Positions 1 through 64,000 of a stretch of 64,000 bases of DNA are shown piece after piece; the first letter of the stretch is position 1, and the number at the start of each line of letters is the position of its first letter. The notes beneath the pieces were generated by a model, which saw only the letters and a program-made list of their open reading frames with translations, made no database searches and was not told the origin of the DNA. A program made the translations under genes and the position numbers. The stretch covers positions 64,001 through 128,000 of the forward strand of contig JBFJCP010000002.1 in NCBI GenBank assembly GCA_041615815.1, written 5' to 3'. This DNA comes from Gemmatimonadales bacterium (lineage in GTDB: Bacteria > Gemmatimonadota > Gemmatimonadetes > Gemmatimonadales > GWC2-71-9).

Positions 1-973
1 CCACCACCAGCTCACCAACCTGGATGCCCTCGACCACTTCCACGAAGCCAGGTGTCCGAATTCCGAGGACGACCTGCCGCCGCGTCGCCGCATTCTCCTC
101 GACGACCCAAATGTAATCGGCGCCCTGCAGCGGCAAGATGGCGTCCTCGGGAACGACCACGGCGCTGGGCCGTACGTCCGTAACCAACCGCGCTTCGATG
201 AACATGCCGGGCTTGAGCTCCCGGCGGCGATTCGATACCCGCGCCTTGACGGTGATCGTTCTTGCCGGAAGACGCACTACGGGATCCACGAAATCCACGA
301 CGCCGGTGAACTCTCGATTCTCGGCGGCCGCCACCCGGAAGGTCACCTCCTGACCCACGCGAAGCCGGTCCGCATACCGTTCCGGAACCGGGAACGTTGC
401 GCGCTGCGGGTCCGCCGTCTGCAACGTGGTGAGCCGCGTGGACGTGGTCACGTAGTCACCAAGGCTCACGAATCTTTGGCCTACCACACCGGCAAACGGC
501 GCACGAACGGTGGTTCGTGCCAGACGGACCTGCTGCAGCTCCAGCTGTGCTCGCGTGCTTCGCGCGTTGGCTTCGGCCGCCTCGAGATCCGCCTCGGATG
601 ATGCATTTCGCTCGAGGAGCTCTTGCGTTCGCCTGAGTGCCTGTTGAGCCAGATCGCGTTCGGCCTCGAGCTGGGCCACCTGCGCCCGCAACTGGGCGTC
701 GTCCACCTTGAAGAGCGGGTGGTCCTTCGCCACTTCGGCACCTTCCCGCACGAGGATCTCAACCAACCGTCCCTCGATCTCAGGACGTAATTCGATGTAT
801 TGCACGGCTTCGATCGCACCGGTAGCGAAGATGGCATCGACGACGGTGTCGCTCCGGGCCTCGGCAACCTCGACCGGGATGGGCGGGAACCCACCACCAC
901 CATTGTTGGCAGATTCGGCTCGCTGACAACCTACGAAAACGAGAGCCACAAGAACGAGCGCGTGGTACTTCAC
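1..973 (-). CDS. RND efflux periplasmic adaptor (membrane fusion) lipoprotein, runs off window start
   Basis: Not in ORF track; hand translation from GTG at 973 (overlaps OMF stop): MKYHALVLVALVFVGC...ELRPEIEGRLVEILVREG...VRAPFAGVVG...LKPGMFIEARL. Confidence 0.9.
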   Translation of the reverse strand, partial: MKYHALVLVALVFVGCQRAESANNGGGGFPPIPVEVAEARSDTVVDAIFATGAIEAVQYIELRPEIEGRLVEILVREGAEVAKDHPLFKVDDAQLRAQVAQLEAERDLAQQALRRTQELLERNASSEADLEAAEANARSTRAQLELQQVRLARTTVRAPFAGVVGQRFVSLGDYVTTSTRLTTLQTADPQRATFPVPERYADRLRVGQEVTFRVAAAENREFTGVVDFVDPVVRLPARTITVKARVSNRRRELKPGMFIEARLVTDVRPSAVVVPEDAILPLQGADYIWVVEENAATRRQVVLGIRTPGFVEVVEGIQVGELVV

Positions 974-2268
974 GGAAGATTCTCCTGCCCGAGGAGTCGG
1001 CGGCCAAGGATCGCCTCCAGGCCGGCCAAGGCAAGTCGAGTGCCGTACCGGGCCTCTGCCCGGCCTGCCTCGGCCTCGGCGAGACTCACTTGTGCCGTGA
1101 TGAGGTCGATGATGGTCGTGGCACCTGAACGATACCGTTCTTCCTGCACGCGGAGATTCTCCCGTGCAACGAGCACCGCGCGCGCCGCCAGCTCGGAACT
1201 CGCACGCGCCGTGTTGTAGTTCTCATACGCTTCGATGACGTCGCGGCGCACTCCCCGTTCCGTGTCCTCCCGAACCGCCTGCGCAATGTCGCGGCTCGAC
1301 AACGCACGGGAGAGCTCGACCTCTCGCTGTGCATTGTTCCAGACGGGCACGCTGACGCGAAATCCCGCCAGCGACCGCGTGGTAGCCGAGGGGAAGAACT
1401 GATCGTCGAACGTCGTGATCTGCCCAAACAGATCGAGCTGGGGCAGGTACGCCCCGCGCGCCACGGACACTGCGGCGGCGGCGGCCCGCTCACCGGCTCG
1501 CGCCCCGAGCACCTGCGGGCTTCGCGCCGCCGCCTCGGCAACGGCCTCGGTTTCGGAGATCGGCAGCGCCGGCGCCGGTATCGTATCCAGCGGTGCTGCG
1601 TCTACCGGTCCTTCCGCCCCGACCCGACGTCCCAGTTGCAGACGCGACACTTTGAGGAAGGCCGCCTGGCGCAAAAGCTCAACCTGCGCTTGGGTGAGTT
1701 CGAGGAGGAGCTGGAGCGAATCGGTTTGTACAGCGGCGCCGGCCAATACCCGCGCGCGCGCCACGGCCAACTGTTCACCAGCGCGCCGCACTCGCTCACG
1801 GGCCACCCCGGTCAACTCCCGTTGAAGCAGGACGTCGTAGTAATCGGACTCCGTTCCCAATGCCATCTGAAATCTCGCCGCCGTCTCGTCGGCCTCCGCT
1901 CGCCGCAGCTCGGCATTGGCCTGGCGGAGTCCCGCCACCTTGCCACCACCTCGAAAGAGGGTATAGCTACCTTCGAGCCGGAAGTCGACGATCTGACTGG
2001 CCAACTCTCCTGTCCCGATATTGAAAAACTCACTCGAAAAACGCGTTGCTGATGTCTGCGCCTGAATTGATGGCAACACGAAGGCCAATCGTGCCGAACG
2101 CCGTCCCCAGGCAGCATCACCCACCTCGTTCAACGCCGCCACATAATCGGGATCGAGCCTCGTCGCTCGTCGCAGCGCTTCGGCGAGGGACACCATCGGT
2201 ATCGAGTCTCCATGCAGCGGCGCGACCGGCGGGGTGGCCAGCTGGAAGAGCAGGACGAGTTTGATCAC
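970..2268 (-). CDS. TolC-family outer membrane factor
   Basis: Two OEP-like helical repeats, C-terminal ERYRSGATTIIDLITAQ; between RND permease and adaptor. Confidence 0.9.
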   Translation of the reverse strand: MIKLVLLFQLATPPVAPLHGDSIPMVSLAEALRRATRLDPDYVAALNEVGDAAWGRRSARLAFVLPSIQAQTSATRFSSEFFNIGTGELASQIVDFRLEGSYTLFRGGGKVAGLRQANAELRRAEADETAARFQMALGTESDYYDVLLQRELTGVARERVRRAGEQLAVARARVLAGAAVQTDSLQLLLELTQAQVELLRQAAFLKVSRLQLGRRVGAEGPVDAAPLDTIPAPALPISETEAVAEAAARSPQVLGARAGERAAAAAVSVARGAYLPQLDLFGQITTFDDQFFPSATTRSLAGFRVSVPVWNNAQREVELSRALSSRDIAQAVREDTERGVRRDVIEAYENYNTARASSELAARAVLVARENLRVQEERYRSGATTIIDLITAQVSLAEAEAGRAEARYGTRLALAGLEAILGRRLLGQENLP

Positions 2269-5200
2269 GACTGCGCCTCCACTGGGCGAAGCGCCGGTGC
2301 CCGACGCCGCGCTCGGTGCCGCAGCGCGTCGAGCAACACGTATACCACGGGAACCAGATAGAGCGTCAGTACCGTCGAAAAGAGCATCCCACCCACGATG
2401 GCGTAGCCCAGCGGCCGCCGGCTGGCTGACCCCGCGCCGAGACCGAGCGCAATAGGGAGCGTTGCCGAGATCGTCGCGACAGAGGTCATGAGAATGGGAC
2501 GCAAGCGGATTCGGCCCGACTCCAGCACGGCTTCCACGGTTGAGAGTCCCTTGGCCGTGAGCTGGTTCGCGTATTCCACGAGCAGAATCGAGTTCTTGGT
2601 AACCAGCCCGATCAGGAGGATCATTCCAATCTGGCTATACAGGTTGATCGTCGAGCCCGCGATCAACAGGGTCACGAGCGCCCCGGTAACCGCCAAGGGC
2701 ACCGCCATCAACACGGTGAACGGATGGACCAGCGACTCGAATTGGGCCGCCAGCACCATGAACACGACCACAAGGGCCAGAATGAACGCGTAATAGAGCG
2801 CGGTTCCACTTTCCGCGAGCTCTCGTGATTCCCCGGCCAACGCGATGCTCGCGCCTCGCGGCAAGACCTCCGCGCCAGCGGTCCGAAGCGAATCGAGCGC
2901 CTGCCCGAGCGTGAAACCGGGCGCCAAGTTCCCGGAGAGCGTGAAGGACCGGACTCGGCCGAAATGGTTGAGTTGGCGGGGCCCGATCCCCTCTTCGATT
3001 TGCGCCACGGCGTCGAGGTTGACCAGCGCCCCGTCCCGGCCCCGCACGTACAGCCCACGTATGTCACTCGGCGTGGCGCGCTCGTCTCTCTCCAGCTGCA
3101 CCATGACGTCGTAGACCTTACTGTTGCGCGTAAACGTGCTCACCTGCCGGCCACCCAAGAGGGACTGTAACGCAGACGATACGTCCCGAATCGCCACGCC
3201 GAGATCCTCCGCCCGGTCGCGGTCGTAGCGGACCGTGAGCTCCGGTTTGTTCACCCTGAGATCCGTATCCACGTTGATCAAACCGGGGATCTGGCGGGCC
3301 CGCGCCACGAGCCGATCCATGCCCACGCCGAGGGAATCGAAATCGGGATGCCGGACCACGAACTGGACAGGGCTCTGAAATCCGAAGGCCGGCGGCTGGT
3401 TTGCGAAGATAGAGGCACCGGGAATCCCAAAGAACTGGGGCTGCACTTCACCAATGACGTCTTGCACACCGCGGTCTCGTTCCGACCAGTCACGCAGGCG
3501 CGAGAAGATGATCCCGGAGTTCACCCGCCCACCCCACCCGATGATGCTGAAGTAGGCTTCGATGTCCTCGGTGTTTCCGAGAATCTCCTCAACCCGGCGT
3601 TGGTACCCATCCGTATAGTCGATCGATGCCCCTTCGGGCGCGACGGTGATCGTGATGAAAAAGCCCCGGTCCTCCGGCGGAATGAACTCACGCTCGAGCG
3701 TCACGAACACAGCACCGGCAAGCACCACGACGCCCGCCGCTCCCCCAACCACATACCAGCGGTGCTTCAAGGCCCAGCCGAGGCTCCGGCCGTACACCTC
3801 CGCGAGCCTGCGAAAGCCGGCTTCCAACGTGTTGAAGAGTCGTCCATGTTGCTTGGGGACGCGCAAGATCTTCGCGCTCAGCATGGCGGTGAGCGTGAGC
3901 GCGACGAACGACGAGATCACCACCGCACCGGCAAGCGCAATACCGAACTCGTTGAAAAGCCGGCCCGTTGTTCCTCGCAGGAAGGCTAGCGGAGAGAACA
4001 CGGCGACGAGGGCCACGGTTGTGGCGATCACCGCGAAAGCGATTTCCCGCGTCCCGTTGGTAGCCGCCGTTTCGGGATCATCACCCAGCTCCTCCTGGTG
4101 TCGATAAGCATTTTCCATCACGATGATGGCGTCGTCGACGACAATGCCGATCGCGAGAATGAGCGCGAGCAGGGTGAAGTTGTTGATCGTGAACCCGAAG
4201 ATGTACAGCAGGCCAAAGGCGGCCACGATAGACGTGGGGATGGCCAATCCGGGAATGATCGTGGCCCGGAGGTTCCGCAAGAATACAAAGATGATGAACA
4301 CGACCAGGATGGCTGCCAAGACGAGCGTCTGCTGAGCCTCCTCGATGGAGCGCCGCACGAACACCGACCCGTCGTACGCTGCCGTGATGTCCACGCCCGG
4401 CGGGAGCGCCTCGCGAATGGCCGGCAACTCCCCGCGTATGGCGTCGGACACCTCGATGAGATTCGCTTTGGACTGGCGAACGACACCGATAGCCACTGCC
4501 GGCGTGCCCTTGAACCGCAGCACGGACCGGTCCTCCTCCGGTCCCAATTCCACCCGTGCCAAATCCTGGAGCTTTACCAGCTGCCCGTCCTGGTTCGCCA
4601 CCGTCACGTTGGCGAACTCATCGGGTGTCTTGAGCTCGCCCATGGACCGCACGGTGAACTCGCGCCGCTCGGATTCGATCCGGCCGGCCGGGATTTCGAC
4701 GTTCCGACTCCGGATCGCCGCCTCCACGTCCTGCACCGTCAGACTCCGAGCGGCAAGCGCCGCGGGGCTCAACCAGATGCGCATCGAGTAGCGACGCTCG
4801 CCAAAGATCTGCGCCCGCCCCACGCCCGGGAGGGATTGCAGCCTGGTCTTCACCTCCCGGTCCCCGATGTCCGAGAGTTGCAGGAGATCGTAGTTCTGCC
4901 CCGACAACGCCAACCAGAAGAAGGGCTGGGCATCGGCATCCTGCTTTTCCACCACCGGCTCTTCGATTTCCTGCGGGAGCCGCCCGCGGATCCTGGACAC
5001 TTTGTCGCGCACGTCCTGTGCAGCATCCTCGATCTTCCGATCGAGGGTGAATTCGAGCGTGATGTTGCTGAATTGCTCCGAGCTGGACGAGGTCAGGGTC
5101 CGAAGTCCCGAGATCGTGCTCAGCTCCTCTTCCAGGATGTCCGTCACCGTGGACTCCATGACGCGCGGGTTTGCCCCACGGAGCACCGTAGAAACCGAGA

Positions 5201-5333
5201 CAATGGGCGGATCGACATCCGGGAACTCCCTCACCGGGAGACGGAAAAAGCCGATCGCGCCAAAGAGCACGAGTGCGGCGCTCATCATGCTGGCGAGCAC
5301 CGGACGGCGAATGGCCGTATCGGAGAGCTTCAC
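2265..5333 (-). CDS. RND efflux permease (AcrB/MdtB-like)
   Basis: 1022 aa; IRRPV start, GIVVDDAI, KNSILLVE, RLRPILMT motifs. Confidence 0.95.
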   Translation of the reverse strand: MKLSDTAIRRPVLASMMSAALVLFGAIGFFRLPVREFPDVDPPIVSVSTVLRGANPRVMESTVTDILEEELSTISGLRTLTSSSSEQFSNITLEFTLDRKIEDAAQDVRDKVSRIRGRLPQEIEEPVVEKQDADAQPFFWLALSGQNYDLLQLSDIGDREVKTRLQSLPGVGRAQIFGERRYSMRIWLSPAALAARSLTVQDVEAAIRSRNVEIPAGRIESERREFTVRSMGELKTPDEFANVTVANQDGQLVKLQDLARVELGPEEDRSVLRFKGTPAVAIGVVRQSKANLIEVSDAIRGELPAIREALPPGVDITAAYDGSVFVRRSIEEAQQTLVLAAILVVFIIFVFLRNLRATIIPGLAIPTSIVAAFGLLYIFGFTINNFTLLALILAIGIVVDDAIIVMENAYRHQEELGDDPETAATNGTREIAFAVIATTVALVAVFSPLAFLRGTTGRLFNEFGIALAGAVVISSFVALTLTAMLSAKILRVPKQHGRLFNTLEAGFRRLAEVYGRSLGWALKHRWYVVGGAAGVVVLAGAVFVTLEREFIPPEDRGFFITITVAPEGASIDYTDGYQRRVEEILGNTEDIEAYFSIIGWGGRVNSGIIFSRLRDWSERDRGVQDVIGEVQPQFFGIPGASIFANQPPAFGFQSPVQFVVRHPDFDSLGVGMDRLVARARQIPGLINVDTDLRVNKPELTVRYDRDRAEDLGVAIRDVSSALQSLLGGRQVSTFTRNSKVYDVMVQLERDERATPSDIRGLYVRGRDGALVNLDAVAQIEEGIGPRQLNHFGRVRSFTLSGNLAPGFTLGQALDSLRTAGAEVLPRGASIALAGESRELAESGTALYYAFILALVVVFMVLAAQFESLVHPFTVLMAVPLAVTGALVTLLIAGSTINLYSQIGMILLIGLVTKNSILLVEYANQLTAKGLSTVEAVLESGRIRLRPILMTSVATISATLPIALGLGAGSASRRPLGYAIVGGMLFSTVLTLYLVPVVYVLLDALRHRARRRAPALRPVEAQS

Positions 5334-5723
5334 AAAGACCTCACTGCGCGATTCTGGTCGTCGGAAGGTAGCGGGGTCGACATTCCTTTAGAATGCCGGG
5401 ATTCACCGCAGGTGCCAGGCGGGCTGGGTGAACGGCCGGACGGACCTGCCAAACAGGCATCCTAGAGGGTCGGTCCGCGGTGGGCCGATGGTCATCGGGG
5501 AGGGGGCCAGCTTGGTGTTCCGCTCGATCTCGGGGGATCCCCTTCCGCAGTCTCGGATCAAGCGTTCGCCCGAACAGCCACTCTGGCAAAGACGCTCGTT
5601 CTCCGCGCCGACGTGCACGGGGTTCGACGCGCGGCGCTAGAAGTCGCCGGATCGGGATCAGCACCGGGCGGCTTCCGACGTCTCTCTGGGCAGGGTGCTT
5701 CTGGTGTTTGAGCGGGTGCGGAA

Positions 5724-5942
5724 CTAGCCCCGATCGTCAGGCCGCCCCTGATGACGTATCTCGAGCGCCAGCAGCAGCGTCGCCACCGTTCCCCCCACCA
5801 AGAGCGCAGCAAGCCAATTGACGGGACCACCCGCTCCAATCAACCCCGACCATACCGCCGAGACCAGCGTGTAGATGACCGCTGCGGTCACGAACGCCAC
5901 CAGCGCATAGCCGAGCAGCGGGAGGACTCGAGCCGCCGTCAC
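5724..5942 (-). CDS. Small two-TM membrane protein
   Basis: GTG at 5942 overlapping upstream stop; two hydrophobic segments. Confidence 0.55.
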   Translation of the reverse strand: MTAARVLPLLGYALVAFVTAAVIYTLVSAVWSGLIGAGGPVNWLAALLVGGTVATLLLALEIRHQGRPDDRG

Positions 5943-6238
5943 ATCCCCCGGGGCACCCGTTCCATTTCGATCCACGCCACGGGGCGGAACGGGTCCTCTC
6001 GAGCGTCTGTCGGCAGATCGGCATCCACGAACTGCCACAGGGGGCAGTCCTTGGGCCGGACCCCGAGCGGACAGGAGCCATCCTGGTTGCGGCACTCGTC
6101 GAGGCAGAAGGCCTGCGCGGCGCCTTTGACCCTGCTGGTACTCTTGGGAGCGAAGAGTGCCAGGCCTTCCGCTCGCATCACGATGAGGGCCATCACGGTG
6201 GCGAGAAGTACGATGGCAATGACCATGAGGGGTGGCAT
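5939..6238 (-). CDS. Small membrane-anchored protein with four Cys
   Basis: AAGGAGG RBS; N-terminal TM; CLDEC-x6-C-x8-C. Confidence 0.7.
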   Translation of the reverse strand: MPPLMVIAIVLLATVMALIVMRAEGLALFAPKSTSRVKGAAQAFCLDECRNQDGSCPLGVRPKDCPLWQFVDADLPTDAREDPFRPVAWIEMERVPRGM

Positions 6239-6325
6239 GGTCGCCTCCTTGAGCCGGTTTTCCTTTATAGAGTCGTGAATCGCGGGTGAAGGGCCGGTGA
6301 AGGAACCCTGAAGTCCCGCTCGCCG

Positions 6326-6730
6326 TCAGCGCGCGCTCTTCCGGCTCGCCCGCCAAGCGTCGATGCTGAAGCCCCCCGCCCCGACGGTGGACAGGTAGAG
6401 GAACACGAAGCAGTACACGGCCACGAGCTCGCCCCGATTGGCCCACCACCACAGGCCGCCCCTGGGCACGTGCATCCAGAAGTAGGCCACCGCCATCTCA
6501 CCGGACACCAGAAACGCGACCGGCTGGGTGAACACCCCGAAGACGATCAGCAGGCCACCAAAGAATTCGATGATCCCCGCAGCACCAAAACGGCTCATCA
6601 GCTCCACCGGCTCATCCCGACCGAACCAGGCAAACAGTTTCTGCGCGCCGTGGGACCAGTACATGAGACCGACCATGATGCGCATGGCAGGGTGGGCGAT
6701 GGGTCGAAGCTGCGACAAGAGCTGATTCAT
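6326..6730 (-). CDS. DoxX family membrane protein
   Basis: RIMVGLMYWSHGAQKLF, EFFGGLL, GAGGFSID motifs. Confidence 0.9.
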   Translation of the reverse strand: MNQLLSQLRPIAHPAMRIMVGLMYWSHGAQKLFAWFGRDEPVELMSRFGAAGIIEFFGGLLIVFGVFTQPVAFLVSGEMAVAYFWMHVPRGGLWWWANRGELVAVYCFVFLYLSTVGAGGFSIDAWRASRKSAR

Positions 6731-6764
6731 TCGCGGTATTCTCGGTCAGAGGGAAGTAGAGCGG

Positions 6765-7469
6765 TCACGGTCTGCGACTGATCACCCAAATATAGGCGGC
6801 GACCGCTTGCACGTCCGCGTCGCTGATGGCCGAACCTCCGCGTGGCGGCATGGCGATGCCGCCGCGCGACCGCTCCGCTGGCACCCCCGTCAAGATCTGC
6901 TGCACAATGGCCAGGTAGCTGCCTTTGGCATGGAGCCATACTTCGTCAGTCAGGTTGGGTCCGACGCGTCCCCGGGCGTCTCCGGCGTGGCAATTGTCGC
7001 ACCCGCCCTTGCCGTGGAAGATCTCTCCGCCCCACTCCACCATGGCCGGCGTGACACCGGGCGGAAAGGAGTCACCGGATTCCGGGTGACTGAGCTTCCA
7101 GACGAACGCCGCCACGGACTGGACTTCATGGTCCGTGAGATTCGCTCCACCTTTGGGCGCCATCGCCACGCCGCTCACTGATTTATTCGAGGGCACCCCC
7201 ACCAAGATCTGGCTCACCACCTCCAGGTAGTTCCCTTTGGCATGCCACCAATTGTCATCCGTGAGGTCGGGACCGAGCGAACCGTGGGCGTCCTCACCGT
7301 GACAGTTGGCACACCCTCCCGCGCCTTCGAAGATCTGTCTTCCATGACGGACCATGTGGGGGGTCACCCCCGGCGGGAGGGAGTCCGGGATGGCGATGTC
7401 CGCTTGTGCAGCCAACGGTGCGGCACTCACCAGCGAGCCGATGACGAGGAGAGTCGAAGTAAGCCTCAT
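6765..7469 (-). CDS. Periplasmic diheme cytochrome c (tandem-duplicated class I domain)
   Basis: Signal peptide; CANCH and CDNCH, each followed by GP(D/N)LTD..W and a distal Met (MAP/MPP). Confidence 0.9.
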   Translation of the reverse strand: MRLTSTLLVIGSLVSAAPLAAQADIAIPDSLPPGVTPHMVRHGRQIFEGAGGCANCHGEDAHGSLGPDLTDDNWWHAKGNYLEVVSQILVGVPSNKSVSGVAMAPKGGANLTDHEVQSVAAFVWKLSHPESGDSFPPGVTPAMVEWGGEIFHGKGGCDNCHAGDARGRVGPNLTDEVWLHAKGSYLAIVQQILTGVPAERSRGGIAMPPRGGSAISDADVQAVAAYIWVISRRP

Positions 7470-7564
7470 CGCAAGCACACCTCAGAGGAAAGAACACCGT
7501 GGTCGCTTCGTTGCCGGCCACAGGGGACGAGTCCGGAAGCACTCATCGGGGCGGGCGTCACGCC

Positions 7565-9517
7565 TCAGAATCGCCGCACCGCCCGAAAGGAAAACCGACT
7601 GACCGCGCCGGCTGTCCCGACGTTTCGACGCTGATGTTCGAACCGAATGATGGTTTCGACCTGCGCAAAGCGCCAGTTGGCCTCGATCAGCCCGCCGAGG
7701 AACCGCTCAAAACCAGCATCCGCGCGCTCGGTGCGCAGACCATCGAGACGCCCATACATCCGCACACCCAGGGGCGTCATCCAGACCACGGACGCGTTGC
7801 CGAACAGCATGGTGACCCGCTGGTCCTCGGACATGGACCGATTCCATCCTCCACCGAGCGACAGCCGCAGCCGCCGAACACTTGGGAGCGTGAGGGTACC
7901 CCGCGCCTCCCACACGGTGTTTCTGAATCGATCGGTGGTGCGCCGACGCCGCTCAGCCGAGATCCTGAGCAACCCCACGGGTGTGGGCTGTGTGCCGTCC
8001 AATTGTGTCACCATCTCGTTGAAATCGGGTATGGTCAGTGCACCGGCCTGGACGTCCGAATCCGTCCCCCGCAGGGACTGGCGGTGACGCAGCGTGAACC
8101 GCGATACGCCCAACGAGACGCTGTAGTTCCCCGTCACCGTGCGATCACGTCGTCGGGTGGCGGCGCGGAAGCGGTAGGTCACGAGCAGGACTTCGCCCAC
8201 CTGGATCCGACTCGTGATGGGCACGATGATGCGGAGGAACCCACCAACCTCCTGTACCTCGTAATCGAGATCCCGTAGGTACACGAGCGTCCCGTCCGCA
8301 CTGCGCACCATCAGGCTCGCTAAATCCACCTCCGGGTTGTCCAATTCGAACAGACGGGTGTCGTCGACGCGATGACGCTCATTCAAGACCGGGATGAAGC
8401 CATCGCCGGTGCCGTCTTCCCGCCGGCGCTCGTATCCCACCGCGACACCCCCACGCAGGCGGACAATTCGCGGCGTGGGGACCGTGAACTGAAGGCTCGG
8501 AATGATGGATCGCACCGATGTGGTGCGATTGATCAGCTCTGACGAGCGTGCGGAGCCTCGCACCGAACCGGACACCCACCGACTGATGCGGTATTCGATC
8601 CCAGCGCCGTAGCTCCTCGTGCTTGCGCGCGTTCCGTTGATTCGAGACGAAAGCACGCGGTACTGATAGTTCGTACCGAGCCAATGAGTGTGCTGCAAAC
8701 GTAAGCGTTCCGACCACGAGACCTGGCGATAGGGCGAAACCCGGCTGTCCCGATCGGTGAATCCGATACTCGACTGGAGAGTGCTTCCTTTGCCCCACCG
8801 AAAGCGATGATCGAACTGACCGTTCCAAGCCACGAAATCGTCGCCGCCCACGATGCCGTCGTAATTCGTTCGTTCGAGTCTCGCCGAGGCCTTGCTACTG
8901 TTGCCTGCGAATCGGAGAGTCCGCACCCGGTACGATCGTTCCACGGGATCCACCAGAGGCGTCGGATTCCACGTTTGGCTCACGGCCCGCCGGGAATACG
9001 AGAGGCGTACGGGAAACGGCCGCCAGCGAATTGACATGTTGGCATCCGTCGTCGTGTTGGTGTAATCCGTGAGGGTGAGCGCCCCGAGCGTCGAGGATCC
9101 GCCGGATCGGGTGGTCGCGAACGATAGCGAGATTGGGCGGCTCGAGAGGAGCCGCGCCGAGAAGTCGAGGTCGAGCGATCGGGAGACGACGGTATTGTCG
9201 AGCTGATTGGAAAGACCCTGGGTCAGGACCGGTCGCAGCGTCAGGCTCCAGGAGAAGGCACGGGTATCGATCAGCGAGCCCGAGAACGGGAGCGTGACCC
9301 ACTCGCGATATCGCTGATCGCTGAGGCCTGCGCGATCGCCGAAGGCCGTTGCCAGGGCACGGACCTCGATCCCCAGTTGGCCGCGACCACCCCCTACCCT
9401 GAGGAGACCTTGCGCCCCTCCTTCCTGCACGGCTCCGGCGATGCCGACTGCAACGCATGCCGCCATCGCCCCTACACGCCGACGGCGGTCACCGCGACGC
9501 GAGCGTATTCGAGACAT
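7565..9517 (-). CDS. Large outer-membrane beta-barrel protein (porin-like); start uncertain
   Basis: Signal-like N-terminus, many amphipathic beta strands, terminal Phe; adjacent to multiheme cytochromes. Confidence 0.75.
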   Translation of the reverse strand: MSRIRSRRGDRRRRVGAMAACVAVGIAGAVQEGGAQGLLRVGGGRGQLGIEVRALATAFGDRAGLSDQRYREWVTLPFSGSLIDTRAFSWSLTLRPVLTQGLSNQLDNTVVSRSLDLDFSARLLSSRPISLSFATTRSGGSSTLGALTLTDYTNTTTDANMSIRWRPFPVRLSYSRRAVSQTWNPTPLVDPVERSYRVRTLRFAGNSSKASARLERTNYDGIVGGDDFVAWNGQFDHRFRWGKGSTLQSSIGFTDRDSRVSPYRQVSWSERLRLQHTHWLGTNYQYRVLSSRINGTRASTRSYGAGIEYRISRWVSGSVRGSARSSELINRTTSVRSIIPSLQFTVPTPRIVRLRGGVAVGYERRREDGTGDGFIPVLNERHRVDDTRLFELDNPEVDLASLMVRSADGTLVYLRDLDYEVQEVGGFLRIIVPITSRIQVGEVLLVTYRFRAATRRRDRTVTGNYSVSLGVSRFTLRHRQSLRGTDSDVQAGALTIPDFNEMVTQLDGTQPTPVGLLRISAERRRRTTDRFRNTVWEARGTLTLPSVRRLRLSLGGGWNRSMSEDQRVTMLFGNASVVWMTPLGVRMYGRLDGLRTERADAGFERFLGGLIEANWRFAQVETIIRFEHQRRNVGTAGAVSRFSFRAVRRF

Positions 9518-10406
9518 GGCATCGCTGGCAATTGCCGAATCCGGCGCGGAAGGCGACGGCCCCATTGTGGCATGCGCCGCACGCCTCTCCAGCGTTGATG
9601 TCCTTCATCAGAATCGCGGTGGCTCCGGCCCGGGGCTCGAAGAGATCCACGTGACATGCTTTGCAGCGAAACCGGACTCGATGCAGCCAGTGTGGGAAGA
9701 TGGCGGGAGGCAGTTCGTCCGTGCGCACTCCGGCGGAGTTGCCGATGGAATCGGAGATCAGGGCAGCCGAGTCGAGGCTCACTCGCCGCATGGTGACGGT
9801 ACCGAGGAGTTCGGGCTGGGCGCGATCCGGAGGCATGGGGAGCGACTGGTGGCAGCGTTCGCAGCCGGAGTTCACCGGATAGGCCACCTTGCCATGGCAC
9901 TCTCCGCAGTACCGTCCCTGGAAGATGTCCGCCATGGATATGTTCGTTCCCCGGTAACGAAAAATGGGCCCGTGACACTGCCGGCAGTCCACCCACTCCG
10001 TGTGTGAGGAGTGCGGGAAGTAGGCATCGAACGTGGAGTCGGGACCTTGCAGGTAGAAGTCGAAGGCGAAGCGGAAGTCGGGCTCCCCCAAATGCCGAGC
10101 CCGGCCCGCAATCGCGGACCGAGGCTTGATTACGCCGTCGCGCAACGCAGCCATCCAATCGATATTGCCGGCGTGGTCGCGAGGCAACATCGCCGTCGCG
10201 CTGTCCGCGTTCAGCGTCCCTTCAATTGGAGGACGAACCGTATCCTCCGACACTACCAGCGGCGAGGCAGCTGGAACTCGAGCGACCGTGGCCGGCCGCT
10301 CCTCTCCCGACTTCGGAGGGATATCGAACACTGTGCCGGCCACCTGCCTGCATCCGATTACGAGCAGACAGACCGCTGCCAAGCGCCATCCCGACCCGCC
10401 CGTCAC
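9489..10406 (-). CDS. Hexaheme c-type cytochrome lipoprotein, two c7-like triheme domains
   Basis: Lipobox LVIGC; CRQCH, CGECH, CERCH, CKACH, CGACH, CQRCH; FPHxxH before each triplet. Confidence 0.9.
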   Translation of the reverse strand: MTGGSGWRLAAVCLLVIGCRQVAGTVFDIPPKSGEERPATVARVPAASPLVVSEDTVRPPIEGTLNADSATAMLPRDHAGNIDWMAALRDGVIKPRSAIAGRARHLGEPDFRFAFDFYLQGPDSTFDAYFPHSSHTEWVDCRQCHGPIFRYRGTNISMADIFQGRYCGECHGKVAYPVNSGCERCHQSLPMPPDRAQPELLGTVTMRRVSLDSAALISDSIGNSAGVRTDELPPAIFPHWLHRVRFRCKACHVDLFEPRAGATAILMKDINAGEACGACHNGAVAFRAGFGNCQRCHVSNTLASR

Positions 10407-11098
10407 TTCTGGTGACAGGTCAAGCAGAGCGCGCTACCCGCATTGGACAGACGCAGGAACGGGCGGTTGGCGGCCGTGTGCGGATTATGGCACGTACCGC
10501 ATTGCACCTTGCCGTCCACGTCGAGCACGAGACCCGCCGAGGAGATCGACCCCGCGGAGTTGAACGCTGGGTCCTGCCCCGGGTCATAGAGCACCGAGAC
10601 GGGGTGATCGTCCCGCAAATCCGTACCGAGATTCGTCAACCGGCCGGCTGGCAACGTTGTGCCGACAGCCGCACCGCCGGTATAGGAGTTCGGCGTATTG
10701 GTGATGACATCGAGCCCCACCGTCCCATCATGACAGCTCAGGCAGGCCAGCGAGATCCCGGTGGGCTGTCCATCGACCGTCATGTCGATCGTCGAGCTGT
10801 GGGTCGCGTCGTACATCTGGTACGTGGCAGTCGAAAAACCCCGGTTCCATAGGGGAGCGCTCACATCCCCACCGTGCGGCGTGTGACAGTACACACATAC
10901 CTCGCCATAGTCTTGCAGGGCCCCCGCACCAAACGAGTCTGCCTGGGCCGCGAACGACAGGTTGTGCAGCGTCTCCACCACGGTCGTCCCGTTGGGATAC
11001 GCGCCGGGCGGCGTGACCTGAGCCAGCACGCTCGCGGGAAGTGCGAGCAGCGCCGCGACGGCCAGGCCCACATAGCTTCTCTTCACCCTCATGGTCAT
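10403..11098 (-). CDS. omcE: Tetraheme cytochrome c, OmcE-like
   Basis: Signal peptide; CVYCHTPH..PLWNR, SLACLSCHDG, LGTDLRDDHPVS, CGTCHNPH..PFLR, LCLTCHQK; motif order and length match Geobacter OmcE as recalled. Confidence 0.8.
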   Translation of the reverse strand: MTMRVKRSYVGLAVAALLALPASVLAQVTPPGAYPNGTTVVETLHNLSFAAQADSFGAGALQDYGEVCVYCHTPHGGDVSAPLWNRGFSTATYQMYDATHSSTIDMTVDGQPTGISLACLSCHDGTVGLDVITNTPNSYTGGAAVGTTLPAGRLTNLGTDLRDDHPVSVLYDPGQDPAFNSAGSISSAGLVLDVDGKVQCGTCHNPHTAANRPFLRLSNAGSALCLTCHQK

Positions 11099-11170
11099 GC
11101 TCCTTTCAGCGATGGCGCTGATCGCCTCGCATCATCGACGCCGCAAAGCGCCGCATTGCCTTGTTGTCGT

Positions 11171-12403
11171 TCATGGCATGGTTGAACCGACCGGTGGCAA
11201 CAATACCGGCTCGGTAGCGGCGCTCTCCTCGGGCGCCTCCAAATACTCGAAGATCTGTACACGGGCGTTATAGCGGTCTGCGACGTAGATCCGGTCGCTC
11301 GCGTCGATGGCGATACCCATTGGGAGCCAGAATTCCCCCGGTCCGCTCCCAAAGCCGGCAAACCCGATGAGGAGACGCCCCTCCGAATCGAACACCTGCA
11401 CATTGTTGAACGCTGCATCCACCACGTAGACGTGCCCGTTGGAGTCTACGGACAGCCCTTTGGGTCGTGCGAATGCCCCGGGCGTGTCGCCCAGTCTGCC
11501 AAACTGCCGTTGAAACTCGCCCTGCGCATCGAACACCTGAACGCGGAAATTCATCGCGTCACAGACGTACATTGTCCCGTCCGGCGCCACCGCAACCGAT
11601 ACGGGGAAGAGAAACTCGCCCACACCATGGCCTCGGTTCTCCAGCATGTCGCGAGGTCCCGTCCGGAGCCGATGGGACGTGGGCTGCGCGGTCGCCCGAG
11701 CCGCAGCTTGCTGGTCTCTGGCCACGATATCACCCCGATCCCGGCCTACGCGTCGGACCAGGTTTCCATCCTGATCGAAGACCACAATCTGATGGAGGTA
11801 GCTATCGGCCACGTAGATGTGACCCGCGACGGGATCAACCGCCACGTCCACCGGATTCAGCAGAAGGGTCGGCCCGCCGAACGCGCGTACGAATTCCCCC
11901 GTCGGTCCGAACACCACCACGCGGCGACTCGTTGCGTCGGTGACATACACGTGGCCACGGCGATCGCCGCCCAGACCCATCGGTTTGATGAGTCGTCCTT
12001 GACCGGACCCGCCGAACACCTCGGCCTGCTTGGTTGTGTGGTCGAACACGAGAAGTTGACGTGACGTTGCGTCGGTAACGTAGACGCGGGTGCTGTCCTC
12101 AGCGTAGACGTCGGACGGCCGAAGGATGGAGATGTAGGGATCATCCTGAGCTCCCGCCAATGCGCGAGAGACACGGCCAAAGAACGAGGGGCGCTTGCCA
12201 AGGTCTGCTTCGCTGTGCAAGAGACCGAGGTAACGGATTCGTGCCGCTTCCGGCGGCGCCGGCCACACGAGGTCCTCGAGGGGCGCAATGCCGGTCTGGA
12301 CGCCCGCTCCACCACAAGCAGCCACGCCGAGCACCACGAAACCGATGAGACCCGCCAACGCCGCTACGCGCCGCGACATTCGTGTTGCATCGGGGTGGGC
12401 CAT
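11171..12403 (-). CDS. NHL-repeat beta-propeller lipoprotein
   Basis: GGAGGT RBS; lipobox VAAC; WPAPPE motif; repeated P.GxxxD..G.xYV.D..N.RVQVFD units. Confidence 0.9.
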   Translation of the reverse strand: MAHPDATRMSRRVAALAGLIGFVVLGVAACGGAGVQTGIAPLEDLVWPAPPEAARIRYLGLLHSEADLGKRPSFFGRVSRALAGAQDDPYISILRPSDVYAEDSTRVYVTDATSRQLLVFDHTTKQAEVFGGSGQGRLIKPMGLGGDRRGHVYVTDATSRRVVVFGPTGEFVRAFGGPTLLLNPVDVAVDPVAGHIYVADSYLHQIVVFDQDGNLVRRVGRDRGDIVARDQQAAARATAQPTSHRLRTGPRDMLENRGHGVGEFLFPVSVAVAPDGTMYVCDAMNFRVQVFDAQGEFQRQFGRLGDTPGAFARPKGLSVDSNGHVYVVDAAFNNVQVFDSEGRLLIGFAGFGSGPGEFWLPMGIAIDASDRIYVADRYNARVQIFEYLEAPEESAATEPVLLPPVGSTMP

Positions 12404-12411
12404 GTTACCTC

Positions 12412-13167
12412 CTACCAAAAGTGAGCGGTCGTCTCGCCCGGGTCAGCGAGATGACAAGTCGAGCACAGGGCCTGCCCCCCGTTGCTCATTCGCAGGAACG
12501 GTGCAAACTGCTGCGTGTGCGGATCGTGACACGTCCCGCACTGCACCTTGCCGCCGTACAGTCGAAGACCCGCCGCCTCGACCGCGGCCACGGAATTGAA
12601 GTCCGGATCCAATGAGGGGTCGTACAGAATCGAAATGGGATGCTGTGTGCGGAGATCGTCGTCAAACCACACGTTTTCCCAATTGATCCCTCCGTCTGGG
12701 TTACCGCCGGTGTGACAGTCTGTGGCGCAGCGTTCGATCACTTCGCCCAACGGAGTCGTCGCCGTGAACAGGGGCGGCGGGTTCGCGATTTCGTCGAGGC
12801 CGATCGTGCCATCGTGGCACGAGAGACACAGGAGAGACACCTCCGTCGGCTGCGGATCGGCAATCATATCGATCGTATTGCTCTCGTACATTCGATATGG
12901 CGTGGCCGGCAACTGCCGGTTCCACAGGGGGCGATCGGGTCCCCCACCGTGCGGCGTATGGCAGTACACGCACGCACTCCCGTAGTCCAGAAACATCGTG
13001 GACATCGGCGGGACTTGCGCCGTCCGCGCGAGGTTGTGGACCGTCTCCACCACCGTGGTTCCGTTAGGCCATTGCGCTCGGCATGGCCGGACCGCCATCG
13101 ACGCCATGACGACGATCACGGCCGCACCGCCGAGCGTCTTGGCCCACCACGTGCGCGCATACCACAC
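12412..13167 (-). CDS. Second OmcE-like multiheme cytochrome (4 CxxCH plus one CxxxCH)
   Basis: CVYCH, CLSCH, CGTCH, CSTCH plus CATDCH; clear paralog of 10403-11098. Confidence 0.85.
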   Translation of the reverse strand: MWYARTWWAKTLGGAAVIVVMASMAVRPCRAQWPNGTTVVETVHNLARTAQVPPMSTMFLDYGSACVYCHTPHGGGPDRPLWNRQLPATPYRMYESNTIDMIADPQPTEVSLLCLSCHDGTIGLDEIANPPPLFTATTPLGEVIERCATDCHTGGNPDGGINWENVWFDDDLRTQHPISILYDPSLDPDFNSVAAVEAAGLRLYGGKVQCGTCHDPHTQQFAPFLRMSNGGQALCSTCHLADPGETTAHFW

Positions 13168-13173
13168 CTCCTA

Positions 13174-13620
13174 TCACGAACCTCCACCAACGGTGATCGT
13201 ACCCTTCATTCCCAACGTCTCGTGGGGCGTGCACACGTACTTGTGCACCCCATCCGTGAAGCGTGCGTCGATGACCACGTCATAGGTTTCGCCGGGTGCC
13301 GTGAGGTACGGTCCCATCTGCCGGTCGCCTAGCTGCGACTCCGCAGGAACCTCGCGGAACTCGACGTTGTGCGGCATGCTTCCCGTCTGTTCGAACCGCA
13401 CGGTATCGCCCGGGTGCACAGTGACGTCGGCAGGCTCGAACCGGTATTCGGTCGTCGAGACATCCACCATCTTCACGACGACGACTTGACCGCGCGAGGT
13501 CGCTGGCTCGCTGACCGACCAACCGGCCAGCAACATGCTCAGAATGCCCGCCGCCGCTGCGCCGGCGAGCACCCGTGATAGGCTTGGCGTTCTGGCAATG
13601 CTCATGAAGCGTCCAGACAT
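13174..13620 (-). CDS. Plastocyanin/azurin-family cupredoxin
   Basis: Signal/TM segment; PHNVEF...YVCTPHETLGMKG type-1 Cu ligands; purine-rich RBS before ATG 13620. Confidence 0.9.
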   Translation of the reverse strand: MSGRFMSIARTPSLSRVLAGAAAAGILSMLLAGWSVSEPATSRGQVVVVKMVDVSTTEYRFEPADVTVHPGDTVRFEQTGSMPHNVEFREVPAESQLGDRQMGPYLTAPGETYDVVIDARFTDGVHKYVCTPHETLGMKGTITVGGGS

Positions 13621-13876
13621 TGTTGGCTTCCCTCCCCTTCCGTCCGTGTAATGGTCGATGCCAGTCAAGGACGCACAGGTGCAGCAGTCTCCCAGAGACT
13701 CGCCGCTCCAGCATCCACTTGGGTCCACTGCTACCCCACGACGATCGGCATTCGTGACCGCCGCACGTGGGTTTTCAGGCAGGAAGTGGACCGCACTCGG
13801 GCTTGGGAAAAGGTTGAGCTAATCCTCTATGGGACAAAGGCCTACGAAGGGAGGCAGGGCGAAGGTATTCGTGAGT

Positions 13877-13916
13877 GTGTGACACTCGGGGTCACACTGT
13901 GCCCCAACGTGACGCA
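13877..13916. promoter_or_regulatory. Tandem inverted repeats, candidate enhancer (UAS) for the sigma54 activator
   Basis: GTGTGAC-N7-GTCACAC followed 20 bp later by TGTGCC-N7-GACGCA. Confidence 0.5.
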
Positions 13917-13938
13917 CGTTGGTGCTTCCGAAGCAGCG

Positions 13939-15372
13939 TCAGAACGCCATATCGAGGCGAAGCCAAACAGCGCGGGGTCGGCGACCGCCGAGAGTGGCGC
14001 TGTGTTGATCCTCAGTAAACAGTTCTGCTTCCAGGACACCCCGTACGTTTTGGCGAATGAGGAAAATCGCGCCCGGCATGATGCGCGTCTGGTCGAATCC
14101 CCCGACCGTGAAACCGTCGGCCCGTATGGACGCAGGAATCTCAGCGGAGAAAGTGTCCACCTTGAAGGAGCCCAACAGCCAGGGAAAGAACAGGTACTCC
14201 CCCTTCACGAAAAAGCTGGAGCTGCCAAGGTCACCATCGGCGTCGGCGCCCCACGGACGGTCGTGCTGTCCCCAGACATGTCCGAAACCGAGATCCACCG
14301 GTCCCCATAGCGCTCGAGCGGCGACGCCGAACGCGCGGTGATCGTCCTGACGATCTCCCGCCGCGGGCTGCGCGCCCAAATACCCGAAGTGTTCGAGCGT
14401 GAGCGATCGGTCCAGGAGTTGGCCACCGCCTCCCAGTAGCGGCCCCGTGTCGCCACGGTACCGACCATCGAGCCCGAGCCCGCCCAGCTTGTAGCGAACC
14501 TTGTAGTAGAAATCTTTCCGTCGATTATTGTCGGCTGTCGTTGCATTCGTGCCTTGGGCGACGCCAACAGCGTACGCCAAACGGCCACTCACCATTCCAT
14601 TCAGCTCGATAGACGGCTGTGACTGCCGCAGCTGGAATTCGTTGATTGATTGCAGGGTCGCGCCGCTGATCGGATCCTCGAGCTCGAGATCGGAGACGCG
14701 GTAGTCCTGCCAACGAAAGTTCTGTCGCGCCGCACGATCGATTTGTCGATCGGCGAACGTGAACAGGTACAAGTTTTGGACACCCACCCAGAGGTTGAGG
14801 GTTCGAGCCGGAAGCCACGGCAAGACATCCTGCACTTCCACCTTGGCCTGGAGAAGCTCGACCCCACCTTCTCGCGACCATTCCGATTCCAAGAACACAC
14901 TGATCTGCTCACCGAGTGTCGTTCCGGCGAGGAGATAGACTTCGTGAGGGAGGCGAAAGTCGAGCCGGGCATCGTCGGTAGCGTCACGAGTGAGCCCTAC
15001 GTCATTCTGGATACGCAAGGCTATCGGTGGCGTACCAGGCAACTCACCCGGCCAAATACCGCGGGGCCAGATGTCTTTCCATTCGTCCGATCCCAACGGC
15101 ACCGGTCGGTCACGGCGAAGCAGCGCGTCGTTGTCGGGAAACCGGTAGCCATTGAGGCGGAACGCTTCACCGAGCACGTTCAGTTTGGGCGCCGCCGTAT
15201 GGCACGTGGTGCAGCTCGTGCGATATTTACGTGCGAACGCGGGGATGCGGTCGCTCGGCTGGCTCACTCGTGGATTCGCCGCGCTCAACGTCACGACTAG
15301 CAGGCCGGCAGTCATGCCCCAAACCGGTACGGACGTGTAACGGGCCGCGCGGTGTGATCGTGATCGATCCAT
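13939..15372 (-). CDS. cyc2: Cyc2-like monoheme cytochrome-porin fusion
   Basis: IPAFARKY-x3-CTTCH-x3-PKLN..GEAFRLNGY N-terminus, then beta-strand-rich body ending in Phe. Confidence 0.7.
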   Translation of the reverse strand: MDRSRSHRAARYTSVPVWGMTAGLLVVTLSAANPRVSQPSDRIPAFARKYRTSCTTCHTAAPKLNVLGEAFRLNGYRFPDNDALLRRDRPVPLGSDEWKDIWPRGIWPGELPGTPPIALRIQNDVGLTRDATDDARLDFRLPHEVYLLAGTTLGEQISVFLESEWSREGGVELLQAKVEVQDVLPWLPARTLNLWVGVQNLYLFTFADRQIDRAARQNFRWQDYRVSDLELEDPISGATLQSINEFQLRQSQPSIELNGMVSGRLAYAVGVAQGTNATTADNNRRKDFYYKVRYKLGGLGLDGRYRGDTGPLLGGGGQLLDRSLTLEHFGYLGAQPAAGDRQDDHRAFGVAARALWGPVDLGFGHVWGQHDRPWGADADGDLGSSSFFVKGEYLFFPWLLGSFKVDTFSAEIPASIRADGFTVGGFDQTRIMPGAIFLIRQNVRGVLEAELFTEDQHSATLGGRRPRAVWLRLDMAF

Positions 15373-15408
15373 CGACGGTTCTCTCCCAGCCAGCAGTTGG
15401 CCGCCGGC

Positions 15409-16005
15409 CTACTTGGGTCTCAAGTCCAGCTGCAAGATCAGGTTACCGTCTCGCGGAACGGAGATCGGCTGTTCGAATGATCGCAGCCGCCGGTGCCACA
15501 CCCGCAGCGTGTAGGCCCCTGGCGGCACACTGTCGATGCGGAACGACCCGTCCGGGGACACGACGGCATGGTGCGGCGTCGGGACCACCAGGACGTGGGC
15601 AACCATCTCGGGGTGGACGTGACAGAGAATCACGTGCGGCCCAATACCCATAAAGCGGTGTGTTCGGGATTGGCTGCGGGGGTACGTGCCGAGATTGAAA
15701 GGGCTAGGAAGGCGGGTCGGGCTGAACACATTGTGCAGCACGGGATCGGAATTCCGAAACTCGACCACGGTTCCCGGGACCACAACCTGGACGGTGGGCC
15801 GGAACCGCAGGCCTCTTTGGTCGATCAAGAGCGGAGTGTCCGGCACCGCATATGTCGTGTCGCGCGCAGCTTCCAAATACACGACAGCATCCGTTACCGG
15901 GACACTCGGCGCCTGCACGATTCCCTCGACCGATCCGAGTCCGCCATCGTTCGGACCCACGGAGACGCACAGGAGCGCTCCGACCGCGACCGCGCGCCTA
16001 CGCAT
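15409..16005 (-). CDS. Exported cupredoxin / carboxypeptidase-regulatory-like domain protein
   Basis: NSDPVLHNVFS...CHVHPEM Cu-type ligands; GSFRIDSVPPGAYTLRVWH. Confidence 0.8.
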   Translation of the reverse strand: MRRRAVAVGALLCVSVGPNDGGLGSVEGIVQAPSVPVTDAVVYLEAARDTTYAVPDTPLLIDQRGLRFRPTVQVVVPGTVVEFRNSDPVLHNVFSPTRLPSPFNLGTYPRSQSRTHRFMGIGPHVILCHVHPEMVAHVLVVPTPHHAVVSPDGSFRIDSVPPGAYTLRVWHRRLRSFEQPISVPRDGNLILQLDLRPK

Positions 16006-17395
16006 CGTCGGTTCCTCCACCCTTTCCGTCATCCCCTTCAAGCCAGCGATGGACTGTTCTTCGGCTCACCCCAGCGACTCGCGCGGCCTGCGAGACGTTC
16101 CCACCCGTATGCTCCAGAAGGTGTCGCACGTACCGACCTTGAAAAATCCTCACCGCCTGCGCACGCGCCTCGTCATAGGGACGCGGTGGTGCATCGAGGG
16201 TGTCGGCAAGCATCCGGCTTCCCGGACGAAGGGCTTCCGGGAGATCGGCCAGCGTGATGCGACCGTCACTGTCGAGCACGATGAGCCGCTCAGCGAGATT
16301 GCGAAGCTCACGGACGTTCCCCGGCCAGCGGTGAGCTTCGAGTGCATCCCACACTTCGGGTGATACCAGCGGTGGTTCCTTCCCAAGTTCCGCGGCGGAT
16401 TGGACGAGGAACTTCTGAGCCAACATGACTATATCCCCACCGCGCTCCCTGAGTGGCGGTAGCCGAAGCGGAACGACGTTCAGCCGGTAATAAAGGTCCT
16501 CCCGGAATCGTCCCGCCGCTACCGCTGCCTCAAGGTCGGTGCTGGTGGCGGCGACCAATCGAATATCGATGTCGATCAGAGCCGAACTCCCCAAACGGCG
16601 GATCTCCCGTTCTTCGAGCGCTCGCAGCAGTTTGGATTGGAGACCGAGCGTGAGCTCGGCGAATTCGTCGAGGAAAACGGTTCCACCATTACCCTCTTCC
16701 AACAGACCGGTCTTGCGGCCAACGGCCCCCGTGAACGCTCCACGTTCATACCCGAACAGTTCGCTCTCCATCAGGCCCTCGGGCAAGGCTGCACAATCCA
16801 CCGGGACGAACGGCGATTCCCGCCGGGTACCGTGTGTGTGGAGATAGCGTGCAATCAGTTCCTTCCCCGTGCCACTCTCACCGGATAGCAAGACATTGGC
16901 ATCGGTCGGAGCAACTTTGCGGACCTGATCCATGAGGGTCTGAAATGCTGCGCTCGATCCCACGATCTCATCCACGCGACTGCCCCGTGCTATCTGTTCC
17001 CGCAGAGCGAGGTTTTCGATGGCGAGCCCGCGATGCCGAATGGCCCGCTGGACGGCCACCTCCAACTGATCTCCGGAAAACGGTTTAGTGATGTAGTCGA
17101 AGGCACCCTCGCGTATGGCGGAGACGGCGGATGCCACGGACCCAAACGCCGTCATGATGATGACCGCAACCGTCGGATCGTCCGCCAGGGCAGCGGTCAG
17201 CACCGTCATCCCGTCCACATCGGGCATCCGGAGATCGAGTAGCAGAACATCGGGCTGATAGTCTCGCAACACCTCCCGTACCCGGGCCGCGTCCGAAAGA
17301 GTTCGACACCGGTGCCCGTGACGGGCCAGCAGACGCTCGCAGTTCTCGAGCATCGCGGGCTCATCATCCACGATCAGGACTCGCGCTCGGTCCAT
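15998..17395 (-). CDS. Sigma54-dependent response regulator (NtrC/AtoC family)
   Basis: REC domain (VLIVDDE, DLRMP), GESGTGKE, GAFTGA, C-terminal Fis-type HTH. Confidence 0.95.
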   Translation of the reverse strand: MDRARVLIVDDEPAMLENCERLLARHGHRCRTLSDAARVREVLRDYQPDVLLLDLRMPDVDGMTVLTAALADDPTVAVIIMTAFGSVASAVSAIREGAFDYITKPFSGDQLEVAVQRAIRHRGLAIENLALREQIARGSRVDEIVGSSAAFQTLMDQVRKVAPTDANVLLSGESGTGKELIARYLHTHGTRRESPFVPVDCAALPEGLMESELFGYERGAFTGAVGRKTGLLEEGNGGTVFLDEFAELTLGLQSKLLRALEEREIRRLGSSALIDIDIRLVAATSTDLEAAVAAGRFREDLYYRLNVVPLRLPPLRERGGDIVMLAQKFLVQSAAELGKEPPLVSPEVWDALEAHRWPGNVRELRNLAERLIVLDSDGRITLADLPEALRPGSRMLADTLDAPPRPYDEARAQAVRIFQGRYVRHLLEHTGGNVSQAARVAGVSRRTVHRWLEGDDGKGGGTDDA

Positions 17396-19689
17396 GCAGT
17401 CTCCTGGAGCGGCAGGGGCAAAGACACCACGAAGCGGGTCCCGCCATGCGCTCGGTCTTCCACCCAAATCTCACCATCATGTCGGTCAATGATGCTCCGA
17501 CAGACGGCGAGCCCCAACCCGGTGCCGCGACCCGAGGTCTTCGTTGTGAAGAATGGCTCAAAAATCCGGTGACGCAGTTCCTCCGGCACGCCGGAACCTG
17601 TGTCATCCACGATGATCTCCACCGCGCTGCGATCGGCTGATCGTCGAATGGTGAGCGTCACCTTGCCGCCCGACGGTGTGGCGTCCGCCGCGTTCAAGAG
17701 CAGGTTGAGGCATACGGTCTCGATCGCGGGCTCACTTCCCGAGACTTGCGGCAGCCCCTCAGCGATCTCGGCATCCAGACCGATGTTTCGAGAGGAAAAC
17801 GTTCGTTCGAGGACACGCGCGAGTCGGGCGGCAACATTATCGAGCGCCACAAGTCCCCATTCGTTGGATTCCTGATTGCGAGCGAGACTCAAGAGATCGC
17901 GCGTGACCTCACCAAGTCTTCCCACATGTTCTCGCAACACCGAAAGATCACGAACCAGGAAATCCCCATCCTCATCCGAGCACCGCTGACGGATCTCATC
18001 TTCCATGCACTCGAGACGGTTTCCGATGACTGCAATCGGGTTGTTGAGCTCGTGCGCAATCCCGGCCGCCATGACACTCACAGCGGCGATCCGCTCCGAA
18101 CGCCGCAAGTGCTCTTCCAGACGCTTCTGATCCCGGGTATCGCGAAGAATAAGAGAGTAACCAAAAGGTTCTCCATCCTGATCGCGAATCAGCGTTTGGG
18201 TCAAGCTCAGTGCGATGCGTTCTCCGTCCTTCGATTTTCTCTCCGTGTTGAGGTTGACCACCGCACCGCGTCGTTCGACCTCACGCGCGATGTACCGTTG
18301 CTCGGCCGACGGACCGCTCGAGAGCAGATCAGCGACGTTTCGGTTCAGCGCTTCGGCGGCCTTGTACCCGAAGAGCTCTTCGGCACCCCGGTTCCACACC
18401 CGAACACGTTGGTCCAAGTCCAGGCCGATGATGGCGTCTGCCGAGCGTTCGAGGATGTGTGACAGTTCCGCGTGCGTTTGGCGAAGCGCCTGCGTGCGCT
18501 CTTCGACCAAGCCCTCCAGGTTCTGCCGATGTGCCGTGAGCTGATCCGCCATGGCAGTGAATTCCGCAGCGAGATCCTCCAGCTCATCGTTGGTCTCGAC
18601 GCGCACCGGGATGGTCAACTGGCCCCGAGCGAGACGTTCGGCGCTGCGGCGCAGCCGATAGATCGGCTCCGTGAATTGGCGCGCACCCACCGTCGCGAGC
18701 CCGATGACCGCCCCTAGCATGATCAGCGCGCCCAGTGATACCCATCGGCGAAAGTCCACCACGGAAGCCTCAAGCTGCGAGAGCGGGACGATCCGATAGA
18801 GCACGGGCGCGGGTGCGCCGGTCGCCGTTGTCCACAGTGGGAGAAACCGAACGATGGCACTGTCAGCAGCTTCGAACGTTCCGCTCGCCCCGGCCCGCAG
18901 TGCACGCGCGATGTCTTCCGAAAGCTCGTCTGCGAGGTCTACCTCGTCTCTTGATGCTAACAGGCTGCCCCAGTCGCGCTTGCGGGACGAGTGATAGAGA
19001 TACAAACCATCTGAGCCGATGAGCCCTGTCGTACCCTGAAGGCTGGGGGAACCGTCTTCGATGCCGTCGAACAGCACTGTCGCATACGCTTCACCCACGA
19101 CCGCGCCGGCCAGTACGCTATCGGGTTCATGAACTGGAACGACCACGGCGATCGCCGGAATCGTAGCCAACGTCGAGTCCGCCTCCACATCGGCGCGCAA
19201 TTCGATGGGCAGAACCAGAGTGCTGCCCGGCCCCAACGCAGCAGCCTGAGCGGCGTAGTAGAATCCGCTCCCATCCCCCTCCGATCCGCCAACACGGCCG
19301 TGGTCTGCGCTTCGCACGAAGCGTAAAACGCCATTTTCGTCGACGACTTTGATCTGGAAGAGCGACGGATGTCCGCCGAGAAACACCTGTAACCAAGCTT
19401 CCGCCATCGCCCACTCCCTCGTCGTGGCACCCATCAGGAGCGGGCGGAACAGGACCGCAGCGAGAAACTCCACATCCCGCTCGACTTGTTGAAGACGCCC
19501 GGCGGTCTGCTGCTGCGCCAATTCGAGATCATGTTCTAGCGTCGTCGTTGCCGTGACGCGTAACTGCCGTGAAAACATCTGGGTGGCGAACAACGCTGCA
19601 CCTGCCAGCGGCACAATCGCCAGGAGCGCGAACGCGATCGCCAGCTTGAGACGGATCGAGAGACGGGGAAAGAGTTTGTTAATATTCAT
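17374..19689 (-). CDS. Sensor histidine kinase (periplasmic sensor, HAMP, PAS, HisKA, HATPase)
   Basis: Two TMs; AHELNNP H-box; NAADA, DTGSG, FFTTK, GTGLGL boxes. Confidence 0.95.
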   Translation of the reverse strand: MNINKLFPRLSIRLKLAIAFALLAIVPLAGAALFATQMFSRQLRVTATTTLEHDLELAQQQTAGRLQQVERDVEFLAAVLFRPLLMGATTREWAMAEAWLQVFLGGHPSLFQIKVVDENGVLRFVRSADHGRVGGSEGDGSGFYYAAQAAALGPGSTLVLPIELRADVEADSTLATIPAIAVVVPVHEPDSVLAGAVVGEAYATVLFDGIEDGSPSLQGTTGLIGSDGLYLYHSSRKRDWGSLLASRDEVDLADELSEDIARALRAGASGTFEAADSAIVRFLPLWTTATGAPAPVLYRIVPLSQLEASVVDFRRWVSLGALIMLGAVIGLATVGARQFTEPIYRLRRSAERLARGQLTIPVRVETNDELEDLAAEFTAMADQLTAHRQNLEGLVEERTQALRQTHAELSHILERSADAIIGLDLDQRVRVWNRGAEELFGYKAAEALNRNVADLLSSGPSAEQRYIAREVERRGAVVNLNTERKSKDGERIALSLTQTLIRDQDGEPFGYSLILRDTRDQKRLEEHLRRSERIAAVSVMAAGIAHELNNPIAVIGNRLECMEDEIRQRCSDEDGDFLVRDLSVLREHVGRLGEVTRDLLSLARNQESNEWGLVALDNVAARLARVLERTFSSRNIGLDAEIAEGLPQVSGSEPAIETVCLNLLLNAADATPSGGKVTLTIRRSADRSAVEIIVDDTGSGVPEELRHRIFEPFFTTKTSGRGTGLGLAVCRSIIDRHDGEIWVEDRAHGGTRFVVSLPLPLQETAWTERES

Positions 19690-19772
19690 ACGGACCAGTT
19701 ACCAACGAGCATGGGCGGCGTCCAGCGAGTGACAGGGTCTCCTCGAACAAGGCAAAAAGCGTCGTTGTCATC

Positions 19773-19799
19773 GTGAAGCTTTTATGAAGTTGACGTGAG
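19773..19799. promoter_or_regulatory. Three direct repeats at 11-bp spacing
   Basis: GTGAA 19773, ATGAA 19784, GTGAG 19795 in a divergent intergenic region. Confidence 0.4.
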
Positions 19800-19879
19800 C
19801 AACGGCTCTTGCGAGTTGATCGCCTTCACTACCCGAGACACATTGGTGCACGCTCCAATTCATCGATCGGCCGAGATCC

Positions 19880-20611
19880 ATGACGACGTGTCCGCAGTGT
19901 CATCAGCAAACTCGAGACGGGGTCTGCCCGCGTTGCAACCGGCGCACGACGCGCTCGTGTGCGACCTGCGGCTCCCCACTGGATGCCCGGTACTCGTTTT
20001 GTCCAGCATGCGGAGCGCCGCTCGGTCGGAACCCGGGACTGCTGATACGCCGCCTCGCATGGCTCTTTGGGATCGGCGCGTTGGTGGTCGTGGTCCTCGT
20101 AGCGGCCCGCCTCTCGCGCACCCCACGGCCCACTGCGCCCGCCGCCGTGACCCGCGGCATCCCCGCACCTGACATCAGCGCCATGACCCCCCGTGAACAA
20201 GCCGATGCGCTGTTCACGCGCATCATGAATGCCAGCCGCATCCACGACACGGCGCAGATTCGTTTCTTCCGTCCCATGGCCATCGGTGCGTTTGCCTTGC
20301 TCGACTCCCTCGACCTCGACGCACGTTACCATTTGGGCCTGATCCACGTCATGACCGACGACCTGCCAGCCGCCCGGGCACAACGGGACACGCTGCTGCA
20401 AGAAGCTCCGCGTCACCTCTTGGGATTACAGCTCAGTTACGCGATCGCGCAGCGAGCCGCCGATACCACGCAGATGCGGACCGTCCTCCGAGACTTCCTC
20501 GATGCCTACGGACCCGAGTCGGCGAGCGGCCGACCGGAGTATGCAGATCACGCGGCCACTTTGCAGAACCTCCGACAGGGCGCGCTCGCGGTTCTCGACC
20601 CAACACAATAG
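19880..20611 (+). CDS. Double zinc-ribbon membrane protein with TPR-like helical C-terminus
   Basis: Four CxxC pairs, one TM, helical domain (DLDARYHLGLI). Confidence 0.75.
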   Translation: MTTCPQCHQQTRDGVCPRCNRRTTRSCATCGSPLDARYSFCPACGAPLGRNPGLLIRRLAWLFGIGALVVVVLVAARLSRTPRPTAPAAVTRGIPAPDISAMTPREQADALFTRIMNASRIHDTAQIRFFRPMAIGAFALLDSLDLDARYHLGLIHVMTDDLPAARAQRDTLLQEAPRHLLGLQLSYAIAQRAADTTQMRTVLRDFLDAYGPESASGRPEYADHAATLQNLRQGALAVLDPTQ

Positions 20612-20822
20612 CCAGTCCCTGTCGACCGACCAACTGTACCAAACCAACACAGGCCTGCCCCGGATCATGGCACTACGCCGCTGCGTGATCTACCTCACGT
20701 CTGCATAACTGACCATCACCGCGGCAGTTGCCGTCCTCACGTTTCAGTGCATTTCGGGCATCGTCGTTGCTTCTCCTCCCCATCGGTTGACATCTCGATA
20801 ACACAGAACATGGGAGAGAACG

Positions 20823-21584
20823 ATGAAGACCACGAGCCTTACACTGATGGCGGGGATCGCCCTGCTGGCCGCGTGCAGCGACAGCACGGCCCCCGCAGCG
20901 CCGGGAGCGACACAGGTATCGCTATCCTTCTCCGCCGGGCCGAGCGCTCAACCGGCACCTGTCCAAGCCATGCGGGCCCCTTCATCCGATACGTTGTCGG
21001 ACGGACAGAACCAACTCATCCTGAGCAGCGTCGAGGTGGTGCTGCGCGAGATCGAGCTCAAACGCGTGGAGATCGTGGATTGTGACGTCGAGCCCGAGCC
21101 CGATGGGTGCGAAAAGTTCGAAACCGGACCGATGCTCGTCTCGCTACCGCTCGATGGATCGGTCATGCTCGCCATGACCATCGACGTCGATCCTGCCAGC
21201 TACGACGAGGTGGAGTTCGACATTCACAAAGTGAGCAGCGGTGATCCCGAGGATGCGGCTTTCCGGACTCAGCATCCAGACCTGATCGACACGAGCATCC
21301 GGGTGCGCGGGACCTATAACGGTGCGGACTTCACCTACGTGACCGACCTCATGGACGAGCAACGGTATGACCTCATTCCTGCGCTCGTCATCACCGAGGG
21401 CAGCACGGCGGCCAACGTCACGCTTCACCTCGACGTGTCCAGGTGGTTCCGGGATGCAGCCGGAGCCCTCGTGGATCCAGCGAGCGCCAACAAAGGCGAG
21501 GTCAACGAGAACCTCGTGACTGACAACATCAAGAACTCGATCGATGCGTTCGAAGACGGCGATCGGGATGGCGATCGTAACTAG
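20823..21584 (+). CDS. Lipoprotein, DUF4382-like
   Basis: RBS; lipobox LLAAC; beta-rich acidic body; DGDRDGD terminus. Confidence 0.75.
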   Translation: MKTTSLTLMAGIALLAACSDSTAPAAPGATQVSLSFSAGPSAQPAPVQAMRAPSSDTLSDGQNQLILSSVEVVLREIELKRVEIVDCDVEPEPDGCEKFETGPMLVSLPLDGSVMLAMTIDVDPASYDEVEFDIHKVSSGDPEDAAFRTQHPDLIDTSIRVRGTYNGADFTYVTDLMDEQRYDLIPALVITEGSTAANVTLHLDVSRWFRDAAGALVDPASANKGEVNENLVTDNIKNSIDAFEDGDRDGDRN

Positions 21585-21617
21585 ACAGGGCCGAGGGGTC
21601 ACATAAGGGCAGCACGA

Positions 21618-21648
21618 GACGTCGCCCGGCCACTTGCCGGGCGACGTC
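21618..21648 (+). terminator. GC-rich hairpin, possible terminator
   Basis: Perfect 13-bp stem GACGTCGCCCGGC/GCCGGGCGACGTC with 5-nt loop; weak U tract. Confidence 0.5.
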
Positions 21649-21707
21649 GTTCGTGTCTACCATAGAACAAGCCGCCCCATCCAAGAACCCGCTCAGCGAG
21701 GAACGAC

Positions 21708-22670
21708 ATGGCGACAACTCGTGGGTTGTGGAGTTTCGCGCAAGCAGTGGCTCTCCTCGCGACCGTCGTCCTGATCGGCGCGCTCCTCGCCGTACCGGAC
21801 ACCGGGCTCAAGATTCTCTGGAACGTGTTGATTCCACTCGTTCCTGCCTCGCTCTTGATCACGCCGCACCTCTGGCGCAATGTCTGCCCGCTGGCAACGC
21901 TCAACAAGCTCGGGAACGGTCCCTGGGCCCGACGCACGCTCACCACGCGTATGGCCGCATTGGCCGGAGTCATCGCCATCGTCCTCCTCTTCGCGATGGT
22001 CCCGGCGCGCCGCTTCCTGTTCAACACCGACGGCGTCGCGCTCGCCGCGACGATCGTCGCTGTGGGCGTGCTCGCCCTCGCTCTGGGCGCCGTGTTCGAC
22101 ATGAAGGCCGGGTTCTGCAACGCGATCTGCCCGGTGCTCCCGGTAGAGCGGCTCTACGGCCAGCGACCGCTTGTCAATCTCGGCAATCCCCGTTGTCCCG
22201 CGTGCACGCACTGTACGCAGACCGGGTGTATCGATCTCAACGCAACGAAGTCCGTGGCCCAAACCCTCGGGCCGGCCCGCCGTTCCAGTGCCTGGCTCAC
22301 CACGGGATTCGGGGCCTTCGCTGCCGCGTTCCCGGGATTCGTCATGGGGTATTATGCAACCCAGGATGTGGCACTGCAGGGTGCGGGGGGTGTTTATCTG
22401 GAGGTGTTCCTGTGGGCGATCGCCAGCTACGTCCTCACGACAGCGATCGTCCGTTTCTGGGACATTCCCGCCACCCGCATGCTCCCGATGCTGGGCGGGG
22501 TCGCAGCAGCCGTGTACTATTGGTTCGCGTCACCTCTGCTCGCCGCAGGGCTCAGCCTCGCACCGCTGGAATGGCCACTCCGCATCGGGTTCTTGAGTCT
22601 CGTGGCCGCGTGGAGTTGGAGGGCGGTGCGGCATCCACCACGCGAAGCTCCGTCGCCGGCCCCATCCTGA
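21708..22670 (+). CDS. Polytopic membrane protein with Fe-S-type Cys motifs (4Fe-4S binding family)
   Basis: WRNVCPL, FCNAICPV, CPACTHCTQTGC; multiple TMs. Confidence 0.75.
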   Translation: MATTRGLWSFAQAVALLATVVLIGALLAVPDTGLKILWNVLIPLVPASLLITPHLWRNVCPLATLNKLGNGPWARRTLTTRMAALAGVIAIVLLFAMVPARRFLFNTDGVALAATIVAVGVLALALGAVFDMKAGFCNAICPVLPVERLYGQRPLVNLGNPRCPACTHCTQTGCIDLNATKSVAQTLGPARRSSAWLTTGFGAFAAAFPGFVMGYYATQDVALQGAGGVYLEVFLWAIASYVLTTAIVRFWDIPATRMLPMLGGVAAAVYYWFASPLLAAGLSLAPLEWPLRIGFLSLVAAWSWRAVRHPPREAPSPAPS

Positions 22671-22718
22671 GTCCGTGACGAGTCCGCCGCGCGTCAGCCG
22701 CCGAGTCGAGAGGCGCCC

Positions 22719-23942
22719 TTAGTGCGCGGTCACCGGCTCAGGGACCTTGGGGACGGTGCGCACGAACTGTCCGAAGTGTAGACACTCCTCCAGACGACAG
22801 GACCAGGCGAGCCGACCGTTCCACACGGTCATGTCCGGACACCCGTCGCACATGTTCTGACGCCCATCGGCCAACACGTCGATGGGTTGGATGATCATGA
22901 TAGACTGGAGGTGCAGACGCCGGAATGCGAGACGTGGGTCGACAAGCGCGCGGCGAAATGCCATCCGGATCCCACGGTCCACCGGCCAGAGCCACAACAT
23001 CGAGCGACCGCGCCGGAGCACCGACGGTGGCGAGTACGCGAGGTACCGACCCGTCCGAAGGTGATGCAACGTCTGCGCAAGCTCTACCATCTTGGGGCCG
23101 GCGTAGCCGTAGATCCGACGCGCGGTGCCGATTCGGAGAGACAGGAGCCATTTGAAGGAATCCGGTGTTTCGGTGCCGTTGAGGTAAGCGCAAGGTGAGA
23201 AGTCCGGAAATTCCTCCCGAATCTTCGCCACCACTTCCGGCGCCGTAATGTCGGTCCGCTCGTCTCCCGGCGTGAACCCGTAGGCGAGTGGACCCATGTC
23301 CACTTGCCGGCCACCGGCATAGTACTCGAAGTCCCCCGTTGGAACCGCCGTACGGAAACAGATGAACACCATGACGTGAACGATGTCGATATGTTCTTGT
23401 GCCCACCGTACGAGGTCCGGCACGGCATCGATGGTATCTTCGTAGACCGTCGAGTTGAAGGCACAACCTACTCCCCCCACCCGCGCCACCATCTCCGCGT
23501 AGCGTAACCGCAGGGCGTTGAGCTCCTGCTCGGTCTTCCCTTTCCATTTGGGACGCCCCTGCTTGCTGTCGATGTGAAACGTGAGCCCCACCAGGCCCGC
23601 CGCCTTGAGATCTCGCAACAATTCCTCGTCGAGTGCCAACCCGTTCGTATTGACGATGGGCTTCCATCCCCGCGCCGCCACCATCCGCACGATGTCCACG
23701 ATCTGCGGGTGCGTCAGCGGATCGCCTCCCGCGATGGATACGCCGTCCACCGTGCGCTGCCGCTCGAACACATCGAGGTCCGCCGAGACCGTCTCGAGCG
23801 TTTTGTGCTCGTTCACGTTGGCCCGATAACAGCCGTAACAGGCAAGATTGCATTTGGCTGTCGGCTCGAGCCACCCAATAGCATTGTCCGGCAGGCTCCA
23901 CGGAAGACGGTACAACTCTCGATGATCGAGTGTCACACTCAT
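22719..23942 (-). CDS. Radical SAM protein, function unknown
   Basis: CNLACYGC, GGDPLTHP, NTNG; C-terminal CDGC...SC. Confidence 0.9.
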   Translation of the reverse strand: MSVTLDHRELYRLPWSLPDNAIGWLEPTAKCNLACYGCYRANVNEHKTLETVSADLDVFERQRTVDGVSIAGGDPLTHPQIVDIVRMVAARGWKPIVNTNGLALDEELLRDLKAAGLVGLTFHIDSKQGRPKWKGKTEQELNALRLRYAEMVARVGGVGCAFNSTVYEDTIDAVPDLVRWAQEHIDIVHVMVFICFRTAVPTGDFEYYAGGRQVDMGPLAYGFTPGDERTDITAPEVVAKIREEFPDFSPCAYLNGTETPDSFKWLLSLRIGTARRIYGYAGPKMVELAQTLHHLRTGRYLAYSPPSVLRRGRSMLWLWPVDRGIRMAFRRALVDPRLAFRRLHLQSIMIIQPIDVLADGRQNMCDGCPDMTVWNGRLAWSCRLEECLHFGQFVRTVPKVPEPVTAH

Positions 23943-24233
23943 GAGTCCCTCCCCGGAGATTTGGCCGGCCGGTATCCAACGCGTGCTGCACGAAGAGCCA
24001 CTGTCACTCCGTCGTCCGATGCCGACAATTCCGACGTTGGATGGAGCTGGGCGGTGCTTGGCGGGTGAGATCCTTTGCAGGAAGGGCCTGAAGAAAGAAT
24101 GAAAAACAGCTGAATCGCGCACCCTCACGCCATTGTTACCAGACATCATCTATCGGGATTCAGGCAACACGAGACGCGGCGAAGGGCGCGGTTTGCAGCG
24201 CCACGTTTCGCTGCTGCGCTGGCCGGAAGGACT

Positions 24234-24260
24234 GTGAAGTCTTCATGAAACGACCGTGAA
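24234..24260. promoter_or_regulatory. Three direct repeats at 11-bp spacing
   Basis: GTGAA 24234, ATGAA 24245, GTGAA 24256. Confidence 0.45.
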
Positions 24261-24276
24261 ACCTCGCCCCACCCCA

Positions 24277-24320
24277 TTGACGATTTTACCACAGATTCAA
24301 ATTTTTAACAGAGATTAAAA
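24277..24320 (+). promoter_or_regulatory. Sigma70-like promoter overlapped by tandem operator-like repeats
   Basis: TTGACG at 24277; TTTTACCACAGATTCAAA and TTTTAACAGAGATTAAAA; AT-rich patch before tetR. Confidence 0.55.
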
Positions 24321-24341
24321 TTCCGACCGGGAGCCTCGGAA

Positions 24342-24968
24342 ATGGCACGAGGTTCAGCTGAAGCTGCGCTTTCGCCCCACGTACGCAAGAAACACCGCCA
24401 ACGGCGTACCGAGATCTTGCACGCCGCACTCCGCGCATTCCGCGACAAGGGGTACCACCCCACTACACTCGAGGACATTGCGGAGTACTTGGGCGTCCGC
24501 AAGACGGCGCTCTACCACTACTTCCCGGACAAGGAGGCGATTCTCTACGAGTGCCATCGGGAGTCGCTCGCGGAGGTGGAACGACACCTCCGGGAAGCCA
24601 AGGAGCTGTTCGACGCGGCCCCGGACCGTCTCCGCTACATCATCCGCGAGCACGTGCGGGTGATGACCGAGACGCTCGAAGGCTCGCCCCTCGCCTTCGA
24701 GATCCCCGCCCTCGCACCCAAGCACCAGAGAAAGATCGTGGCTGCGCGCGACCGATATGAGCGCGGCCTACGGAGCATCATCGCTACCGGGATCGATGGC
24801 GGCGAGTTCCGCCACACCGATCCCAAGATTGCGACGTTCGCCATTCTCGGCGCCATCAATTGGATCGCGCGATGGTATCGACCCGAAGGCTCGCTGCATG
24901 CTCCTGAGCTGGGCGACGCCTTCGCCGAACACTTAGTAGGAGGTCTCACATGCCGGCGGGGACGCTAA
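24342..24968 (+). CDS. TetR family transcriptional regulator
   Basis: ILHAALRAFRDKGY..TTLEDIAEYLGVRKTALYHYF; C-terminal GAINWIARWYRPEG. Confidence 0.95.
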   Translation: MARGSAEAALSPHVRKKHRQRRTEILHAALRAFRDKGYHPTTLEDIAEYLGVRKTALYHYFPDKEAILYECHRESLAEVERHLREAKELFDAAPDRLRYIIREHVRVMTETLEGSPLAFEIPALAPKHQRKIVAARDRYERGLRSIIATGIDGGEFRHTDPKIATFAILGAINWIARWYRPEGSLHAPELGDAFAEHLVGGLTCRRGR

Positions 24969-26014
24969 CTCGAGAATTCACAGCGCGGACACCCGATTCC
25001 TTCGCGTTCCGCGACATCCGGTACACCAAAGACGACCAGGTGGCATGGATCACCATTAACCGGCCGGACGCCTACAACGCCTACTCCACTACCGCGCTCG
25101 AGGAACTGGCCACGGCCTTTCGGGACGCGAGTTTCGACGACGCGGTGGGGGTCATCGTCTTCACCGGCGCCGGCGACCGCGCGTTCTGCACGGGCGGCGA
25201 CGTCAAGGAATACGCCGAGAGCTATGTCTCGACTCCGCGAGACTACTGGAAGTACATGGCCCTGTTTCGCGCCTACATCGAAAGCATCCTCAACACCGGC
25301 AAGCCAGTAGTGGCGAGGCTCAATGGGATGGCCGTGGGCGGGGGAAATGAGAGTCAGCTCGCCTGCGATCTGACAGTCATGGCGCAACACACCTACATCA
25401 AACAGGTCGGGACGCACGTGGGGTCGGTGGCTTGCGGCGGCTCCACCCAGTGGCTCCCCATCGTCGTGGGCGACAAACGCGCCCGCGAGATTCTCTTCCT
25501 CAACGAGCCGATTCCCGCCGAGCAGGCGCGCGAGTGGGGCCTCGTGAACTGGGTGGTTCCGTCGGTTCGGAAAGAGGGTGAGTGGGTCGACCACGCGTCA
25601 GCCGAGGAGATTCGCAAGGCGCAACGGGGGAAAGACGGCTACGCCATCGATCTGTCCAAGCTCGATGCCTTTGTCGCAGACCTGTGTCGACGACTCCTGG
25701 CTTCCTTCCCGGAGTGCACCCGCTACACGAAGCAACAGCTCAACTTCTGGAAGGATCTGGCCTGGCATTCCACCGTACGGCATGCGCAAGACTGGCTCTC
25801 CCTGCACTACGCGTGTTGGGAGCCGGTGGAGGGCATGCAGGCGTTCGTCGAGAAGCGAAAGGCGGATTACGGCATGTTGCGTCACCGGGCCGCTCAGGGG
25901 CTGCCAACGGAAACGCCTTGGGGGGCGTTCGTGAACCATTGTGCGGCGTGCGGGGCCAAGTGCTTGCCCGCCGATCACACCTACTGCGGCGCATGCGGCC
26001 GATCGCTCTCGTAA
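24950..26014 (+). CDS. oah: 6-oxocyclohex-1-ene-1-carbonyl-CoA hydrolase (ring-opening crotonase)
   Basis: AFCTGGD, GMAVGGGNE; C-terminal CxxCG...CGxCG ribbon; context of benzoyl-CoA reductase genes. Confidence 0.8.
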   Translation: MPAGTLTREFTARTPDSFAFRDIRYTKDDQVAWITINRPDAYNAYSTTALEELATAFRDASFDDAVGVIVFTGAGDRAFCTGGDVKEYAESYVSTPRDYWKYMALFRAYIESILNTGKPVVARLNGMAVGGGNESQLACDLTVMAQHTYIKQVGTHVGSVACGGSTQWLPIVVGDKRAREILFLNEPIPAEQAREWGLVNWVVPSVRKEGEWVDHASAEEIRKAQRGKDGYAIDLSKLDAFVADLCRRLLASFPECTRYTKQQLNFWKDLAWHSTVRHAQDWLSLHYACWEPVEGMQAFVEKRKADYGMLRHRAAQGLPTETPWGAFVNHCAACGAKCLPADHTYCGACGRSLS

Positions 26015-26703
26015 CCGGCGGAGCCGGCGGTATCGGTCAGGCCATCGTCCAGACCCTGACACCCCACGCCACGGTCGTCGCCGTGGATCGGGTCTCTTGT
26101 GACACACCCGTCGATGGACACTTCAGGGAAACGGATGTGGCGGATCCATCGGCGGTGCGGGAAACCGTGGCGTCCGTGGCGCAGCAGTACGGTGGACTCG
26201 ACTGGGTCGTGTGCGCCGCCGGCATCATCCGCGACAAGGTGAGCTGGAAAATGACGGATGACGACTGGCAGTCCGTCATTGACACGAATCTCACAGGCGC
26301 ATTCAATACCGCGCGGGCTGCTGCCCCGTTCTTGCGCCGCTCGACGGGCGGCCGGCTCGTCCTCATTGGATCCATCAACGGTACGCGTGGACGCTTTGGG
26401 CAGGCCAACTACGCCGCTTCCAAGGCCGGCCTCGTGGGCCTCGGTCGCTCTCTGGCGTTGGAACTTGCGCGAGACGGCGTCACGGTGAACATCGTGACCC
26501 CCGGCTTCATCGATACCCCCATGACGCATGCACTCCCGTCCGAGATGCGTCGGCTTGCGGTGACCCGCACACCGCTCGGTCGGGCTGGGTCTCCCGATGA
26601 CGTCGCATCCGCCGTGCGTTTTCTCTTGAGTCCCGAGGCGGGGTTCATCACCGGGACCGTGCTACCGGTAGACGGTGGCCAGCTCCTGGGGGAGGTGGCG
26701 TGA
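25993..26703 (+). CDS. SDR oxidoreductase (FabG / 3-hydroxyacyl-CoA dehydrogenase-like)
   Basis: TGGAGGIG, YAASK, PGFIDTPM, VDGG. Confidence 0.9.
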   Translation: MRPIALVTGGAGGIGQAIVQTLTPHATVVAVDRVSCDTPVDGHFRETDVADPSAVRETVASVAQQYGGLDWVVCAAGIIRDKVSWKMTDDDWQSVIDTNLTGAFNTARAAAPFLRRSTGGRLVLIGSINGTRGRFGQANYAASKAGLVGLGRSLALELARDGVTVNIVTPGFIDTPMTHALPSEMRRLAVTRTPLGRAGSPDDVASAVRFLLSPEAGFITGTVLPVDGGQLLGEVA

Positions 26704-27461
26704 TGGCAGCCGTTCGCACTTCACTGGAGAGCGGTGTCGGCCGCTTGGTCGTGAGTCATCCACCCGTCAACATTCTCACACGAGATGTGCTGGCCGGCAT
26801 CCGGGCGGGCCTCGAGCAGCTCGCGCCCGATCCCTCGCTTCGCGTGCTTCTGCTATCGGCCGCAGGAAAGCACTTCTCGGCGGGTGCCTCGGTGGAAGAG
26901 CATTTGCCTCCACTGTACGACGACCTCATTCCGGAATTCATGGCAACGGTGAGCGCGGTGGACGCCTTCCCGCTACCGGTCATCGCCGCCGTCCAGGGAA
27001 GGTGCTTGGGTGGTGGCCTGGAGGTGGTCTTGGCGGCGGACATCATCGTGGCGGCCACGAATGCCAGGTTCGGACAACCGGAGATTCTGTTGGGCGTCGT
27101 TCCACCGGCTGCGTGTGCGCTTCTCCCGACGCTGACGTCGCGGGGGGTGGCGGCCCAGCTGGTGTACACGGGTGATCCCTTGAGTGCTGAAGAGGCTCGT
27201 GCTGCAGGCATCGTCACGCAGGTGGTGGAAGACGACGAGCTCGAGGATGCGGCGCTCGCCCTTGCCGGACGGATCGCCAGGCACAGCGGCGCCGCCCTGC
27301 GCATCGCCAAACAATCACTCCGTCATGATGAGTCCGGGCGAACCAACGCGTTCTCGAGAGCGACATCTCTCTACGTGGAATCGCTGATGCGGACGCAGGA
27401 CGCCGTGGAAGGACTACAGGCCTTCCTGGATAAGCGCGAGCCCGTGTGGAGTCACCAATGA
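26700..27461 (+). CDS. dch: Enoyl-CoA hydratase, probable cyclohexa-1,5-diene-1-carbonyl-CoA hydratase
   Basis: [36 protein letters not shown]; immediately upstream of reductase genes. Confidence 0.75.
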
Positions 27462-28627
27462 ACGCCGCGCACACGTTTCCACAGTGGCACGACCAGCCGC
27501 TCGAAGAGATCCTGTATCAATGCCGGGAGCTCGTTGAGGATATGTCGTTCCCGACGGTCAAGCGCTGGCGTGATCAGGGCGGGAAGGTCGTGGGACACTT
27601 CCAGGTGTATTTCCCGGAGGAGATCGCGCACGCGGCCGGGCTCCTCTCCTTCAAGGTGCGCGGCGCTCCCATCGAGCCCGTGCAGTCGGACTCCCGGTTC
27701 GGCTCGTACCTTTGCTCCATTCTCAAGTCATCCCTCGAGCTCGCGCTGAGCGGACGGGTGGAGCTGGACATGTTCGTCACCCATCCCATCTGCGACGCTG
27801 CTCGCAACCTCGCCGGCGTCTGGGGACGCAACTTCGAGTATCCGTGCCAGATCCTGTATCTCCCGCAGAACGCCAACTCCTCCCACACCGTCACCTATCT
27901 GCGGGACGAGTACAACCGACTACAACGCGCCATCGAGGAGATCGCGGGTCGCCGTATCGGCAACGAAGACTTACGGGCTTCGATCGCCGTGTTCAACGAG
28001 AATCGCTCCCTGCTCCGAAGTCTGTACGCGATCAAGCGTGACACGCCATGGTTGCTCGCCGTCGACGAGGCCTATGTACTCGTGGGCGTCGGTGGCCTGA
28101 TGCCCCGCGAGGAACACAACGCGCTCCTTCGGACGGCGCTCGAGCAGATCCCCGGACGGCCCGTCAAGCGGCAGGACAAGATTCGTGTCGTATTCGAGGG
28201 TGGTTTCTGTGAGCAGCCGCCGCTGGACCTAATCCGAACCATCGGTCGCTCTTGCTATGTCGTCGATGACGACCTCCTCATCGGGCTTCGCTGGCTGACG
28301 GAGGACGTTCCCTTGGCGGGTGATCCACTTCGCAATCTGGCCGAGGCATACATTGAGCGCTCGGCGCACAGCCCGGTGCAACACGATCTGCGGAAGCCCA
28401 AGGACCAGATGCTCCTGGAGCGACTCCGGCGAGCTGACGCTCGCGCGGCAATCGTCACGGCCGCCAAGATGTGTGAGCCCGGGCTGGAGGAGCAGGTCGT
28501 TTACACCCGGACGCTCGACGGCGAGAACATCCCGTACTTCGTGAGCGAGTTCGAGGAGAACATGACCAGCTTCGATCACCTCGAGATCCAGTTGGAGACA
28601 TTCGTGGAAAACCTGCTGTTCGACTGA
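27458..28627 (+). CDS. bcrC: Benzoyl-CoA reductase subunit C (HgdB family)
   Basis: [36 protein letters not shown] motifs. Confidence 0.85.
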
Positions 28628-28666
28628 GAACGCAGGAGAGGCGGGGATGACCAGAGGAGACAGAAC

Positions 28667-29977
28667 ATGAGCGACGTCGTAACGAGCGAAACCATAGTGG
28701 GGCGCGGCAACCGCGATGGCGCCCGCCTCTTCCGGGATTGGTTCGCCGAACTGAGTTCGGCGGCTGCGGATTTGCGTCCGGTGGCGTACGTGTTCGTGAT
28801 GGGCAGCATGGCCGAGCTGCTGCGGGTGTTCGATCTCCCCATCGTCTTCCCCGAAATCAACTCGCTGCAAACCGCCGTGCGCCGCGTTGCCCACGAGTAC
28901 CTCAATGAGGCCGAGGATTACGGATACTCCCCGGATATCTGTGGCTACGTGAAAGCCGATGTCGCAACTCAGCTCCGGGGTGGTGAACATCCGATGGGCC
29001 GAATTCCAAGACCCGCCATGGCTGTCTACACCAACGCCTGTAACACCTACATCAAGTGGGCCGAGATCTGGGAGCGGATGTATGGGGTGCCCGTATTTAC
29101 CCTCGATGTGCCTGGGACGCGCGGCGCTGGTCTGCAAAGCCAGCCCGGTAGCCAAGACTTCGAGCAGGATCGGCGCTACGTGGAGGGTCAGATTCACGAG
29201 CTCATCTCCCTGTGCGAACAAACATCCGGCCGTGCGTTCGACATCGACCGATTGCGCGAGAGTCTCGCCGCTACCAACGAGATGAATCGGGCGTGGAAAC
29301 GATTGCTCGAACTGAATCAGAGCCGGCCATCGGTATTCAATGCGCTCTCGGAGGGAACCATCTACTTGGGCGTTGCGAACGGGTTCCGGGGTACGCCCGA
29401 AGGTGCCGCGTACTTCCGGGATCTCGTAGAGGAAATGGAGTACAAGGCGTCACACGGCATCGGGACCACTACCGACGAACAGTTCCGCCTGGTGTTTGTC
29501 GGGGTCCCCTGTTACCCGATCTTCCGGCGATTCAACGAGCTATTCACGGAATGGGGGGGGACATTCGTGACCTCGACCTACCTCTGGTTTGCATCCGGTG
29601 GTTCCAACGTCGGGTTTGAGTACGACCTCCAGGACCCCATCGGAAGCCTGGCTGAGGGGGTCTTGATCAGCGTCCGCGATGCCATGGACGCCATGTTCTT
29701 CCAGACCGACATCCTCGCAGAGATGATCGATGCCTATGGCATTGACGGAGTGGTCTACCATCCCATCAAGAGTTGTCGGACGGTGTCTACCGGCCTCGCC
29801 GACAGCCGGCGTGCCCTGATGGAGATTCGGGACATCCCGAGTCTGTTCATCGAATCGGACATGATGGATCGGCGGGTCGTGTCCGAAGCCCAACTCAAGA
29901 ATCGGATCGACGCCTTCTTCGAGGGTCTCCAGTCGCGAGCAGCCCGAGACGCCACGGCGGCGCCGGTCAACCCATGA
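28667..29977 (+). CDS. bcrB: Benzoyl-CoA reductase subunit B
   Basis: [39 protein letters not shown]. Confidence 0.85.
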
Positions 29978-29981
29978 GGTA

Positions 29982-30803
29982 ATGATGGCCTATGCAGCCG
30001 GAGTGGACGTGGGATCCACGCAGACCAAGGCCGTGATCGTGGGGGAAGACGCCAAGATCGTTGCACGGTCATTGACCGACACGGGAGCCAACGTCATTCG
30101 AGCCGCCGAGTCGGCCTACCAGGAGGCCCTTCGCAGCGCCGATCTCCGCGAAGAGGAAGTAGAGTATGTGGTGGGCACCGGATACGGGCGGTACAAGGTC
30201 ACGTTCGGCAACACCCAAGTGACCGAAATCAGCTGTCACGGCCGCGGAGCGGTGCAGATGTTTCCCGCCACACTGACCGTGCTCGACATGGGAGGCCAGG
30301 ACACGAAGGCGATTCGGGTCTCCGCCACGGGTGAGATTCTGGATTTCTGCATGAACGATAAGTGCGCGGCCGGGACCGGGCGGTTTTTGGGTGCGGCATC
30401 GAGCGCACTGGAGATTCCGTTGGAAGAACTGGGGCCCACCGCGCTGCGTGGGGAACGGCCGGTCAAGATCAGCACCACGTGCACCGTCTTTGCCGAGTCC
30501 GAGGTGCTCTCGTGGTTGGGAAAGGGCAAGAAGATCGAGGACATCCTCCTGGGGGTTCATCATTCAATCGCCACGCGGTCGGCGGGGCTTCTGCGCCGCG
30601 TGGGCGTCGAAGAGGAAGTGACCTTCACGGGTGGCGTGGCGCGGAATGTCGCGATGATCGAAACGTTGAACGACCGCCTCGGCCTTCGCGTCAACGTCAG
30701 TGACGACTCCCACTTCATGGGCGCCCTGGGAGCAGCTTTGTTCGCCCTGGATCACATCGTGGCAAGCCGAACACCGGCCCATGCCGGACGGGAGGACGAA
30801 TGA
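29982..30803 (+). CDS. bcrA: Benzoyl-CoA reductase ATPase/activator subunit (short BcrA/BzdQ-like)
   Basis: [38 protein letters not shown] assignment from gene order only. Confidence 0.75.
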
Positions 30804-31624
30804 GCTACACGGCGGGCATCGATATCGGATCGACATATACCAAGTCGGTCATTCTGAACGAACGCCGTGAGATCGTCGGTCGCGCCATGGAGCCCACGGG
30901 GTTCCGACTAACGGAGATCGCAGAGCGTACCTACCACCGGGCCCTCGAAGAAGCGACCCTCGAGCCGGCAGAAGTCGCCTACATCGTGGCAACGGGGTTT
31001 GGCCGGCATCAGGCGCAGATCAGTGATGTGCACGTGACGGATCTCACGGCAAGTGCGCGGGGTGCGTCGTTCTTCTTTCCCGGCACCCGAACGATCCTCG
31101 ACGTCGGCGGGCAGACGATGAAGGCGAGTCGGCTTGGCTCCGACGCCAAGGTCAAATCTTTTCGCTTGAACGACAAATGTGCCGCCGGTACGGGAGCCTT
31201 TCTCGAGAAGACCGCACGGTACATGGGGTATACCACTCGGGAGATCGGCCCCCTCGTCACCACCTCCAAAGATGCTATTCCCATCTCTGGTGTGTGCGCC
31301 GTCTTTGCCGAATCCGAGGTCATCAACCACCTGTCGCAGGGCGTGTCTCCGGCCGACATCATGCACGGCGCGATCGTGTCTCTCGTTGGACGATCCGTCC
31401 AACTCATGAAACGTGTCCGGATGGAGCCCGAATTCACGCTCGTGGGTGGGATCCTGCGGTTCGAGCGCATGGTGGAGGTGGTGGAGCGTGAGCTCGGGGC
31501 TTCGGTCAACGTGCCACCCGGCGAGCTCGTACAGTTCGTTCCTGCGTTTGGAGCGGCGCTCCTGGGGCAGCGCCGTGTCGAGAAACTCGCCGGCAAAGTC
31601 CATGCGGAATCATTCGCCGGATAG
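30800..31624 (+). CDS. bcrD: Benzoyl-CoA reductase ATPase/activator subunit (BcrD/BzdP-like)
   Basis: [34 protein letters not shown] assignment from gene order only. Confidence 0.75.
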
Positions 31625-31985
31625 TAACGACGCTCCACACACCCGTGCCTCACCGCACGCGGGCGACGAGACCGTGCGCCGATTGGGCTTGGTGGTAGAG
31701 CACGAGGCACGGCGGCTGCTGAGCGACGATCAGCTCCAGCCCGATCCCGCACGAGTGGCCGCCGGGTGGGTTCGCCGCTTCATCGCGGATGCCGCGCGTG
31801 CCGAGGAGGCCATGGCACTCTACCGAGATCTCGGCTATGAGGTGTGCGCCGACCCTGTGGCGCTCGACCAACTCGACGAAGGATGCGCGGACTGCTGGCT
31901 CCTCACGCAACTTCGATTCGTCACGATTTACACGAGAAAGACTCGCATGCGTCCACCGGACGGAGGCGCGGGGAGGACATTATGA
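31602..31985 (+). CDS. Small hypothetical CxxC protein; start uncertain
   Basis: Fills the gap between bcrD and had with ATGA coupling to had; GWVRRF...LYRDLGYEV...CADC...IYTR. Confidence 0.65.
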   Translation: MRNHSPDSNDAPHTRASPHAGDETVRRLGLVVEHEARRLLSDDQLQPDPARVAAGWVRRFIADAARAEEAMALYRDLGYEVCADPVALDQLDEGCADCWLLTQLRFVTIYTRKTRMRPPDGGAGRTL

Positions 31986-33004
31986 GAGCCGCGGTCTATC
32001 ATGGCTCGGGCCACCCACTGGAACTCGCCGAGCTGCCAGCGCCGATACCCGAACAGGGAGAGGTGGTGGTGCGAGTCGCGGGATGTGGGATGTGCCACAC
32101 GGATTTGCATTATCTCGATCACGGAGTGAAAACGTTCAAACCGCCTCCGTTGATTCTGGGACACGAAGCGGCAGGCACGATCGCGGAGATCGGGGAGGCG
32201 GTCGCGACATGCGCCGAGGGAGACCGTGTGTTGATCCCCGCCGTTCTGTCTTGTGGGCGGTGCGGGTTTTGTCGGAGCGGACGGGAAAATCTCTGTGACG
32301 ACATGGTCATGCTCGGGAACAACATCGACGGAGCCTACGCGGAGTACGTCAAGGTACCGGCCTCGGAAGTCATACCGGTTCCAGACGATCTGCCGCTCGA
32401 AAAGGCTTGCGTCATCGCCGATGCGTTGTCGACGCCATACCACGCCGTCAAGCGTCGAGGCCAAGTGCGGACCGGTGATACCGTAGCGGTGCTCGGCTGT
32501 GGCGGTGTCGGACTCAACGTGGTGCAGTGTGCGGCGGTTGCGGGAGCGCATGTGATTGCCATCGACGTGAACGATGCCCGCCTCGAGGTCGCCAACGTTC
32601 TCGGGGCAGCAACCACCGTGAATCCCCAAACGGTGGAGCGGATCGATAAGCACGTTCGACAGCTCACCAACGGCGGAGTGGACGTCGCGTTCGAGGCGAT
32701 AGGCAAGCCAGACACCATCCGTGCGGCCTATGGGCTCCTTCGGCGGGGTGGACGACTGTGCGTCATCGGGTACTCTCACGAAGAAACCACCTTGTCCGCG
32801 GCCCGTTTGATGTATTACGAGTTGGAGATCGTCGGGAGCCTCGGTTGCGGGGGCGGAGAATACCCCGAAATCATCGACTTGGTACGCGCCGGGCGCTTGC
32901 AGTTGGACCCGATCGTGAGCGGATGTCTACCGCTCGAGCACATCAATCAAGGCTTCGATCGGCTTCGCCAAGGAGAGGGGATTCGATGGGTGGTCACACC
33001 GTAG
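31982..33004 (+). CDS. had: Zn-dependent dehydrogenase, probable 6-hydroxycyclohex-1-ene-1-carbonyl-CoA dehydrogenase
   Basis: GMCHTDL, GHE, CGRCGFC..NLC, GCGGVG; operon context. Confidence 0.75.
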   Translation: MRAAVYHGSGHPLELAELPAPIPEQGEVVVRVAGCGMCHTDLHYLDHGVKTFKPPPLILGHEAAGTIAEIGEAVATCAEGDRVLIPAVLSCGRCGFCRSGRENLCDDMVMLGNNIDGAYAEYVKVPASEVIPVPDDLPLEKACVIADALSTPYHAVKRRGQVRTGDTVAVLGCGGVGLNVVQCAAVAGAHVIAIDVNDARLEVANVLGAATTVNPQTVERIDKHVRQLTNGGVDVAFEAIGKPDTIRAAYGLLRRGGRLCVIGYSHEETTLSAARLMYYELEIVGSLGCGGGEYPEIIDLVRAGRLQLDPIVSGCLPLEHINQGFDRLRQGEGIRWVVTP

Positions 33005-33453
33005 CGCCCGATCCGTTCCAGCGATTCGAAGAGGAGCACGCGGAAGCGCTCCGCGAGTTACAACGCCTCGAGCACGCCGCCATGGCACTGGAAAACGGTG
33101 AGCGTCCATCAAGCTACCTGCGAATCGTCCGTGAAGTCCACACCTTTCTGAGTACGGCCGTGCGCACGCACAATGAAAACGAGGAGCGCGCGCTCTTCGG
33201 TCTGCTCGGTGAAGACGCACCGGTGGCGCTGTTCGAGGAAGAGCATCGGATGCTCCGCACCATGGAGCACGATCTGGGACGAGCGCTCGACGGTCGCGAC
33301 CCCGTGCAGGACATCCCCCCGATTGCTCGCGAGCTGATCGGCATCCTCCGCGCACACATCGAGCGGGAAGACCAGGTGCTCTTCCCCATGGCGCGAGCGC
33401 TCTTGGGCCCCGAGGGAACGGCGGTGGTCGCGCGGCGGCTTGCGAGTACGTAG
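32986..33453 (+). CDS. Hemerythrin-domain protein
   Basis: EEEH, HNENEERALF, EEH, HIEREDQVLFP. Confidence 0.85.
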   Translation: MGGHTVAPDPFQRFEEEHAEALRELQRLEHAAMALENGERPSSYLRIVREVHTFLSTAVRTHNENEERALFGLLGEDAPVALFEEEHRMLRTMEHDLGRALDGRDPVQDIPPIARELIGILRAHIEREDQVLFPMARALLGPEGTAVVARRLAST

Positions 33454-33591
33454 CGATTGCACGGATTCGCTTCCGATCGCCCCGTAACTTCGAGTCGCTG
33501 ACACCCGCGCGCTCTACGGAACCCCGACCCCACGCCTCGGGTTTACCGGAATGATTAGACTTCTGACCGACCGCAACCACCGGACAGCCCA

Positions 33592-36012
33592 ATGACCCTC
33601 ATGATCGTTGGCGTCACGCTCCTTCTAGGCCTCGCGCTGCTCTATCTCCGCCGCCCTCTCTTGGCCTGGGTCCTGCCGGGCGCCACCGTGTTGCTCTGGT
33701 GGGGGGTCACTACCGGCGCCGCCTCCCCGCCCTTTCGGATCACGGCCGCGGTCTTCGCCCTCGCGGTGATAGCGCTCGGCTTACCACCGGTGCGGCGCGT
33801 ACTCATCAGTACTTGGCTCATGCGGATCATGCGGGGTGTCCTGCCACGCATGGGCGAAACGGAGCGGATCGCCCTCGAGGCAGGGACCGTGTGGTTCGAC
33901 GGTGACCTCTTCTCGGGCGCTCCCAGCTGGAAGCGGCTCATGGCGTTCCCGGTGCAGGGCCTTTCCACGGAGGAGCAGAGGTTCTTGGATGGACCGGTCC
34001 AGGAGCTGTGCGCCAGAGTGAACGAGTGGGAGGTCGTGCAGCGGGGGGATCTATCTCCGGAGATGTGGGCGTTCATCAAGCAACACCGATTCTTCGGTAT
34101 GATCATCCCGAAAAACTTTGGCGGACTCGGGTTTTCCGCGGCCGCGCATTCGGCAGTGATCACGAAGCTCGCGAGCCGAAGCGTCACGGCTGCGGTGACG
34201 GTGATGGTACCCAACTCCTTGGGCCCCGCCGAGCTGCTGCTGCACTACGGGACGGACGACCAGAAACGACACTATCTCCCTCGTCTCGCCAACGGCGAGG
34301 AGATTCCGTGCTTCGCACTGACCGGTCCCGAGGCCGGGAGCGACGCCGCCGCCACACAGAGTGAGGGGATCGTGTGTCGGGGCACCTACGAGGGGAAAGA
34401 AGTGTTGGGGATGCGCCTGAACTGGCGGAAGCGGTATATCACCTTGGGACCGGTAGCGACCCTGATCGGCCTGGCGTTTCGCCTGCGGGATCCGGACCAT
34501 CTTCTCGGTGACCGGGATGACCTGGGTATCACCTGCGCCCTCATCCCGGCCAAGCTGCCCGGCATTCAGATCGGGCAACGACACGATCCCATGGGTGTGC
34601 CGTTTCACAACGGACCCAACTGCGGATTCGATGTCTTCGTGCCGCTCGAGTTCATCATCGGCGGCCGCGAGATGGCTGGACAGGGCTGGCGCATGTTGAT
34701 GGAGAGTCTGGCCGCCGGTCGATCGATCTCGCTTCCGTCACTTGCCGCATCATCGGGAGCGCTGGCTGCCCGTGTGGTGGGTGCCTATGCCACGGTGCGC
34801 GAACAGTTCGACACGCCGATTGGGCGGTTCGAGGGGATCGAAGAACCGCTCGCTCGGATCGGCGGACTCGCATACGTCATGAACGCTGCGCGTTGGCTCA
34901 CCGCGGCCGCGGTAGATGCTGGAGAAAAACCGGCGGTGTTGTCCGCTGTGGTCAAGGCCTACCTGACGGAAGGGATGCGCCAAGTCGTGAACGATGCCAT
35001 GGATATCCGCGCCGGTGCCGCCATCTGTCGCGGTCCGCGGAACATTCTGGCCCGGGCGTATCAGGCCGTCCCCATCGGGATCACGGTGGAGGGCGCCAAT
35101 ATTCTCACCAGGTCGATGATTATCTATGGCCAGGGTGCCATTCGGTGTCACCCCTACGTGCAGGACGAAATGCGGGCGGTGGCTCAGGGCGATGTCGCAC
35201 GCTTCGATCGTGCATTCTTTGGGCACGTTGGCTTCGTCTTTTCCAACGTTGCTCGTGCAGCTCTCTTGGGTCTCACCAACGGACGGCTGGCTGGATCGCC
35301 GGTGTCCGGACCGGCGGGCAGTTACCTCCGCCGCTTGTCACGCATGAGCGCTGCATTTGCGGTGGTCTCGGATACCGCGATGGCGACACTCGGCGGCAAG
35401 CTCAAACGTCGGGAAAAGATCAGCGGCCGGCTCGCCGACGCCCTGGCGTGGATGTATCTCGCGTCGGCCACGGTCAAGCGATTCGTGGAGGACGGAAAGC
35501 CGGCCAGGGACCTCCCGTTCGTGGCATGGGGCTGTGCCCATGCACTCCACCAAATCCAGACGGCGCTCGCCGGCATCCTGGACAACTTCCCCAACCGTCC
35601 GGCCGCCTGGCTCTTGCGACCCGTGATCTTCCCCCTGGGTCGACGTTATCGGCCGCCCAGCGATCATGTCGGATCCGCGGTAGCGCGGGGCTTGTTAGAG
35701 GATCGTGCGGCACGGCTGGCGCTGACGGCTGACATTTATGTTCCCCCGCCCGACGAGCCGGGTCTCGGACGTCTCGAGGCGGCGTTGGACGAAGCAGTCG
35801 CGGCCCTGGCGGTGGAGACGAAGATCCGGGATGCCGTCCGCGCGGGAAAACTCGACAAAGCGCCCGGCGACGTGTTGCTGGAAGCAGCGGTCGAGGCTGG
35901 CATCATCACCGAGCAGGAGCGTGATCAGGTCTTGTGCGCCGACCAAGTTCGGGATGAGGTGATTCAGGTCGATGCGTTCGACCCCACCCCATTTGCTTCG
36001 CTCCGTGGATGA
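33592..36012 (+). CDS. fadE: Membrane-anchored acyl-CoA dehydrogenase, FadE type
   Basis: 806 aa; N-terminal TMs, MVPNSLGPAELL, PCFALTGPEAGSDA, ITVEGANILTR, GAIRCHPY. Confidence 0.9.
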   Translation: MTLMIVGVTLLLGLALLYLRRPLLAWVLPGATVLLWWGVTTGAASPPFRITAAVFALAVIALGLPPVRRVLISTWLMRIMRGVLPRMGETERIALEAGTVWFDGDLFSGAPSWKRLMAFPVQGLSTEEQRFLDGPVQELCARVNEWEVVQRGDLSPEMWAFIKQHRFFGMIIPKNFGGLGFSAAAHSAVITKLASRSVTAAVTVMVPNSLGPAELLLHYGTDDQKRHYLPRLANGEEIPCFALTGPEAGSDAAATQSEGIVCRGTYEGKEVLGMRLNWRKRYITLGPVATLIGLAFRLRDPDHLLGDRDDLGITCALIPAKLPGIQIGQRHDPMGVPFHNGPNCGFDVFVPLEFIIGGREMAGQGWRMLMESLAAGRSISLPSLAASSGALAARVVGAYATVREQFDTPIGRFEGIEEPLARIGGLAYVMNAARWLTAAAVDAGEKPAVLSAVVKAYLTEGMRQVVNDAMDIRAGAAICRGPRNILARAYQAVPIGITVEGANILTRSMIIYGQGAIRCHPYVQDEMRAVAQGDVARFDRAFFGHVGFVFSNVARAALLGLTNGRLAGSPVSGPAGSYLRRLSRMSAAFAVVSDTAMATLGGKLKRREKISGRLADALAWMYLASATVKRFVEDGKPARDLPFVAWGCAHALHQIQTALAGILDNFPNRPAAWLLRPVIFPLGRRYRPPSDHVGSAVARGLLEDRAARLALTADIYVPPPDEPGLGRLEAALDEAVAALAVETKIRDAVRAGKLDKAPGDVLLEAAVEAGIITEQERDQVLCADQVRDEVIQVDAFDPTPFASLRG

Positions 36013-36015
36013 TGG

Positions 36016-37137
36016 TCACGTGGCCGCGTGCCGGAACCGGCTCGTGGCAAACCACAGTAATCCACAGCCGATCACGAGGAGCGCGGTGTATTGGGTCCAA
36101 AGCGCGGAGACCCCCACGCCCTTGAGAAACACGGCACGCACGATCTCGATGTAATGCCGCACGGGGTTCCCGATTGTGAGCCACTGGAAGACCTTTGGCA
36201 TGCTGCTCACCGGAAACATGAAGCCGGAGAGCAGGATCGTCGGCATGAACACCAGAAAACTCGCCATAAAGGCTTCCTGCTGCGTTCTCGAGATGGTCGA
36301 GATCAATAACCCGAGTCCCAGACCCGACAAGAGAAACAGGACGCTGCCCACGAGCAGCAGCAACACGCTTCCGCGAAACGGCACCCCGAACCAGAACAGC
36401 GCCACCGTCGTGACGAGTGTCAAATCCGCCAGTCCAATCAACGCAAAGGGAATCGTCTTCCCGGCAATGAGCTCTCCCGCCGTCAGCGGACTCACGCGGA
36501 GCTGCTCGAGAGTACCGATCTCTCGTTCGCGTACGATGGCGAGGGACGTGAGTAGCAGACATACCAGAAGAATCAACGCACCTACGACAGCCGGCACGTT
36601 GTAGTCGCGGCTGGAGAGGTCCGGATTGAACCATGCGCGCGCTCGCAAGTCGACGGCTGGGGTCTCGGCTTTGGGCCGCCAGCGCAACCCGTATGTGGTG
36701 ATGATCTGCTCCGCATAGCTCCTGGCCACCCCGGCGGTGTTCGAGTTCGTACCGTCCAGCAGAAGTTGAACCTGTGCACCACGGTGGTCTTCAAGCGCCG
36801 TCGCGAACCCACGCGGAATCTCGAGGGCCACCACCGCGTGACCCCCATCTAGTGCCCGGATCACGTCAGCCGACTGCTCGGACTGATGACGGATCTCGAA
36901 ATAGCCTGAGGCCGAGAGCGCGTCCACGAGCTCTCGCGATGCGGCGGTACGGTCGTGGTCGACGACGATGGTGGAGGTGTTCCAGATGTCGGTGGACACG
37001 GCATAGCCGAAAACCAGGAGTTGGATGATCGGGGACACGAAGATGACCCTGATCATCCGCGGATCACGGAAGATCTGACGGAATTCCTTGGCCAGCAGCC
37101 CACGAACCCGCTCGATCCGCTCGCCCCACGATGTCAT
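36016..37137 (-). CDS. ABC-2 exporter permease (YbhR-like)
   Basis: KEFRQIFRD, REREIGTLEQL, LLSGFMFP. Confidence 0.9.
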   Translation of the reverse strand: MTSWGERIERVRGLLAKEFRQIFRDPRMIRVIFVSPIIQLLVFGYAVSTDIWNTSTIVVDHDRTAASRELVDALSASGYFEIRHQSEQSADVIRALDGGHAVVALEIPRGFATALEDHRGAQVQLLLDGTNSNTAGVARSYAEQIITTYGLRWRPKAETPAVDLRARAWFNPDLSSRDYNVPAVVGALILLVCLLLTSLAIVREREIGTLEQLRVSPLTAGELIAGKTIPFALIGLADLTLVTTVALFWFGVPFRGSVLLLLVGSVLFLLSGLGLGLLISTISRTQQEAFMASFLVFMPTILLSGFMFPVSSMPKVFQWLTIGNPVRHYIEIVRAVFLKGVGVSALWTQYTALLVIGCGLLWFATSRFRHAAT

Positions 37138-38249
37138 AGCAATTCCTTCTTGAAGACTCTCGTGGCGGCGAAAAGACCAACGACCGCAAAAGCAATCATC
37201 AGCAGCCCCTGGACGCGCAGCACCTCGACACCCACGCCCTTGAGAAAGATGCCGCGTGTCACGACGAGGAAGTACCGGGCAGGAATGAGATACGTCACGG
37301 CCTGCAGCGGCTTCGGCATCACCTCGATGGCGAACATGAAGCCCGATAGGAGGAACGCGGGGAGAAACGTCGTGATCATTGCCAACTGCGTTGCCAGAAG
37401 CTGTGACTTGGCCACCGCGGAGATGAAGATCCCCAACCCCAACGCGCCAATGAGAAAGGCCGTGGACAGCATCATCAGGAGCAGGGCGCTTCCCCGGAAC
37501 GGAACGTCGAACACCGCCACACCAATCACACTCACGAGAAGGACGTCGATCAATCCGATGGCCAGATAGGGGAGGAGCTTGCCGAGGACGACCTCGCCAC
37601 GTGCCACCGGTGTCGCTGCAAGCTGTTCCATGGTCCCGCGCTCCCACTCGCGGGCGATGGTGAGCGAGGTGAGCATGGCAGCGATGATCATCATGATCAC
37701 TGCCACCAGGCCGGGAACGATCATGTTCTTGCTGACGAGCTCCTCGTTGTACCACACCCGAGTCTCCGTCCGCAGCGGTGGTTCGACGGTTCGACCCGCC
37801 AACTGCACTCGGGCGGAATACGACCGAACAATTGCCCCGGCATACCCGAGAGCCACCGTGGCAGTGTTCGCGTCGCTTCCGTCGGCCAGCGCTTGGAGCT
37901 GCGCGGGCCGGCCCGCATCGAGATCGGCGGCGAAATCCGGCGGGATCACGAGCGCCACCCGCACGCGCCCCCGGTCGAGCGCGTCATCGATGTCCCCCGG
38001 ACGATCCGCCGTCAGAATAGGTGTGAAATAGCCCGACGACCAAAACGCGTGAAGCAGATCTCGACTTCGCTGCGACTGGTCCCGGTCGAGCACAGCGGTG
38101 GGGATGTCGTCCACATCCCAGCTGATGGCGTAGCCGAACAGAATGACCAACAGGACCGGCAGCAGAAACGCCATGATCAAGCTCCGGGTGTCCCGCCGGA
38201 GCTGAATGATCTCCTTTCGCGCCATAGCCAGTAACCGAGTGGCGTTCAT
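37134..38249 (-). CDS. ABC-2 exporter permease (YbhS-like)
   Basis: KEIIQLRRD, REWERGTMEQL, LLSGFMF. Confidence 0.9.
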   Translation of the reverse strand: MNATRLLAMARKEIIQLRRDTRSLIMAFLLPVLLVILFGYAISWDVDDIPTAVLDRDQSQRSRDLLHAFWSSGYFTPILTADRPGDIDDALDRGRVRVALVIPPDFAADLDAGRPAQLQALADGSDANTATVALGYAGAIVRSYSARVQLAGRTVEPPLRTETRVWYNEELVSKNMIVPGLVAVIMMIIAAMLTSLTIAREWERGTMEQLAATPVARGEVVLGKLLPYLAIGLIDVLLVSVIGVAVFDVPFRGSALLLMMLSTAFLIGALGLGIFISAVAKSQLLATQLAMITTFLPAFLLSGFMFAIEVMPKPLQAVTYLIPARYFLVVTRGIFLKGVGVEVLRVQGLLMIAFAVVGLFAATRVFKKELL

Positions 38250-38320
38250 TGTCTATTCGTCATTCTGTGATCTGCGTTCTGCGTCCTCTGTTTGTTCTTC
38301 CCCTCTGCGCTCTGCCCTTG

Positions 38321-39271
38321 CTACTCCACCGGCGCTCCACCCTCCGCGCGCACACGCGCGACGAATACATCTTCCAGCGATGGGGCGATTTGCCGGAGGC
38401 TCTCGAGCGCGATCCCCCCCGCTTCCAGGGAGGTGGGAATACGCGCTGTCGCCGCCTCCACGTCCTGCACGGCGACGTGAAGGGACCGGCCAAACATGGC
38501 TGCCTCGATGATGCCCGGTGTCCCACGAAGCACTTCCACCGCCCGCGGGGTATCGTCCACCTGGACCTCGAGGATCGGCTCTCTCATCTCCTGCCGCAGC
38601 CGCGCGGGTGTGTCCAGCGCGATGAGGCGCCCACGGTTCATGAGCGCGAGGCGATGACAGTATTCCGCTTCCTCCATGTAGTGGGTCGTGACGAAGATCG
38701 TCGTGCCCTGTGCGGCAGTCGCATCGATCAAATCCCAAAAGCTCCCTCGAGAAATCGGATCGACACCCGAGGTGGGCTCGTCGAGAAACAGAATGGGTGG
38801 CTCGTGCAGGAGGGCGCAGCCAAGGGCCAGTCGCTGTTTCCATCCCAGTGGCAGCTCCCCCGTGAGGCGCCGCCGCTGATCGCCGAGTCTGGCCATCTCG
38901 AGAACCCATGCGCGGCGGGCGAAGCGATGCGGCTCCTGAACACCGTAGAGGCGTGCGAAAAAATCGATGTTCTCTTCCACCGTGAGGTCGGCGTACAGCG
39001 AGAATAGCTGCGACATGTACCCGATGCTGTGCTTGATCGAACGTCGCTCGCGCGTGATGTCGTATCCCGCAACCGTTCCGTGCCCCGACGTGGGGGCCAC
39101 GAGCCCCGCCAGCATTTTGATCGTCGTCGTTTTCCCCGCCCCGTTGGGACCGAGGAAGCCAAATATTTCCCCTCGCCCAACCTCGAATGAGACCTCGCTG
39201 ACAGCCGTGAAGTCTCCGAACCGTTTCGTGAGGTTTTCGGCGGACACGGCCGGCCCCGATGTGGCACTCAT
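38321..39271 (-). CDS. ABC transporter ATP-binding protein
   Basis: GPNGAGKTT, degenerate signature LPLGWKQR, LDEPTSG. Confidence 0.92.
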   Translation of the reverse strand: MSATSGPAVSAENLTKRFGDFTAVSEVSFEVGRGEIFGFLGPNGAGKTTTIKMLAGLVAPTSGHGTVAGYDITRERRSIKHSIGYMSQLFSLYADLTVEENIDFFARLYGVQEPHRFARRAWVLEMARLGDQRRRLTGELPLGWKQRLALGCALLHEPPILFLDEPTSGVDPISRGSFWDLIDATAAQGTTIFVTTHYMEEAEYCHRLALMNRGRLIALDTPARLRQEMREPILEVQVDDTPRAVEVLRGTPGIIEAAMFGRSLHVAVQDVEAATARIPTSLEAGGIALESLRQIAPSLEDVFVARVRAEGGAPVE

Positions 39272-40197
39272 GGGATCTCGGCTTCGCCAATCTTGTCCAT
39301 GAAGACGTCTTCGAGGGACGGATCGATGTGGGTGATATCCGTGACACCCACGCCCGCGGCGCTGAGCGCTTGGGTAATGGCGGGGATGGCGGCCGCCGAG
39401 CCGACCGTAGCGTGCAACCGGTCGCCGAACACGGCCGCTCGAACCACTGCGGGATGATCTGCCAGGACGGTCCGCGCCGCACGCACGCGATCCACGTGAA
39501 CCGAGAGCACGACACCCGGCAGCTCGTCCCTGAGCACATCGGGCGCGTCGAGCGCGAGGACGCGCCCACGGTTCAACAATGCCAACCGGTCGAACCGTTC
39601 GGCCTCGTCCAGGTACGCCGTGCTGACGATCACCGTCACCCCTTGGGCCACCATCTCGTGGATGATGAGCCACAGATCACGACGCGAGATAGGATCGACG
39701 CCAAAGGTCGGCTCGTCGAGGAGCAAGACCCGTGGCTGATGGATCAGCGCACAGGAGAGCCCGAGCTTTTGCTTCATGCCGCCGGAAAGCTGCCCGGCGA
39801 GTCGATTCGCAAAGTTCCCGAGATTGGAGAACTGATACAGTCGTTCCAAGCGCGCGGGCCGCTCTTGCTTCGGGACTTGATAGAGGTCAGCGTAGAACTG
39901 CAGGTTCTCGGACACCGTCAGATCCGCATAGAGGCCGAAGCGTTGCGACATGTAGGCGATCTCGTGCTTCACCCCTTCGGGATTCCGCACGACGCTCACG
40001 CCAGCCACCTCGGCATCGCCGGCGCTGGGCTGCAGCACGCCCGCCAGCATACGCAGCGTCGTGGTTTTGCCGGCACCGTCGGGACCTACCAAGCCAAAGA
40101 GCTCGCCGCGCGCAACGTCGAAGGTGAGCGCGTCGACGGCTACCAGGTCACGGAAGCGTCGGGTCAAACCGCGCACGCGCACCGCCACGGCCTCCAT
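39268..40197 (-). CDS. ABC transporter ATP-binding protein
   Basis: GPDGAGKTT, LSGGMKQK, LDEPTFG. Confidence 0.92.
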   Translation of the reverse strand: MEAVAVRVRGLTRRFRDLVAVDALTFDVARGELFGLVGPDGAGKTTTLRMLAGVLQPSAGDAEVAGVSVVRNPEGVKHEIAYMSQRFGLYADLTVSENLQFYADLYQVPKQERPARLERLYQFSNLGNFANRLAGQLSGGMKQKLGLSCALIHQPRVLLLDEPTFGVDPISRRDLWLIIHEMVAQGVTVIVSTAYLDEAERFDRLALLNRGRVLALDAPDVLRDELPGVVLSVHVDRVRAARTVLADHPAVVRAAVFGDRLHATVGSAAAIPAITQALSAAGVGVTDITHIDPSLEDVFMDKIGEAEIP

Positions 40198-40199
40198 GG

Positions 40200-41195
40200 T
40201 CAATGACTCGCCACGTCGAGACGGACGTCCGCCGGAATCCCCGGCTTCAGATCGCCTCGATCGTCGTCGGTGATACGGACCTTGACCGCATACACCAGCT
40301 TCACGCGCTCCTCGGCCGTCTGCACGTTCTTGGGCGTGAACTCCGCCTGCGACGCAACGAACGTGACCTCGCCGAGGTAGACTCGATCGGGATAGGTGTC
40401 CGTCGTGATCGTCGCTGTCGTGCCGAGCTTTACCGCCGCCACACGGTCTTCTCGAACATAAATGCGCACCCAACGTTCGTTTGGGTTCATGATCGTGAGC
40501 ACTGCGACACCGGCGCCCACGGTTTCTCCGGGCTCGTGGTGACGCACGGTAATGACGCCGTCGAACGGAGCTACCACCGTCATGCTTGCGAGCGTGGCAT
40601 CGATCGCTTTCAACGCGGCCCGCGCCTGCACGAGCTGTGCCCGCTGCGCTTCCGTCCGTTCCGGACGCGGACCGGCTTCCAAGAGCTTGAGTTGCTCTTC
40701 TGCCTGCTCGAACTGATCCCGTGCAACCTCGAGCGTCAGCGCGGCCTTGTCGTAGACTTCTTGGCTGATGGCCCCGCCTTCGTGCAGGCGCCCCGCGCGA
40801 GCCACGTCCCGCTCCGCATCTAGCACCCGCGCTCGCGCCGCATTGCGAGCTGCCCGGCCCTGTGACACTTCTTCACGGCGAAAGCCAGCCTCCAATTCGC
40901 GCAGCAGCGCATCGGCAGCAACGACCTGCGCCGCCGCTTGCTCCCGCCGGGCCAGCATCTCATCCCGATCGAGCCATGCCAGCACATCTCCTGCCCGAAC
41001 GAGATCCCCTTCACGAGCGGCGATACTGTCGACACGCCCTGGGACCTGATAACCAAGTCTGGCCTCCGTCGCTTCTACGGTCCCCGATGCCGCGAGGTCG
41101 GTCTGACCATTCCCTCCCGCGATGATGATCGCCAGGACGATGGCCACGCCAACGACCCCGCCCCACACCAGGATGCGACGCTGCTTCGGACTCAT
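40200..41195 (-). CDS. HlyD-family membrane fusion protein (YbhG-like)
   Basis: ASGTVEA, APFDGVI, AEFTPKNVQT, LKPGIPAD. Confidence 0.92.
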   Translation of the reverse strand: MSPKQRRILVWGGVVGVAIVLAIIIAGGNGQTDLAASGTVEATEARLGYQVPGRVDSIAAREGDLVRAGDVLAWLDRDEMLARREQAAAQVVAADALLRELEAGFRREEVSQGRAARNAARARVLDAERDVARAGRLHEGGAISQEVYDKAALTLEVARDQFEQAEEQLKLLEAGPRPERTEAQRAQLVQARAALKAIDATLASMTVVAPFDGVITVRHHEPGETVGAGVAVLTIMNPNERWVRIYVREDRVAAVKLGTTATITTDTYPDRVYLGEVTFVASQAEFTPKNVQTAEERVKLVYAVKVRITDDDRGDLKPGIPADVRLDVASH

Positions 41196-42544
41196 GGCAC
41201 GGACTCCAATTGCTGTTCGAGCCACCCGAGGTCGAGTTGCCCAATCGTTCGCGCCAACCCGACTCGTGCGGCAATCTCACGATGGACCGCTTCTGCCAAG
41301 TCGGCGCGCGCCGACAGTAGCTCCGCGTGCGCGGTGAGAAAATCGGTTTCGGTACCAGCCCCGGTATCGAGGCGTAGGCGCTCGATCCGTGCGACCTCCG
41401 CAAATCGCGTCACGGCGATTTGCAGACTGGTGATACGCGCCTGGGCTTCTTCCACCGCTGCCCGGGCGCGATCCACATTGCTCGCGACCTGGTTCTCGAT
41501 CATGCGGAGCCGCGCGTCCGATTCGCGCCGCGTGGCGTCCGCTCGGGCGATGCCTCGGCTCACGGCTCCGCCGGTGAAGATGGGATAGGAGAACTGCACG
41601 CCAACGTTCCACTCGGCAGTGAAGTTGCCCGCACCGGATCCGCGATCGATCCAGGCGCCAAACAGATCGAGGGTGGGCCAGCGAGCACTTCGCGCCACAC
41701 GCTGATTGGCCTCGTTCGCGCTCACCTCCCGCCGCGCCTGGGCAACCGCCGGATTCGTCACCAGGGCAAGCCGGCTCAGCTCGTCGCGATCCGGAAGCGT
41801 GGTATCGACCCACCCGACCTCCGCGAGTAGGTCGGCACGGGCTCTCTCGACGTCGACACCGATGAGCCTGGCCAGATCGCGTTCGGCCACATCGAGCGAT
41901 GCCGCGAACCCCACACGCTGCGCGGTGGCGCTAGCCCGCGCCGCCTCGACTCGCAAGACGTCCACATGCGCCGCGGTCCCGACTTCCCGACGCTGACGGA
42001 CTCGGCCGAGTTCGGACTCCAGCGCCGCCATTCGCAGATCGTGGGCGTCGAGAATGGTTCGGGTACTCAGCACGGTGAGATACGCGGTGACGACCTGTGC
42101 GATGAAATCCTGGCGCGACGCGTCGTGGGCCGCCTCGGCCGCGGCCGCGAGTGCCCGCGCGCCGCCCACCCGCGCGGGGCGGGCTCCGCCGTCGAGCAAC
42201 GTGTAGCTGAGGCTTGCTCCGGCTTGAATCAATGTTTCGTCGAACGGTGGCGTCTGGCCCGGGAGAAAGCCGTGGATGGGACTCACGACCATCGGTTGTT
42301 CGAACTGTGTCGCCGAGGCGGTGACCAACACGCGAGGAAACCAGAAAGCGGTGGCTTCCCCAACCGCGGCCCCCGCGGCGTCGCTTCGGGCGGCCGCTGC
42401 ACCAAGACCGGGATCGTGGTCCAACCCTCGCCGGACGGCATCGGTGATCGACAGCCGCGCCGGCACCTCTTGCCCGCTCAACGGCCATGTCCCCACCGCA
42501 AGCCAGAGCACACCAGCCGTCGCCCAGCGCGGCCCGGCGATCAC
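41192..42544 (-). CDS. TolC-family outer membrane factor
   Basis: Signal peptide, OEP-like repeats, coupled to the HlyD gene. Confidence 0.88.
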   Translation of the reverse strand: MIAGPRWATAGVLWLAVGTWPLSGQEVPARLSITDAVRRGLDHDPGLGAAAARSDAAGAAVGEATAFWFPRVLVTASATQFEQPMVVSPIHGFLPGQTPPFDETLIQAGASLSYTLLDGGARPARVGGARALAAAAEAAHDASRQDFIAQVVTAYLTVLSTRTILDAHDLRMAALESELGRVRQRREVGTAAHVDVLRVEAARASATAQRVGFAASLDVAERDLARLIGVDVERARADLLAEVGWVDTTLPDRDELSRLALVTNPAVAQARREVSANEANQRVARSARWPTLDLFGAWIDRGSGAGNFTAEWNVGVQFSYPIFTGGAVSRGIARADATRRESDARLRMIENQVASNVDRARAAVEEAQARITSLQIAVTRFAEVARIERLRLDTGAGTETDFLTAHAELLSARADLAEAVHREIAARVGLARTIGQLDLGWLEQQLESVP

Positions 42545-43182
42545 GCGGCCTCCCCGTCAGGGGCCGCCGCCAGACCTCGACGGACAAACCCAACGACACT
42601 TTCGACCAGTTGCGCGCGAGCGTTGGGATCGTCCTGATCGAAGCTCGTCCCCTCCCGGAGGGCCCGGCGCATCAAACTGAGAAAGATGGGCTGAGCACCG
42701 ACACTCAGTGCCAGCAGGAACGGTTCGCCATTGCGAATGTCGCCGGTCCGCTGTCCCTCTGCGATCAAGAGACGCAGAAGGCCGATGTTCCCGCGCATGG
42801 TGCGGCGCGCGGCTTCCGGCATGGAGCGCGATCCCGCGAGGTGATGCGCGAGCAGACACGGGAGCTCGGGATGCTCGTGCAAATAGGCGAACAAGGCGCG
42901 CACCACGCGCTCGATCCGTTGAAGTGGCGTTCCCGGTTCCGCGCTCGCCTCGGTCAGGTGTTGCACGCTGGGTTCAGCAACAACCGCGAAGACAGCCTCG
43001 TAGAGGGCCTCTTTGGACCCGAAGTGGTAGGTGATCGCGCCGAGATTGGCGCCCGCTGCCGTCGTGATGGTTCGGACCGATGTGCCCTCAAAACCGTGTG
43101 CCGCAAAGAGCTGCGTGGCCGCCTGGACAAGATCGGACGCCGTGCCCGTCAGAGAGTCATACATACGTTTGACTTTCTTCAT
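42541..43182 (-). CDS. TetR family regulator (CecR/YbiH-like); start uncertain
   Basis: AATQLFAAHGFEGTSVRTITTAAGANLGAITYHFGSKEALY. Confidence 0.9.
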   Translation of the reverse strand: MKKVKRMYDSLTGTASDLVQAATQLFAAHGFEGTSVRTITTAAGANLGAITYHFGSKEALYEAVFAVVAEPSVQHLTEASAEPGTPLQRIERVVRALFAYLHEHPELPCLLAHHLAGSRSMPEAARRTMRGNIGLLRLLIAEGQRTGDIRNGEPFLLALSVGAQPIFLSLMRRALREGTSFDQDDPNARAQLVESVVGFVRRGLAAAPDGEAA

Positions 43183-43194
43183 ACGTACGTATTT
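43157..43194. promoter_or_regulatory. Tandem palindromic operator candidates
   Basis: TCATACATACGTTTGA and TCATACGTACGTATTT, 22 bp apart, at the tetR 5' end. Confidence 0.55.
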
Positions 43195-43352
43195 ATGCTT
43201 TTCCGTGGATTCCCGCAAGAGGCTGACCTCACGCGACCTGAGCGAACATCGGGCTACCCGGCTTACTGGGTCCTGGATCCTCATCCGCCCTTCAATCCCC
43301 GTTCAGCCCAGACCAGCTATCTACCTGACGAATGCCGGAAAGGAGGCGTTGC

Positions 43353-44423
43353 ATGCCGTCATCGCTACCGCGTGCCGGGACGGCCTGGGCTCGGATCAGC
43401 GGTCGCCACCGCCGGGGCGTCGCCGGCGCATGTTTGCTGGCCCTTGCTGCCGCCTGCGGGGACGATCAGGCACCCATCGATGAGCCCACGAGTCCCTTGG
43501 TGACGTTTCCGACCAGCCTACACGCCACTGGCCGGGGAAAGGTCACGCACTATAGCAGTGCCAATGGCGGTTTCGAGGACTTCACGGGTATCGCGTATTA
43601 CGACCTCGCGTGTCAGAGCTGCCACCAACCCGACTGCCTGAACTGCCACACCGACTCCCGTGGCGAGGACTCGTTCGTCGCCGAGACGACGTGCCGCACC
43701 TGCCACGGACGGCAAAACATGGAGGTGAGTCAAGGCTTTTCGGATGTGCACCGCGAGGCCAACATGACCTGTATGGACTGCCATACGCAGCGGGAAATGC
43801 ATGGGGACGGCGTGGAATACGCGTCGATGCTTGCGGATGGGGCGATGGACGCCGCCTGCGAGGGCTGTCATGCGACCTTAAGCAGCAGCACCGCGCACGA
43901 CATTCACGTCGAGTCCGTCGATTGCAGCGCCTGCCACGCACAGAGTGTCGTGACCTGCTACAACTGTCACTTCGAGAGCGAGGTCTTGAACGGTGAGAAA
44001 CGTCCGTACGGCGTATTCAAGAACTGGACGTTCTTGGTGAATCGCGACGGGAAAGTCCATCCTGCGAACTTCCAGAGCGTGAAGTACCAGGACAAGAGCT
44101 TTCTGGTCTTCGCACCGTATTACGCCCACACCATCTCCCGTGAGGCACTGGACTGCGTCTCCTGCCACGTCAGTACGGCGCTTCAGCAGTACGAGCAGGA
44201 GGGAAGGATCGATGTGGTGACATGGAACGAAGTCGAGAATCGGCTCGAGCACATCGAGGGAGTGATCCCGATCCCACCGGACTATACGACCGCCATGACC
44301 TTCGACTTCGTGGACTTCGTCGACGGAGAGTGGGTCTTCATGGAATCGGGTCCGGAGAGGTTCCAGATGTTGTTCGGCGAACCCTTAACGGCGGAGCAGA
44401 TTCGGAAGCTACTCTGGCAGTGA
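43353..44423 (+). CDS. Octaheme c-type cytochrome lipoprotein; start uncertain
   Basis: Lipobox LAAAC; CQSCH, CLNCH, CRTCH, CMDCH, CEGCH, CSACH, CYNCH, CVSCH. Confidence 0.9.
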   Translation: MPSSLPRAGTAWARISGRHRRGVAGACLLALAAACGDDQAPIDEPTSPLVTFPTSLHATGRGKVTHYSSANGGFEDFTGIAYYDLACQSCHQPDCLNCHTDSRGEDSFVAETTCRTCHGRQNMEVSQGFSDVHREANMTCMDCHTQREMHGDGVEYASMLADGAMDAACEGCHATLSSSTAHDIHVESVDCSACHAQSVVTCYNCHFESEVLNGEKRPYGVFKNWTFLVNRDGKVHPANFQSVKYQDKSFLVFAPYYAHTISREALDCVSCHVSTALQQYEQEGRIDVVTWNEVENRLEHIEGVIPIPPDYTTAMTFDFVDFVDGEWVFMESGPERFQMLFGEPLTAEQIRKLLWQ

Positions 44424-44473
44424 TCCGGTGGCGTATTAGCGCCGAACAACTCGCGCGGCCAATGCGGCTACGC

Positions 44474-45109
44474 TCAGGATGTCACTTCATCGAGCGTCGA
44501 ATCTGACAGGCGCGGTGGACGGGGTCCGTGGCGCGAGGCGCCCAACGTCCGCACATACCGGAGTTCTCGGCCGGCGGCTGCACATCGCAGGAGGAGCCCC
44601 CCGCGACTCATGTCGCCGCGGCCCGCGAACGCCTCTGGAAACCAGAGCCGGGAACCCAAGACCTCGAGCAACGGTTCCACGTATTTCTCGGTGGCGATGC
44701 TGCCGAGGAGTACGACTCGGTCTTCGGCGCACAGGTGGGCGCCGAGGCGGGTGGCGTCCTCCCGAAGTGCGGTCACGAACCGCACACTATTGGGGTCTAC
44801 CCGGACAGCCGCCATTTGCTCGAGATCATGACGGCTCACGAGCACGTCGAGTCCCACGAGTCCACGACCCGGTACGATGACGAGCGCGCCCGGGTAGCCC
44901 GGCGGTGGTACGCCGAACCGCTCGGCGTAGACTCGCTTGCCACGGAAATAGAGACCCGAGAGAAAGGAGAACAACTCACCGATGGGCACGCCCCGAGCGG
45001 CCAGATCCTGGACCATGGAGGAGCCGTCTCGTCTCTCGAGCATTGCTCTCGCCCGCTTCCCCGCAGTATTGGCCGGCGAGAGCAGAAACACGGTGTGACC
45101 GGCCATCAT
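44474..45109 (-). CDS. Hypothetical protein
   Basis: Protein-like composition (FLLSPAN, LSGLYFRGK, LLGSIAT, GDMSRGGLLLR); fits the gene layout. Confidence 0.7.
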   Translation of the reverse strand: MMAGHTVFLLSPANTAGKRARAMLERRDGSSMVQDLAARGVPIGELFSFLSGLYFRGKRVYAERFGVPPPGYPGALVIVPGRGLVGLDVLVSRHDLEQMAAVRVDPNSVRFVTALREDATRLGAHLCAEDRVVLLGSIATEKYVEPLLEVLGSRLWFPEAFAGRGDMSRGGLLLRCAAAGRELRYVRTLGASRHGPRPPRLSDSTLDEVTS

Positions 45110-45139
45110 AGGTGGCCGACGAGGTTCGGGCGGCCCCGA

Positions 45140-45652
45140 TCAGCCACCCAATCCGAGACCTCGCAGAATCGCCATCGGAATGATCAACGCGAGCCATCCC
45201 AGTACGGCGGTGATCACCGCCTTGCCCGTGCTGAAATCGAGCGCTTGGCGGATGGCGACGATTCCCGCGATGAGGATCCAGACAGCGACCGCGAAGGCAA
45301 TGAGCCCGCCTAGCACGGGCACGAATGCGAGAAGCAAGAGCATCCCCGGGGCTTGGGCAAACCCGATAGTCCGCAGCAGCTCGCCCCAGGTGGCCGTGCC
45401 CCCGAGGAGTTTGTCCCCAATCAGGTACGTGATTCCGGACCACAAGAGCCACCCGACCACCGCAGCGACCGCGGCGCCGATGATGCCGGGCCCACCAGAC
45501 CCGAATGCGCCAATCGCTCGCGCCACCGCAACCATCGTCACCACCGCCGCCGCCTGCGCGGTGGCCGTGGTATCCGCTTCCACCTCTTCATAGGTCGCGA
45601 TGCGCAGCATCGCCGCACCTTTCATCCTGTCAATGAGCGCTCCGCCTGCCAT
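45140..45652 (-). CDS. YIP1-family membrane protein
   Basis: AGGAGG RBS; YEEVEAD..AT.QA; LRTIGFAQAPG; about five TMs. Confidence 0.8.
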   Translation of the reverse strand: MAGGALIDRMKGAAMLRIATYEEVEADTTATAQAAAVVTMVAVARAIGAFGSGGPGIIGAAVAAVVGWLLWSGITYLIGDKLLGGTATWGELLRTIGFAQAPGMLLLLAFVPVLGGLIAFAVAVWILIAGIVAIRQALDFSTGKAVITAVLGWLALIIPMAILRGLGLGG

Positions 45653-45750
45653 TCCGATTCCTCCTGCTGGGATTCTGGTCACTGGATGGTGCCAACCGTA
45701 CCCTCCCCCCCACCCGCTGTCCAGCGCCTTGACGTTTTGCCCTACCACCC

Positions 45751-46596
45751 ATGACAGTTCAAATCATGAACCATTCGCCATTTGAGCAGGACCGATCGCC
45801 TCCCTCAGCGCTGGATCGCGTCGACGAAATCCGCCGGGCCCTCGCAGCGAAACGAGTGGTGGCGTTTCTCGACTACGACGGCACGCTGACGCCCATAGTC
45901 GAACGTCCTGAGCTGGCCACCCTCGACGATGAGATGCGGAAGACCCTGGTGCGACTCGCGGCCCGGTGCCCGGTCGCCATCGTGAGCGGGCGGGACCGAC
46001 GGGACGTCGCGGCGCTCGTCGGACTGGAATCGCTGGTCTATGCCGGGAGTCACGGCTTCGACATCGCGGGACCAAACGGCCTCGAGATGGAGCACCCAGA
46101 GGCCGCCCAACATACCGCCTCGCTGGACCGAGCCGCCAAAGAGCTGCGCCGCGTGCTCGACGGGCTGGACGGCGTGCTGATCGAGCCCAAGCGGTACGCG
46201 CTGGCCATTCACTACCGCCTCGTGGCCGAGCCCCATGTCACGCGCGTTCAGGAAGCCGTCACACAGGTTGCCGCGCGGTATCCCGATCTCCGACTGACCC
46301 CCGGCAAGCGCATATTGGAGCTACGCCCCGCGCTCGATTGGGACAAGGGCGCGGCCGTTATTTGGTTACTAGCGGCGCTCGGTATGAACGGGTCCGACGT
46401 GCTCCCCATCTACCTCGGCGACGATGTGACGGACGAGGATGCGTTTTGCGCGCTCCACGATCGAGGCATCGGCATTCTGGTTGGGGAACACCGTCCGCTG
46501 CTTTCGCATGCGCGATACACGCTCCGTGACCCATCGGAAGTCCAACAATTTCTCGAATCCCTCGTGGGCTCACTGTCCGCGGACGGTGCCCCCTGA
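45751..46596 (+). CDS. otsB: Trehalose-6-phosphate phosphatase
   Basis: FLDYDGTLTPIV, SGR, GSHG, WDKG, GDDVTDEDAF. Confidence 0.93.
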   Translation: MTVQIMNHSPFEQDRSPPSALDRVDEIRRALAAKRVVAFLDYDGTLTPIVERPELATLDDEMRKTLVRLAARCPVAIVSGRDRRDVAALVGLESLVYAGSHGFDIAGPNGLEMEHPEAAQHTASLDRAAKELRRVLDGLDGVLIEPKRYALAIHYRLVAEPHVTRVQEAVTQVAARYPDLRLTPGKRILELRPALDWDKGAAVIWLLAALGMNGSDVLPIYLGDDVTDEDAFCALHDRGIGILVGEHRPLLSHARYTLRDPSEVQQFLESLVGSLSADGAP

Positions 46597-46711
46597 AGAC
46601 GCGAGCCTTCGGACAGCCTTCGAGCGCAGAATGGACGTCGCGTGTGTGCCGGGATAGATTCAGTCGCCGGTTGGCTCATTCACTCGATTTTGACGTTCAG
46701 GAGACCGTAGG

Positions 46712-46954
46712 ATGGCGATTACGATAGAGCGGTTTGTCGAGAAGCTCGAGGCTTTGAAGCAGGAGATGGACGGGGGGAGGCTCAAGCACGGTGAGTACGA
46801 TATGCGGCTTGCGCGGATCATCACCGAGCTGCGGGACCAGAAGCTCGACGCGGATCGAGAGCGGCTGTCGAGCACCATTGGAGAGTTGCTCGAGCGCCAA
46901 GTGATCACCCCGGCCGTCAAGACCCACCTCGAAAAACGGCTGGGTATCAGCTAG
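46712..46954 (+). CDS. Small helical hypothetical protein
   Basis: AGGAG RBS; 80 aa charged helical sequence; hairpin downstream. Confidence 0.75.
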   Translation: MAITIERFVEKLEALKQEMDGGRLKHGEYDMRLARIITELRDQKLDADRERLSSTIGELLERQVITPAVKTHLEKRLGIS

Positions 46955-46975
46955 AACCTCTCGTCCTATGGAGAC

Positions 46976-47010
46976 GGCGCCCGGAGGGATCCGCACCCCC
47001 TCCGGGCGCC
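46976..47010 (+). terminator. GC-rich hairpin
   Basis: 13-bp stem GGCGCCCGGAGGG/CCCTCCGGGCGCC; no U tract. Confidence 0.4.
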
Positions 47011-47202
47011 TCGCGCATCAGCGCCGATCCGTCAGTCCACCACCCAGTCCAATTGCCCACCAGAGAGACCCCCGCCCAGTTGACACCTGCCGCTGCCGTA
47101 GCCGCCGGCCCCCTCCCCGAGGGAGCCGGTCTTCGTTGTTACATTGCCTGCCAGCGAAACCCGGTTCCGACTGCAACCGTACGGCGTGCACGAGAACCCC
47201 GG

Positions 47203-47736
47203 ATGAAAAGAAATCTCAAACACGCACTGATCGTGGCCCTGATGCTCCTCGGCATCACGGGGCTCGTTTCGCTCACTCTGGGTCCCGATCTCATCGCGGG
47301 ACGGCAGCCTACCCTCGGCTCGTTCACGCTCATTCACTTCGGCGGGTATCTATTCTTTCTGGTGATGCCCGTGGAAGCCATGGTCCCTTGGTATCTGGCC
47401 GAGGGACACGCGCCCACCACGATCGTCGTGGTCGCCGTCGTCACCGCGATGCTCGCACAGCTCATCGACTACGGAATCGGATACCTGTTCAGCGAGCGAG
47501 TGATCAACCGTGTCATCGGGACCAGACGCTACGCGCGAGCGGAGCATGCCATCAACGACTACGGTCGCTGGGCGGTGCTCCTCTTCACACTCCTGCCACT
47601 CTCCTCCCCGACGTTGCTCCTGGCCGCCGGGATCGTCCGCTTTCGTCTGAGGTGGGCGGTGGGGTACAGTCTGTTGGGCCTCACGGCGAAGTATGTTGGC
47701 ATCGTTTTGCTCTTCCACGTGTGGGCATCGGCCTGA
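47203..47736 (+). CDS. DedA/VTT (SNARE-associated) membrane protein
   Basis: Hydrophobic; IDYGIG, YGRWAVLLFTLLPL, LAAG. Confidence 0.8.
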   Translation: MKRNLKHALIVALMLLGITGLVSLTLGPDLIAGRQPTLGSFTLIHFGGYLFFLVMPVEAMVPWYLAEGHAPTTIVVVAVVTAMLAQLIDYGIGYLFSERVINRVIGTRRYARAEHAINDYGRWAVLLFTLLPLSSPTLLLAAGIVRFRLRWAVGYSLLGLTAKYVGIVLLFHVWASA

Positions 47737-47741
47737 TCCGC

Positions 47742-48619
47742 TCAGAGCGTCTTGCCAGCGGCGACTTCCTCGGCGCGGCGCCGAAGTGCGGGGGCCTCGA
47801 GCGTGGCACTCATCGCGGGGAGGGCCGCCGTGGGACCCGTCCAGGCCAGCTCGTCCACACGCTGCGCCACCGGCGCTCTGGTATCCAACGTGGCGAGCCG
47901 ACGGAACAGCAATGCAAGGTCTCGCTGCTCGGCCAACGCCCCCGCCAACCGCTCGGCCCCACGAACCGTCACATCCCACTCGGCTCCCGAGCGGGGAATG
48001 TGCTCGAGGTGCTCGTACCGAGCGAGCACGACGGACGTCGATTTCGCGCCCCACCCCTTGATCCCGGGAAACCCATCCGAAGAATCCCCGACCAGCGCTA
48101 AGTAGTCCGGGATCGAGGCGGGGACCACGCCGAACTTTTCCCGTACCCCCTGCGCATCCCGAACCTCCCGCCTGCGCCGGTCGAACTGCACAACCCGCTC
48201 ACCCACGACGCACTGAGCCAGATCCTTGTCCGGCGTGCAGATGAACACGGTGTCCACCCGATCGTCCGCCGCCGCCATGGCCGCACCGGCCGCGAGCCCG
48301 TCATCCGCCTCGAACTCGACCATGGGCCAGACGAGGATGCCGGCGGCGGTCAAGGCCTCTTCCAAGAGCTCGAACTGTGATCTGAGCTCCTGCTCGATAC
48401 CCGAGCCGTCCTTGTACCCCGGCCACAGTTCGTTCCGAAAAGACTCGATGACATGATCGGTGGCCACCGCCACGTGCGTGGCGCCGCTCGTCAGGAGACC
48501 GAGGATGGATTCCACCACCCCACGAGCCGCGGCGACCTCTTGGCCGTGGTGATTGCGCTCTTTGGGGAGCGCGTAGTAGTGGCGGAACAGCTCGTACGTT
48601 CCGTCGATCAGATGGACGT

Positions 48620-48623
<4 letters not shown>
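47742..48623 (-). CDS. 5'-3' exonuclease / flap endonuclease
   Basis: LIDGTYELFR, FEADD, PDKDLAQ, LVGDSSDGFPGIKGWGAK. Confidence 0.93.
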
Positions 48624-50035
<1,412 letters not shown>

Positions 50036-50208
50036 GGAGTTGCTCCCGTGTATCGGCTGGTAGCCGGTGCTCGTGAAGGCGCGTTCATAACCAGCTCATA
50101 TTTAATTATCGCATTATATCTATGTTCTACGTGCCGTGCTGGACCCGCAGCGCCCAGCGCGCTCGCGAACGCGGCCATGAGTCATCCGCCCACAAGGAGC
50201 GACCGTCG

Positions 50209-51474
50209 ATGAAACGCATTGTCATTCTCGGAGCTGGGACGGCCGGAACCATCATGGCGAACCGCCTTCGAAAGCTCTACCGACGGGAAATCCGCCGGGG
50301 ACGTCTCTCCATCACCGTGGTGGATCACGAGACCCGTCACGTGTACCAACCCGGCCTCTTGTTCGTGCCCTTTCAGATCTACGACCCGGCAGAAATCGTG
50401 AGACCCCTGCCCGATCTCTTGCCGCCGGAGATCGACGTCGTGCGCCGTCGCATCGATCGCGTCGAGGCCGAGACGAACCGCGTCCATCTCGAGGATGGGC
50501 GGGTGGTCCCGTACGACGTCTTGATCGTTGCCACCGGTACGCGCATCGCACCGGAGGAGACCGAGGGTCTGACTGGCGACGGCTGGGGCGAGCGCATGTT
50601 CGAGTTCTACACGCTCGACGGAGCCGCTGCACTCGCCCGCAAGCTGGACTCGTGGCCGGGCGGCCGCTTGGCCATCAACGTCGTGGATATGCCCATCAAG
50701 TGCCCCGTTGCGCCCTTGGAGTTTGCCTTCCTGGCAGATTGGTTTTTCACCGAGAGGGGAATACGCGACCGAGTCGATCTCGTCTATGTCACCCCGCTCG
50801 ACGGGGCGTTCACCAAGCCCTTGGCGGCCGAGACGCTTGGCCACCTCCTCCGGGACAAGGGGATCGAGCTCGTCACAGAGTTCAACACGGGCGCGGTGGA
50901 CGGGGCCCACGGTCGGCTGCGCTCGTGGGACGAGCGCACGGTGGACTTCGATCTCTTGGTGAGCATCCCGCTGCACAAAGGGGCGGATTTCGTGGGGCGA
51001 TCTCCCGGACTGGGGGACGATTTGGATTTCGTGCTGACCGATCCGGCCACGCTCCAGGCGAAGGTGAGGAAAAACGTCTTCGCCGTTGGCGACGCCACCA
51101 ACGTCCCGACCTCCAAGGCGGGATCCGTCGCACATTTCCAAGCGGAGGTCCTGACAGACAACATCGGTCGATTCTTGCGTGGGGAGAGGCTGGAGCCCGC
51201 GTTCGATGGGCACGCCAATTGTTTCGTCGAGACCGGATTCCGAAAAGCACTGCTCATCGACTTCAACTACGACGTGGAGCCGTTGCCGGGCAAGTTCCCG
51301 CTCCCAGCTGTCGGCCCCATGAGCCTGCTCAAAGAAAGCCGTCTCAACCATGCGGGGAAGTTGGCATTTCGTTGGATCTACTGGAACTTGTTGCTGCCCG
51401 GTCGCGATCTCCCCGGCATCTCCACGCAGCTGTCGATGCGGGGCAAGAAGCGCGACGCCGTACGGGCGGCCTGA
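50209..51474 (+). CDS. sqr: Sulfide:quinone oxidoreductase-like flavoprotein (type III-like)
   Basis: GAGTAG, YQPG, IKCPVAPLE, GDAT, GHANCF; followed by sulfur relay genes. Confidence 0.8.
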   Translation: MKRIVILGAGTAGTIMANRLRKLYRREIRRGRLSITVVDHETRHVYQPGLLFVPFQIYDPAEIVRPLPDLLPPEIDVVRRRIDRVEAETNRVHLEDGRVVPYDVLIVATGTRIAPEETEGLTGDGWGERMFEFYTLDGAAALARKLDSWPGGRLAINVVDMPIKCPVAPLEFAFLADWFFTERGIRDRVDLVYVTPLDGAFTKPLAAETLGHLLRDKGIELVTEFNTGAVDGAHGRLRSWDERTVDFDLLVSIPLHKGADFVGRSPGLGDDLDFVLTDPATLQAKVRKNVFAVGDATNVPTSKAGSVAHFQAEVLTDNIGRFLRGERLEPAFDGHANCFVETGFRKALLIDFNYDVEPLPGKFPLPAVGPMSLLKESRLNHAGKLAFRWIYWNLLLPGRDLPGISTQLSMRGKKRDAVRAA

Positions 51475-51493
51475 CCCGAGAGGAGCAACCACC

Positions 51494-51817
51494 GTGTCTG
51501 CTACTATGACCACCATCGCCGGGAAGGACGTGGAAGTCGATGGGGAGGGCTTTCTCCAACGACCCGAACAATGGGACAAGACCATTGCCGTGGAACTGGC
51601 TAAACAAGTCGGCATCGATACGCTCACCGATCGCCATTGGCAGGTGATCGAGTACATGCGCAGTCAGTACTTGAATACTGGCTCCGCACCAAGCATTCGC
51701 ACTCTGGGGAAGGCGTCCGGCGTGCCCATCAAAGAGCTGTACCAGCTCTTTCCCAAAGGACCCGCTAAGCTGGCCGCGAAACTCGGTGGGATTCCGAAAC
51801 CCCGCGGCTGTATCTAA
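51494..51817 (+). CDS. tusE: TusE/DsrC-family sulfur relay protein (single Cys)
   Basis: DGEGFL..W, LTDRHWQVI, LYQLFPKGP, GIPKPRGCI. Confidence 0.85.
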   Translation: MSATMTTIAGKDVEVDGEGFLQRPEQWDKTIAVELAKQVGIDTLTDRHWQVIEYMRSQYLNTGSAPSIRTLGKASGVPIKELYQLFPKGPAKLAAKLGGIPKPRGCI

Positions 51818-51829
51818 GGGGGTGGTATC

Positions 51830-52351
51830 ATGGCTGATACACTGACACGAGAACGCGGGGACGGCCATACCCTCGTCGCGGACGAGAAGCCGAGGATCGA
51901 GAAAGTCTCGATCATCATCTCGCGTGGCTCGTTGGAAGGGATCTATCCCGGCCTCATCATGGCCAATGGTGCTCGCATGGACGGGATCGAGGCCAATGTG
52001 TTTTTCACGTTTTTCGGTATGGATGCGATCCACCAAAAGCGCCACGATCACATCAAGGTCGCAACCGTCGGCAATCCCGGTCTGCATCTGGCCACCTGGT
52101 TGGGTGGATTCCCAGGTATGTCCGCCCTTGTCACCCATCAGATGGCGAAAGCCATGGAGAAGTTGGACATTCCTCCAATCCCCGAGTTCATCGAGATGAT
52201 CGCGGACTCCGGCGCCAAGCTCTACGCCTGCAAAGCATCGGTCGACATGTTCAATCTGACGATGGACGATTTCATCCCACAGGTCGATAGCATCATCACG
52301 GTGGGTGAATTCTACGAGACGGCGGCCGGGGGCCAGATTATCTTTACATGA
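51830..52351 (+). CDS. DsrE/DsrF/DrsH-like sulfurtransferase (DsrE2 type)
   Basis: FFTFFGM, KLYACKASVDM, GGQIIFT. Confidence 0.88.
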   Translation: MADTLTRERGDGHTLVADEKPRIEKVSIIISRGSLEGIYPGLIMANGARMDGIEANVFFTFFGMDAIHQKRHDHIKVATVGNPGLHLATWLGGFPGMSALVTHQMAKAMEKLDIPPIPEFIEMIADSGAKLYACKASVDMFNLTMDDFIPQVDSIITVGEFYETAAGGQIIFT

Positions 52352-52430
52352 CGAAGTTCGTTTTTCCGGCAACGGTGGAGGAGCGCTACGGAAGCGAATG
52401 GCGCTCCTTCGTTTTCCATCGAGGTCTGCC

Positions 52431-53357
52431 ATGCGAGAATTGCGAACCGCCGCGCTCTTGGTGCTCGTGGCCGTAGTCATCACCGTCGGCGCGGTGCTCA
52501 TGATGCGCTCCCGTTCAAGAGTCCACGAAACTGCCGGAGCGGGGCAGAGCCTGCTGGTGACGACCGACTGGCTCGCGGCGCGATTGGACGATCCATCGTT
52601 GGTCGTCTTACACGTGGGTCGGGACTCGAGCCGGTATCTCGAAAGCCACGTCCCTGGAGCCCGGTTTCTCCCCATCTCCACCATCGTGGTCGAGCGGGAC
52701 GGCCTGCCGAACGAGATCCCCGACACCGATGACCTGGTGTCAGTCTTCGAAGCCCACGGCGTGGGAGACAACAGCCAGGTCGTGCTCTACGGTGACTATC
52801 GTGGGCTGTGGGCTGCGCGCGTGTTCTTCACGCTCGACTACCTAGGTCTCGGCGACCGAACCGCCCTGCTGGACGGCGGCCTCGAGGTGTGGCGGTCGGA
52901 AGGGCGAGCCGTCTCGCGGGAGCACCCCGCCGCGGTGCGCGCCTCCTTCACCGCTCGGCCGCGGACGGAGTTAGTGGTGGATGCAGCGTGGATAGAGCAA
53001 CGACGCGACCGCTCCACCATCGCGCTCGTCGATGCACGTCCCGAGGAGCAGTATCGGGGAGACGACCCCGGAAGTGGCATCGCGCGCGCCGGACACATTC
53101 CGGGCGCGGTGAGCCTGTTCTGGGAAACCGCGTTGGAGTCCAATGACCGGCCGGTGCTGCGGGATGCCGAAGCCCTCCGGGCCATGTTTCGTGCCCAGGG
53201 CATCGAACCCGGTGACACCGTCGTCACCTATTGCCGGTCCGGGGTACAGGCCAGCCACGCCTATTTTGTGGCCCGTTTGTTGGGTTATCCGCTGAAGCTC
53301 TACGACGGGTCCTTCATTGACTGGAGCAACCACACCACCTACCCCGTGGAACCGTAG
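52431..53357 (+). CDS. Two-domain rhodanese with N-terminal membrane anchor or signal
   Basis: LVTTDWL, HVPGA, LDGG, GHIPGA, active site YCRSGVQA, YDGSFIDW. Confidence 0.92.
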   Translation: MRELRTAALLVLVAVVITVGAVLMMRSRSRVHETAGAGQSLLVTTDWLAARLDDPSLVVLHVGRDSSRYLESHVPGARFLPISTIVVERDGLPNEIPDTDDLVSVFEAHGVGDNSQVVLYGDYRGLWAARVFFTLDYLGLGDRTALLDGGLEVWRSEGRAVSREHPAAVRASFTARPRTELVVDAAWIEQRRDRSTIALVDARPEEQYRGDDPGSGIARAGHIPGAVSLFWETALESNDRPVLRDAEALRAMFRAQGIEPGDTVVTYCRSGVQASHAYFVARLLGYPLKLYDGSFIDWSNHTTYPVEP

Positions 53358-53497
53358 GCCTCGACTCTCTTGACGGAGAGTGGCGCTACCGAGGCGGGTG
53401 TCGCGGGGGCGCTCGGCGTTCTTTATCTTCCAACGGTGGGACCAGAGGCCAAGATTTCAGCTCATTGCCCGATTCTGTCCTAGGGAGTGGTCCGCAA

Positions 53498-54514
53498 ATG
53501 CTTGGTCGTTTCGGCCGCCGAGCCGCCGCATTCTCGCTCCTCGTCACCGCACCATGGGCGGTGGTCACCGCGCAGGAGTCGGGCCTCACGTTGTCCGGAT
53601 TCGTCGTGGATTCCACGTTTGCGGGGATTCCGTCCGTCATCGTGTACCTCGACAGTTTACCCACGTACACGATGACCGACGGTACCGGGGCGTTTCATAT
53701 CGGCCCGGTCAGTCCCGGCAAACACCGCATCTTTTTCCGTAAGGCCTCGTGGAGTCCCACCACGTACGATTTTTCCGTCCGAGAAACCGCCGGCACGGTC
53801 GATATCGGTCTGATTCTTCTCCGGCCGGGGCCGGCTCCCGAGGCATCGATCACCGGAATTGTGCGCGACGCGACCACCAACGATCCCATCGTGGCGGCGG
53901 AGGTCTTGCTCAATGGCACCGTCATGGTGCAGGCTGATGCGCACGGTCGGTTTCACATCGCGCGACGAACCGTGGCCTGGGGCACCAACTTGCTCACCGT
54001 GCGGCGGATCGGATATGCCGCCGTGACCGACATGCTCTGGGTCGAGGATCCCTCCACGGACTTTGAGCTCAACGTGCGCATGTCAGCGACCGCGATACTC
54101 ATGCCGGAAGTCGTCGTGCTGGGCGATCGCGTGATCTACGAGTTTGGGAAGATGCGAGAGTTCTGGCAGCGTCGTCGACTCGGCGAAGGCCACTTCATCA
54201 CCCGTGAGGAGATCGAGGGACAAACCGCCCTCGACACTTCTGACCTGTTGCGTTCGATTCCGGGCCTGCGGATCGAGCGGTTCGGCCTCCGGACCCGGAT
54301 TCTCAGCGCCCGGCGTGGGGACGTGTGTCAGCTAGGCCTCTTCGTGGATGGCATTCCGCTCGTAGGAGACCTCGACATCGATGCCTACACCAGTCCGGAC
54401 ATGATCGACGGGATCGAGATCTACTCGGGTGCCGCCACGATCCCCGCCCAGTACAATCGCTCGGGTGGGTTCGGATCGAGTTGCGGCGCCATCGTCGTGT
54501 GGACGCGCAACTAG
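53498..54514 (+). CDS. Carboxypeptidase-regulatory-like repeats plus TonB-plug-like domain protein
   Basis: Two Cna/CarboxypepD-like domains (RRIGY); GHFITREEI, GIEIY, CGAIVVWTR; no barrel. Confidence 0.8.
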   Translation: MLGRFGRRAAAFSLLVTAPWAVVTAQESGLTLSGFVVDSTFAGIPSVIVYLDSLPTYTMTDGTGAFHIGPVSPGKHRIFFRKASWSPTTYDFSVRETAGTVDIGLILLRPGPAPEASITGIVRDATTNDPIVAAEVLLNGTVMVQADAHGRFHIARRTVAWGTNLLTVRRIGYAAVTDMLWVEDPSTDFELNVRMSATAILMPEVVVLGDRVIYEFGKMREFWQRRRLGEGHFITREEIEGQTALDTSDLLRSIPGLRIERFGLRTRILSARRGDVCQLGLFVDGIPLVGDLDIDAYTSPDMIDGIEIYSGAATIPAQYNRSGGFGSSCGAIVVWTRN

Positions 54515-54602
54515 CACCACCTCACCCAGCAGTCCCCCCACTTGATGCTGCAGCGTTGAGCGCCCACGTTCCCGAGCCACCCTGGGAGCTCGGAGACAGC
54601 CG

Positions 54603-55574
54603 ATGCCCAAGAAGACCAAGCCCAGCGGCACCAAACGCCCCCCGAAAAAAAAGCGGGCTGCGACCCCCAAATCGAGAGGCATCGCCGGGAACCGCCTCGA
54701 GACGGCGAGACCCCCGGCATCGGTCAAGCGTCTCGTGGATTCCATCGCAACCGATGGTGGAGCCGCGCTTGGCATGTATCGAGATCCCTTAGGGGGTCAT
54801 TGGCAGATCCTCGCCGGACTGCCCATCGATCGTGTGGAGCCCACGCCGTTTCAGCGGGATGTCTCCGAGGCCCACGTGGCCCGCCTGGCGGAGGCCATCG
54901 ATAAACTCGACCGATTCCTCGATCCGCTGATCGCGGTCCGGGTCGACGACGGCATGTACTGGGTTCCCAATGGGGCCCACCGGCTCGCCGCCATGCGACA
55001 GCTCGGTGCCAAATCCATCGTCGCCCTCGTGGTGCCCGAGCCAGAGCTCGCGTACCGAATCCTCGCGCTCAACACCGAGAAGGCACACAATCTCCGAGAG
55101 CGTGCCCTCGAGGTGATTCGCATGGCTCAGGGACTCGTCGAGCTCGATGACCGGCCGGAACGGGACTATGCCACCGAGTTCGAGGAGCCGGCCCTGCTGA
55201 CGCTCGGACTGTGCTATCAAGAACGAGGTCGGTTCGCAGGCAGTACCTATCACTCGGTGATCAAGCGGGTCGAGCGATTCCTTACGCCAAGGCTCTCACA
55301 AACGCTGACCATCCGGCGGGACCGGGCCGCCAAACTCGTCGCGCTCGACGACGCCGTGGCAGCCGCCGTGCAGGGCCTCAAAGCCCGCGGGTTCACCAGC
55401 CCATACCTCAAGGCGTTCGTGGTGGCACGGATCAACCCGCTGCGGTTCAAGCGCGGCGGCAAAGCGGAATTTGACGAGACCGTGGACAAGATGGTGCGTG
55501 CGGCGGAGCGGTTCGATCCCGAAAAAATCCGCGCCGATCAAGTGGCGGGCGCATCGGGCCCTGGGGACGAGTGA
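54603..55574 (+). CDS. ParB N-terminal-domain protein
   Basis: VEPTPFQRD, DPLIAV, PNGAHRLAA, ALNTEKAHNL. Confidence 0.85.
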   Translation: MPKKTKPSGTKRPPKKKRAATPKSRGIAGNRLETARPPASVKRLVDSIATDGGAALGMYRDPLGGHWQILAGLPIDRVEPTPFQRDVSEAHVARLAEAIDKLDRFLDPLIAVRVDDGMYWVPNGAHRLAAMRQLGAKSIVALVVPEPELAYRILALNTEKAHNLRERALEVIRMAQGLVELDDRPERDYATEFEEPALLTLGLCYQERGRFAGSTYHSVIKRVERFLTPRLSQTLTIRRDRAAKLVALDDAVAAAVQGLKARGFTSPYLKAFVVARINPLRFKRGGKAEFDETVDKMVRAAERFDPEKIRADQVAGASGPGDE

Positions 55575-55842
55575 GACGCCGGGATACGGCCCCTTATCCC
55601 CTGGGTGCTCCATGGCCGAGAATCCTGGCCCTGCCCCGAATCCGCGGGTGTTTCGAAATCGCGACGCTTTGCCGCCGCGGTGTCGTGGCTCCGCCGCTGG
55701 TAGGTGAGGGGAAGGTGGCGGTGGGCGAACGTGAGATGGGGGGAGTCGCCCTGTAGCGCTCGCGTCACGGACGCGCGCCCGAAATTCTCCTCAGCGCGCT
55801 ACCCGCGTAGACGATTGGGGTGAGATTGCACTGAGCCCGGGC

Positions 55843-56007
55843 TCAGAGTGCTCCCGCCGAACGCCACCGCTCAGGCTTCACCTTGGGGCGTTTGGCCACC
55901 CGTTTGCGTGTTCTGCGCGGGGGCGGGGTCCTCACGAACAAGGTTGCCGTGAGTGCACCGAGCGCGAGGACCGCGAGTCCGAACCAACGCATGCCGTTCT
56001 TCTCCAT
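55843..56007 (-). CDS. 54-aa single-TM protein with basic tail
   Basis: Below ORF-track cutoff: MEKNGMRWFGLAVLALGALTATLFVRTPPPRRTRKRVAKRPKVKPERWRSAGAL; GGAG upstream. Confidence 0.5.
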   Translation of the reverse strand: MEKNGMRWFGLAVLALGALTATLFVRTPPPRRTRKRVAKRPKVKPERWRSAGAL

Positions 56008-56052
56008 AGGCGAGGGCTCCGGTCATAACGACTCTGACCGACCCTTACCAAC

Positions 56053-56069
56053 GGCACACCGCGTGCCAA
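56053..56069 (-). promoter_or_regulatory. Sigma54 -24/-12 promoter candidate
   Basis: TTGGCACGCGGTGTGCC (GG-N10-GC), about 45 bp before the small ORF. Confidence 0.55.
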
Positions 56070-56200
56070 CGCCGCATGCTGCTCGGATGCCACGCCCGGG
56101 GTCGTTTGAACGACTCGAGGGGAGGGCGAGAGACCACGTTACGCGGGCGTTCCGCTGGATACCCAGGTCCTGCGGTTCCCCATCCAATTGGGCTGGGGTC

Positions 56201-57262
56201 TCAGGCGGCCGCCATATCCACGAACGCCTTGAGCTCTTCTTGTAACGACTGACGTTCCTGCGGGCCAATGAACGCCGCCTCGAAGCCACACCGTGTCAGC
56301 TGTATGACATCGTCCCGCGATAGATCGAGCGCGCCACAGACGCTCAAGAAATTGTCTGTCAGATAGCCACCAAAATACGCAGGATCATCGGAGTTCACGG
56401 TCACGTGCAGCTCGAGATCCATGAGCCGTTTCAGGTTGTGGTCTTCCATCCGCTCAAACACCCGAAGCTTCACATTCGAGAGCGGACAAACGGTCAATGG
56501 AATTCGTTCCGAGCGGAGCCGCTCCACCAAACGCATATCCTCGACGCATCGAACGCCGTGGTCGATTCTTCGGACCTTGAGAAGGTCGATCGCCTGCCAG
56601 ATGTACTCTGGTGGCCCTTCCTCGCCTGCGTGCGCAACCGCCAATAACCCTTCGTCCCTGGCCCGATCGAACACCTCGACGAACTTCTCCGGTGGGTGGC
56701 CACGTTCGGACGAATCGAGCCCGACCGCAACCAACCAATCCTTGTAGGGTAGCGCCTGTTCCAGCGTGTCCATCGCGTCGCCGGCATCGAGATGCCGCAG
56801 GAAACACATGATGAGTCCGGTGGACATCTGCAGTTCTTCGGTTGCATCCATCAGGGCGCGATGAATGCCATTCACCACGGTCTCGAACGTCACCCCCCTG
56901 GCCGTATGAGTCTGCGGATCGAAAAAGACCTCGACGTGGCGGACGTTTTCCCGATGCATGCGTTGGAGATAGGCCCACGTGAGGTCGTAGAAGTCTTGCT
57001 CCAACTGGAGGACGCGCGCCCCCTGGTAGTAAATGTCGAGAAACGACTGGAGGTCGGAGAAACGGTACGCGTCCCGGACCTGGTCCACGGAATCGAACGG
57101 GAGCCGGACACCATTGCGTTCCGCGAGGGTGAACATGAGCTCCGGCTCGAGGGTGCCCTCGACATGGAGATGCAACTCGACCTTGGGGAGGCCTCGAATG
57201 AAATCCTCGAGCGACCCAGGCTTCGCAGGCGCTCGCACTTCAGACCGCCCGTCCGAAGGCAC
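56201..57262 (-). CDS. add: Adenosine/adenine deaminase
   Basis: [36 protein letters not shown]. Confidence 0.95.
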
Positions 57263-57771
57263 CCAGCGGCAAACCGACCCACGTGATTCGTTTCATCGAG
57301 AAGCCCCCAGGGTCCATGCGGGGGGAGACCTAGTGGGTGCAGAGAGGATCCAGCCGAAGGAGAGCGCTGTCAAGTGGCCGGTCCGGGGATCGCGGTCGCC
57401 ACCGCATCAATCCCGGACCTGGCTTTGTGGCACACGGCCGTGACGAGCCCTGGCAGGTCTCAGGGGACTCCACACGAGGAATAGCACATGCGATCAACCA
57501 TCCGATGCCTGTTCCTGGTCACGGGCCTCGTCACCTCGTTCGCTCCCGCCGGGCAAGCTCAGACCGCCCTGGCCGTGGGTTTCACGTTGACCTCCAGGAA
57601 AACGGACATCCCACCTGCGTTATGGACGCCGCGTGGGGCATCTGTCGTCGAAACGTGACAGCAACCCGTCGAGGTTCCAGAGGTCCTGAAACCGCCAAGG
57701 GGACTTCGTGGTTGTTTTGGGGAAGTGGGTCGTGAATAACGAGTATGAAACTCGTTGGGATTCAGCGGTCC

Positions 57772-58071
57772 TCAGACAACTTCGCCGTTGCCGGACATGC
57801 CGCCCTCGGCCAATAAGGCGCGTCCATGCAGATAGACGCTCCCCAGCTCCGATGCTACATCATCTGCAAAGCCATTGTTTGTCAGAAACCCGAACAGCGA
57901 TTCCTTGCTTAGCAACGCTTGATTCGCGTGACACGTACGCACGAAGTCGTAGAATAGACGCCAGTCGCGGGGGCGCAGTCGAGAAATCCTCGCGCTTGCC
58001 GTGAAGGTCTCGAGCGTTTTCCACGCGGTGGGGGGGAGGTAGTCGAGCACTTCGGTCTCGGCGTATCGCAT
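57772..58071 (-). CDS. Hypothetical helical protein
   Basis: 99 aa with protein-like amphipathic pattern (DWRLFYDFVRTCH...GF..VASEL..VY..GRALL). Confidence 0.6.
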   Translation of the reverse strand: MRYAETEVLDYLPPTAWKTLETFTASARISRLRPRDWRLFYDFVRTCHANQALLSKESLFGFLTNNGFADDVASELGSVYLHGRALLAEGGMSGNGEVV

Positions 58072-58309
58072 TGTGCGCTCGCTGGCGTTTCACATCCCGA
58101 TTGTGGAGGGATTCTCAATGCTGCGCGGTGAAACTACGCCGAGTCCGTGGCAGGTTCCGTGAGCTTTGTCACCAGGCAAACATGACGCTAAGTGTGTGCA
58201 AGGACTCGGAAGTTCGCGACAGACGATGGGCGGAATACGCCGCTCAAATTCCGGCGTGCTCGTATGCCTGACCTTGCATTTTCCTTGATTCGTTAGCCCG
58301 AGGTTTGCA

Positions 58310-58774
58310 ATGCCCGCACGGAGCGCCGGACTCCTGATGTACCGACGGACGGATTCCGCGCTGGAGGTATTCCTCGTCCACCCAGGGGGTCCTTTCTGGG
58401 CGCACAAGGACTATGGGGCCTGGACGATCCCCAAAGGCGAGATCGGCCCGCACGAGGATCCGCTCTCGGCGGCGAAACGCGAGTTCCTGGAAGAAACGGG
58501 CGTCGCACCGGAAGGTCCATTCCTCGAGCTGACGCCCATTCGGCAGCGGGGAGGGAAGGTCGTGCAGGCGTGGGCCTTCGAGGGGACCTGCGATCCGGAT
58601 GGCATTACCAGCAACACATTCGAGTTGGAGTGGCCGCCCCGCTCCGGCCGTCGGCGCCAATACCCGGAGATCGACCGTGCCGCCTTTTATTCCGTGAAGC
58701 AAGCGCTTCGCAAAATCAATTCCGCGCAGGCGGCGTTGATCGATGAGCTCGTCAGCAGACTGGCCACCACCTGA
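58310..58774 (+). CDS. NUDIX hydrolase
   Basis: SAGLLMYR, HPGGPFW, PKGE...AKREFLEETG, PEIDRA. Confidence 0.93.
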   Translation: MPARSAGLLMYRRTDSALEVFLVHPGGPFWAHKDYGAWTIPKGEIGPHEDPLSAAKREFLEETGVAPEGPFLELTPIRQRGGKVVQAWAFEGTCDPDGITSNTFELEWPPRSGRRRQYPEIDRAAFYSVKQALRKINSAQAALIDELVSRLATT

Positions 58775-58888
58775 CGTCGCACGCGGCACCCTGCGGCGTG
58801 TCGTGCGGCATACCGGTGCCAACGCGATCGTGACGGGTGTCACACTCTTCAAAACACATATTGGAAAGGACTTACGAGCGCACGCCGG

Positions 58889-58904
58889 CGGTATGGTGCT
58901 TGCG
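58889..58904 (+). promoter_or_regulatory. Sigma54 -24/-12 promoter candidate
   Basis: CGGTATGGTGCTTGCG (GG-N10-GC with TTGC); AT-rich tract and GTGAC-N4-GTCAC upstream. Confidence 0.45.
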
Positions 58905-58980
58905 TCTGTTGGACTCCGCAAATCACACCATCGCGTCCGGTACCGGCGGCTGTTGGCCGAGAACCCAGGGAGATTGGGTC

Positions 58981-59331
58981 ATGGGGAAGAGTGACAAATA
59001 CAAGACCAAGAAGGAGCTGCTGGCGGAGCTCGAGGAGCTGCGGGAACGCTTCTCGTTATTAGAGGAGCAGTCGACCAACGGAAATAGCGCATCCGCGGCA
59101 CCTCATGAAGTCCGGCCGTCCGCACAGCTCGACCATATATCGTTTGAGGAGGTTTCGCTCACCGAGGTAGCCGACGCTGTGACGATGGCGTTGGAGAACG
59201 TGGTTCCAAAATCGGTCGATATTCGCTTCACGGCCGAAGAGCGGATGGGTTTGGTTTTCCCAGACCGGGATGTGGCCCATCAGGTGATCGTCAACCTCTA
59301 CCTCGCCCGATCGACGGCCTTCCGTCACTAA
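58981..59331 (+). CDS. Small protein resembling fragments of a histidine kinase
   Basis: KTKKELLAELEELRERF coiled coil; C-terminal ..HQVIVNLYL resembles an N-box lead-in. Confidence 0.6.
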   Translation: MGKSDKYKTKKELLAELEELRERFSLLEEQSTNGNSASAAPHEVRPSAQLDHISFEEVSLTEVADAVTMALENVVPKSVDIRFTAEERMGLVFPDRDVAHQVIVNLYLARSTAFRH

Positions 59332-59353
59332 GCGCACCGAACTTCGAGGCTTC

Positions 59354-59391
59354 ACGACGCCCGGCTGAGCGACACCTAGGCCGGGCGTCGT
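59354..59391 (+). terminator. GC-rich hairpin
   Basis: 12-bp stem ACGACGCCCGGC/GCCGGGCGTCGT downstream of stop. Confidence 0.4.
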
Positions 59392-59485
59392 CGCGATATC
59401 TCCCCACCGCGGCTCGCTGACACTCCGATCTTCGCGTACAATTCGCGGATTAGGGCAAGACACACTCGAAGGGGAGGAGCCTCCT

Positions 59486-60532
59486 ATGCGCACGTTGCGC
59501 GTTCTCGTTCTCCTGCATGTGGCTTCCGGCGTTGTCGTTGGCCAGGAGCCGGCCAGCTGGGAGCCCGATCTCGAATTCTCCACGTTTTCGATCGCGGCCA
59601 TAGATCCCACAACTGGCGAATCCGGCGTGGCGGTGACCACGCGGGTTGCGTGCGTCGGAAACGGCGTCCCATGGGTTCGGGCTGGCGTTGGGGCCGTGGC
59701 GACCCAGGCGTTTACGAGAACGGCTTACGGTAACGAGCTCTTGGACATGATGTCCCAGGGCACGCCGGCCAGTGACGCGCTCCACCGAGCCGTGTCTGCG
59801 GACACGCTCGCAGCGCGCCGTCAGGTGGGCGTGATCGGACTTGGCAAGGGCAGCGCCCAACACACGGGCTCGAGAACCAATCCGTGGGCCGGACACCGCG
59901 CAGGACCGAACTACGTCACGCAAGGGAACCTGTTGGTCGGTCCCGAGGTCCTGGCGGCCGTGGCTGGGAGCTTCGAGGGATCGGCGGCATCCGGACGCCA
60001 TCTTGCGGACCGTCTCATCGCGGCGCTCGCTGCCGGCCAAGCTGCGGGCGGTGACGCACGCAAGGGTCGGGTCCAGTCCGCTGCGGTCATCGTGGCCGAT
60101 CCCCGAGAGGGCCGTTCACGGCGCGCCGACGGTGTGACAGCACATATCAACGTATGCGAGCATCCTCAGCCGATCGCCGAGTTACGTCGTATCTACAACA
60201 CGGTCTCTCAGACGCTCGGCTACCGGGAGCTCGAGCAGTTTCAAGGACGCGATGTCTGGCAACTCAAGCTGATGCTCCACGCGCTGGGATACTACCGTCC
60301 TGGGATGGACAGCCTCGCCGTAGACGATGACGCATTCGTCTATACAGCCGAAGCGGTATCAGCCGTAGACGCGTTTCGGGAAGCGCAAGGGCTCTCGACT
60401 CCGCAAATCGGAACGCCACCGGGCTATGTGGATGCGGACCTGGTTGCCCGTTTGTGGACCGTGCTCGAAGCGGCCGGGAAAGCCACGCGCGTGTGGGAAC
60501 GCGTCAAGGACCTCACGGCCGTCCGGCGTTGA
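59486..60532 (+). CDS. DUF1028 (Ntn-hydrolase-like) protein with peptidoglycan-binding-like C-terminus
   Basis: Signal peptide; TFSIAAIDP, GAVATQA, QGNLL, GGDARKGRVQSAA. Confidence 0.88.
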   Translation: MRTLRVLVLLHVASGVVVGQEPASWEPDLEFSTFSIAAIDPTTGESGVAVTTRVACVGNGVPWVRAGVGAVATQAFTRTAYGNELLDMMSQGTPASDALHRAVSADTLAARRQVGVIGLGKGSAQHTGSRTNPWAGHRAGPNYVTQGNLLVGPEVLAAVAGSFEGSAASGRHLADRLIAALAAGQAAGGDARKGRVQSAAVIVADPREGRSRRADGVTAHINVCEHPQPIAELRRIYNTVSQTLGYRELEQFQGRDVWQLKLMLHALGYYRPGMDSLAVDDDAFVYTAEAVSAVDAFREAQGLSTPQIGTPPGYVDADLVARLWTVLEAAGKATRVWERVKDLTAVRR

Positions 60533-60648
60533 GGAATGAGTCGCTTCACGAAGAAGTTCGTGGTGTCATCACGTACACGCCAGGACAGCAGCCAGCGCGC
60601 GGTAGATCGCCGGCGTTCTCGAAAGAGTAACGACGGGAAGAACGCGAA

Positions 60649-63600
60649 CTAAACAGACGCGGACGGAGCCGCGAGTCGGCGACGCTCAGGACCCCGCTCG
60701 AACAGGAGGTAGAGCGCGGGGGTAACGGTGAGCACGAAGAGGGTGGAGCTGGCGAGACCACCGATGAGGGCGAACCCCAGGGCATTCCAGATGTTGGCGT
60801 CCGCGAATTCGCTGAACAGAACAAGCGGCAGCAACCCGAAGATCGTCGTGGTGCTGGTCATGAGAATGGGCCGGACGCGCTCCAATGTTCCGCGAATCGT
60901 CGCCGCTCGCAGCTCCAGTCCGTCGAGCCGCCTCAGGCGATTGACGTGGTCCACCAGCAGGATTGCGTTGTTCACCACGATCCCACCCATCATGATCACT
61001 CCGATGTACGCTTCTCGCGTGAAGCTGGCACCCGTATACAAAAACAGGAGAAAAACCCCGACGAGCGCCATGGGCACCGCCAGCAATACACACAGTGGTT
61101 GCCGCAGTGACTCGAACAATGCCGCGGTAACCATGAAGACCAAGACCAATGAAATGACCAATACGCCCCAAATCTGGCGCTGCTCGTCGACGGACCAGCG
61201 CCATTCCTCCGATGTCTCGATGCGATATCCGGCTGGCAGGTCCGTGGCTCCAACCGCCACATCCCGAATTCTGTCCCCCAGTTTGGTGGGTCCGCGGAAT
61301 TCATAACTCACATAACGCTGGTACTGTTGGTCTTCCCGCACGATGCGGCTCAAGATCTCGCGCTCTTCCAATGCGCTCACGTCGCTCAAGCGCACCGGGT
61401 CCCCCGACGAGGTCTGAAGCAGGAGATCCCGCAGTTCGACGACGTCGAGCCGGCGATTGCGGGCGAGTTTCACCTCAAACGCCACCTCTTCGCCGCGCAC
61501 GCGGATCCGGTCGCCGCGTACCCGCCCCTGGACGGCGGCGGCCACCTGCCATACGACGTCGCGGGTCGAGAGGCCGTGGAGCCCGAGGCGCGCCCGGTCC
61601 ACACGGAGCACGAACTCCGTGGCCTTATCACGCCGGAACATGCCGGGCGCTGCATTGACGTCCACATCCCGCACCCGAGAGAACCGTGCAAGGCGAAGTC
61701 CTAGGTCCTCCGCGATTCGGCGCACTGTTTCGTAGTTGTAGCCCGCCACCTTGATGGAGTAGTTGGGCGGGCTGCCTCCTCCCCCGTAGAACGATGGGCC
61801 ATAGCCGTAGACCCGCACCTCCGCACCACTGAACAGCATGCTGTACGCGGTCATTTGATCTTTGGTCGCCACCGGGACGCGGGTGGCCTCGAGGGAATCT
61901 GGGAAGGTGATCCGAATCACCGCGTACTGAGGGCGCACATTGGTGACGTACCGTTCAACCTCGGGCAGCTGGGCGAGCCGCTCTTCGAAGTATCGCGTGA
62001 GATCATCGGTACGCTCCAACTCCTCGCCGCGGGGCAACCGAATCACCACCTCCACATAGGTCTGCTCACCCCACCAATTGCGCCAGATCACTCCCCGTAC
62101 CACGTAGTCCTGGAAGAGGTAGTAGGACCCGCCGAGGGTCAGCGCGGCGAGGACGACCGTGACCCATGGGTAGCGGAGCGTGCCACCAAGCAGACCGGAG
62201 TAAAAGCGAACGTAGATAGGGGAGCGGGGGGCGGGGAGCGGGGAGCGGCGAGCCCCACCCCCGCGGGCCGCCTCACCCGACCCGGCCGGGCCACCATCCC
62301 CCGCTCCCCGTATCAGTATCTTGGCCGCCAACGCCGGTATGAAGGAGAACGCGACAAAAAGACTAGCCAATAGACTCATCCCCACGACGATGGCGAGCGG
62401 GACGTAGTACACACGAAGCTCGCCCTGGAGATAGACGAATGGAATGAACACGATGAGCGTGGTGAGCGTCGCTGCGAGAATCGGGAGGACGACTTCGCGA
62501 GCCGCATCCGCCACCGTCGCCTCCACCCACGGTCGGCTCCGCGGATCGGCGGGTCGGCGCGTCGATTCCTGCTTTGCCGTTCCTGCCACGCTAATCTTCC
62601 TATAGACATTCTCCAGCACCACGATCGCGTTATCCACGATCAGCCCGAACCCCATGGCGAGCCCCATGAGTGTCAACACGTTCAGCGTGAATCCACCGAA
62701 GTACATCAGGTTGAGCGCAATCAGGATCGAGAAGCCGATCGTGGCGAATACAATCCCCGCGGAACGGAACGAACGGAGAAACAGGACCAGCACAGTGAAA
62801 ATCACCACCGCGGCTATCAACGCCCGGTAGCGCAAGCTCGTGAGCTGGGTCTCGATGACCTCACTCTCGTCTTCATCCAGGATCAGGCGCACACCTGGGG
62901 GGTGAGTATGCTCGATCGTCACGAGGCGCTGCTTGACCCGTCCAGCGACCCTCACCGTGTTGACGCCGATCTCTTTGTGTACCACGAACGCGACCGCGGG
63001 TAGGCCGTCGATGCGATAGAGCGCCGTGGGCTCTTCGAACGTGTCGTGCACCGTGGCAACATCCCGTACTCGCACTACCCGCCCGGCGTCGATCAGTACG
63101 GGTGCGGCACGCACGTCGTGCGCGGACTCCGTGGTGTGTCGAATGGCCAGCGTTCGAAGCCGACCATTCTCGCGAATGACTCCCGCCTCGCTGACGTATT
63201 CCAACTCTTCGATCTTGGCTCGCACACGCATGGGATCGAGGCCCAGCGCGGTCATCTTCTCTTCGTCGAGCACGATTTCGAGGAGCCGATCGCGCCCGCC
63301 GAGAGTTTCGACGGTGGCCACGCCATCGACCTGGAGCAATGCCGGCACCACCTCATCCTCCACGTGCGTCCGCAATGCCTCCAGCGTGTGAGGACCGGTC
63401 AGCGTGTACTGCAAGAATGCCCGTTCCTGCTGTCGCAGCTCTTGTGGCACGTAAGGTTGGATCCGCGGACCATACACGCCGGGGGGCAGGTCGCGCTCGA
63501 GCGCCGCCAGCCGCTCGGACAGGTCCAGTCGGGCGAAGTCCATGTCCGTGTCTCGCGTGAACTCGACGGTAATCGTCGCGCGGGCGGCACCAAACTCCTC

Positions 63601-63849
63601 GTCGGAGATCGAGAAGACTTTCTCGACGCCTTGGATTTGTTGGACGGCTGCCTCGAGGGGAGACGTCACGAGCGCTTCCATCGCTTCGGGAGATGCATTC
63701 CACCACCAGGCTTGCACAGCGAGTTGTGGAAGTTCTGTATCCGGAAGCAACTCGATGGGGATGTTGCGCCACGCCGCAACACCGAGAACCCCCAAGGCGA
63801 GATACGCCATGGCCACGGCGACGGGTCGGCGGATGGAGAGACCGATCAT
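60649..63849 (-). CDS. RND efflux permease
   Basis: 1066 aa; IRRPVA, GLIVDNAIVVLEN, GIVVNNAILLVD, RVRPILMT. Confidence 0.93.
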   Translation of the reverse strand: MIGLSIRRPVAVAMAYLALGVLGVAAWRNIPIELLPDTELPQLAVQAWWWNASPEAMEALVTSPLEAAVQQIQGVEKVFSISDEEFGAARATITVEFTRDTDMDFARLDLSERLAALERDLPPGVYGPRIQPYVPQELRQQERAFLQYTLTGPHTLEALRTHVEDEVVPALLQVDGVATVETLGGRDRLLEIVLDEEKMTALGLDPMRVRAKIEELEYVSEAGVIRENGRLRTLAIRHTTESAHDVRAAPVLIDAGRVVRVRDVATVHDTFEEPTALYRIDGLPAVAFVVHKEIGVNTVRVAGRVKQRLVTIEHTHPPGVRLILDEDESEVIETQLTSLRYRALIAAVVIFTVLVLFLRSFRSAGIVFATIGFSILIALNLMYFGGFTLNVLTLMGLAMGFGLIVDNAIVVLENVYRKISVAGTAKQESTRRPADPRSRPWVEATVADAAREVVLPILAATLTTLIVFIPFVYLQGELRVYYVPLAIVVGMSLLASLFVAFSFIPALAAKILIRGAGDGGPAGSGEAARGGGARRSPLPAPRSPIYVRFYSGLLGGTLRYPWVTVVLAALTLGGSYYLFQDYVVRGVIWRNWWGEQTYVEVVIRLPRGEELERTDDLTRYFEERLAQLPEVERYVTNVRPQYAVIRITFPDSLEATRVPVATKDQMTAYSMLFSGAEVRVYGYGPSFYGGGGSPPNYSIKVAGYNYETVRRIAEDLGLRLARFSRVRDVDVNAAPGMFRRDKATEFVLRVDRARLGLHGLSTRDVVWQVAAAVQGRVRGDRIRVRGEEVAFEVKLARNRRLDVVELRDLLLQTSSGDPVRLSDVSALEEREILSRIVREDQQYQRYVSYEFRGPTKLGDRIRDVAVGATDLPAGYRIETSEEWRWSVDEQRQIWGVLVISLVLVFMVTAALFESLRQPLCVLLAVPMALVGVFLLFLYTGASFTREAYIGVIMMGGIVVNNAILLVDHVNRLRRLDGLELRAATIRGTLERVRPILMTSTTTIFGLLPLVLFSEFADANIWNALGFALIGGLASSTLFVLTVTPALYLLFERGPERRRLAAPSASV
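62219..62253. repeat. Five heptamer tandem repeats (GGGGAGC) within the RND gene
   Basis: GGGGAGC GGGGGGC GGGGAGC GGGGAGC GGCGAGC. Confidence 0.75.
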
Positions 63850-64000
63850 GTCGGTTGGAGGATGGCAGGATCGAAGGACAGAAAGTGAATCGGCGGCAAG
63901 GCGGGCGCGTCGCCTCTGCCGCAGCGGCCGGCACTACCGCCCATCATAGTTCCTGTCCAATCCGGAATTCGCTGGGCGCGCTGAGGCCCATCACCGCCCG

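Follow-up and report, generated by a model that had tools for sequence, protein, structure and literature searches.

The window (the whole 64,000-nucleotide stretch of Gemmatimonadales DNA that was analysed) carries a block of 11 co-oriented genes at positions 6765-19689. Every gene named in the sequence-only reading of this DNA was recovered there on the minus strand, at the coordinates originally given, and all features described below lie on that strand. The block is made up of two parts. Module A (13939-19689) comprises a kinase, a sigma54 regulator, a protein with cupredoxin and CarboxypepD_reg domains (CupCPD), and a Cyc2-like gene. Module B (7565-13728, with a possible extension to 6765) has a conserved core of NHL, OmcE-like, hexahaem, and barrel genes. 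The region 6857-19700 was found entire on a single independent contig of a public run, which may be the source sample. Of 120 listed relatives of the Cyc2-like protein, the seven named to an organism were all from Gemmatimonadota, in agreement with the host proposed earlier. This assignment is also supported by G086, a genome from the same GTDB family, one of whose proteins is 100% identical to a public protein labelled Gemmatimonadales bacterium at NCBI.

The first gene of module A encodes a sensor histidine kinase (17374..19689) in which a periplasmic Cache-like region between two transmembrane segments is followed by HAMP, PAS, HisKA, and HATPase_c domains (Pfam E-values of 1.7e-10, 5.9e-15, 5e-9, and 3.5e-29, respectively); dCache_1 was matched only below the cut-off (5.9e-4). 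The next gene (15998..17467, the true start likely being M25 at 17395) encodes a sigma54-dependent response regulator of the NtrC/AtoC type with Sigma54_activat (1.3e-66), Response_reg (5e-27), and HTH_8 domains, whose top NCBIfam matches, AtoC and NtrC, were both below their cut-offs. A kinase orthologue was present upstream of the Cyc2-like gene in all seven genomes with a long enough contig and in 19/19 informative metagenome contigs, and the regulator gene adjoins the Cyc2-like gene in 9/9 genomes and 25/25 informative metagenome contigs. The sensor kinase and the sigma54 activator were both borne out; the two genes travel with the Cyc2-like gene and were not found in the flanks of OmcE-only Gemmatimonadota loci.

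CupCPD (15409..16041, 210 aa, with a likely start at M13, position 16005) joins a periplasmic cupredoxin domain to a C-terminal CarboxypepD_reg beta-sandwich (Pfam, 7.3e-8). A profile built from 11 orthologues matched the blue-copper type-1 protein 5fc9 (1.2e-7) and amicyanin (2.2e-6) in the PDB, and the copper ligands H91, C128, H131, and M134 were invariant in these orthologues. In 40/40 contigs, the gene immediately precedes the Cyc2-like gene, and it is present in 9/9 genomes. A CupCPD paralogue was also observed elsewhere in the same genome, directly upstream of COX2-COX1-COX3, and the genome contains four COX1 genes.

The last gene of module A (13939..15372) encodes a 477-aa fusion of a monohaem cytochrome and an outer-membrane porin. 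No sequence match to this protein was found in Pfam, NCBIfam, or the PDB. Cyc2 proteins have been defined by the motifs PXFAR[K]Y, CXXCH, and PXL together with a 16-strand OprP-like porin (Keffer et al. 2021). All of these are present here, as P44-A-F-A-R-K-Y50, C54xxCH58, P62-K-L64, and a 16-strand barrel formed in the AF2 model by the C-terminal 360 residues (117-476), and the key residues of the motifs are invariant across 37 relatives. Foldseek retrieved 16-strand porins, with OprP (2o4v, TMq 0.53, rmsd 4.6) and OprO (4rjw) among the best. By motif and fold criteria, the protein very probably belongs to the Cyc2 family, as the predicted cytochrome-porin fusion implied. By analogy, it may oxidise Fe(II), at chances that we place a little below even; such a role is uncertain for cluster-3 Cyc2 homologues (PMC13264449).

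The intergenic region between the two modules was also analyzed. An inverted repeat, GTGTGAC...GTCACAC (13877..13897), read from the sequence just after the Cyc2-like stop codon, may mark a transcript end or a processing site; lacking a downstream T-run, it was not detected by the terminator scan. The 320-nt gap with this hairpin between the Cyc2-like gene and the cupredoxin gene suggests that the window locus is probably transcribed as two units. A degenerate sigma54-type -24/-12 element, CGGTCCACTTCCTGC (13779..13793), precedes the cupredoxin start by about 155 nt. It is weak, with 6/10 core positions, although GG and GC are kept, and better versions occur at the same place in relatives, such as CGGCACGCTTCCTGC in L088. 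Elements with at least 8/10 core positions were found upstream of the cupredoxin gene in 7/17 Cyc2-linked loci (background, 0.06 per 300 nt), in 0/5 OmcE-only loci, and in 0/48 control regions upstream of CupCPD. A scan of the whole window with the sigma54 consensus gave 19 matches versus 23.7 expected by chance, and thus no excess. The locus was found in no RNA run.

Downstream of this gap, a plastocyanin-type cupredoxin with a signal peptide (13174..13728, likely starting at the ATG at 13620) opens a tightly packed operon, with intergenic spacings of -7 to 86 nt down to a DoxX gene. It matched PF00127 (4e-19) and plastocyanins in the PDB (1e-18), so that, with the profile match and invariant H/C/H/M ligands of CupCPD, both of the cupredoxin-type proteins anticipated at the locus are real. 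The cupredoxin gene was found upstream of module B genes in all seven two-paralogue Gemmatimonadota loci with upstream sequence (the window, L006, L007, L091, L093, L094, and L095), and it follows the Cyc2-like gene at a distance of up to 5 kb in 11/21 informative contigs.

Two OmcE homologues are encoded in module B. The 231-aa protein (10403..11098), a candidate major filament subunit, matched the Geobacter sulfurreducens OmcE filament (7tfs_A, 6.7e-30) over residues 19-231 of 231 and D. soudanensis OmcE (9yuq_N, 1.1e-26). Its invariant histidines across 19 relatives are those of the four CxxCH motifs plus H45, H75, H165, and H207, that is, all eight haem-ligand histidines, the same pattern as published for OmcE (PMC13712944), with four CxxCH motifs and a further four histidines. 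The 251-aa paralogue (12412..13167), 50-55% identical to it, matched the same structures (9yuq, 4.3e-19; 7tfs, 3.5e-18), and carries four CxxCH motifs, an additional CX3CH motif (CATDCH, residue 147), and a 12-residue C-terminal tail. Ten of its histidines, including the C-terminal His249, are invariant in eight relatives, in which the fifth haem motif is CxxCH in five and CX3CH in three. The description of the two proteins as tetrahaem paralogues was therefore right as to their homology, but the 251-aa protein belongs to a five-haem subfamily, and a tail-bearing five-haem gene stands beside a tail-less four-haem gene in 15/15 loci. A recount of the CxxCH motifs (1+4+4+6+2) gave the 17 previously counted, CATDCH having been overlooked; as a haem motif occupies this position in 8/8 aligned relatives, 18 haem sites are likely in the locus.

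Between the two paralogues lies a gene for an NHL-repeat six-bladed beta-propeller (11171..12418, likely starting at M14, position 12379), which matched NHL (PF01436, 6.9e-33) and DUF5128 (2.7e-23). The following gene, whose start overlaps the stop of the 231-aa OmcE-like gene by 4 nt, encodes a hexahaem protein with two c7-type triheme domains (9489..10406), matching TIGR04257 (nanowire_3heme) above the cut-off in two stretches (2.1e-36). In the PDB, it matched the chain 3ov0 (3.2e-42), which is labelled cytochrome c family protein and which we take to be the dodecahaem GSU1996 of G. sulfurreducens. Lipobox-like sequences, VAAC in the propeller and VIGC in the hexahaem protein, suggest that both are probably lipoproteins, as had been supposed. 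AF2 modelled the 666-aa protein encoded next (7565..9565) as an outer-membrane beta-barrel of very large size, with some 29-30 strands (mean pLDDT 83.9) and a small beta domain inserted at about residues 385-455 of the model, in line with the beta-barrel foreseen. Its structural matches were generic: Cir (Z 15.6), MtrB (Z 15.5, 421 residues aligned), LptD, and ushers (Z 11-12).

A soluble dihaem cytochrome c (6765..7478) is encoded 86 nt after the barrel gene, with two class-I domains of CcoP/c4-like type (Cytochrome_CBB3 in two stretches, 9.9e-21; PDB CcoP, 1.7e-9), in keeping with the dihaem cytochrome expected. Orthologues were found after the barrel gene in L132 and directly after the cupredoxin gene in L120, and in none of the other loci. 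It is doubtful that the DoxX-family gene located 34 nt further downstream (6326..6730, 9.2e-14) belongs to the system, and tblastn detected no homologue in related loci. An unrelated DoxX-like ORF was read from the sequence near module A in L087.

A paper of 2026 (PMC13712944) described an omcE gene cluster consisting of subunit, propeller lipoprotein, and large barrel, and the window cluster resembles such clusters in that an OmcE homologue stands beside an NHL propeller lipoprotein, a hexahaem lipoprotein, and a barrel with some 30 strands; it has one propeller gene, whereas minimal Desulfuromonadia clusters have two. An NHL homologue was present within 1 kb of the OmcE-like gene in 71/79 loci from many phyla, and a barrel-family HMM match within 8 kb in 46/79. 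Among the 14 fetched Gemmatimonadota loci, the NHL gene was next to the OmcE-like gene in all, and the hexahaem and barrel genes accompanied it in 13, the contig of L095 ending before them. Module B is very likely an OmcE-family cluster, and it is somewhat more likely than not to make extracellular filaments.

Both halves of the locus are conserved syntenic units elsewhere, and the gene arrangement is not due to chance. The modules were adjacent in only 2 of 401 Gemmatimonadota genomes, that of the window and G215. A close Cyc2-like orthologue was present in 10 genomes (window counted), of which only these two have an OmcE-like gene; an OmcE-like gene was present in 23 genomes, 21 of them without such an orthologue. 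In species-representative genomes, the modules are thus found apart far more often than together. Of the 21 informative metagenome contigs, 9 have module B no more than 5 kb downstream of the Cyc2-like gene. In other DNA, the combination recurs in L091, L118, L119, L128, L129, L132, L137, L144, L147, and L151, all 11 window genes being repeated in L132, while L120 has Cyc2, cupredoxin, and dihaem genes without module B. Hence, the expectation of synteny elsewhere holds for each module and, in that the pairing recurs, for the combination, but adjacency is rare in genomes. Likewise, the locus does combine both types of parts with a regulator, but as two separate modules and not as one indivisible system. 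That it is a composite regulated system for outer-membrane electron exchange, made of two separately conserved modules joined more than once, is the reading that we modestly favour, and we consider it slightly more likely than not that the modules are functionally coupled.

This reading draws on homology, on membership by motif and fold, and on synteny. If the Cyc2-like protein acts as Cyc2 does, it would accept electrons at the cell surface from a soluble donor, for which Fe(II) is the likeliest candidate, and hand them to periplasmic copper proteins. The four-haem OmcE homologue would be the polymerising subunit of a filament, and the five-haem paralogue, distinguished by an additional C-terminal histidine, would be a minor subunit acting as a base, cap, or leaky branch. 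The propeller lipoprotein and the barrel might serve in export or anchoring, and the hexahaem lipoprotein may connect periplasm and filament. The cupredoxin and the dihaem cytochrome bracket module B and also occur with module A alone, and are therefore likely to be shared periplasmic carriers, which would pass electrons towards haem-copper oxidases. We infer filament formation, Fe(II) as the substrate, joint working of the modules, and an inward flow of electrons; the midpoint of -145 mV of the D. soudanensis OmcE wires, however, suits outward flow, as in Geobacter-type organisms, just as well.

Since omcE clusters have already been published and Cyc2 homologues have already been reported in Gemmatimonadota MAGs (PMC9769843, PMC11316326), only the fusion of the two modules and the extra parts are new. 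No paper describing an OmcE-type cluster joined to a Cyc2-like module was found in the literature, consistent with the claim that the combination is undescribed. The locus places OmcE-type nanowire genes directly behind a regulated Cyc2-type iron-oxidase-like module in an uncultured Gemmatimonadota bacterium, and the recurrence of this pairing in environmental DNA suggests that such wires may take electrons in, besides sending them out.

All credible genes between positions 6326 and 19689 lie on the minus strand. The first four, called module A (13939-19689), encode a sensor kinase with HAMP, PAS, HisKA and HATPase_c domains (17374-19689), an NtrC/AtoC-type sigma54 response regulator (15998-17467; Sigma54_activat, E 1.3e-66), a secreted 210-aa protein made of a cupredoxin and a CarboxypepD_reg domain (CupCPD, 15409-16041) and a 477-aa Cyc2-like protein with one CxxCH motif (13939-15372). 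Module B (7565-13728) is headed by a plastocyanin-type cupredoxin (13174-13728; PF00127, E 4e-19), which is followed by a 251-aa protein with four CxxCH motifs, termed here the five-haem paralogue (12412-13167), an NHL propeller (11171-12418; E 6.9e-33), a 231-aa tetrahaem OmcE homologue (10403-11098), a hexahaem protein in which the c7 triheme domain TIGR04257 occurs twice (9489-10406; E 2.1e-36) and a 666-aa protein without family, which forms a beta-barrel in its AF2 model (7565-9565). The genes for a dihaem class-I cytochrome (6765-7478) and a DoxX protein (6326-6730) come last. The sequence-only reading had counted 17 CxxCH motifs in total, and our recount gave exactly the same number. 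Intergenic distances from the cupredoxin through DoxX were between -7 and 86 nt, and the flanks of the locus were unrelated, with RND efflux genes downstream, and hypothetical proteins and a radical SAM gene upstream. An Rfam search of the window gave zero matches, and a simple promoter and terminator scan of 5300-20800 gave no signal above the shuffled expectation.

Positions 6857-19700 were spanned by a single contig of one public run, and the module junction was bridged by a contig of another public run; either run may be the source sample. The best-matching runs for 6300-19700 were labelled marine metagenome and may also be the source. Near-identical contig pieces of both modules (6300-19700) were found in runs of two other studies, labelled soil metagenome, and none of the pieces listed from these runs bridged the junction at 13.6-13.95 kb.

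The 231-aa protein matched the OmcE filament of Geobacter sulfurreducens (7tfs_A, E 6.7e-30, query 19-231, chain 10-232) and OmcE of D. soudanensis (9yuq_N, E 1.1e-26). Eight histidines (H45, H72, H75, H123, H165, H204, H207, and H229) were invariant in 19 aligned relatives. Four of these are located in CxxCH motifs, the others being H45, H75, H165, and H207, and each of the eight pairs with an OmcE histidine in the pairwise alignment. As in OmcE, the four-haem type terminates two residues past the last haem motif. OmcE homologues are described in section 7 of PMC13712944 as having four CxxCH motifs and four further conserved haem-ligand histidines and, according to the available text of PMC13712944 and PMC12954529, the interfacial haem of OmcE wires is ligated by a histidine of the next subunit. 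Judged by sequence, the tetrahaem proteins of the locus are OmcE homologues.

The host genome contains two OmcE-like gene copies only. Among the 400 other Gemmatimonadota genomes, 22 had an OmcE-like gene, including neither of the two from the same genus, and the distribution was patchy. The OmcE-like genes of the window resembled those of two loci labelled Eisenbacteria (L008 and L010) over those of most Gemmatimonadota loci, sharing the order five-haem/NHL/four-haem and a TAHFW tail. Their highest identities were also to these two loci (77% and 70%), and one Gemmatimonadales-labelled protein likewise reached 70%. A lateral transfer of the window's OmcE-like genes (10403-13167) is possible from these sequence comparisons.

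The 251-aa paralogue also matched the OmcE structures (7tfs, E 3.5e-18; 9yuq, E 4.3e-19). The eight aligned relatives of this five-haem subfamily have ten invariant histidines, and their fifth haem motif, located within an insert, is CxxCH in five members and CX3CH in three, the window's CATDCH being among the latter. All eight also carry a C-terminal tail of 11-12 residues with an invariant histidine, and a tail-less four-haem gene was found beside the tail-bearing five-haem gene in 15 of the 15 loci examined. Five-haem OmcE-like proteins of uncultured phyla, whose extra haem is predicted to be solvent-exposed, were described in section 9 of PMC13712944. As far as its available text goes, they are similar to the window subfamily in length, OmcE core, and the single extra haem motif, but the constant pairing with a four-haem gene, the histidine tail, and the CX3CH form of the fifth motif set the window subfamily apart. 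Neither the pairing nor the tail is mentioned in the available text of that article, and the words 'paralog' and 'cupredoxin' are absent from its main text. The same source states that a candidate for the anchor or tip subunit from within the omcE cluster is not yet known. The strict pairing and the invariant extra histidine make the five-haem paralogue a concrete in-cluster candidate for this role.

Relatives of the OmcE-like protein numbered more than 7,203 at E<=1e-10, and the authors of PMC13712944 cautioned that, given the wide spread of OmcE-like tetrahaem sequences, wires are not necessarily formed by all of them. As markers of homologues likely to form wires, they used nearby genes for a large outer-membrane barrel and for a beta-propeller lipoprotein, and the window has both in the adjacent NHL propeller and the 666-aa barrel. 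We tallied 79 OmcE-like loci from species-representative genomes of many phyla. An NHL gene was found within 1 kb of the OmcE-like gene in 71 of them, several of the other eight being short contigs or ending near the OmcE-like gene; a member of the barrel family (HMM E<1e-5) was found within 8 kb in 46/79 and a c7-type hexahaem gene within 5 kb in 19/79. An NHL gene adjoined the OmcE-like gene in all 14 examined Gemmatimonadota loci, and 13 of these also had the hexahaem and barrel genes, the 14th contig (L095) stopping short.

Compared with the omcE clusters of G. sulfurreducens and D. soudanensis (7TFS, 9YUQ; PMC13712944), the locus shares the full-length homology of the tetrahaem subunit with its haem-ligand histidines, and likewise encodes a beta-propeller lipoprotein, a large outer-membrane barrel, and further multihaem cytochromes alongside. 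However, it is without the glycosylation gene block, it adds the five-haem paralogue with its C-terminal histidine tail, the plastocyanin-type cupredoxin at the operon head and the hexahaem lipoprotein with two c7 domains, and it is joined to a Cyc2 module with a sigma54 two-component pair. The minimal Desulfuromonadia omcE cluster comprises two multihaem cytochromes, two propeller lipoproteins, OmcE, and a barrel, whereas 6326-19689 contains one propeller gene; the two-propeller composition is a trait of the clusters of one order and not of the protein family. The host phylum is outside the five phyla named in the main text of PMC13712944.

Fusions of about 570-1,030 aa, found outside the host lineage, accounted for 49 of the 166 complete OmcE-like genes in the loci examined (L013, L016, L017, L020, L096, L097, and about 43 more). 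They consist of an N-terminal OmcE-like tetrahaem domain and an extension with seven CxxCH motifs and one CX3CH motif, giving 12 motifs in total. The fusion genes usually adjoin an NHL gene and are often located beside a plain four-haem gene.

In its AF2 model (mean pLDDT 83.9), the 666-aa protein folds into a barrel with about 29-30 strands and an additional beta domain set into it. In a structure search, its closest matches were the TonB-dependent Cir (Z 15.6) and MtrB (6r2q_B, Z 15.5, 421 residues aligned), with LptD close behind; an usher identity was disfavoured (Z 11-12). Foldseek superposed generic large barrels at a TM of about 0.3 (about 0.33 for MtrB) and an rmsd above 7 A. Since the matches were generic in both Foldseek and VIA-align, no specific family can be named, and Pfam and NCBIfam gave only a match at chance level. 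The locus resembles MtrCAB (6R2Q) and the Geobacter Pcc systems in placing a very large barrel beside multihaem lipoproteins, and MtrB is among the tied best structural matches, but the predicted strand number (about 29-30, against 26) and the inserted domain differ, the matches are generic and a decahaem partner is absent.

These observations bear on whether a filament is formed at all. The OmcE-like proteins might instead be monomers or small oligomers, at the surface or in the periplasm, that build an Mtr/Pcc-type porin-cytochrome conduit together with the barrel and the hexahaem lipoprotein, a reading to which we give a fairly low probability. The caution of PMC13712944 about so widespread a family is in its favour, as are the many relatives that are 12-haem fusions and not small subunits, and the fact that MtrB aligns to the barrel model as well as anything does. 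However, the generic character of these alignments weakens the last point, and the full-length match to two filament subunits of solved structure, the N-terminal histidine, the C-terminus placed just past the last haem motif, the retention of all eight ligand histidines, and the presence of the published wire-cluster markers argue for a wire. A complex prediction with two mature copies of the 231-aa protein and four haems scored 0.08 (mark 0.42), which is evidence for neither side.

In the available text of Keffer et al. 2021 (PMC8406198), Cyc2 is characterized by a single CXXCH motif, PXFAR[Q/K][T/Y] upstream and PXL downstream of it, a minimum length of 365 aa, and a porin of 16 strands that resembles OprO/OprP; the upstream motif is called unique to Cyc2, and the functionally validated proteins have the same fused cytochrome-porin build. 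The 477-aa protein contains P44-A-F-A-R-K-Y50, C54-T-T-C-H58, and P62-K-L64, and P44, F46, R48, Y50, C54, C57, H58, P62, K63, and L64 were invariant across 37 relatives. Its AF2 model has 16 long strands in residues 117-476, with pLDDT mostly >85, and the best Foldseek superposition was on OprP (2o4v, TMq 0.53, rmsd 4.6), with OprO (4rjw) at 0.50. By its motifs and its modelled fold, the protein fits the Cyc2 family. Pfam and NCBIfam searches gave no match and a PDB sequence search gave 0 matches, and a protein atlas placed it in unnamed 'cytochrome c family' clusters with a minority Porin_O_P label, a lead only. As described for Cyc2 of Mariprofundus PV-1 and Acidithiobacillus ferrooxidans in the available text of PMC8406198, it has a signal peptide, the motifs, the length, and the OprO/OprP-like porin of 16 strands, but it carries R instead of A at the first position of AXPXFAR, and window-type genes are always located beside a cupredoxin/CarboxypepD_reg gene and a sigma54 two-component pair. 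Any Cyc2-like match was found in 41/401 Gemmatimonadota genomes, including an unpublished one (G083) that contributes to none of the close-orthologue counts; no Cyc2-like gene was found in locus L047. The host genome itself contains another Cyc2-like match, a distant N-terminal one with 30% identity across 216 residues (contig C36, about 4324-4854, L108).

The neighbourhood of the Cyc2-like gene was constant. The 210-aa gene and the sigma54 regulator gene were directly upstream of it in all nine other Gemmatimonadota genomes with a close orthologue, and so was the kinase gene in the seven genomes whose contigs extend far enough. In a survey of 49 metagenome contigs with orthologues at >=46% identity, the 210-aa gene, the regulator, and the kinase were found in 40/40, 25/25, and 19/19 contigs, respectively, where the sequence was present. 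The four genes of module A form a conserved unit. A more distantly related Cyc2-like subfamily (30-41% identity; L158-L188) had a different order, namely sigma54 regulator, Cyc2-like gene, and cupredoxin/CarboxypepD_reg gene, the regulator being upstream in 9/12 cases and the homologue of the 210-aa gene downstream in 16/17. In some members of this subfamily, a near-consensus sigma54 promoter precedes the Cyc2-like gene by about 90-110 nt, such as TGGCAAAGGAATTGC in L158, and the near-consensus promoter CGGCACAAAGGTTGC was found upstream of this gene in L165 and L167.

The profile of the 210-aa protein matched type-1 copper proteins (5fc9, 1.2e-7; amicyanin, 2.2e-6) and contained an invariant His/Cys/His/Met set, with the CarboxypepD_reg domain C-terminal to the cupredoxin. 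A CupCPD paralogue is encoded directly upstream of COX2-COX1-COX3 elsewhere in the host genome (contig C10, L107:5802-9718), which suggests that CupCPD carries electrons towards an oxidase. The same block also contains a bd-like subunit I gene and several class-I cytochromes c.

The regulator carries a sigma54-interaction AAA+ domain. A -24/-12 element (GGCAC-N5/6-CTGC, >=8/10 of the core) was present within 300 nt upstream of the plastocyanin-type cupredoxin gene in 7/17 Cyc2-linked loci and in 0/5 OmcE-only loci, against a background of 0.06 per 300 nt, and in 0/48 control regions upstream of the CupCPD gene. The element of the window itself at this place matched at 6/10 positions only. A scan of the whole window for TGGCAC-N5-TTGCW with up to two mismatches gave 19 matches against 23.7 expected. 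In the interval from the regulator gene to the Cyc2-like gene, no sigma54 element was found in the window or in 8/9 genome loci, the remaining one (L086) having a single 8/10 match.

The host genome is 4.19 Mb in size and 95.7% complete. Its place in Gemmatimonadales follows from kinship with genome G086, which encodes a protein identical to one labelled as such by NCBI. It has four COX1 genes, and oxidase genes are thus present elsewhere in the genome but absent from the locus. It also contains 18 open frames with at least three CxxCH motifs, including 8- to 18-haem frames that cluster on contig C20. In the window, a 363-aa open frame with eight CxxCH motifs (43332-44423, plus strand) adjoins TetR and outer-membrane efflux genes and had no Pfam match at E<=1e-6. 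A further block on the plus strand (24950-36012) encodes two each of enoyl-CoA hydratases, HGD-D proteins (2-hydroxyglutaryl-CoA dehydratase D-component family), and BcrAD/BadFG-type ATPases, together with one large acyl-CoA dehydrogenase, and is an anaerobic-type acyl-CoA dehydratase or aryl-CoA reductase-like set.

Modules A and B were adjacent in two of the 401 Gemmatimonadota genomes, that of the window and G215 (locus L091). Of the nine other genomes that have module A, eight showed no module B gene on the examined stretch, module A was found in none of the 14 examined Gemmatimonadota loci with an OmcE-like gene, and in the window a gap of about 320 nt with a hairpin separates the Cyc2-like gene from the cupredoxin gene. 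Metagenome contigs were counted as informative when they continued downstream of the Cyc2-like gene for 1.4 kb or more; there were 21 of these, some being near-duplicates from related samples. A plastocyanin-type cupredoxin gene was located within 4 kb downstream in 11 of the 21, and NHL or OmcE-like genes within 5 kb in nine, at varying identity. In one related locus, L132, each of the 11 genes of the window locus recurred, the dihaem gene again following the barrel gene, and another, L120, had the Cyc2, cupredoxin, and dihaem genes with module B absent; from this, module B looks like an insertion in an operon of Cyc2, cupredoxin, and dihaem genes. In OmcE-only Gemmatimonadota loci (L006, L007, L093, L094, L095), a cupredoxin of the same family stands at the head of module B, and in Cyc2-only loci (L088, L092) one follows the Cyc2-like gene. 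Among related loci, the dihaem gene was found in L120 and L132 only and the DoxX gene in none, so that the membership of both genes is doubtful.

The two modules may be independent neighbours, a reading to which we likewise give a fairly low probability. Module B would then be an outward OmcE wire used in anoxia, as in Geobacter, towards Fe(III) or Mn(IV) oxides or partner cells, module A would be a separate Cyc2 device, and their adjacency would reflect redox-gene clustering or a shared transfer history. The separation of the modules in most genomes and by the gap and hairpin in the window is in agreement with this, the anaerobic-type HgdAB/BcrAD-like genes nearby and the many other multihaem cytochromes fit a metal-reducing lifestyle, and the only OmcE wire measured has a midpoint of -145 mV in the available published text. 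However, the recurrence of the junction in 9/21 informative contigs at varying identity, the one cupredoxin family shared by OmcE-only and Cyc2-only loci, the arrangement in L120 and L132, and the restriction of the sigma54-like promoters before the cupredoxin to Cyc2-linked loci argue for a link. A high-potential cupredoxin in one operon with a low-potential wire is, moreover, hard to fit to an outward path.

Cupredoxins are high-potential carriers. With the OmcE wire at its low midpoint and Cyc2 of PV-1 at +208 mV (available text of PMC8406198), a wire coupled to a cupredoxin would run downhill only inward, and on this an uptake reading can be based. We propose it as a tentative and, in our own estimate, unlikely reading: the wire would be an electron-uptake organ, a heteropolymer of the four-haem major subunit and the five-haem subunit, whose C-terminal histidine would allow it to serve as a base, a cap, or a solvent-exposed contact. 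It would be connected through the lipoprotein with two c7 domains to the copper proteins, the c4-like cytochrome, and aa3/cbb3 oxidases, and switched by the Cyc2-associated sigma54 two-component system, Cyc2 using dissolved Fe(II) and the wire drawing electrons from solid Fe(II) minerals, cathodes, or partner cells.

From what is established here, namely the OmcE homology, the Cyc2 motif and fold, the two cupredoxins, the hexahaem protein with two c7 domains, the giant barrel, the sigma54 regulator, and the synteny, we infer the following working steps. The kinase would sense a periplasmic cue, and the regulator would activate a sigma54 promoter ahead of the cupredoxin operon. The Cyc2-like protein would reduce the copper proteins with electrons from a dissolved donor, probably Fe(II), that it oxidises at the cell surface. 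The 231-aa protein may be exported through the barrel or anchored at it with the help of the NHL lipoprotein, and would polymerise as OmcE does, with the five-haem paralogue as a minor subunit. The hexahaem lipoprotein would join the wire to the periplasmic pool, and the cupredoxin and the dihaem cytochrome would pass electrons to the oxidases.

The rus operon of Acidithiobacillus ferrooxidans contains cyc2, cyc1, cox genes, and the rusticyanin gene. As in that operon, an outer-membrane Cyc2-type protein, blue-copper proteins, and a dihaem class-I cytochrome are encoded together in the window, but the cupredoxins are plastocyanin- and amicyanin-like, the OmcE module lies between the cupredoxin and dihaem genes, and oxidase genes are not part of the locus. 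The company of a cupredoxin and a dihaem cytochrome, shared with the rus operon, argues against a substrate other than iron. It is improbable, in our view, that the Cyc2-like protein acts on another soluble redox species (Mn, Cu(I), humics, or sulfur compounds), sensed by the kinase and regulator, or works in reverse. Several points favour such a role: the family placement comes from motifs and fold and not from alignment to a reference Cyc2, the available literature treats the function of cluster-3 Cyc2 homologues as uncertain, Cyc2-like genes occur in heterotrophic phyla without known iron oxidation (available text of PMC9769843), and the RuBisCO match of the host genome is weak (80.8 bits) and probably form-IV-like, so that iron lithoautotrophy via the CBB cycle is not indicated. 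Against it, the cytochrome-domain motif called unique to Cyc2 is fully conserved and the fused architecture is that of functionally validated Cyc2 proteins (available text of PMC8406198).

Already in print, in the available texts, are the omcE clusters with their markers (2026, PMC13712944) and Cyc2 homologues in Gemmatimonadota and Eisenbacteria MAGs (PMC9769843, PMC11316326). In the literature searched, with subscription journals mostly outside its scope, no OmcE-type cluster was described for Gemmatimonadota or Eisenbacteria, a listing in a supplementary table being possible. Within the same scope, neither the pairing of a four-haem gene with a five-haem gene bearing a histidine tail nor the fusion of an OmcE cluster to a Cyc2/cupredoxin/sigma54 module was found described. 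The sole passage on OmcE found in the literature on Gemmatimonadota says, in the available text, that the study did not investigate nanowires.

Work on cytochrome nanowires has been almost confined to metal reducers of the Geobacter type, in which they carry electrons outward. Our data show that the subunit, the propeller lipoprotein, and the very large barrel span Gemmatimonadota, Eisenbacteria, and many uncultured phyla, a range wider than the five phyla named in the main text of PMC13712944. In the host lineage, this wire machinery is repeatedly joined to a Cyc2-type module, blue-copper proteins, and a sigma54 switch, parts that are otherwise tied to electron uptake, which makes an inward working of wires directly testable with named genes. 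Iron-cycle surveys that already score Cyc2 in these phyla gain a second marker set. If the uptake reading is true, the locus would be the first to encode a cytochrome nanowire devoted to oxidative extracellular electron transfer into the cell, and the five-haem paralogue would be the first in-cluster candidate for the anchor or tip subunit of the filament.

Follow-up and report, generated by a model that had tools for sequence, protein, structure and literature searches.

Gene content of the cluster

The window, the 64,000-nucleotide stretch of DNA that was analysed from a Gemmatimonadales genome, contains a run of minus-strand genes that includes an ORF encoding a tetraheme cytochrome, here called P0001. 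In minus-strand order, the genes are as follows.

17374..19689, minus strand: sensor histidine kinase (HAMP, PAS)
15998..17467, minus strand: sigma-54-dependent response regulator, a frequent upstream neighbour of related clusters
15409..16041, minus strand: secreted protein with a carboxypeptidase-regulatory-like domain
13939..15372, minus strand: porin-like protein with one N-terminal CxxCH (a monoheme protein)
13174..13728, minus strand: cupredoxin (plastocyanin/azurin family)
12412..13167, minus strand: OmcE paralog (P0002/P0123), four CxxCH plus a loop CxxxCH, tail His249
11171..12418, minus strand: NHL-repeat beta-propeller with a lipobox-like Cys35, a lipoprotein as predicted from its sequence
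10403..11098, minus strand: P0001, OmcE-family tetraheme cytochrome and likely filament subunit, with a Sec-type signal, four CxxCH and a two-residue tail
9489..10406, minus strand: six-heme cytochrome with two c7-type triheme domains (TIGR04257, two stretches) and a lipobox-like Cys19
7565..9565, minus strand: likely large outer-membrane beta-barrel of 666 aa, by distant profile match
6765..7478, minus strand: di-heme class I cytochrome c (two monoheme domains), carried by only some related clusters

Contigs from two further studies agree with this layout, which is thus not an assembly artefact: two from a second study span 5500-11343 and 11340-16533, with their join bridged by a third-study contig (10819-12210). 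The double-c7 gene overlaps the P0001 stop by 4 nt. Scans for sigma-70 promoters, terminators and sigma-54 motifs gave matches at or below chance. The genome encodes CcmE along with two cytochrome c assembly proteins; ResB was not found there.

Neither Pfam nor NCBIfam gave a match for the 666-aa protein, and its Atlas clusters hold hypothetical proteins only. In a profile comparison with hhalign, run without a negative control, it aligned over 600 columns at 14% identity with the barrel encoded after omcE in 13 Geobacter-type loci (E 2.2e-5, probability 76.6). The two protein sets mostly share an ending of basic residues plus Phe, and we regard the 666-aa protein as distantly homologous to the barrel of Geobacter-type omcE clusters. 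A barrel together with a propeller is the criterion by which PMC13712944 chooses nanowire candidates. The P0001 cluster has both, the propeller as a predicted lipoprotein and the barrel through the distant profile match and the C-terminal Phe. Across related loci, an NHL gene is in view in 68 of 79 genome loci and a barrel of the 666-aa profile in 39 of 79.

Several other features of the window and genome were recorded. Upstream of the OmcE cluster, here (13174-19689) as at L012, L013, L017, L020 and L090, recurs a module made up of the kinase, the sigma-54 regulator, the secreted protein, the porin-like monoheme protein and, mostly, the cupredoxin. Among Atlas clusters with an assigned family, the one closest to the porin-like protein shows Porin_O_P on 20% of its members, a lead only. 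A benzoyl-CoA reductase-like cluster at 24950-33004 (oah-, dch-, bcrC- and bcrB-like genes, two activase-like genes and a had-like gene, all below equivalog cut-offs) hints at anaerobic aromatic degradation in the host. The gene at 43332-44423 encodes a protein with eight CxxCH motifs, the N-terminus of which resembles that of a lipoprotein; NCBIfam gave no match for it at E 1e-15. A Type III sulfide:quinone reductase is encoded at 50122-51474 (NF049943, above cut-off), near a gene at 52305-53357 labelled rhodanese-like from its sequence. On contig C20 of this genome (G000), which also carries Ccm genes, the segment 55770-88602 contains eight open frames that each encode 8-18 CxxCH; we read these frames as a second large multiheme system of the genome.

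P0001 as a member of the OmcE family

The ORF at 10403-11098, which lies on the minus strand, translates to 231 aa with four CxxCH motifs, as the earlier note had stated; we place the motifs at 68, 119, 200 and 225. P0001 has nine His residues (45, 72, 75, 100, 123, 165, 204, 207 and 229). The Sec signal without a lipobox that had been proposed fits the sequence: the N-terminus is basic and then hydrophobic, with S-V-L-A followed by Gln27, and the first Cys is C68, so there is no lipobox. An AGGAG lies 7 nt from the second ATG versus 1 nt from the first, and a database entry for the protein (P0003) is 229 aa long; for these reasons translation probably starts at the second ATG (11092), giving a product of 229 aa.

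When all PDB sequences were searched, only two matched P0001 at E < 0.5: 7TFS, the OmcE of Geobacter sulfurreducens (E 6.7e-30, residues 19-231), and 9YUQ, the bundled OmcE of Desulfuromonas soudanensis (E 1.1e-26, residues 25-231). A profile built from 118 P0001 homologs retrieved these two and nothing else. The full-length match bears out the OmcE-family membership that the earlier note had proposed, and every OmcE motif that it listed appears, in the listed order, when P0001 is aligned with 7TFS. Identity to L184, a 7TFS-type protein from genome G456 that was equated with the 7TFS chain by eye, is 75/193 core residues (39%); the two OmcEs known to polymerise are 41% identical to each other (PMC13712944). 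An AlphaFold2 model of P0001 was of low confidence (pLDDT 55); its best match was 7TFS, at Foldseek E 0.016, and a wide VIA structure search with it found no match at Z >= 2, a result that says nothing about the fold.

All eight OmcE His, four in the CxxCH motifs and four distal, are present in P0001. The spare His previously listed as HNL, TPH, DHP and NPH are H45, H75, H165 and H207. Among the best 120 homologs, seven of the eight never vary, and 119 homologs have H75. The ninth His of P0001, H100, lies beyond this set; it is His in 46/120 homologs, with Tyr, Trp or a gap seen at this position elsewhere, which rules it out as a family-wide ligand. Since all eight OmcE His are kept, the inter-subunit ligand is retained, whichever His serves. 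The alignment is full length and that ligand is not lost, two of the points on which the earlier reading had been made to depend. Nearly all P0001-type proteins (117/118) end two residues past the last CxxCH, on Lys, as do 7TFS and 9YUQ; we infer that this abrupt end after heme 4, without a cis extension, is a defining trait of an OmcE subunit.

The gene context is also similar, with a propeller gene upstream and a barrel gene downstream in Geobacter as here. P0001 differs from Geobacter OmcE in its core identity of 39% and in its partner cytochromes, which are a double c7 and an OmcE paralog here versus 8- and 9-23-heme proteins in Geobacter-type loci. In a quick tree with deep support below 95, P0001 falls outside the Geobacter omcE-cluster group; with partner genes that differ and a tree that separates them, we do not place it in the ortholog group of canonical Geobacter omcE. 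Inspection of the downstream ORFs brought no glycosyltransferase block to notice. D. soudanensis OmcE shares with P0001 the ligand set and the barrel and propeller cluster, and its bundling loops are described as not conserved (PMC13712944). OmcS (6EF8; PMC6584659) resembles OmcE-type proteins in its sequence-order heme stack and in the single inter-subunit His on its penultimate heme, and differs in having six hemes and no sequence match to P0001 in the PDB searches.

OmcE homologs are very common, with 7,203 of 8,000 scored candidates matching P0001 at E 1e-10 or better, and the P0001 gene alone is therefore ordinary. In a search of the Desulfuromonadia class, 42/61 genomes matched. Closer to home the distribution is patchy: a P0001-like gene occurs in 2/40 related genomes, in neither of the two of the same genus, and in 22 of the 401 genomes of the phylum, this one included, a count for which only seven candidates were scored per genome. 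The closest homologs are labelled Eisenbacteria and Gemmatimonadota, which suggests transfer of the P0001-type gene. A Gemmatimonadales host is likely, since one protein from a genome labelled Gemmatimonas has an identical counterpart in a genome assigned to the host's order. For the phylum, the literature covered was silent: PMC13712944 lists five phyla without Gemmatimonadota, a name that does not occur in its main text, and the portions of PMC13264449 and PMC11495043 covered, on gemmatimonads and OmcE, nanowires or multiheme cytochromes, describe no such cluster.

Taken together, the earlier reading of P0001 as an OmcE-like filament subunit is the likeliest, and on present evidence P0001 probably polymerises head-to-tail into a heme filament.

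A five-heme paralog and a long form of OmcE

The paralog gene lies 1.3 kb upstream of P0001 and was not described in the earlier note. Its product is 51% identical to P0001 and is the only other P0001 homolog found when the genome was searched. It contains a loop CxxxCH (C147-H152), Met55, and His249 ten residues past the last CxxCH, and so carries a fifth heme motif in a protein of OmcE length, the mark of a five-heme OmcE-like protein. Its model (pLDDT 86.7) matches 7TFS at Foldseek E 5e-9 and superposes on it with Z 13.8 and rmsd 2.9 Å over 175 residues; the fold match to OmcS (6EF8) is weak (Z 3.7).

Five-heme OmcE homologs have been noted before (PMC11492766), and those in Fig. 5 of PMC13712944 likewise carry an additional heme motif, placed in a loop, on an OmcE fold. 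The paralog goes beyond that family in its conserved tail of 10-13 residues with a His, in the CxxxCH spacing found in some of its relatives, and in adjoining a four-heme OmcE; neither the tail nor the pairing is described in the portions of PMC13712944 covered. We aligned 111 paralog homologs, leaving out P0208, P0232 and P0001-type matches. The extra loop heme motif is present in 105/111 of them (76 CxxCH, 29 CxxxCH) versus 0/118 P0001-type proteins, and the tail His occurs 9-11 residues past the last CxxCH in 107/111. A Met 7-15 residues ahead of the first Cys is found in all 108 paralogs scored, in 17/24 short-tailed five-heme forms, in 23/112 P0001-type proteins, in 7/108 four-heme forms and in none of 76 long forms, which are described below.

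In quick trees built with the tails removed, the paralogs form one clade (SH-aLRT 99) whose sister group consists of short-tailed five-heme proteins from KSB1, Calditrichota and G342 (support 95). Two of five such sister proteins have only nine His (L024 and L165) and three have ten, and two other proteins, L021 and P0250, keep the tail His with the loop motif broken. The nine-His sisters and the tail His that survives a broken loop motif together indicate that the loop heme and the tail His are decoupled. We infer that the loop heme of the paralog takes the Met as its ligand, which would leave the tail His free for a core heme. Three distant proteins that have both the loop motif and the tail His carry His, not Met, near the usual Met position. 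An origin of the paralog as a truncated 11/12-heme protein was considered and rejected, as its clade is sister to the short-tailed five-heme proteins and lies away from the long form. One further tail-His paralog, at L012:9360-10174, is split over two frames by a frameshift or sequencing error and was left out of the paralog counts.

Classification of OmcE domains across the window and 175 loci gave 111 short-tailed four-heme, 24 short-tailed five-heme, 76 long and 16 tail-His proteins, with seven fragments or others. The long form is an 11/12-heme protein whose N-terminal part is a complete OmcE domain (nine examples, E 1e-43 to 1e-57). Past this domain, a His stands at +10 in 57/76 and a CxxCH-xx-H at heme 5 in 76/76; the long form thus continues the OmcE repeat and provides in cis what would otherwise come from the next subunit. 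Both it and the paralog look like self-capped end subunits. Long forms placed after a second propeller gene, as at L018, L019, L020, L040, L047, L185, L196 and others, are candidate anchor or tip subunits.

The two types were not seen together in any of the 91 loci holding either one: 14 loci have a tail-His protein with a short form, two a tail-His protein alone, 44 a long form with a short form, and 31 a long form alone. Whole-genome searches found no long form in seven tail-His genomes, and a search of the present genome with the long-form profile found none. Because the genomes are kin, the flanks limited, some genomes repeated and the paralogs a single clade, we treat this exclusivity as a pattern, not a statistic.

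Not every OmcE locus has either form. Among 20 loci hand-picked from the Desulfuromonadia-class matches, 13 are Geobacter-type omcE clusters with neither a long form nor a paralog within about 10 kb, which implies that OmcE polymerises there without an in-cluster cap. Four have a short form, a propeller, a five-heme protein, a barrel, a propeller and a long form, and the remaining three adjoin 57-58-heme proteins. L017 also has neither form, and one genome holds both cluster types (L184, L185). The known filaments come from clusters without an in-cluster cap, and the literature consulted shows no filament imaging for the P0001 cluster type.

Two further arrangements were observed. In three Desulfuromonadia-class genomes (L181:9631-, L186:1639-, L200:9560-), the OmcE-like gene lies beside a gene for a 57-58-heme protein of about 2,700 aa and a sigma-54 two-component pair. 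Within the same phylum as our genome, L166-L179 combine a divergent four-heme OmcE-like gene with a propeller, a double c7, a barrel, and 7-heme and 13/14-heme proteins; the last two did not score as OmcE domains.

Filament ends and competing explanations

In OmcE and OmcS, one heme per subunit is ligated by a His of the neighbouring subunit (PMC9473688, PMC12954529, PMC12307469). The hemes of OmcS stack in sequence order and the open heme is the fifth of six (PMC6584659). OmcE has been mapped onto OmcS hemes 3-6, yet its open heme is named as heme 2 (PMC12203936), and the sections consulted of PMC11492766 and of bioRxiv 2025.11.06.686851, 2023.06.12.544705 and 2026.02.26.708365 give no OmcE ligand numbers. 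Taken with an open OmcS heme 5, that mapping implies that OmcE heme 3 is the open one. The inter-subunit donor is presumably the His of CxxCH-xx-H (H75 in P0001), following the pattern of OmcS and the Shewanella small tetraheme cytochrome. P0001 keeps both N-terminal His candidates for this role. The +10 His of the paralog and long form is not an exact positional equivalent of the CxxCH-xx-H His.

These features suggest the following model. P0001 would be exported by Sec, receive its hemes through Ccm, and stack head-to-tail into an insulated heme nanowire, which the neighbouring beta-barrel may export or mount and the c7 lipoprotein may feed with electrons. One heme per subunit, probably heme 3 by analogy with OmcS, would stay open until filled by the N-terminal His of the next subunit. 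If the open heme does belong to the C-terminal pair, a His ten residues past heme 4 could close it. The paralog could then dock on the wire through its N-terminal end and close off its opposite end, where its tail His would occupy the heme site that a following subunit normally fills, so that the wire would end there. Its fifth heme would be exposed and His/Met-ligated.

How OmcE wires end is an open question in PMC13712944 (2026), where initiation, termination and anchoring of cytochrome nanowires are described as unknown. That paper sketches a hypothetical anchor with nine His, four hemes and an OmcE fold, for which its D. soudanensis candidate lies outside the cluster, whereas the candidate here lies inside it. 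It also reports no tip candidate with exposed hemes in OmcE operons. On sequence grounds, the paralog would fit both the anchor and the tip descriptions and is a candidate cap, tip or anchor subunit. Among the titles surveyed on caps, anchors and assembly, none concerned an OmcE end subunit.

Overall, we favor, if only slightly, a P0001 nanowire that is exported or mounted by the barrel and ended by the five-heme paralog. The filament and the paralog cap taken jointly are put forward only tentatively. Equally speculative is the broader proposal that OmcE clusters encode their own end subunit, namely the long form in most phyla, replaced in a clade of Gemmatimonadota, Eisenbacteria and Rhodothermota by a paralog cap whose exposed His/Met heme may serve for electron exit or entry.

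Alternatively, P0001 and the paralog may form a short finite complex, such as a 9-heme heterodimer, at or in the barrel, giving a porin-cytochrome conduit and no micrometre wire. With one-to-one expression, a self-capped partner in the cluster would halt growth immediately. The barrel is only distantly homologous, the cluster type is unlike the Geobacter omcE cluster, and one genome holds both types. We nevertheless think this explanation unlikely, because P0001 has the two-residue C-terminus and all the ligands of polymerising OmcE, and because clusters with several short-tailed copies (L033, L062, L066, L069) and the partnerless L017 suit polymer subunits better.

Quite improbable, in our judgement, is that P0001 is a filament subunit and the paralog a 'leaky' five-heme subunit, its tail His on the fifth heme, which would co-polymerise or build its own wire and cap nothing. 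With ten His for five hemes, the paralog has exactly the ligand count that a polymer needs, the five-heme OmcE-like nanowire family proposed in PMC13712944 has an exposed extra heme, and sister short-tailed five-heme proteins are the sole OmcE of their clusters (L024, L165). In those same two proteins, however, the loop heme is present although no His is to spare; the Met goes with the loop heme, the tail His outlasts loss of the loop motif in L021 and P0250, and a 12-residue tail would presumably sit at the stacking interface of the next subunit. That P0001 is a self-contained monomeric carrier with H100 as its ninth ligand seems very improbable, for although its nine His formally match the anchor description of PMC13712944, the variability of H100 noted above and the 63/112 P0001-type proteins with only eight His speak against it.

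The P0001 gene alone is, by its features, a routine OmcE homolog, one of thousands; the novelty is the conserved OmcE paralog within the cluster, which makes nanowire termination directly testable. The locus provides a compact test set of a subunit, a candidate cap, a propeller, a c7 cytochrome and a barrel, with single-residue predictions at His249 and Met55, and it directs attention to the 11/12-heme protein with an OmcE domain that many other clusters carry. Should the wire prove real, extracellular electron transfer through nanowires would be extended to Gemmatimonadota, an abundant and little-studied phylum, and if the paralog is indeed a cap, it would answer how cytochrome nanowires start or stop.
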